Shown piece after piece: positions 1-24,242 of a stretch of 24,242 nucleotides of DNA. The notes under the pieces are model-generated. The model searched no databases. It was given only the letters and a program-made list of their open reading frames with translations, and had not been told where the DNA came from. The stretch spans positions 1-24,242 of the IMG/VR virus record IMGVR_UViG_3300037182_000015; one strand, given 5' to 3'. The position numbers and the translations under genes are program-made. The DNA comes from a virus. Taxonomy: Duplodnaviria; Caudoviricetes. Positions within the stretch are counted from its first letter, which is position 1, and each line of letters begins with the position of its first letter.

Positions 1-255
1 GCAGGAGCTAGTGGCAAACCGAACAGATTACAGAGCCTAACGTTTAGCCCATCATCAACGTTCCTTTACGCTACACCCCCGCAGATTGACGTAGCATACA
101 CAACGATGACTGCCGCCCAACTTAACGTCCTATTCACGTCGCTCCCATCAGTTTCGGGCGGGCAGGTAATACGGATAACCGGCGCAACAGGCGCGGGTTC
201 GTGCACACAATCTATAGCAACTAACTTAGGATGGACGGTAAACTCTACAACGTAG
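1..255 (+). CDS. 3' end of a virion fibre/decoration-type protein (partial, runs off the window)
   Basis: Frame 1 is open from base 1 to TAG at 253-255 and reads AGASGKPNRLQSLTF...LNVLFTSLPSVSGGQVIRITGATGAGSCTQSIATNLGWTVNSTT. The 'IATxxGWTV' ending resembles the C-terminal cap of phage leucine-rich/solenoid fibre proteins. Confidence 0.7.
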   Translation, partial: AGASGKPNRLQSLTFSPSSTFLYATPPQIDVAYTTMTAAQLNVLFTSLPSVSGGQVIRITGATGAGSCTQSIATNLGWTVNSTT

Positions 256-262
256 GTGTAAA

Positions 263-502
263 ATGTATAAAACTGCCGCGTCAGGTCATAATTTGTATCA
301 AATGGTGCTTAATCCGAACGGAGATTATGTCAACAACTCAACCGGAGTACGGTATCAAGTAAACATCATTAACTGGGTAGACACTCCGGTAGGGCCGAAC
401 GCGATAACAATTCTAGGTGGGTACATCGACTTCGCTACGATTGATGCCGCGATGGCGCATTACAATTTGACTTATTTACCGTTGGTGCCAGTATCCCCAT
501 GA
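263..502 (+). CDS. hypothetical protein, 79 aa
   Basis: AGGTGT RBS upstream of the ATG. Tightly packed between neighbours, with an ATGA overlap with the next gene. Confidence 0.75.
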   Translation: MYKTAASGHNLYQMVLNPNGDYVNNSTGVRYQVNIINWVDTPVGPNAITILGGYIDFATIDAAMAHYNLTYLPLVPVSP

Positions 503-1287
503 TAGTAACTGACGAAGGGCTAACCGCAAAACGTGATGGCAACTTCTTTACTACTGAGTTTGGACTACTCGTGTTATCACGCGGAGGGCCGTTCGTCGAT
601 GAATCTGGAGATGTAACATACGGCAGCGACCGGCGCATCGTTCAAACTGCCGTGACCGACGAAGGATTACTCGCGGTACGCGACAGTAACTATTTTACTA
701 CTGAGTTTGGATTGCAGGCGTTATCGCGGGGCGGTCGGTTCGTGGATGAATCTGGAGACGTGATGTACGGTAGGGATGTAACGATAGTTCAGTCCGTCGT
801 GCCAGATGTGTCACTTGCTGCCCCTGACGCTCCAACAGTAGGCATTAGAGTAGTGCCTTTAACACCAGATGTAGCAATAGCGGCGCCGATACTACCTTCG
901 GTGGACGTAGGGCCAATCCAGACTGTCGTTCCGAACGTGACCGACGCGACGAACAAACCGTCGGTAGACGTAGGGCCGACCCAGACGGTCGTTCCTAACG
1001 TCTCTTCAGTAGCAATTCCACCTGCAATAGGCCACGCCTTTTCTCAAGTGGTTGTTCCTAATGTCACGTTAGCTGCGTTGAAACCACACGTAGATGTCGG
1101 TGTGACTCCAAAAGTTCCTGACATACTCCTACAAGCTCTCGCGCCTTTGATTAGCATGCACATCGTGCAGGGGGTTGTTCCAGACATTGAATTAGCTGCA
1201 CAGATTACTCTAGCGTTCATAATGTATCCGATATATGAAACGATCACCGAAGATCCAGATGCGTTCTACGAGGAGGTAGATGAGTAA
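499..1287 (+). CDS. repeat-containing putative structural/decoration protein
   Basis: Two tandem 49-aa N-terminal repeats, then ~22-aa Val/Pro-rich repeats (QTVVPNV...PSVDVGP) and an acidic C-terminus. Translationally coupled on both sides. Confidence 0.75.
   Translation: MIVTDEGLTAKRDGNFFTTEFGLLVLSRGGPFVDESGDVTYGSDRRIVQTAVTDEGLLAVRDSNYFTTEFGLQALSRGGRFVDESGDVMYGRDVTIVQSVVPDVSLAAPDAPTVGIRVVPLTPDVAIAAPILPSVDVGPIQTVVPNVTDATNKPSVDVGPTQTVVPNVSSVAIPPAIGHAFSQVVVPNVTLAALKPHVDVGVTPKVPDILLQALAPLISMHIVQGVVPDIELAAQITLAFIMYPIYETITEDPDAFYEEVDE
505..798 (+). repeat. tandem 147-bp (49-codon) intragenic duplication
   Basis: VTDEGLTAKRDGNFFTTEFGLLVLSRGGPFVDESGDVTYGSDRRIVQ versus VTDEGLLAVRDSNYFTTEFGLQALSRGGRFVDESGDVMYGRDVTIVQ. 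Shared DNA blocks include TTTACTACTGAGTTTGGA and GATGAATCTGGAGA. Confidence 0.9.
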
Positions 1288-1640
1288 TGGCCACGGCATT
1301 AGCGCCGATCACGATCTATCAAGGCGATACCAAACCTATAATTATCACGATCAACACGCCTGCCGCTGCGCCTGATGATATCACAGGCGACTCGTTCGTG
1401 TGGGCGCTCTACCATGACATAACAGGCAATGCATTAATAAAAACGGTTGGCAATGGACTGACTATCTCAGACGTAAATCCGGGCCAGTTGGTAGTGGGGT
1501 TCGTTCCAGCGGATACGATGGAGATTATGCCGCTCACCTACAAGCAGATGATAACGAAGTGCGTTGGAGGCAGTCGGGTCTTGCTTGCGACAGGTTACGT
1601 TATGGTGGAACCGAACAGCATATTAATCGAAGTGAGTTGA
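1287..1640 (+). CDS. putative virion structural protein, BppU-N-like beta-sandwich
   Basis: The pattern 'ITIYQGDTKPIIITI...DITG...GQLVVGFVPADT' is typical of BppU N-terminal-like phage adaptor domains. GAGGAGGT RBS upstream. Confidence 0.6.
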   Translation: MATALAPITIYQGDTKPIIITINTPAAAPDDITGDSFVWALYHDITGNALIKTVGNGLTISDVNPGQLVVGFVPADTMEIMPLTYKQMITKCVGGSRVLLATGYVMVEPNSILIEVS

Positions 1641-1641
1641 A

Positions 1642-2298
1642 ATGACAAGTATAACTCTCACACCAACTGATCCAGACCTTAATATGGCAGAGCAAACATC
1701 ATTGACGGTCAATGTCAATCCGACTAATCCTGATGGAACTCCGATGGATCTCACAGGCGGAACGGTAATCTGGAAGGCATTTGCAAACGGGACTGAGATG
1801 ATTAAAAAGGACACGCCGACGATGCTTGTTATGCTCGCACCTATCACCGCTACCACACTCACAGCGGCGGCAAGTGCAGGACAGAATAATGTGCATCTCA
1901 CTCAAGTTACGGGGTTCGGTCTTGATAGTTGGGGCAGACAGATATTACCATTTACAGCAGGCGATGTAGTCACGTTGACAAACGTTTCCGGGGCAAGTGA
2001 GTATGCAACGATCTCACAGGTAAGTGGGCTCGAACTGATAATGACTGCGCCCTTGCAGAACTCATATGCGATTGCCGATGCGTGTCAAATGATTATCTCA
2101 CAATTCACGTTCCAGTTATTGCCGGGCGATACAATCCTACCATCTACAAAATCATACGGAACGCAGATCGTGTGGGATCACATGGCAGTAGTTGAATTCC
2201 CCGTAGGATTAGGGCCGCAGGATATCTATCAAGTGCCCACGACGCTTTTAGCGATCAGAGGTCGAATGTTCATCCTACCTATAGAGGACATGAGTTAA
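1642..2298 (+). CDS. putative virion structural protein, BppU-N-like domain interrupted by an inserted beta module
   Basis: The BppU-like frame 'DGTPMDLTGGTVIW...FTFQLLPGDT' resembles the preceding gene. The insert is 'TTLTAAASAGQNNVHLTQVTGF...AGDVVTL...EYATISQVSGLELIMTAPLQNSY'. Confidence 0.6.
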   Translation: MTSITLTPTDPDLNMAEQTSLTVNVNPTNPDGTPMDLTGGTVIWKAFANGTEMIKKDTPTMLVMLAPITATTLTAAASAGQNNVHLTQVTGFGLDSWGRQILPFTAGDVVTLTNVSGASEYATISQVSGLELIMTAPLQNSYAIADACQMIISQFTFQLLPGDTILPSTKSYGTQIVWDHMAVVEFPVGLGPQDIYQVPTTLLAIRGRMFILPIEDMS

Positions 2299-2300
2299 TC

Positions 2301-2930
2301 ATGAGATATTCACTAAAGAAGATTACGCCACCTAACGGTTATCCACTTGACCGAGATGACGTGTTTAACATGCTCAAACTCGATCCGTCTAACCCCGCAC
2401 TCGCACGCGAAGCGCAGTATATAGAAGACTTGATCGCATCAGCAGTCGGGAAACTTGAGGACTACTGCGCCAGGGCATTTATGACACAGACGTATGATAT
2501 GGTCTTAGTGCCTAACCTTGAGACGGTTCCTAACGTTGCAGGTAAAGTATACGGGTATCAAGTCCTTCCAATGGTTATTAAAATATGGCGTCCGCCGTGC
2601 CAGTCGGTTCTTTCAGTTGTCTGTGTAGATCAGATGGGTGTTGAGCACGTTCAAAACGCGGTAAACTATTCGGTCAACTATGACGTTGAACCTGCTGAAC
2701 TGCAACTTGTCTATGGTGGATACTGGGAGTGGTGGGTTCGCGGTTATTATAAAATTAGATTCACCGCTGGATACGGCGATACCTTAAGCGACGTTCCGCC
2801 TGAACTTCGCAACGGACTTAGGATGTGCGTTGCTGAATGGTATGCAGGGCGTGAGAACTTAGACTATAGTATTCCACCGACAGCGATTGATGCAGTAAGC
2901 GACTTCATAATAAGCCCAGGTGATCTGTAG
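2301..2930 (+). CDS. head-tail connector/adaptor protein (phiE125 gp8 / gp6-like)
   Basis: Motifs 'ITPPNGYPL', 'YIEDLIASAVGKLEDYCARAFMTQTY' and 'IRFTAGYG...VPPELRNGLRMCVAEWYAGRE' are characteristic. First gene of the neck module. Confidence 0.9.
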   Translation: MRYSLKKITPPNGYPLDRDDVFNMLKLDPSNPALAREAQYIEDLIASAVGKLEDYCARAFMTQTYDMVLVPNLETVPNVAGKVYGYQVLPMVIKIWRPPCQSVLSVVCVDQMGVEHVQNAVNYSVNYDVEPAELQLVYGGYWEWWVRGYYKIRFTAGYGDTLSDVPPELRNGLRMCVAEWYAGRENLDYSIPPTAIDAVSDFIISPGDL

Positions 2931-2933
2931 AAA

Positions 2934-3353
2934 ATGCCTGCCGCTAATAAATGGCAATGGGTTGAAAAGAACCCTGGACTTCCTAATAACTGGTCAAAGA
3001 TGCGTGACTGCATCGTAGTGCAACGGCCGGTGGGAACCATTGATGCAGCGGGCGGAACACCAGCAGATTATGAGGACTATATCGTAGGCCCTGATGGACT
3101 AGGTATTTATGCACAGATATCTGAGCCGAGTTCCGATGAAGTAGTCATCGCAATGGCAAAGAACGTCAAACTTACGCACACGATCATCGTTCGTTATGAC
3201 CCGAGGATTACTGAAGATATGCGGTTGAGATTCTATTTCAATGGTAATATGCGCTATGCGAATATTCACAAAGTTACTGACGTTGAGTTTAGGCATATAT
3301 GGATGAAGATACAGGCAGTCGAGGCAGTGTATAACGCGGGTGCATACCAGTGA
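2934..3353 (+). CDS. head closure / head-tail joining protein (SPP1 gp16-like)
   Basis: Motifs 'MRDCIVVQRP...DAAGG', 'THTIIVRYDPRITEDMRL' and 'NIHKVTDVEFRHIWMKIQAVE', plus gene order. Confidence 0.88.
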   Translation: MPAANKWQWVEKNPGLPNNWSKMRDCIVVQRPVGTIDAAGGTPADYEDYIVGPDGLGIYAQISEPSSDEVVIAMAKNVKLTHTIIVRYDPRITEDMRLRFYFNGNMRYANIHKVTDVEFRHIWMKIQAVEAVYNAGAYQ

Positions 3354-3384
3354 ATACTGTTTACTATAGTAAACGGGGTGCATA

Positions 3385-3846
3385 ATGGCATCAGGTTCGA
3401 GTTCAACAACGATTGATACAAAACAGTTTGAGCTTAAGATGGCTGCGGCAGATGTGAAGATTAGGACACAAGTCGCATTAGGGTTAAACAAAATTGGAAC
3501 CCTTGCTGCTTCGCAACTTCGTGCCACTATGCCAAGAGATACGTCGTATATGGCAACGCACGTTGAGGTTGTTCACGCAACGCCTGAAACACTTGTAGAA
3601 GTAATTACATCGGATGCAAACTATACACTCGCTCAGGATCAAGGAGCCAAGCCACACATGCCACCTTCGGATGCGCTGGAAGCATGGGGAACACGCCACG
3701 GATTCCCGAAAGGGAGTGGTTTCATTATCGCCCGTGCAATCGCAAAGCGGGGACTTCCAGCAAGGAACTTCATCAAACCAGTCGCTGATGCGGCAAAGGT
3801 GCAGGCGATCCCGATACTCGAAGCAGCGGTAAAAGATATTTGGTAA
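3385..3846 (+). CDS. HK97 gp10-family tail completion/neck protein
   Basis: Motifs 'MPRDTSYM', 'ANYTLAQDQGAKPHMPP..AL..WG' and 'IARAIAKRGLPARNFIKP'. GGGGTG RBS; follows the head closure gene. Confidence 0.85.
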   Translation: MASGSSSTTIDTKQFELKMAAADVKIRTQVALGLNKIGTLAASQLRATMPRDTSYMATHVEVVHATPETLVEVITSDANYTLAQDQGAKPHMPPSDALEAWGTRHGFPKGSGFIIARAIAKRGLPARNFIKPVADAAKVQAIPILEAAVKDIW

Positions 3847-3849
3847 ACA

Positions 3850-4308
3850 ATGTATATTATCAAACAGTGTCCCCAGTATGAACTACGCACCCTGATATTC
3901 AGCTTACTTAACGGTAACGTCCTTGCGATTGATAACTCAGTTGTACCAGTCTTTGAAGCAGTGCCAAGAGAGTTACCAAGGCCGTATATCGCTATAGGAA
4001 GAGCGACATGGACACCTGACGAACAGAAAAGTTATACCATCGATATGTACGTGCTCGAAGTTGATATCTTTACGGACTACGGCGGCACGCTTGAGAACGT
4101 CTTTATCTTGAATGGTGTTCAGATGGCGCTATCAAATGCACTTAACACAAAGACATTACAGTTCCCCGATGATAGCAAATTTAGAATCGGTATGATGTAC
4201 TTCGAGGGCGGCAGCACTGAAGTCATTGGGAATGACGCGCTGTTCCCCGAATTGCTTGAAAAGTCTACGTTTACAATGTCCTTCATGATTGAACAAACGA
4301 GAGGGTGA
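3850..4308 (+). CDS. tail terminator / tail completion protein (DUF3168, SPP1 gp17-like)
   Basis: Motif 'VPVFEAVPRELPRPYIAIG...LEVDIFTDYGG'; lies between the gp10-like gene and the tail tube gene. Confidence 0.82.
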   Translation: MYIIKQCPQYELRTLIFSLLNGNVLAIDNSVVPVFEAVPRELPRPYIAIGRATWTPDEQKSYTIDMYVLEVDIFTDYGGTLENVFILNGVQMALSNALNTKTLQFPDDSKFRIGMMYFEGGSTEVIGNDALFPELLEKSTFTMSFMIEQTRG

Positions 4309-4312
4309 TGGA

Positions 4313-4795
4313 GTGGTTGAAAAGAAAGATACTAAGGAATCTGAAAAGCCGGAAGTCAAAGTCAAAGCTAAAGCTAGAGTCAAAGACCCGGAACCAAAGA
4401 GCGATATGTGGGCGGTTTATCACCTTATCAATGACCGCCTCGAAGCAGAAGACATTACAGTTAATGGACGACTTCCCAACGTTGAACTTGGAAAGGACTT
4501 TGTTAATGATGATATTGCTATGATCCCGATGTTTGTAGGCGAACCTCCGTTATTCCAACCATTTACTTTTACGGTTCGGATGACATGCGTAGTGGCGAAG
4601 GGCTACGAGACAAAGACACGCCTTGAAATATTAAAGAACTCGGTGAGAGCCGCATTAAAGGAACCGTTTGTATTAGGGAATATTGAACTCACGGCTGCTG
4701 TTATAAAAGAAGCAGATTCGAGAGAAGTTGGAGTGCGGAAGTCTGCACTCACCATCAGCGTGAAAGCTGAGAAGATATCTAAAAGGAGGCTATAA
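4313..4795 (+). CDS. hypothetical protein, possible second tail-terminator-like paralog with a K/E-rich N-terminus
   Basis: GTG at 4313 follows a GAGGGTGA RBS and is preferred over the track start at 4289. Weak collinear similarity to the preceding gene. Confidence 0.6.
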   Translation: MVEKKDTKESEKPEVKVKAKARVKDPEPKSDMWAVYHLINDRLEAEDITVNGRLPNVELGKDFVNDDIAMIPMFVGEPPLFQPFTFTVRMTCVVAKGYETKTRLEILKNSVRAALKEPFVLGNIELTAAVIKEADSREVGVRKSALTISVKAEKISKRRL

Positions 4796-4798
4796 TAA

Positions 4799-5221
4799 AT
4801 GACTAGCTGCTATCCGCCATCTTTTGAGAACGGTATGCTCACTCGTGTGTATATCGCGGCGAATCTTACCGGCGATCCCGGATGGGTTCAACTTGGTGGC
4901 GAAACTACATCGAAATTTAGTGTGAAACCTGTAACCGCAGATGCTACGAACAAAGATTCGCCTGCGGGATTGGCTATCGCAGTGGGCTATGATTGGTCAC
5001 TTACTTCGGATCAGGAATGGAACCTCACCGACGCAGGCCAAATGCTTGTACGGAATATGCCACTGGCGCTTGAGATGCGAAGAGTCGCATGGAAGCCTAA
5101 TGGTTCAAGCATTGGTTACTATGGCTATGCAACCTGTGGATGGGATACCGATGCAACCAACCGAGCAGTTACCAAGATGAGTCTAACCATAACTGGCTGC
5201 GGACCACTGTCTTACTCGTAG
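4799..5221 (+). CDS. major tail tube protein (TP901-1-like family)
   Basis: Pattern 'LGGETTSKFSVKPVTADATNKDS...WSLTSD...YYGYA...MSLTITGCGPL'. AGGAGG RBS and expected position. Confidence 0.82.
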   Translation: MTSCYPPSFENGMLTRVYIAANLTGDPGWVQLGGETTSKFSVKPVTADATNKDSPAGLAIAVGYDWSLTSDQEWNLTDAGQMLVRNMPLALEMRRVAWKPNGSSIGYYGYATCGWDTDATNRAVTKMSLTITGCGPLSYS

Positions 5222-5232
5222 GAGAGTTAAAC

Positions 5233-5595
5233 ATGGCAGCGACAGTTTATACGCCGGTTGTCATGGGGCGCGATACGCCTCTTAACCTGACGACTGCGCT
5301 TGCAGGTGCAGTTACGCCAGGTGGACTAACCGGGGACTCATTTGTTAATACAGGACATGAACTATTTTACCACATCAACTCAGATGGCGCGAATGCAAAG
5401 ACGGTAGTGTTCTCAGCAGGGCAGTGTTCGTATGGAGTTGAGCACGACCTGACAGAAACAACGCCAGCATCAACGACTAAGGAATACGGGCCGTTCAGTG
5501 TAGAAGAGTTTGGAAGTTCGATTCCTGTTACATTCAGCGGCACAGGCGGCGTAACCAACGTCAAGGTTCTAATCGTACAGCATCCGTACGTGTAA
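5233..5595 (+). CDS. small beta-rich virion protein (paralog 1)
   Basis: ATG at 5233 follows a GGAG RBS; the track start at 5140 is unlikely. Motif 'GDSFVNTGHE...GPF'. Confidence 0.75.
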   Translation: MAATVYTPVVMGRDTPLNLTTALAGAVTPGGLTGDSFVNTGHELFYHINSDGANAKTVVFSAGQCSYGVEHDLTETTPASTTKEYGPFSVEEFGSSIPVTFSGTGGVTNVKVLIVQHPYV

Positions 5596-5608
5596 GGAGT
5601 GAACAAAA

Positions 5609-6055
5609 ATGGTTGATCCAATAGACATTACGCCACAAGCATCTACAATCCACGATACTAATGCATTAGACGCAACGCCTTTAGCTCCAACGACAGGGCT
5701 GAACATGACGTTCTACACGCTACAAGCAGCGGATTGGACGAATGGTATCACGTTCCTTAACACGGGACATGAAGTGGTCGTTGTGATGAGCAAATCCGCA
5801 AACGTTGTCACGACGACCGCTCAGTGTGCAGTTGCATGCGACCAGGGATTTAAGAGTCCCCAACACGATGTTATCGCAAGTCAGACCGCAGGAAGCGTGA
5901 CACCAACGTTTAAGGTTATCGGTCAGTTCCAAACGTCCCGATACAACCAGACAATAGGTGCAGCGCAGTTGCCTAACCGGGTTCTTGTTACGTTTGCCGG
6001 TGACACTGGAAACGTCAGCATAGCAGTACTGCAAACCCCGACTGTAGGACAATAA
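5609..6055 (+). CDS. small beta-rich virion protein (paralog 2)
   Basis: AGGAGTGA RBS. Shares 'FxNTGHE', 'C..G...HD', 'G.F' and 'VTF.G..G' with the preceding gene. Confidence 0.75.
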   Translation: MVDPIDITPQASTIHDTNALDATPLAPTTGLNMTFYTLQAADWTNGITFLNTGHEVVVVMSKSANVVTTTAQCAVACDQGFKSPQHDVIASQTAGSVTPTFKVIGQFQTSRYNQTIGAAQLPNRVLVTFAGDTGNVSIAVLQTPTVGQ

Positions 6056-6084
6056 TTTAGTAAGGAGTTTAATAAGAAATCGTT

Positions 6085-6537
6085 ATGGTGAATCCACATA
6101 AAGGCGAAGTTGAGATTGATCTTAGAAAGGCAGTTGCACAACAAATCCTGCAACCAGCTAATCATGGAAAGGTACATCTCAAATATACTTTAGAGTCTCT
6201 AGGAAACATCGAAACAGAACTGCGCCGCATGTTCGGTTGGAGTATATCTGTCTTCGAGATCCTCGACAGGAACAACAAAAACCCTGAAAAGATAAGCATT
6301 GCTGAAACTGCGGTGATGCTAGAACACGGGCTGCGCGACCAGTTCCCCGCGATGAATCTAAGGATTGCGTATAAAGTCCTCGGTTGCGAAACGATGACCG
6401 ATGTGTTAGCGCAGATAATGACGGCGATGAACATTGCCTTTGAGGGCGTCGTTCCGGTAGAGATCAAAGAGGATGTAGACCAGAAAGAGTTTACAGAGAC
6501 CCTTGTTGAAGGTGTGGAGGGCGAAGCAAAAAAGTAA
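6085..6537 (+). CDS. tail assembly chaperone (gpG-like)
   Basis: Starts 'MVNPHKGEVEI...LKYTLESLGNIE' and ends in GCA AAA AAG TAA. Lies between the tail tube and tape measure genes. Confidence 0.85.
   Translation: MVNPHKGEVEIDLRKAVAQQILQPANHGKVHLKYTLESLGNIETELRRMFGWSISVFEILDRNNKNPEKISIAETAVMLEHGLRDQFPAMNLRIAYKVLGCETMTDVLAQIMTAMNIAFEGVVPVEIKEDVDQKEFTETLVEGVEGEAKK
6528..6534 (+). promoter_or_regulatory. programmed -1 ribosomal frameshift site A_AAA_AAG
   Basis: In-phase X_XXY_YYZ heptamer immediately before the stop. The -1 frame (AAA AAA GTA ACC CGT CTC GAT ATG) is open into the 6549 ORF. GGAGG lies at 6516-6520. Confidence 0.85.
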
Positions 6538-6548
6538 CCCGTCTCGAT

Positions 6549-7055
6549 ATGTCCGCGATAATGGAAGCGGCGTTCGGGGTGCTACACCTTACACACGATG
6601 AACTGTTTGCCTTAACGCCGTTTCAGTTCACACAACTCTATCGCGGGTGGGAAGAACGTGAGAAACTAGAGCAAATCAGAAACGCTCAACTCATGGTTAC
6701 AATCGCCAACTCAAACCGATGGGACGAGAAACAACCAGTCGTAACGATTCAGGATATTCTGCCGTGGTATGAAGAGTATGTACCTGATGAAGTAATTGAA
6801 AAGATAGATATACCAATGCGTCCGGCAATCCCACGCGATGAACTGCTTTTAATGACGACGCACCAGATCCTTGAACAGCGCGGGCTCGATCCTGAGACAG
6901 TTAAGAAGGATTCAGAAGAATGGACAGAAGCAGAGAACATAGCGATCATCTGTTGCGGACCGGAAGCCGCGGAAGATTCTATCGTATTAGAGGGCGGGAT
7001 CGAGATTAAGAAAGTTGATCCGAAGGTCTTTGGAAAAGCACCGTGGGGTGAATAG
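6549..7055 (+). CDS. tail assembly chaperone, gpT-like C-terminal part (probably made as a G-T fusion, 6085-7055)
   Basis: 'AFGVLHLTHDELFALTPFQF' is typical of gpT-like segments. It is in the -1 frame relative to gpG and has no clear RBS of its own. Confidence 0.8.
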   Translation: MSAIMEAAFGVLHLTHDELFALTPFQFTQLYRGWEEREKLEQIRNAQLMVTIANSNRWDEKQPVVTIQDILPWYEEYVPDEVIEKIDIPMRPAIPRDELLLMTTHQILEQRGLDPETVKKDSEEWTEAENIAIICCGPEAAEDSIVLEGGIEIKKVDPKVFGKAPWGE

Positions 7056-10000
7056 TGGTAGGCACTGGATCTGACATCGTTGTTAAGTTCGGGGCAGACC
7101 TTACCCAACTTAAAGCGGGGATGGCTGAGGCGAAAGGTGAAGGCGAGGACTTAGGTAGCAGCTTAGGTAGTAAGTTAGGCAGCATCGGCACGATGGCTGC
7201 GGCAGGTGTCGGTGTTGCAGGTGTAGCAATTGCCGCATTCGCCGTAAAGTCTGCTGAGGATGTTGACGGCGCCTATAAATCTATAGAGAAACAAACCGGC
7301 GCAACTGGCACGGCACTTAATGGCTTAAAGGGATCGTTCAACACTGTTTTTGGTAACTTCCCTATAAGTTCTGCTGACGCCGCCACTGCGGTCTCTACGG
7401 TCTATGACCGACTTAAAGATATGCAGGGCGGCGTACCGCCAACGCAAGCAGCGGTCACATCACTTACGTCTGCTTTTGAAGAGTTCGCCACGGTAACAGG
7501 CACAAGCGTGGCGACAGATACCGACCAGTTAATGAAGACCTTTGCACAGTTTCATGAACCAGCGTCCAGTATGGCGGCGTCACTTAACGACATTACCCAA
7601 GCTTCGCAGTACGCTCACATCCCAGTCTCTCAGCTACAAAGTGATATGATAAAGGCCGGGCCGACATATGCGGCAGCCGGTGTTAGCGTCGATGATATGA
7701 CCGCATCGATTGCTCAGATGGACAGCTCAGGGGTTAAATCAAGAACCGCTATAAGTGGCCTAAACACGGGGATGGCGGCGCTTGAAAAGAGCGGCGATAC
7801 ATCAAAGCAGGCGTTCTCTACACTCACTCAAGAGCTAGACAAATATGCTACAACGGGGGTAAAGACTGGTGAGGTGTCGAAACTTAGTGGAACCGCTCTA
7901 GTACAGCTAACTGCCGCAGCAAAATCCGGGGCGTTTGACTTTGATACCCTGACGGGTAAGATGTACACGAATTCCGGTGCTATGGAGAAATCGTATGAAG
8001 ATACGCGAACTTTTTCACAACGACTAGACATATTCAAAAACAAACTCGAACTAGCATTTGCCCCGTTAGGTGAGTCTATAATTGGTTTACTAGAAAGCTT
8101 CCTTGCTGCTATTACGCCGCTTCTACCTATTATCACTTCTTTAGTAACTGTATTTACTAGTTTACCGATGCCTATACAGATGATCGGTATGGCCTTCATA
8201 GGACTAGTCGGCGGTGTCGGCGCGTTACAGATGGTGCTCAAACTGTTTGATATGAGTATCACGAAACTACCTGCGGATATCGCAAAGGTTACTTCTGCGC
8301 TGAAGGATATGAACCTACAGAGTAAAGTGACTAACCTAGTCGCGCCAAAAGTTGGCGGGGGGGGCGCAGCGGGTGAAGCAGCTGAAGGCGCAGAAGTGGC
8401 AGAAGGCGGCGGCGCGGCGGGTGAAGCGGAAGGCGTCGCAACAGGGCTCGGTGCTGCTGCGGGTGAAGGTGGCATACTTGCAGGCGTTCTCGCACCGATA
8501 ACAGCTCTTCTCGGTGGCATGCTGGCACCTATAATGGGCACAGTTACTGGTATTGCCGGCGCAGTAACAAGTGGTGGAAGCTTCCTTGAAATTATTGGAA
8601 GTATCGCAATGGCATTTAACCCCATAACTATAGCTATCGCGGCGATAGGTGCGGGGTTCATGTTGTTGTATGCGACATCAAATACTTTTAGAACCTCAAT
8701 CGGCGCTCTTGTGAGTCAATTCATGTCTCTTCTCGGATGGGTCAAGGAACTCGTCGGAGACCTAACAAGCCTTAACTTCTCCAAGTTCTCGACTGATTTG
8801 GTCAGTGGGATCAAGGGCGGCCTTGATACTGTAAAGAACGATATAATGGGCCTCCCAGGAATGTTAGTCACAGCTATCGGGGAATCCGTCACGACGATAG
8901 GCGGCATCTTTGATAAGATCGGCGGCATGCTGATGGGTGCGTTCAACTCAGTTAAAAATATAGATTGGGGCGGTATGGTGAACGGACTGCTCACGGCGAT
9001 TGACAATGTCCTGACTGGCTTGCTTAACTTCGATCCGACCTCTATGATTAACAATATTATCAATGCGATAGGCGCAGCGTTTGACAGTCTCTTTGGTGGT
9101 GGTGGAGGTTCTTCAACAAGTCCGACGGGAACCAAAGTATCAGGCGGGATGAGCAAAGGACTAAGCGATGGCGTGAGCAAAGCAGGTCCAGACATACTCG
9201 GCAAACTCGGTGACGTCTTTGTAAAATTAATGGAATTGTTACCTACGATATTCATTAAAGTGGCTACCGCGCTAGGAGAAGCATTAGCAAAGGTTGATTT
9301 GGGACAAATAGGCGGTAAAATATTAACTGCCATGGAGACTGCATTTGTCACATTCTGGAGCACTGTCGGGGCGATTGTTCCTAAGATAGGCGGCTGGATG
9401 CTCAGCGCGTTCGTTACATTTTGGTCAGCGGTACCCGGATACCTCTCACAGATAGGCGGCTGGATGCTTAATGCATTTAAAACAGTCTGGGGGCCGGTTG
9501 GAAACGACCTAAAGAATGCCCTTATGGGTGCATTAGGTGGTATTGGCGCAGCGTTGGGGGGGGCCTTTGACTCCCTAAAAAAGATAGACTGGGGCGGCGC
9601 TATTTTAAATCTCTTTAAACTGCTTGGGTCTATGGGCGTCGCATTAGGGACAGCCCTCTTAAATGCTTTTAAAATGGTTAATTGGTTACAGATATTCACT
9701 CTTATCTTCGTTACATTAGTATATTTTGGACAGGCAATTCTCAAGGCACTTACAGGGATTGATTGGGGAGGCGCGTTGCTTAAACTGTGGACCGCGCTTA
9801 GCACGGGGTTCGACAAGGTTCTCAACATACTCGAAACGAGGGACTGGGGTGGAATGGCTTTGGCTATATGGAACGCACTCATTGCCAAACTAACGGGTAT
9901 AGTCAACTGGTTTAAAGGTCTAGATTGGGGTGGTTATGCGACTACAGTTTGGAACGCCCTTACTGGCGCGATAGGTGGTATGGTAACGTGGTTACAAGGG

Positions 10001-10753
10001 TTGCCATGGGCAACATGGGCGACAGACCTATGGAACGCCCTTACTGGCGCGATAGGTGGTATGGTAACGTGGCTCAAAGGGTTGCCGTGGGCTGATTGGG
10101 CGACAGGCCTTTGGAACGATATCGTATCTGCACTCGGTGGATTCGGTACGTGGTTACTCACTGCGGCGGAAGGCTTTTTCACTGGATTGCCTGGTAAGAT
10201 CACAAGCGCCGTATCAGGATTTGGTGATTGGTTACTCACTGGCGCCGCCGGATTCTTCACCGGGCTTCCCGGAGGGATTAAGGGACAGATAGGCGGACTT
10301 GGTGACTGGTTAACGACGGCGGCGGCGGGATTCTTCACCGGGATTCCCGGAGCATTTCAAAGTGCCTTAGGGCAGGTTCATGTTACGCTTGATACCACCC
10401 CCCCGTTCTTACACATATCATTAGGCGCTGAGGGTGCTTTAGTACCTGCTAAGCCGGGCGGGTCACTATACCTCCTGGGTGAAGCGAACGAAGAAGAACT
10501 CGTAGTACCCCGCAGGCGATGGGGTGAAGATTGGAGTTCGCTTGTCGCATCATATGGTGGGTCGTTCGCGTCTGGGGGCATCGTAGGCAGTACCAACACA
10601 CCTAGCGGAACGGTTCGAACATCTCAGACCTCATCATCCTCACAAACTATCAATTATAATACATACGTCAGTGTGGACTCAGAAAACGTAACAAGAAAGG
10701 TGCTTATGTCAAATCTTGAACTGGAGAGATACCACCATATGAACGGGTTTTAA
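7055..10753 (+). CDS. tail tape measure protein, 1232 aa
   Basis: GTG start after GGGGTGA. Ala/Gly-rich helical protein with N-terminal 'IVVKFGAD', hydrophobic segments, Trp/Phe-spaced repeats and a C-terminal 'GE...E.VVP / FASGGIV' motif. Confidence 0.95.
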   Translation: MVGTGSDIVVKFGADLTQLKAGMAEAKGEGEDLGSSLGSKLGSIGTMAAAGVGVAGVAIAAFAVKSAEDVDGAYKSIEKQTGATGTALNGLKGSFNTVFGNFPISSADAATAVSTVYDRLKDMQGGVPPTQAAVTSLTSAFEEFATVTGTSVATDTDQLMKTFAQFHEPASSMAASLNDITQASQYAHIPVSQLQSDMIKAGPTYAAAGVSVDDMTASIAQMDSSGVKSRTAISGLNTGMAALEKSGDTSKQAFSTLTQELDKYATTGVKTGEVSKLSGTALVQLTAAAKSGAFDFDTLTGKMYTNSGAMEKSYEDTRTFSQRLDIFKNKLELAFAPLGESIIGLLESFLAAITPLLPIITSLVTVFTSLPMPIQMIGMAFIGLVGGVGALQMVLKLFDMSITKLPADIAKVTSALKDMNLQSKVTNLVAPKVGGGGAAGEAAEGAEVAEGGGAAGEAEGVATGLGAAAGEGGILAGVLAPITALLGGMLAPIMGTVTGIAGAVTSGGSFLEIIGSIAMAFNPITIAIAAIGAGFMLLYATSNTFRTSIGALVSQFMSLLGWVKELVGDLTSLNFSKFSTDLVSGIKGGLDTVKNDIMGLPGMLVTAIGESVTTIGGIFDKIGGMLMGAFNSVKNIDWGGMVNGLLTAIDNVLTGLLNFDPTSMINNIINAIGAAFDSLFGGGGGSSTSPTGTKVSGGMSKGLSDGVSKAGPDILGKLGDVFVKLMELLPTIFIKVATALGEALAKVDLGQIGGKILTAMETAFVTFWSTVGAIVPKIGGWMLSAFVTFWSAVPGYLSQIGGWMLNAFKTVWGPVGNDLKNALMGALGGIGAALGGAFDSLKKIDWGGAILNLFKLLGSMGVALGTALLNAFKMVNWLQIFTLIFVTLVYFGQAILKALTGIDWGGALLKLWTALSTGFDKVLNILETRDWGGMALAIWNALIAKLTGIVNWFKGLDWGGYATTVWNALTGAIGGMVTWLQGLPWATWATDLWNALTGAIGGMVTWLKGLPWADWATGLWNDIVSALGGFGTWLLTAAEGFFTGLPGKITSAVSGFGDWLLTGAAGFFTGLPGGIKGQIGGLGDWLTTAAAGFFTGIPGAFQSALGQVHVTLDTTPPFLHISLGAEGALVPAKPGGSLYLLGEANEEELVVPRRRWGEDWSSLVASYGGSFASGGIVGSTNTPSGTVRTSQTSSSSQTINYNTYVSVDSENVTRKVLMSNLELERYHHMNGF
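9950..10072 (+). repeat. exact 42-bp direct repeat within the tape measure gene (81-bp period)
   Basis: TGGAACGCCCTTACTGGCGCGATAGGTGGTATGGTAACGTGG occurs at 9950-9991 and 10031-10072. Confidence 0.95.
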
Positions 10754-10755
10754 TC

Positions 10756-13700
10756 ATGGCAGAAGTATGGAAGTTATACACGGCAGATGGTCAAGTCTAC
10801 AACTTCAATGTTCAAGGCAACGACCCGAATGCTATACTTTATGATGACGTTTACAACTTACTAATCGGAACTACCGGACACCACGGCCTCCCTTATACAA
10901 TACTATCTGATCCTGTTCCAAACATCGCAGGAGCGGAGTTCCGTCAGAGGGTTGGCGCTGTTCGTCCCGTTTATTTGCCACTTAGGATCACGGGTCAAAA
11001 TCCCGCGGACTTCCATCGAAACTTTGAGAGGATTAGAAATTCTATAACACAAGTTGACGAACACCAGCTTTGGGTCACTAACGAAGAGGGTGAAACCAGG
11101 GTATTGTATTGCAGGTACCTAAAGGGGTTCGAGACAACCGTTGATGATGATAAACGAAGCCGCTTAACGGTTAATGTTCCACTCTATGTTGAAGCAGACG
11201 ATCCATACTGGTATGCTCCTCCAGGTGCTGAAATATCGCAGTCATTTTCGAGCGAACCCTGGAACTCTGACTTCCTTACATTCACAGAAGAGATTGCACT
11301 CTCTGCTGACGCGGCAACCGGCGATACGCGGCTCACGGTTACTAATACGGAGAACTGCGAAGCGGGGTTCCCGATCGAGATTCAAGGAAGTAAGGCGGTG
11401 TTGGGCCTCCTCCAAGCGGAACTATTGGCAGATAAAGAAAAAGAAACCGAAGATGAATTATCATTAAGCGTCCAGTCGTCAACAAATATCACCGTTTCAA
11501 CAGAGCAATCAAACGTTCAACTCAACCAGACGTTCCATGTATCAGGAACGCTTACCTCGCAGAGCCAAAACGTTTCGAATACAATGGTGTCAATCCAAGA
11601 GACTGATCCCAATGGTGTAACGACGAGTAGTATCTCTTTTACTAGTGGGACGGGCACCTATTATGTGACTAAGAATCTCAATATAAACGGGATATATACC
11701 TATGTAGCGTCATTCCTCGGCAGCGGAAGTCTTGCTCCATCTACTGCGTCAACGTCAATCACTGTCGGTACTGTCGCTGCGACAACGCTAACATTAACAG
11801 TCTCTCCAGGTAACCCGGCAGTTAGTACTAACTTCACATTATCCGGCACGCTTAAAGCGGGAGGCGTAGGAGTCTTAGGGCAAACAGTCACGATTTATAA
11901 GAACTCTCCGCGAGGCAAGACTAAGATAGCATCTGCCACTACAGATAAGAACGGTGCATACTCATTTACCCGTAAAGAAACTACCGCAGGGTGGGTCTCG
12001 TATCTTGCTAGTTATGCCGGAGATACGGTTACTACTATAGCAAAACAAGACCCGTCACTATCAACGTGGCTTACGTGGCTGTTTCAAAAGATATTCGGTG
12101 AGCTCGAAGGACAGGTCACGTATGGTTCATTTGCGGCTTCCAGTGCCTCGCTTATCGTGGCGATTGGAACATTCACGTATCATATCAATTATATGGCGGG
12201 CTTGCCGCCGAGTATGATAAACGACGGAGAAATACAATACTTTGGTTACAACGGCTTTATGGGTATTATCTGCATTGCCGAGGCTGGTTCTGATAATTAC
12301 TCTACAGAACTCGGCGTGATAACCGGACAAGGATTATGGCCTGCGATTGATATCTCAGTCGTTACAAATAATGATACGGCGCTTTCTGTCCATCATACGT
12401 GGCTTGCGTCACTCTACGCTGCAGGATGGCGCTACTTTATGGGTGGCAACTCTCACGGCAGAACTGGCGACCCCGCATATATAGCATCATTAGGGGCCGG
12501 AGCTGTGTATATCAATGACAACTCGTCTCCTCGAGGTACGGGCACGACACAACCTGACATCTCAGGAACAGGCGTGTATCATAATAGTTTCGATTGCTAC
12601 AACTCAAAGTCAATTCCTTACATCGAAACCTATACGACCTCTGCCTATTTGGCATCACCTAGCGTAAAAAGCGGACTAACTGCATACGTTCGACCTGACG
12701 ATTCAAGCGGCATTAACGGGATGCTTACTAACTCCGTTGCGGGAACCGCGCCGACGTACCGAGACATCTTTGATTGGAGTTATGTTAACCAGACTGGGAT
12801 GACTAACTTTGTCGTGTGGTTCGGGCCGAAATATAATGCGATAACTGCACGGGATAGTGAACCCGAACAACTTAGTCTTTATAAATCACTTCAATTCGAT
12901 CTCATCATTTCGGAACTTGCAAGTACCTATTACCCTGGAAGCAATCAGTTGGATATGGCCGGGACGCATTACGTGTGGACGCAACCGACACACAAAGCGG
13001 TTAGTCTTACAATGAACTACACTACGAGTCCCGCAGGGACGTGTGAGTTTACAGGCACATTAACGGAACTGAACACCGGCATAGCCGTCGCATCTGCAAC
13101 CGTCACTCTGTGGGAAGATGTAACAGGAACTTGGACACAACGGGCTACAACTACTACTGACAGCGCAGGGAACTATGATATTCCGTTTACAAGTACTGTA
13201 GGCATTCACACATTCAGGATTATGTACGCTGGAGATGCCACTCATATGGCATTCACGGCACCCTCAGCATTCGGTATTACCATGAACCTTTGCGTCGTTG
13301 ATCTCCTATCAGTTAAAGAGATGAATGAGATTTATTCCATTGATAGCCCAACCGTTCTAACATTGGTTAACCCACTTGCTAATAACTACACGGTTGCGAG
13401 TGAGGCGTACCTAGTCGAAGTCGATACTGAGGATTGTTTCCTCACTCCTGATCCCTCAACGACCCGCACCGTGAATCCGAACTGCACACTACTACAGATG
13501 TGGATACCTGGTTGCCCTCCTTGTTATAATGCAATGGCACAGCTAAACGCGCTAGTTGCAGATTACCCAAGCGTGACATATCTGCATGCCAATATCACAG
13601 AACAGTTACCCTACGGTCCAAGTAACAATTTTTACCCTTATAACGAACCCGGAGATATTGGCATGAACGCAGTTGCGATCCAGTATCCTTCAGCACTTCA

Positions 13701-14466
13701 ATTCGCACGCCCTAAGTCCGAAGGTGGTCAGTGTGGCCCTGCTCTTCCAGCATGGGGGCCGATGACCGTTATTGATGATATCATGCCTACGGTTATTGCA
13801 CTATATCGAAATGGGTTGTTTATCACGGCATGGTGCGGTGTGCATACAACAGGCGTAGACCCTGTCTCAACTGATACGATCCTGGACGCGTGCGGTCCGA
13901 TGCTTACCTGGCGACTTGGACAGAGCTACATCGGAAGTCAAGTCATCGTTAATAATAACGGTGATGTGATTGCATATCCTATCTGGACATTCACCGGCCC
14001 GGGAAGATCACCAACGCTTACTAACGTTACCACGGGCGACGTATTCCAACTGAACCACGACTTAGTAGCAGGCGAAGCTGTTGTCATAGATGCAACAGAA
14101 AACGCACACACGGTCGCGAGCACAAACTCCGCAACCTTTACTGGCGCAGGATATATGAAGAGTGAGACGTGTCCGACCTGTCACGGCACAGGCGTTATCC
14201 CGTCAGGATGCGCAACGTGCGGAGGGTGGGAGATATGTCCGACGTGCCACGGCTCGGGTGTAATCAGCGTGTGGGTTCCGGCATCTACTGGTAGTACTAC
14301 CGACATTGGGGGGATGAACAACCTTAGATTCGAGATGGACCCGAACGGCAATACGTTCTGGGGATTCCAACCCGGGGCGAACGTTATCACTGTTGAGATG
14401 GGCGTAGCCACGTATAACAAGAGCATAGCTAACCTAAGTTTAGTGCCGCGATATGAGGGTATCTAA
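10756..14466 (+). CDS. distal tail (Dit) protein with multiple inserted domains (three Ig-like, TIM-barrel-like, thioredoxin, DnaJ-type Zn finger)
   Basis: Directly follows the tape measure gene. Dit N-part: 'GAEFRQ...RPVYLPLRI...ETRVLYCRYLKG...EADDPYWY'. Dit C-part: 'VNNNGDVIAYPIWTFTGPG..PTLTN.TTG...L..GE.VVIDAT...FWGFQPGANVITV'. Confidence 0.85.
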   Translation: MAEVWKLYTADGQVYNFNVQGNDPNAILYDDVYNLLIGTTGHHGLPYTILSDPVPNIAGAEFRQRVGAVRPVYLPLRITGQNPADFHRNFERIRNSITQVDEHQLWVTNEEGETRVLYCRYLKGFETTVDDDKRSRLTVNVPLYVEADDPYWYAPPGAEISQSFSSEPWNSDFLTFTEEIALSADAATGDTRLTVTNTENCEAGFPIEIQGSKAVLGLLQAELLADKEKETEDELSLSVQSSTNITVSTEQSNVQLNQTFHVSGTLTSQSQNVSNTMVSIQETDPNGVTTSSISFTSGTGTYYVTKNLNINGIYTYVASFLGSGSLAPSTASTSITVGTVAATTLTLTVSPGNPAVSTNFTLSGTLKAGGVGVLGQTVTIYKNSPRGKTKIASATTDKNGAYSFTRKETTAGWVSYLASYAGDTVTTIAKQDPSLSTWLTWLFQKIFGELEGQVTYGSFAASSASLIVAIGTFTYHINYMAGLPPSMINDGEIQYFGYNGFMGIICIAEAGSDNYSTELGVITGQGLWPAIDISVVTNNDTALSVHHTWLASLYAAGWRYFMGGNSHGRTGDPAYIASLGAGAVYINDNSSPRGTGTTQPDISGTGVYHNSFDCYNSKSIPYIETYTTSAYLASPSVKSGLTAYVRPDDSSGINGMLTNSVAGTAPTYRDIFDWSYVNQTGMTNFVVWFGPKYNAITARDSEPEQLSLYKSLQFDLIISELASTYYPGSNQLDMAGTHYVWTQPTHKAVSLTMNYTTSPAGTCEFTGTLTELNTGIAVASATVTLWEDVTGTWTQRATTTTDSAGNYDIPFTSTVGIHTFRIMYAGDATHMAFTAPSAFGITMNLCVVDLLSVKEMNEIYSIDSPTVLTLVNPLANNYTVASEAYLVEVDTEDCFLTPDPSTTRTVNPNCTLLQMWIPGCPPCYNAMAQLNALVADYPSVTYLHANITEQLPYGPSNNFYPYNEPGDIGMNAVAIQYPSALQFARPKSEGGQCGPALPAWGPMTVIDDIMPTVIALYRNGLFITAWCGVHTTGVDPVSTDTILDACGPMLTWRLGQSYIGSQVIVNNNGDVIAYPIWTFTGPGRSPTLTNVTTGDVFQLNHDLVAGEAVVIDATENAHTVASTNSATFTGAGYMKSETCPTCHGTGVIPSGCATCGGWEICPTCHGSGVISVWVPASTGSTTDIGGMNNLRFEMDPNGNTFWGFQPGANVITVEMGVATYNKSIANLSLVPRYEGI

Positions 14467-16040
14467 TGCCCGGAAGTCCTTTAATAGAATCTGACTGTCA
14501 GATCATAATGCGTGATTCTAACCTGGAAGACATAGGCGAGATCACGCGATATACCCAATGGCAACATACGTTAAAACTGAATGAAGTCTCAAGCTGGGAA
14601 CTTGATATGCTCACCAGGGACTTCGAGAGCTACGACATTGACGTAAATACTGGCATACTATTCTACCGTGATGGAGAACTACTGATTGACGGGCCAATTA
14701 TGTCTAACGGGATTAAACACACGCTCCAGGCGGGCGTAGAAACAACGTCGATAATAGGCGGTTGTGATAATGCGTATCTAATGTCCCGTATCTGTTACCC
14801 CGTAGTCACCGGGCCGCTCTTTGATGCAGTAGCGGGAACCTGGAAGTTTGATGTTCAGCGTTCAGCGGTTGGTATATCAACGACCATTACAACCGGCTCA
14901 ACGGCAGGAGAAGAGTACGACGTACCTCTGGTAGTTGCTGATGCTGAGGGGTTCCTTGATGGTTCAACGGTTACATGGCTTGATCCTACTGGGGTCGCTC
15001 ATAGTAATTGGGATACGATCGAAGGCGGCTATGACGGCAACATGAGCGACCTGCGGTATTATAACAGTGCGGCTATGACTATGTCGGGCGTTGATTTTAG
15101 CACTAACACTATCACAATCGCGGTGCCACAACAATACCCTGCAATGCTCGCCCCGGCGTTTACTGGCGGTGCGTTATACCAAACATCCGGTGGAACCGTT
15201 GATGATCCGTTATACTTGGGATATGATACGCGAAGTGGCCCAGCAGATAATGTTGCGAAAGAGCTCGTTTATTTCAATGCTGGTCTTGGGGCGTGTTCGG
15301 ATCACTTCAGTACTCGGGCGATCCCATTTCTGAATACAGGGATGCCAACCGCACAGGGATTAACCGTGACTGCAAACTCGCGAGGCGAGAACCTACTTAC
15401 ACAGGTTCAAAACGTATGCCTTAGTGGTGGGGTAAACTTCAAAACCACGCAGATTAACGGAGAGTTAGTATTTGATACGTTTATGGGCAATGACTTAACA
15501 CAAGACGGCAACCTTATATTTAGCGTTGAGAGTGGCAACCTAAAAGAATACGTATACACATATGGGCCACCGACGGCTAATATGATATGGGGTTGTGGTC
15601 CTCAAACAGGCCCAGATAAACAAATGCTCCCTAGTGGAGATATTAATTCAATTCAACAGTACGGACGGTGGGAATCGTGGATCAGTGCAGCGACGGCGGT
15701 TGCGGGTGACACGCCTGCACAGATTGCCGCTAACATGGTTCAAACAAACAACCTCGCGCTTTCTCAGTCGGTTATCAATGGGCAACTTACGCTTACTATT
15801 CAAGAGACGGACCAGGTCAGGTATCCCAGAGACTTCGGACTTGGGGATAAAGTGCGTGTTATGGTCGGAACGATGCCTGTAGATGAAATTATTACAACTA
15901 TTATGTACTCACTCCCTTCAGGGACAAGTAGCGCGGCGCAGGGGTCGGCATTGATGGTTGCACTCACTAAACAAGAGACACGCGCGATGCAGGCTCAAAA
16001 AGCGACCTCGAAGTTGTTGCAGCAAATGCAGATGACTTAA
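14466..16040 (+). CDS. tail hub/tip protein, siphovirus ReqiPepy6 gp37-like
   Basis: Motifs 'LKLNEVSSWELD', 'GILFYRDGELLIDGPI', 'LIFSVESGNL', 'YGRWESW' and 'YPRDFGLGDKVRV'. Follows Dit. Confidence 0.85.
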   Translation: MPGSPLIESDCQIIMRDSNLEDIGEITRYTQWQHTLKLNEVSSWELDMLTRDFESYDIDVNTGILFYRDGELLIDGPIMSNGIKHTLQAGVETTSIIGGCDNAYLMSRICYPVVTGPLFDAVAGTWKFDVQRSAVGISTTITTGSTAGEEYDVPLVVADAEGFLDGSTVTWLDPTGVAHSNWDTIEGGYDGNMSDLRYYNSAAMTMSGVDFSTNTITIAVPQQYPAMLAPAFTGGALYQTSGGTVDDPLYLGYDTRSGPADNVAKELVYFNAGLGACSDHFSTRAIPFLNTGMPTAQGLTVTANSRGENLLTQVQNVCLSGGVNFKTTQINGELVFDTFMGNDLTQDGNLIFSVESGNLKEYVYTYGPPTANMIWGCGPQTGPDKQMLPSGDINSIQQYGRWESWISAATAVAGDTPAQIAANMVQTNNLALSQSVINGQLTLTIQETDQVRYPRDFGLGDKVRVMVGTMPVDEIITTIMYSLPSGTSSAAQGSALMVALTKQETRAMQAQKATSKLLQQMQMT

Positions 16041-16053
16041 GGATCTAAATAAA

Positions 16054-16500
16054 ATGCAATCAGCAAAAGAACCGGATTATAGAACTGCGGTCGCACAGTC
16101 AATTCTAAACGCTCGGAGCGACATCGGCGATGCACAGGAAGCGATTGGCGATAACACGGACGCTATTAACATGATCTGGACGTGGACGGAGAATATGAAT
16201 TTTAACCTCGGTGCGTGTTACGATTCAGACAAGGGCGACCATTATGTCTTTTCGGTTGGGCCTGATAGATTCTTATACCGGAATGTCTACTCAAATGCGC
16301 AGAACAAGTGGATCGGATGGGCGCAGATTTCAGATACAGGAGATTGGACTTCCGGTCCAACTGCGTATTATCAAAGCTCAGAGATCCACGTCTATATCGC
16401 TTCCGCTGCGAACTCGATAAAATACGGAGTACTCAGCACAGCAAGCTACTCTACCACGATACCGAGTTGGACAAGCTTAGGCGGAACGGACGGTCCGTGA
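16054..16500 (+). CDS. putative tail-tip protein with an N-terminal helix and two lectin-like beta-propeller blades
   Basis: 'HYVFSVGPDRFLY...WIGWAQI...WTSGPTA...IHVYI...WTSLGG' resembles fucose-lectin/PLL-type blade repeats. Confidence 0.6.
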   Translation: MQSAKEPDYRTAVAQSILNARSDIGDAQEAIGDNTDAINMIWTWTENMNFNLGACYDSDKGDHYVFSVGPDRFLYRNVYSNAQNKWIGWAQISDTGDWTSGPTAYYQSSEIHVYIASAANSIKYGVLSTASYSTTIPSWTSLGGTDGP

Positions 16501-16520
16501 GGTAACCCGTGAGGTAAAAA

Positions 16521-17567
16521 ATGACGGCAAAACGATTCTGCGCTCACTTCGGCAATTTGGACAATCTTAGTTGGTTAGCATCATCGGGATTTGCTGAAGC
16601 TGGTCTTGTATGGCAGTGGGATGGTAGTACTACCGCTGCAGGAACCGCGAGTTCAATACACAACGCGGGGATTCCTACGGCCACATTCAATGCGTTCAAT
16701 GACGGCAGCGCAGCGGTGTGTCAACCAGGCGCTGCCGGTGGTCCGTATGCAGGATACTTCCAAGCTCTTGCGAGCGCCGGTTGGAACTGTATCGCAGGTG
16801 AGGGCTGCGGCGGCTCTGTAGTTTCCACCGTTCAGAACTATTGCACGTATGTTAATTACGGCGGCATTGTTGGAGATAGTCAAGGAGATATGTACGCCGA
16901 CCCGTGGGATCACCCGACGGGCGGTGGAAAAGGGCATTGGGATTATATTGAAACGTATAATAACAGCAACGAATATCGTGACCCAAGCCAATCAATCGGA
17001 TGGTCGAAAGCTGCTGGTGCCGGACACCTCGGCATCTTAATAATGTATGGGCCAAGTCCAGCGGCAGACGTAAACACCTACATAAACGTCATTGACCAAA
17101 ACGGCTGTGACTCAGTACTATTTTGGAGCGGATACGGTAGCAGTTCGTCCGTCTGCGAAGGGCTGGCGGGGCAATTAATCAGTCATTACGGAGCAACAAA
17201 AACCGGAGCAACCGGCGGCACTGGTGGGGCTACAGCAACAGTGGCGGCAGGCAAAACAACAGTCATACCTGCGATTCAATGCCCATGCAAACACATCGTC
17301 CTCGGGTTCAAAGGTGGGACAAGTGCAAAGACATCTTCCAAGCTTGAGTTTGAGGTGCAAATCGTCGGTCAGGCAGGATGGGTGGATAATAACGAGAAGT
17401 GGATTCACGGCAGACCATACACGGGACAGCTAGAGATTTGGTGCAGGGATTCAAAAGGCAAGAGTTGGGCACTAGGTAAGATATGGCCCGCTAAAGACGG
17501 GACTTTCTCGTTTATGGTAGGAAGTGACACCGCTGAGACACGATACTATAATGTTCGTTTCTTGTGA
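16521..17567 (+). CDS. putative glycoside-hydrolase-like TIM-barrel protein with a G/T/A linker and a C-terminal beta domain
   Basis: Alternating beta/alpha pattern over ~225 aa, then linker 'GATKTGATGGTGGATAT' and a beta-rich C-terminal domain. GAGGT RBS. The ORF is clear; the function is inferred. Confidence 0.55.
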   Translation: MTAKRFCAHFGNLDNLSWLASSGFAEAGLVWQWDGSTTAAGTASSIHNAGIPTATFNAFNDGSAAVCQPGAAGGPYAGYFQALASAGWNCIAGEGCGGSVVSTVQNYCTYVNYGGIVGDSQGDMYADPWDHPTGGGKGHWDYIETYNNSNEYRDPSQSIGWSKAAGAGHLGILIMYGPSPAADVNTYINVIDQNGCDSVLFWSGYGSSSSVCEGLAGQLISHYGATKTGATGGTGGATATVAAGKTTVIPAIQCPCKHIVLGFKGGTSAKTSSKLEFEVQIVGQAGWVDNNEKWIHGRPYTGQLEIWCRDSKGKSWALGKIWPAKDGTFSFMVGSDTAETRYYNVRFL

Positions 17568-17577
17568 GGTATTTTAA

Positions 17578-18099
17578 ATGGCTATTGCAACGATTTATAC
17601 AATGACTGGCTGCGAACACTGCGCCACACTTGAAGGACTTATCTCAAGTGCCGGCCTCACTAGTCAAGTCACTGTTGTGGTTGACCAGGGGGTTAAATGT
17701 GGTTCAGGGACACCCTGCACAGTAATCACCGCAACCGGCACATGCTACGGATTCCCGAGCTGTGATGAGACATGTCAAATGGCAGCGATTCAAGCGGCGG
17801 CGTCCCCGACTGCAACTAAAACCTCAACGACAACCCCCGCAGCTACGCCAAAAGCAGCGGGGACAACAACGGTCGTAACGCCGACCCCTGCATGGAGAAC
17901 GAGTAACTGGGGCAATGAACTCTCAATAGACTGGGGCGCGAAGAATCCAAAACCTACAATCGCGCAAACACCCGCAGGATATGAACCACCAGATGTATCG
18001 TTAACGCCTGTCCTGCCGTTGCCACCTGTTATGTCGGATGGAATCACAGTCTCTTTGAGAGATCATAAGCGCTTACCCATCGGTCGAAAGGTAGCATAA
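17578..18099 (+). CDS. glutaredoxin/thioredoxin-fold protein (CEHC) with a Thr/Pro-rich tail
   Basis: 'TIYTMTGCEHCATLEGLI' matches the glutaredoxin/NrdH N-terminal pattern and 'GTPCTVI' matches the cis-Pro loop. GAGGT RBS. Confidence 0.7.
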   Translation: MAIATIYTMTGCEHCATLEGLISSAGLTSQVTVVVDQGVKCGSGTPCTVITATGTCYGFPSCDETCQMAAIQAAASPTATKTSTTTPAATPKAAGTTTVVTPTPAWRTSNWGNELSIDWGAKNPKPTIAQTPAGYEPPDVSLTPVLPLPPVMSDGITVSLRDHKRLPIGRKVA

Positions 18100-18131
18100 T
18101 TTAGAATTTATAAAAAAGGAGTTAAAAACAA

Positions 18132-19679
18132 ATGGTAGAAGTCTCGTACCCTTTCAAAGCACCAGCAAGTACCAATCCGAGTGGAAACACGATGAGTGAA
18201 AACCAGTGGGCGGCCATGATGCGCTACGTTCTTGGAAGCGGCGTAATGGCCGCTACGTTTAATGATAATCTTAACGAACTAGAGGTAACACCCGGGGCAA
18301 CACCGCTGACTGTTGACATCGATACAGGCGCAGCATGGATTCAAGGGCATTACTATCAAAGTGATGCTGTAAACACATTAACAATTCCACAAAACACTAA
18401 TGCAGGAACACGCGCAGACCTGATCGTTCTTGAGTGTAAGTGGGGGCTTAATGCGGGAATTACCGCAACGGTTGTAACAGGAACCGCAGGGGCTACGTGG
18501 CCTACAGGTTCTGCGTTCAGCGGCCCGATGCCTGCGCCGCTGACTCAAACCTATGGTGTAAAGTGGCAGATAGCCCTCGCGCAGGTGTACACATTACAGA
18601 ACCAGGCAGTAGTATATCCTACTTCACAAATGCTCGACCAGCGGAACTTCGTCGGTTCTGGGGCAGCGCAGAGCAATGCAATTACGGTAGCGATGCCCAA
18701 TGCAAGTGACAAGATGCGACAAAACGCAGACTTCCAGATACCTGATGTAGAATCATACGTTTACGCCGATGAAATCATAAACGAAGCATTTGCAGCACTA
18801 CCAGCGTGCGGCGGAACAGTCATGCTCAGCGAGGGTGATTGTATCATATCGGATACAATAACTCCAGTAAACGGAGGCACGCTTGCAGGATGCGGAGCGC
18901 AAACAACGATCACACTATATGGTGGCGCACCCGCAGGCACGCCTATGATCTCAATGAATTATGCTACCGGTAGTGTGCATAATCTATTACTAAACGGCGC
19001 GGGGACTACATCAAACGTCTACACAACGACACCCGTCGCTGGTAATAATGGAATTAATGTCGTGAGTGCGGCGGGCGCGAGCATACACGACGTGAGTATA
19101 CAGAATATGCAAAATGCCGGAATAGTAGTCACAGGCGGCCCTGCAAACGTGGTTATTAACAACTGCTCTATCACTGCATGCTTCGGTGACGGCATAGACT
19201 TCGCAGGTGAGTATAGTGATATATCAGATAACTTCATCGGGAACTGCGGAGACGTCGGGATTCACATCAACCCTACAACAAACGTTGCGAGCTGTAACAG
19301 AATCGCCAGTAATTTAATCACAGGATGTGGGATGAACGGGGTTTATATGGACGGCACAGCGGGCAGTGGCTTATTTAACATGATTGGCAACAACGAAGTG
19401 GGTCAATGTGGACAAGCAGCGACAACTACGCATGCTGGTATCCTCATTTCTGGTTCAGGTGCAAACCACACCTCCGTAGTCAGTAACTACGTGTGGTCTG
19501 CTGGTGCTCCAGTACTCAAATACGGACTCGCTGTTCAGAACGGTGCGGTTGATACCCGGGCAATCGCCAATGACCTGTATGACGCCGCCTCCGGGACCGG
19601 GAGTTATGATATCTTTGCTGCATCTGGTTTAACGCTGAGTGGACTGACGTTTAACCTGTACGCAACACACAGTCCTTAG
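18132..19679 (+). CDS. tail spike/fibre: baseplate-anchoring N-domain plus right-handed beta-helix (pectate-lyase-like) domain
   Basis: N-domain 'SYPF...VDIDTGAAWIQGHYY...RADLIVL...WQIALAQV...DQRNF'. 'INEAFAALPACGGTVMLSEG' caps the beta-helix, followed by repeated 'N.I..CG..GI' rungs. AAGGAG RBS. Confidence 0.85.
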   Translation: MVEVSYPFKAPASTNPSGNTMSENQWAAMMRYVLGSGVMAATFNDNLNELEVTPGATPLTVDIDTGAAWIQGHYYQSDAVNTLTIPQNTNAGTRADLIVLECKWGLNAGITATVVTGTAGATWPTGSAFSGPMPAPLTQTYGVKWQIALAQVYTLQNQAVVYPTSQMLDQRNFVGSGAAQSNAITVAMPNASDKMRQNADFQIPDVESYVYADEIINEAFAALPACGGTVMLSEGDCIISDTITPVNGGTLAGCGAQTTITLYGGAPAGTPMISMNYATGSVHNLLLNGAGTTSNVYTTTPVAGNNGINVVSAAGASIHDVSIQNMQNAGIVVTGGPANVVINNCSITACFGDGIDFAGEYSDISDNFIGNCGDVGIHINPTTNVASCNRIASNLITGCGMNGVYMDGTAGSGLFNMIGNNEVGQCGQAATTTHAGILISGSGANHTSVVSNYVWSAGAPVLKYGLAVQNGAVDTRAIANDLYDAASGTGSYDIFAASGLTLSGLTFNLYATHSP

Positions 19680-19683
19680 AACA

Positions 19684-19770
19684 ATGGCAGGCAATAGCAA
19701 GAAGACTAGCAAGGCGAGATTGAGAAAAAAGCGAAGTAGAAAAGAGAAACGGAGAAATAATAATGCCTGA
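19684..19770 (+). CDS. putative 28-aa highly basic micro-protein (not in the ORF track)
   Basis: MAGNSKKTSKARLRKKRSRKEKRRNNNA. It fills the whole gap, starting 4 nt after the upstream stop and overlapping the next ATG. Confidence 0.45.
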   Translation: MAGNSKKTSKARLRKKRSRKEKRRNNNA

Positions 19771-20218
19771 CGAGAACGACGACGGAACATATGGAATAGG
19801 AAGCGGCCTTTCGTTTCGATTAGCTTCGGCGGAACGTGCTCTCATCGAACATGAAAAGATACTTGATGATTTGCGCCAGGCACGAATACTCCACTCCGAA
19901 CAACTATCAACGCTGAAAGAACAGCATAAACGAAATGACCTGGAGATAGACAAAATAAATGATTCACGGGAACCGATGCTTGCAATTCTCAATGCCCGAA
20001 TGTCACGCATTGATACTACACTTGATGAAAAGATAGATACAATTAAAGATGATATGTCTAAGAGTTTAGATATACTCGCTGAGAAGTTTGAAAAGAACGT
20101 TGCGGGAGTAAGTGAAAAGCTCGAATCGTTCACCGCGAGCAATCAAACCATGCTCATAGGAATATTTATAGCAATAATATCAACTCTGGTATTCGTGATA
20201 GCTGCTAAGGTGCTATAA
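19763..20218 (+). CDS. coiled-coil protein with a C-terminal transmembrane helix (possible lysis/holin-associated)
   Basis: Heptad-like charged region followed by 'MLIGIFIAIISTLVFVIAAKVL'. GGAG RBS; lies after the tail genes. Confidence 0.7.
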   Translation: MPDENDDGTYGIGSGLSFRLASAERALIEHEKILDDLRQARILHSEQLSTLKEQHKRNDLEIDKINDSREPMLAILNARMSRIDTTLDEKIDTIKDDMSKSLDILAEKFEKNVAGVSEKLESFTASNQTMLIGIFIAIISTLVFVIAAKVL

Positions 20219-20303
20219 GAGTGCCGTAACTAGGGAGAGGTAATGCGTTGCCTTTGAATCGGAGCAATACACGGCCTTAAAACAACGAAAAGAGCGAATT
20301 AGA

Positions 20304-20708
20304 ATGCAGATAAAAGCACGAACGGGGTTGTTGAGGGTAATACTAGGTAGCGGAAGAACAGCGGCGTGGAACAAAGCAGATAAGGACTTTCATAAGACCC
20401 ATCACACCTGCGAGATGTGCGGATCAAAGGCAGGAACACTGGGCGGACTTGACGGAGCGACGGGGGTTCAAGCAAACCTCGAAGCGCACGATGTTCAACC
20501 GTACCACACATTAACGCCAGCGCAACAGAATGACTATAACTTTATTCTTAGTAACTTCATAATGCTACATCACTTTGAACACCACAGAATAGCACACTGT
20601 CTCGATCCTTACTGTTACTGCTACGATCCAAACATCCGAACACTCGCCGCGACAATGCTCGCAGCGAAAGCTAGTTGTCAAGGATGTAATAAGGAGGTGA
20701 TAAAATAG
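20304..20708 (+). CDS. degenerate HNH-endonuclease-family protein
   Basis: 'R...W......H..CEMCG...LEAHDVQPYH...SNFIMLHHFEHHRIAH' follows the phage HNH pattern, but HH is changed to HD and the second CxxC is replaced. The start may lie further upstream. Confidence 0.65.
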   Translation: MQIKARTGLLRVILGSGRTAAWNKADKDFHKTHHTCEMCGSKAGTLGGLDGATGVQANLEAHDVQPYHTLTPAQQNDYNFILSNFIMLHHFEHHRIAHCLDPYCYCYDPNIRTLAATMLAAKASCQGCNKEVIK

Positions 20709-20959
20709 CTTTAAAACTATCGTTAACCGCAAAGTTGCCAAGCATCGCTGAATGGCTACTGATTATAGGTTTCATAATTGGAGCACTAGGACTTGCATCA
20801 TCAACGTTCGTCCTATCTACAAGAGAAAGTAGCGCCATCCTGTTTGCAGTAGGTGTATTGACGTTGCTCGCAAAGATTCTGACGACTGATGAAGAACCAA
20901 CGGAACCAGAAGAATCAATGACTGATCGGATTATTGAACAAGAATGGGATGATGAGTAG
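20705..20959 (+). CDS. two-TM membrane protein, holin-like (probable ATA start; track start is TTG at 20735)
   Basis: Two hydrophobic helices and an acidic C-tail. A perfect GGAGGTGA RBS at 20693-20700 precedes the in-frame ATA at 20705. Confidence 0.6.
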   Translation: MALKLSLTAKLPSIAEWLLIIGFIIGALGLASSTFVLSTRESSAILFAVGVLTLLAKILTTDEEPTEPEESMTDRIIEQEWDDE

Positions 20960-20971
20960 GCTAACCACCTA

Positions 20972-20981
20972 CTTCTTTTTT
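20972..20981 (+). terminator. possible oligo-T (archaeal-type) terminator of the late operon
   Basis: CTTCTTTTTT lies shortly after the stop of the holin-like gene, with no strong hairpin. Confidence 0.35.
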
Positions 20982-20984
20982 ATT

Positions 20985-21347
20985 ATGATCGCACCACAAT
21001 TCGGAACGATCTGCGAAGACCCGCAAGAGGCAATACTCGCAAACCGCCTCTCGATTTGGTTATCTAAGATAGAGGATAATATCTCTAGCAACAAGTTAGA
21101 ATGTGCGATCAGCGCGTGCGATAAGACAGACTACAAGGAAAAGGTTGAACCGTGGATATATTACCCACACGACAGCCACACCTTAGCGTTAGTCATAGTT
21201 ATCGTAGACGACCTAGGAAAAATCACTATTGCGATTGAAGAGATAGATACGCCGGATGTTAAACTCTACCTTAGAGAATGGTACTTACTACTAAAGGCTG
21301 CGATTTGCACACATCCCGATGCCCAAGCGTACCATTGGAACAGATAG
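20985..21347 (+). CDS. hypothetical protein, ~120 aa
   Basis: Longest ORF in the interval. ATG at 20985 was chosen to avoid overlap with the upstream gene. No recognisable motif. Confidence 0.55.
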   Translation: MIAPQFGTICEDPQEAILANRLSIWLSKIEDNISSNKLECAISACDKTDYKEKVEPWIYYPHDSHTLALVIVIVDDLGKITIAIEEIDTPDVKLYLREWYLLLKAAICTHPDAQAYHWNR

Positions 21348-21532
21348 ATATAGTATCGAACCCCTTTAGCGTTCGGAGATTCACCTCCAGCGGGAGTACA
21401 CAAAGAGACCCAAAACGTTATAAGACTATTTTTGCCTTACCAGTACTCCCGCACCCTAGCTTTTGCATGATACGAAACCCTTCTTTTGTATTGTAGATAA
21501 CGCTGTAGCGTGCTCGGATATTAACCAAAAGA

Positions 21533-21697
21533 CTATTTTTCTACCGCCGCCTTTAAATCCTGTATCGCACCCCATCGCGGGTCGTATCTCTTGAAGCTGC
21601 CTATAAGCATCGCTATTACTTTCTCGTATGAGTCGGTGCGGAAGCATAGTTCTTTAAGTTCTTTAGCTGTGGAGTCGTTAAGGCGTATGGTTGTCAT
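21533..21697 (-). CDS. ribbon-helix-helix-like DNA-binding protein (archaeal VapB/CopG-like)
   Basis: MTTIRLNDSTAKELKELCFRTDSYEKVIAMLI matches the 'TTI.l...T...L..l....eSY..vI..Li' pattern of small archaeal RHH proteins. Confidence 0.7.
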   Translation of the reverse strand: MTTIRLNDSTAKELKELCFRTDSYEKVIAMLIGSFKRYDPRWGAIQDLKAAVEK

Positions 21698-21699
21698 TT

Positions 21700-21909
21700 T
21701 TAACACGCTGCCCATCCACAGAACAACACCACAACACCCTTCTTTCCCTGTAGGTTGCGGCGCGCTATTTGAAGTTGGTTGTATGCATCTAGAAGATTCT
21801 TGGCGGCTTCTTCGATAGTCTTTCCTTCTGTTATTGCGCCAGGTTCTTCTTTAATAAAAGCGATATAGCAGTCGTCAACTTTTATAAAAGCGCCCGTGAG
21901 TTTGACCAT
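21700..21909 (-). CDS. hicB: HicB-family antitoxin (short, N-terminal domain only)
   Basis: 'YIAFIKEEPGAITEGKTIEEAAKNLLDA' is the HicB signature. GGAG RBS before the ATG at 21909. Confidence 0.8.
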   Translation of the reverse strand: MVKLTGAFIKVDDCYIAFIKEEPGAITEGKTIEEAAKNLLDAYNQLQIARRNLQGKKGVVVLFCGWAAC

Positions 21910-21944
21910 TTTCATCTCCAATAACCACTAACCATGTCAGTCTG

Positions 21945-21960
21945 TAATAAACTTTGTCAA
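21945..21960 (-). promoter_or_regulatory. putative archaeal BRE/TATA promoter for hicB-RHH
   Basis: Minus strand reads TTGACAAAG-TTTATTA about 30 nt upstream of the hicB start region. Confidence 0.4.
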
Positions 21961-22130
21961 CGCCAAACTTCGTGACTACTCTGCTAGCTCACGCAAGCAG
22001 CTTCTATCGCCGTTTGCTGGCGAAAACACGATAGCCCTCGTGTCAGGATATTCTTAGCTGCGTTCTCATCCCTGTCTAAGACAAGTCCGCAGTCACACGA
22101 ATGTGTGCGGTCTTTCAGTTCTTTTTTGAC
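21952..22130 (-). ncRNA. predicted TnpB omegaRNA (reRNA) scaffold plus guide
   Basis: In established TnpB biology the RNA overlaps the tnpB 3' end and right end, and the guide is the flank after TCAC, here GAAGTTTGGCGTTGACAAAG. The 5' limit is a guess. Confidence 0.6.
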
Positions 22131-23093
22131 TATCGCACCACATCGTGAACATTCTTGAGTTGTATTCTTTGGGTCGACCATCACCACAACCGAACCAGCG
22201 TTCTCAGCTTTGTTCTGTGTGAATGCGATGAATTGACTCCACGCCACATCGCCTATTGACTTTGCTAGGTAGCGGTTTTGCATCATCCCTTTTATGTTCA
22301 AGTCCTCAAAGGCGATGACGCCGTATGTGTTGACAAGTTTCCTACTCAACTGGTGAGCGAAGTTACTCCGTTTGTTTGCTATCCGTTCGTGAACCTTAGC
22401 GACAACTTTCTTTGACTTCTTTCGTTGCGCTTTTGCTAACTGCTTTTCTTCGGCTCTAAAGAAACGTGGGTTGTTTATATGCTCACCATTCGAGAGCGTA
22501 GCAAACGAAGTCAAGCCAACGTCTATACCTACCGCAGCGTCGTTGGTGTGTTCTAGTATGTTTGGTTCACACTCAACAGTGAAACACGCAAACCACTTCC
22601 CTGTTGAACTGCGCTTTATGTTGAGTCGTTTTATCTCGCCTGCTATCGGTCTGTGTAGTTTTATCTTGACGCTGCCTATCTTTGACAGTTGCAGCGTCGA
22701 ACCATCAAGAGCAAAACCTGACTGTGGATAAGTAAAAGAGTCATACCAACCTTTGCCTTTGAAGCGTGGATAGCCAGCTTTCTCTCCGGCTTTCACACGT
22801 CTAAAGAACGCTTTGAACGCTAGGTCTACTCTGTATTGTATTTCTTGGAGTACCTGTGAATAAACACTCGTTAGCGTTGGTTGTTGCTCTTTCCATAGCA
22901 GCAAGAGCCTTTGAGTGTCATATCGAGAGTATAAAGTATGTTTTGAATAAGGAAATATTTTGGTCGCTTCATATGCGTTACGCCGTGTTGCTAGTGTTTC
23001 ATTATAGACCCATCGACACAGGTCGAGGGTGTGATTGAGCGCCGTTTCTTGTGCGCGTGTCGGATAGAGCCGATAGCGGAATACTTTATTCAT
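21984..23093 (-). CDS. tnpB: RNA-guided endonuclease TnpB, 369 aa
   Basis: N-terminal 'FRYRLYPT..Q', 'GYPRFK', RuvC-I GIDVG, RuvC-II FEDL, Zn finger CSRC/CDC and RuvC-III DRDENAAKNI are all present. Confidence 0.97.
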   Translation of the reverse strand: MNKVFRYRLYPTRAQETALNHTLDLCRWVYNETLATRRNAYEATKIFPYSKHTLYSRYDTQRLLLLWKEQQPTLTSVYSQVLQEIQYRVDLAFKAFFRRVKAGEKAGYPRFKGKGWYDSFTYPQSGFALDGSTLQLSKIGSVKIKLHRPIAGEIKRLNIKRSSTGKWFACFTVECEPNILEHTNDAAVGIDVGLTSFATLSNGEHINNPRFFRAEEKQLAKAQRKKSKKVVAKVHERIANKRSNFAHQLSRKLVNTYGVIAFEDLNIKGMMQNRYLAKSIGDVAWSQFIAFTQNKAENAGSVVVMVDPKNTTQECSRCGAIVKKELKDRTHSCDCGLVLDRDENAAKNILTRGLSCFRQQTAIEAACVS

Positions 23094-23287
23094 CGTCCCT
23101 GACTCTCAACATATTGTTTCAGTCTGTCAAGCGATACCTGCCCTGTTGTTGCTAAGAAGTATGAGCGTGACCAAAACGTTCCGCGTTTCAGCGTTTCTTT
23201 TACTTCGGGGAAGTTTCGCCGTATCTCACGCGACGTTATTGTTTTGAGTGCATTGATATATCGTGGAATGTCCAGCGTTGGCTTTGC
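23090..23287 (-). pseudogene. tnpA: 5'-truncated IS200/IS605 Y1 transposase
   Basis: Reads AKPTLDIPRYINALKTITSREIRRNFPEVKETLKRGTFWSRSYFLATTGQVSLDRLKQYVESQGR*. The FWSxSYF motif and catalytic Tyr (YVESQ) remain, but the HUH motif and start codon are absent, with an in-frame TAG at 23296-23294. ATGA overlap with tnpB. Confidence 0.92.
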
Positions 23288-23296
23288 GCACCCCTA

Positions 23297-23314
23297 GTAT
23301 ATATATGTTTACTT
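23297..23314 (-). promoter_or_regulatory. putative TATA-box promoter at the IS left end
   Basis: Minus strand reads AAGTAAAC-ATATATATAC immediately upstream of the tnpA remnant. Confidence 0.45.
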
Positions 23315-23365
23315 TTAAACAACGTATTTAATTACAAACAGTAAGAAGCATTAGACATGAATTGT

Positions 23366-23968
23366 TCACTGGATTAATAGCTCCCCTATCCATTCAGTAT
23401 AAGTTGGCGGTATCGCCTGGGTTAGTTCGTATTTAGTCATCCAATCAATACACATAGCTTCACACCAGTCTTTATATTTAAACGTCTTACTGTTACCACC
23501 ATGACCTGCTACGGTAATATAATCCCCCCTGCCGACCGTTCCGTTATGGTTGCACGGTCCTGGGGGATATATCCATATATTCGATTCAAACAACCGATGT
23601 CGAATTACTTTTAAATTAAACATTGTACCGCATAGTTTCATCGGTTTTATTAATGGTGCGCCTTGTACATTCTCGATAATATAATCTTTGTTATCTACTA
23701 ATTCGCGCGTAGCGGATATTAAATCAGGAAACTTGTTTAACCTGCCTTGACGCGTACCCCACGTATATGCTTGGCACGGTGGTGAGGCGTGGATAATATC
23801 AAACTCATCGATAAACGATTCTTCTAATTTGAATACATCTGACTGTACAAACTCATAAGGATAATTCGGCTGCGGTTTTATATCGACACCCACCACGTCA
23901 AACCCTGCGCGATTGTAACCTACTGAGCAACCGCCTGCCCCGCAGTATAAATCTAAGAGTTTAGTCAT
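23366..23968 (-). CDS. C5 DNA cytosine methyltransferase (compact phage type)
   Basis: Motif I 'LDLYCGAGG', catalytic 'ASPPCQ' and motif VI 'IIENV'. AGGAGG RBS. Confidence 0.92.
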   Translation of the reverse strand: MTKLLDLYCGAGGCSVGYNRAGFDVVGVDIKPQPNYPYEFVQSDVFKLEESFIDEFDIIHASPPCQAYTWGTRQGRLNKFPDLISATRELVDNKDYIIENVQGAPLIKPMKLCGTMFNLKVIRHRLFESNIWIYPPGPCNHNGTVGRGDYITVAGHGGNSKTFKYKDWCEAMCIDWMTKYELTQAIPPTYTEWIGELLIQ

Positions 23969-24031
23969 TTTTCAGCCTCCTTTTTCGTTACTTTTGTTAC
24001 TTTATCATTACCTATCTATTACCACTCAGGA

Positions 24032-24076
24032 TTAGCCGCGTCTGCGACCTCCACCACGCCTTAATACGTTAGTCAT
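24032..24076 (-). CDS. possible 14-aa Arg/Gly-rich micro-ORF
   Basis: MTNVLRRGGGRRRG*, with a GAGGAGTGA RBS 6 nt upstream of the ATG. Confidence 0.3.
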   Translation of the reverse strand: MTNVLRRGGGRRRG

Positions 24077-24082
24077 TTGTTT

Positions 24083-24208
24083 TCACTCCTCAACATAAAT
24101 TTTATAATCCTTTATGAGGCGCTGGATAATATCATCATACGATTCTCCCTTCTTACCGATGCTAGTTAATTCTGCATGAGTTTCGTCTTTAACGGTTATC
24201 GTCTTCAC
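24083..24208 (-). CDS. 41-aa ribbon-helix-helix-like DNA-binding protein (not in the ORF track)
   Basis: GTG start after a GAGGTGA RBS. MKTITVKDETHAELTSIGKKGESYDDIIQRLIKDYKIYVEE fits the archaeal RHH/VapB-like pattern. Confidence 0.8.
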   Translation of the reverse strand: MKTITVKDETHAELTSIGKKGESYDDIIQRLIKDYKIYVEE

Positions 24209-24242
24209 TGCTAGTTCACCTCAAGAGGTCCAGAACCTTCCT

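What the first reader, a model, noticed from the sequence alone, without database searches (positions are those of the whole stretch)
13480..13893. Complete thioredoxin domain (CPPC) built into the distal tail protein
Seen: inside the Dit ORF the sequence reads LLQMWIPGCPPCYNAMAQLNALVADYPSVTYLHANI...IMPTVIALYRNGLFITAWCG. This gives the beta-CxxC-alpha-beta core and the cis-Pro 'xPT..l.+nG....G' end of the thioredoxin fold, with a ~55-aa insert between them. Established: insertions in 'evolved' Dit proteins are normally carbohydrate-binding modules. Inference: a hexameric Dit ring would display six thiol-disulfide oxidoreductase sites at the tail tip. These could reduce or isomerise host surface disulfides during entry, cross-link the virion, or act as a redox/oxygen trigger for DNA ejection. 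I do not know of a described precedent.
Basis: partly seen in the sequence, partly recalled or inferred. Interest (0 to 1): 0.85.

Follow-up and report, generated by a model that had tools for sequence, protein, structure and literature searches.

The report
Thioredoxin built into virus tail tip
A family of tailed viruses that likely infect methane-making archaea carries a conserved domain, predicted to fold as a thioredoxin, inside the ring protein at the tail tip, where other phages put sugar-binding modules; it likely does thiol-disulfide chemistry on the virus particle itself, which our literature searches did not find described for tailed viruses.

Summary
Confirmed. ORF 10756-14466 (1236 aa) is a Dit, lying between the tape measure and a Tal-like gene. 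Residues 909-1047 model as a thioredoxin fold (pLDDT 82; every listed Foldseek PDB hit is thioredoxin-fold; VIA Z 9.1, rmsd 2.4). All 28 proteins hit by the module's profile are Dits or Dit fragments. CPPC, the cis-Pro-position MP, CGP and CGVHTT are invariant in 28 of 28. The module sits in the galectin-domain loop where evolved Dits carry carbohydrate modules. The same Dits all carry a DnaJ-type cysteine finger. A glutaredoxin-like domain is encoded three genes downstream in 8 of 8 loci long enough to show it. Sister viruses with plain Dits of about 310 aa lack all three, but that contrast is one evolutionary event. The host is likely an uncultured methanogen order. It has exported thioredoxin-CcdA-like proteins, and no DsbB or VKOR was found in 5 genomes. 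Best reading (0.35): a virion-borne reductase/isomerase that resets the tip's own cysteines. Activity, hexamer display and substrate are untested. Verdict: a new variant of evolved Dit, with no precedent found in our searches.

The parts
10756..14466 (+). Evolved distal tail protein (Dit), 1236 aa
   Evidence: phrog_106, phrog_33, phrog_5577, PF22768; TMP-Dit-Tal gene order
10756..11220 (+). Dit ring/belt domain (res 1-155)
   Evidence: phrog_106 at 5-158, E 1.6e-23; alignment A2
11230..11280 (+). First strand of the C-terminal (galectin-like) domain and the loop where the ~880-aa insertion begins (res ~159-175)
   Evidence: alignment with 7 plain Dits; site matches the p2 arm / CBM loop described in PMC7291167, by alignment only
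11473..12045 (+). Ig-like modules (res ~240-430), variable, shared with proteins of the candidate host order
   Evidence: PF16640; absent from the short homologues
12148..12960 (+). Unnamed ~270-aa module (res ~465-735), variable, homologous to signal-peptide-bearing proteins of the candidate host order
   Evidence: 19 of 19 sampled genomes of that order vs 0 of 132 other genomes of the phylum; 32% to L043 protein; no Atlas hit
13480..13896 (+). Thioredoxin-fold module (res 909-1047)
13513..13524 (+). CPPC dithiol (C920, C923) at the start of helix 1
   Evidence: invariant in 28 of 28; helix starts here in the model
13732..13740 (+). Invariant CGP (C993) in the helical insert
   Evidence: 28 of 28
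13783..13788 (+). Invariant M1010-P1011 at the cis-proline position
   Evidence: 28 of 28; precedes strand E111-116 of the model; cis geometry not inspected
13831..13851 (+). [WF]CGVHTT motif (C1027) at the end of the last strand
   Evidence: CGVHTT invariant in 28 of 28
13906..14463 (+). Rest of the Dit C-terminal (galectin-like) domain
   Evidence: PF22768 26.6 bits over cut-off 25; phrog_33
14170..14247 (+). DnaJ-type cysteine finger inserted in the C-terminal domain (CPTCHGTG ... CATC ... CPTCHGSG)
   Evidence: 28 of 28 thioredoxin-bearing Dits, 0 of 7 plain Dits; PF00684 below cut-off
7055..10753 (+). Tape measure protein
14466..16040 (+). Tal-like baseplate hub
   Evidence: PF14594 E 8e-21; Cys318 in 6 of 6 thioredoxin-Dit viruses and 0 of 3 plain-Dit viruses
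16521..17567 (+). Cys-rich tail-module protein related to the host-order secreted module
17578..18099 (+). Glutaredoxin-like CxxC domain (CEHC) on a C-terminal motif shared with large tail-module proteins of plain-Dit viruses
   Evidence: 8 of 8 long-enough thioredoxin-Dit loci; weak PF00462 in 4 of 8; PDB glutaredoxins E 0.06-0.6; only the C-terminal motif found in L096 and L098-101
18132..19679 (+). Beta-helix virion protein of the same tail-tip block

Best explanation
The segment is a conserved, predicted thioredoxin-fold domain inserted in the outer loop of the Dit, and it likely works as a virion-borne thiol-disulfide reductase/isomerase that resets the tail tip's own cysteines after the particle has left the cell. 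Shown: the fold model, the motifs, their conservation, the insertion site, and co-occurrence with the Dit cysteine finger and a glutaredoxin-like tail gene. Inferred: six flexibly tethered copies per tail. Oxygen exposure outside a strict anaerobe would oxidise the finger and the Cys-rich tip proteins. The CPPC site, with the glutaredoxin-like domain, would reduce or reshuffle those disulfides using electrons from ambient thiols or from the host's exported thioredoxin-CcdA-like proteins, so that the tip works at adsorption. C993/C1027 and C910/C1046 are likely structural pairs (not measured).
For: Both CxxC cysteines and the cis-Pro-position proline are invariant in 28 of 28. The module is as conserved as the Dit ring (17% invariant columns each vs 1% in the adjacent beta module) and under purifying selection (pN 0.11-0.35 vs pS 0.57-0.86 in 6 pairs). 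That proline is linked to substrate binding and to keeping metal off the CxxC (PMC2757866 passages). The module stays while Ig and host-derived modules come and go (507-1628 aa). It co-occurs with a three-dithiol finger (28 of 28 vs 0 of 7) and a glutaredoxin-like gene (8 of 8 vs 0 in L096 and L098-101). Extra CxxCxGxG pairs entered the thioredoxin insert at two positions in separate clades (5 of 31). A DnaJ-like finger protein (PSA2) has disulfide isomerase activity (PMC11449065 passage). Linkers are low-confidence and pTM is 0.31 in the 575-aa homologue model, which fits a tethered appendage. The candidate host is McrA-positive (5 of 5), encodes exported CPHC/CxxC thioredoxin-membrane fusions and a DsbD_TM protein, and showed no DsbB or VKOR (0 of 5 each, controls positive). 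A reductive direction therefore fits better than an oxidative one.
Against: No activity was measured and no substrate identified. Plain-Dit sister viruses also have Cys-rich tip proteins (13-15 Cys in the ~730-aa protein) and manage without any of the three redox modules. The plain Dits form one clade (100/99), so the co-occurrence is a single event of unknown direction. The proline does not always exclude a metal cluster (plant TRXo; PMC6210436 passage). Four invariant Cys plus an invariant His could be metal ligands. The position of E. coli Trx Asp26 (numbering recalled) is hydrophobic or Gln here. The host is inferred from shared genes; no provirus was found in 24 genomes and no CRISPR spacer test was run.
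Confidence: 0.35

Rival explanations
1. Non-catalytic use of the fold: a metal-binding or disulfide-stapled docking or adhesion module at the arm/hand site, binding a peripheral tail protein or a host surface protein through the cis-Pro groove.
For: The insertion site is the docking/adhesion loop of Dits (PMC7291167). Four invariant Cys plus His. Metal cofactors occur at siphovirus tips: lambda gpL holds an oxygen-sensitive [4Fe-4S] cluster on the outer surface (PMC10721106 passages). The tip block moves as a unit between different tube and capsid lineages, as host-range modules do.
Against: A purely structural role would not obviously need both CxxC cysteines, the proline and a second free glutaredoxin-like dithiol. 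The proline usually disfavours metal at the CxxC.
Confidence: 0.25
2. Entry enzyme acting on the host: it reduces or shuffles disulfides in the host envelope, or forms a mixed disulfide with a receptor.
For: Host-facing position next to host-derived surface modules. Host exported proteins carry conserved cysteines.
Against: No DsbB or VKOR in 5 of 5 candidate hosts (incomplete genomes), so envelope disulfides may be few. A virion has no electron supply of its own beyond a few dithiols.
Confidence: 0.2
3. Assembly-time foldase: it forms or corrects disulfides in Cys-rich tail proteins inside the host cell, like the poxvirus E10R-A2.5L-G4L pathway, and is merely carried along.
For: Poxvirus G4L glutaredoxin is packaged and needed for virion disulfides (PMC9282662 passages). 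Dit belongs to the tail initiator complex. The tip proteins derive from host exported proteins.
Against: No Erv-type oxidase was found in 5 virus records, 3 of them near-complete (inconclusive, the control rang nowhere). A methanogen cytoplasm is strongly reducing (general knowledge). A free enzyme would do, and plain-Dit sisters assemble similar tips without it.
Confidence: 0.15

Closest known systems
Evolved Dit proteins of lactococcal, streptococcal and Lactobacillus siphophages
   Same: TMP-Dit-Tal order, ring plus galectin-like domains, and modules inserted in a galectin loop (PMC7291167 and PMC6669499 passages)
   Different: The constant insert is a thioredoxin fold with a dithiol, not a carbohydrate-binding module. 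There is a second insert (cysteine finger), and the likely host is an archaeon.
Thioredoxin fold class (Trx, TlpA/CcmG, DsbF-like)
   Same: Four-stranded sheet, CxxC at helix 1, proline before strand 3, insertion between strand 2 and helix 2
   Different: Below Pfam cut-offs. It has a family-specific helical insert with CGP and the CGVHTT motif. No stand-alone member of this family was found among 14 phmmer hits or 28 profile hits (which searched only 325-2000 aa).
Poxvirus cytoplasmic disulfide pathway (E10R-A2.5L-G4L)
   Same: Virus-encoded, virion-associated thioredoxin-fold proteins
   Different: A eukaryotic virus with free enzymes and an Erv oxidase. Here the domain is fused into a structural ring protein and no oxidase was found (inconclusive).
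Lambda gpL tail-tip iron-sulfur domain
   Same: Conserved Cys-rich, potentially oxygen-sensitive domain on the outer tail tip, function open
   Different: Different protein (hub, not Dit) and a different fold.
DnaJ-like zinc-finger disulfide isomerases (PSA2) and zinc-finger thioredoxin 2
   Same: CxxCxGxG fingers associated with thiol chemistry; Trx2 structures 7d6l and 3p2a are among the fold hits
   Different: Cellular proteins. The finger here has three dithiols and lies in a neighbouring Dit domain or inside the thioredoxin insert.

Membership tests
Thioredoxin fold class | Four-stranded mixed sheet with three helices | tested here: met
   Model E8-14, H19-34, E38-44, E111-116, E119-124, H137-144; VIA Z 9.1, rmsd 2.4, 88 aligned; Foldseek prob 1.0. 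The model is a prediction.
Thioredoxin fold class | CxxC at the N-terminus of helix 1 | tested here: met
   CPPC, 28 of 28
Thioredoxin fold class | cis-proline at the start of strand 3 | tested here: inconclusive
   Proline invariant at that position; cis geometry could not be read from the model
Thioredoxin fold class | Thiol-disulfide exchange activity | not testable with these tools
   Needs a bench assay
Pfam Thioredoxin PF00085 / Glutaredoxin PF00462 | Score over the curated cut-off | tested here: not met
   Window segment: no family. 8 of 17 members hit PF00085 weakly, best E 6.5e-4; full-length scores shown were under the cut-offs.
Dit (SPP1 gp19.1-type) | Gene between TMP and Tal | tested here: met
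Dit (SPP1 gp19.1-type) | N-terminal ring domain and C-terminal galectin-like domain | tested here: met
   phrog_106, phrog_33, PF22768; plain sisters match phrog_33/106 end to end. The fold search of the full-length model did not run.
Dit (SPP1 gp19.1-type) | Hexameric ring in the virion | not tested
   Inferred from the family
Evolved Dit | Module inserted in a galectin-domain loop | tested here: met
   Alignment against 7 plain Dits
Evolved Dit | Inserted module is a carbohydrate-binding module | tested here: not met
   The constant module is thioredoxin-fold; the variable Ig and unnamed modules are unassigned
DnaJ central zinc finger (PF00684) | Four CxxCxGxG repeats, score over cut-off | tested here: not met
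   Two CxxCxGxG plus a central CxxC or CC; 17.7 bits vs cut-off 32.7
DnaJ central zinc finger (PF00684) | Zinc binding | not testable with these tools
   Needs metal analysis
Poxvirus-type viral disulfide pathway | Virus-encoded Erv/ALR oxidase | tested here: inconclusive
   0 of 5 records, but the control rang nowhere

The most novel reading that the evidence does not exclude
The tail tip is a redox-gated ejection device. The Dit finger and tip disulfides lock the tip when the virion is oxidised. The built-in thioredoxin and glutaredoxin-like domains take electrons from the methanogen's exported CcdA-thioredoxin system and unlock it, so DNA is released only into a live, reduced host.
Probability: 0.15. 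Interest if true: 0.92.

Novelty: new variant of a known kind. Interest (0 to 1): 0.75.

Why it matters
Known triggers and accessories at siphovirus tail tips are receptor binding, carbohydrate modules and metal sites of unclear role. A conserved thioredoxin-fold domain in the Dit ring, with a cysteine finger and a glutaredoxin-like partner gene, would add thiol redox chemistry to that list. It offers a testable way for viruses of strict anaerobes to cope with or sense oxygen. The plain-Dit sister viruses supply a natural control. The family also marks a group of viruses that likely infect an uncultured methanogen order; the Dit had no match beyond its C-terminal domain among 50,697 GenBank phage records.

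Tried and rejected
Chance motif or misassembly: rejected. The ORF is intact, identical in L001, and 28 homologues keep the module at a fixed 206-213 aa from the C terminus. Recent capture of a host thioredoxin: not supported. In 24 genomes of the candidate host order only the generic CxxC half matched (13 of 24 genomes, best E 1.8e-7). Stand-alone family members: none among 14 hits in the 1.84-billion set (two of the 14 were spurious, three were fragments); the profile was not searched at short lengths. Complex prediction of the 579-aa Dit (P0027) with its glutaredoxin-anchor partner: no answer, not used as evidence. Fold search of the full-length 575-aa model did not run, so Dit identity rests on profiles and gene order. 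Atlas search for the 465-735 module gave no usable hit. Provirus search in the host order: 0 of 24, uninformative. Cluster-member look-up could not be made, so source names are lacking. Covariation of C910/C1046: of 28, one protein lost both, three (one clade) replaced C910 by a nearby Cys, two lost only C1046; suggestive only. Earlier scan findings: none returned. Literature searches: distal tail protein + thioredoxin: 11 papers, none with the terms in title or abstract, listing only, not read; 20 of 34 listed; 7; 0; 6; one read, where thioredoxin is a free gene of HGTV-1; top 20 of 251 listed, all with 0 occurrences of 'thioredoxin-like domain'. Subscription papers are not covered.
Full report
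Observation. The window is the tail module of a tailed virus: neck and tube genes, TMP (7055-10753), a 1236-aa ORF (10756-14466), a Tal-like hub (14466-16040) and further tip genes. The long ORF has a Dit ring domain at 5-158 and the Dit C-terminal domain from 1050. Single-sequence Pfam and PHROG scans of the stretch find nothing. All ten listed Atlas neighbours are thioredoxin-type clusters, the top ones archaeal (a lead only). The family profile hits PDB thioredoxins. The AlphaFold2 model (pLDDT 82.3, pTM 0.81) matches thioredoxin-fold chains in Foldseek PDB, the viral library and an exhaustive VIA search (Z 9.1, rmsd 2.4, 88 aligned). The Z-scores are middling and tied, so they support the fold but not a subfamily.

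Family. A profile search of proteins of 325-2000 aa gave 28 hits, all at 144 bits or more (only the 8000 best-word candidates were scored). All 28 carry the module 206-213 residues from a Dit C terminus. CPPC, CGP, MP, YR and CGVHTT are invariant. An unrestricted single-sequence search of 1.84 billion representatives gave 14 hits: nine Dits or long Dit fragments, three short fragments and two spurious repeats. The proteins run from 507 to 1628 aa because Ig-like and host-derived modules come and go, while the thioredoxin module stays. Conservation equals that of the ring domain and substitutions are mostly silent.

Natural control. A ring-domain profile also found seven plain Dits of 304-319 aa, plus one more in L098-101. 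Alignment puts the insertion in the loop after the first strand of the C-terminal domain. PMC7291167 (passages) describes that loop as the p2 arm/hand and says evolved Dits carry CBMs in galectin loops. Plain Dits also lack the DnaJ-type cysteine finger that 28 of 28 thioredoxin Dits have. Their tail modules (L096, L098-101; L097 ends too early) lack the glutaredoxin-like CxxC domain found in 8 of 8 long-enough thioredoxin-Dit loci, though they keep its C-terminal motif. This contrast must not be over-read: the eight plain Dits form one clade (100/99) with an unresolved root, so it is a single gain or loss (the distant P0043 was kept in the tree as a long branch). More independent is that extra CxxCxGxG pairs entered the thioredoxin insert at two positions in separate clades (5 of 31 rows). 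The tip block is mosaic. The window's tube protein is 78% identical to that of a plain-Dit virus, while its Tal is 54-71% identical to thioredoxin-Dit viruses, several with no detectable tube match, and 39-43% to plain ones. Carriers also differ in capsid family.

Host. The genome scan returned a generic CPPC thioredoxin in a record titled Euryarchaeota archaeon (L007); a paper's supplement lists that record's phylum as Halobacteriota (PMC12313526, supplement search only; two files could not be read and finer taxonomy was not seen). The window's TnpB is 69% identical to one in that genome. The Dit's Ig and unnamed modules match 23 of 24 genomes of its order. The unnamed module matches 19 of 19 sampled genomes of the order and 0 of 132 others in the phylum sample. 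McrA is present in 5 of 5 tested. The host is therefore likely an uncultured methanogen order; from memory it could be Ca. Methanoflorens-like, which was not tested. No provirus was found. These genomes encode exported thioredoxin-membrane fusions and a DsbD_TM protein. DsbB and VKOR were not found in 5 genomes while controls were positive (completeness unknown). They hold no close relative of the Dit module.

Mechanism. Invariance of both cysteines and of the proline points to a working dithiol. PMC2757866 (passages) links that proline to substrate binding and metal exclusion; PMC6210436 (passages) shows exceptions. The model of a 575-aa homologue has confident separate domains joined by low-confidence linkers (pTM 0.31), which fits a tethered appendage; by Dit family knowledge there would be six per tail. 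With no oxidase found in virus (inconclusive) or host, oxidative assembly and attack on host disulfides both lack a clear basis. A reductive role fits better: oxygen would oxidise the finger and Cys-rich tip proteins outside an anaerobic host, and the module would reset them with electrons from ambient thiols or the host's exported thioredoxin system. I give this 0.35, a non-catalytic metal or docking role 0.25, attack on host disulfides 0.20 and an assembly foldase 0.15. Together the catalytic readings come to about 0.7. All steps beyond fold, conservation, position and co-occurrence are inferred.

Comparison with what is known. It is built like an evolved Dit but fails the feature that the insert is a carbohydrate module. 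It belongs to the thioredoxin fold class by model and motifs but scores below Pfam cut-offs. Functional analogues are poxvirus G4L (PMC9282662 passages), lambda gpL's oxygen-sensitive cluster (PMC10721106 passages) and PSA2 (PMC11449065 passages). Searches showed no Dit-thioredoxin fusion; these were listings of an open-access library, and only PMC8651126, PMC6669499 and PMC7291167 among them were read, as passages. Among 50,697 GenBank phage records only two matched, and only in the Dit C-terminal domain. Four database records already carry an automatic 'thiol-disulfide isomerase/thioredoxin' label, which hides their Dit identity.

Verdict. A real, conserved and apparently undescribed architecture: a new variant of evolved Dit carrying a predicted thioredoxin, with a cysteine finger and a glutaredoxin-like partner gene. 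Interest 0.75. The redox-gated ejection reading has probability about 0.15 and would be worth 0.92.

Noticed in passing
window 12148-12960; L042-L051; L029:6260-7375; L025:16081-17322: An unnamed ~270-aa module is an expanded family of signal-peptide-bearing proteins found only in the candidate host order within the phylum sample; in L043, L044 and L047 it lies next to an exosortase-like gene. The viruses carry it inside Dit and as separate genes (40-45% identical to the host protein).
   Followed up: partly
L002:18872-19330 (G002): A third thioredoxin, membrane-anchored with CDYC (PF00085 E 4e-7), lies after the tail module among small membrane genes of this 87-kb relative.
   Followed up: no
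window 4799-6055 vs 14466-19679: Mosaic tail: tube and neck genes are closest to plain-Dit viruses, the tip block is closest to thioredoxin-Dit viruses with other tubes and capsid families.
   Followed up: partly
window 21984-23093 (-): IS605-family TnpB, 69% identical to a copy in G006; the best single-gene host link.
   Followed up: yes
window 11281-11385 and 13309-13434: A small beta module (weak K1-lyase Rider hit in P0002) appears split by the Ig and host-derived modules, a nested insertion; it is contiguous in the 575-aa homologues.
   Followed up: partly
L054-L063: Conserved host gene: signal peptide, CPHC thioredoxin-like domain and a multi-pass membrane domain resembling CcdA; a candidate envelope electron source.
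   Followed up: partly
window 499-1287 and L027:3850-4635: A gene with an internal ~45-aa direct repeat is nearly identical at its start in G003, whose tail tube genes differ from the window's, suggesting recent exchange.
   Followed up: no
window 23366-23968 (-): Short C5 cytosine DNA methyltransferase.
   Followed up: no
L075, L076: Metagenome contigs where the module is broken into several short ORFs (frameshifts or assembly errors); left out of the counts.
   Followed up: no
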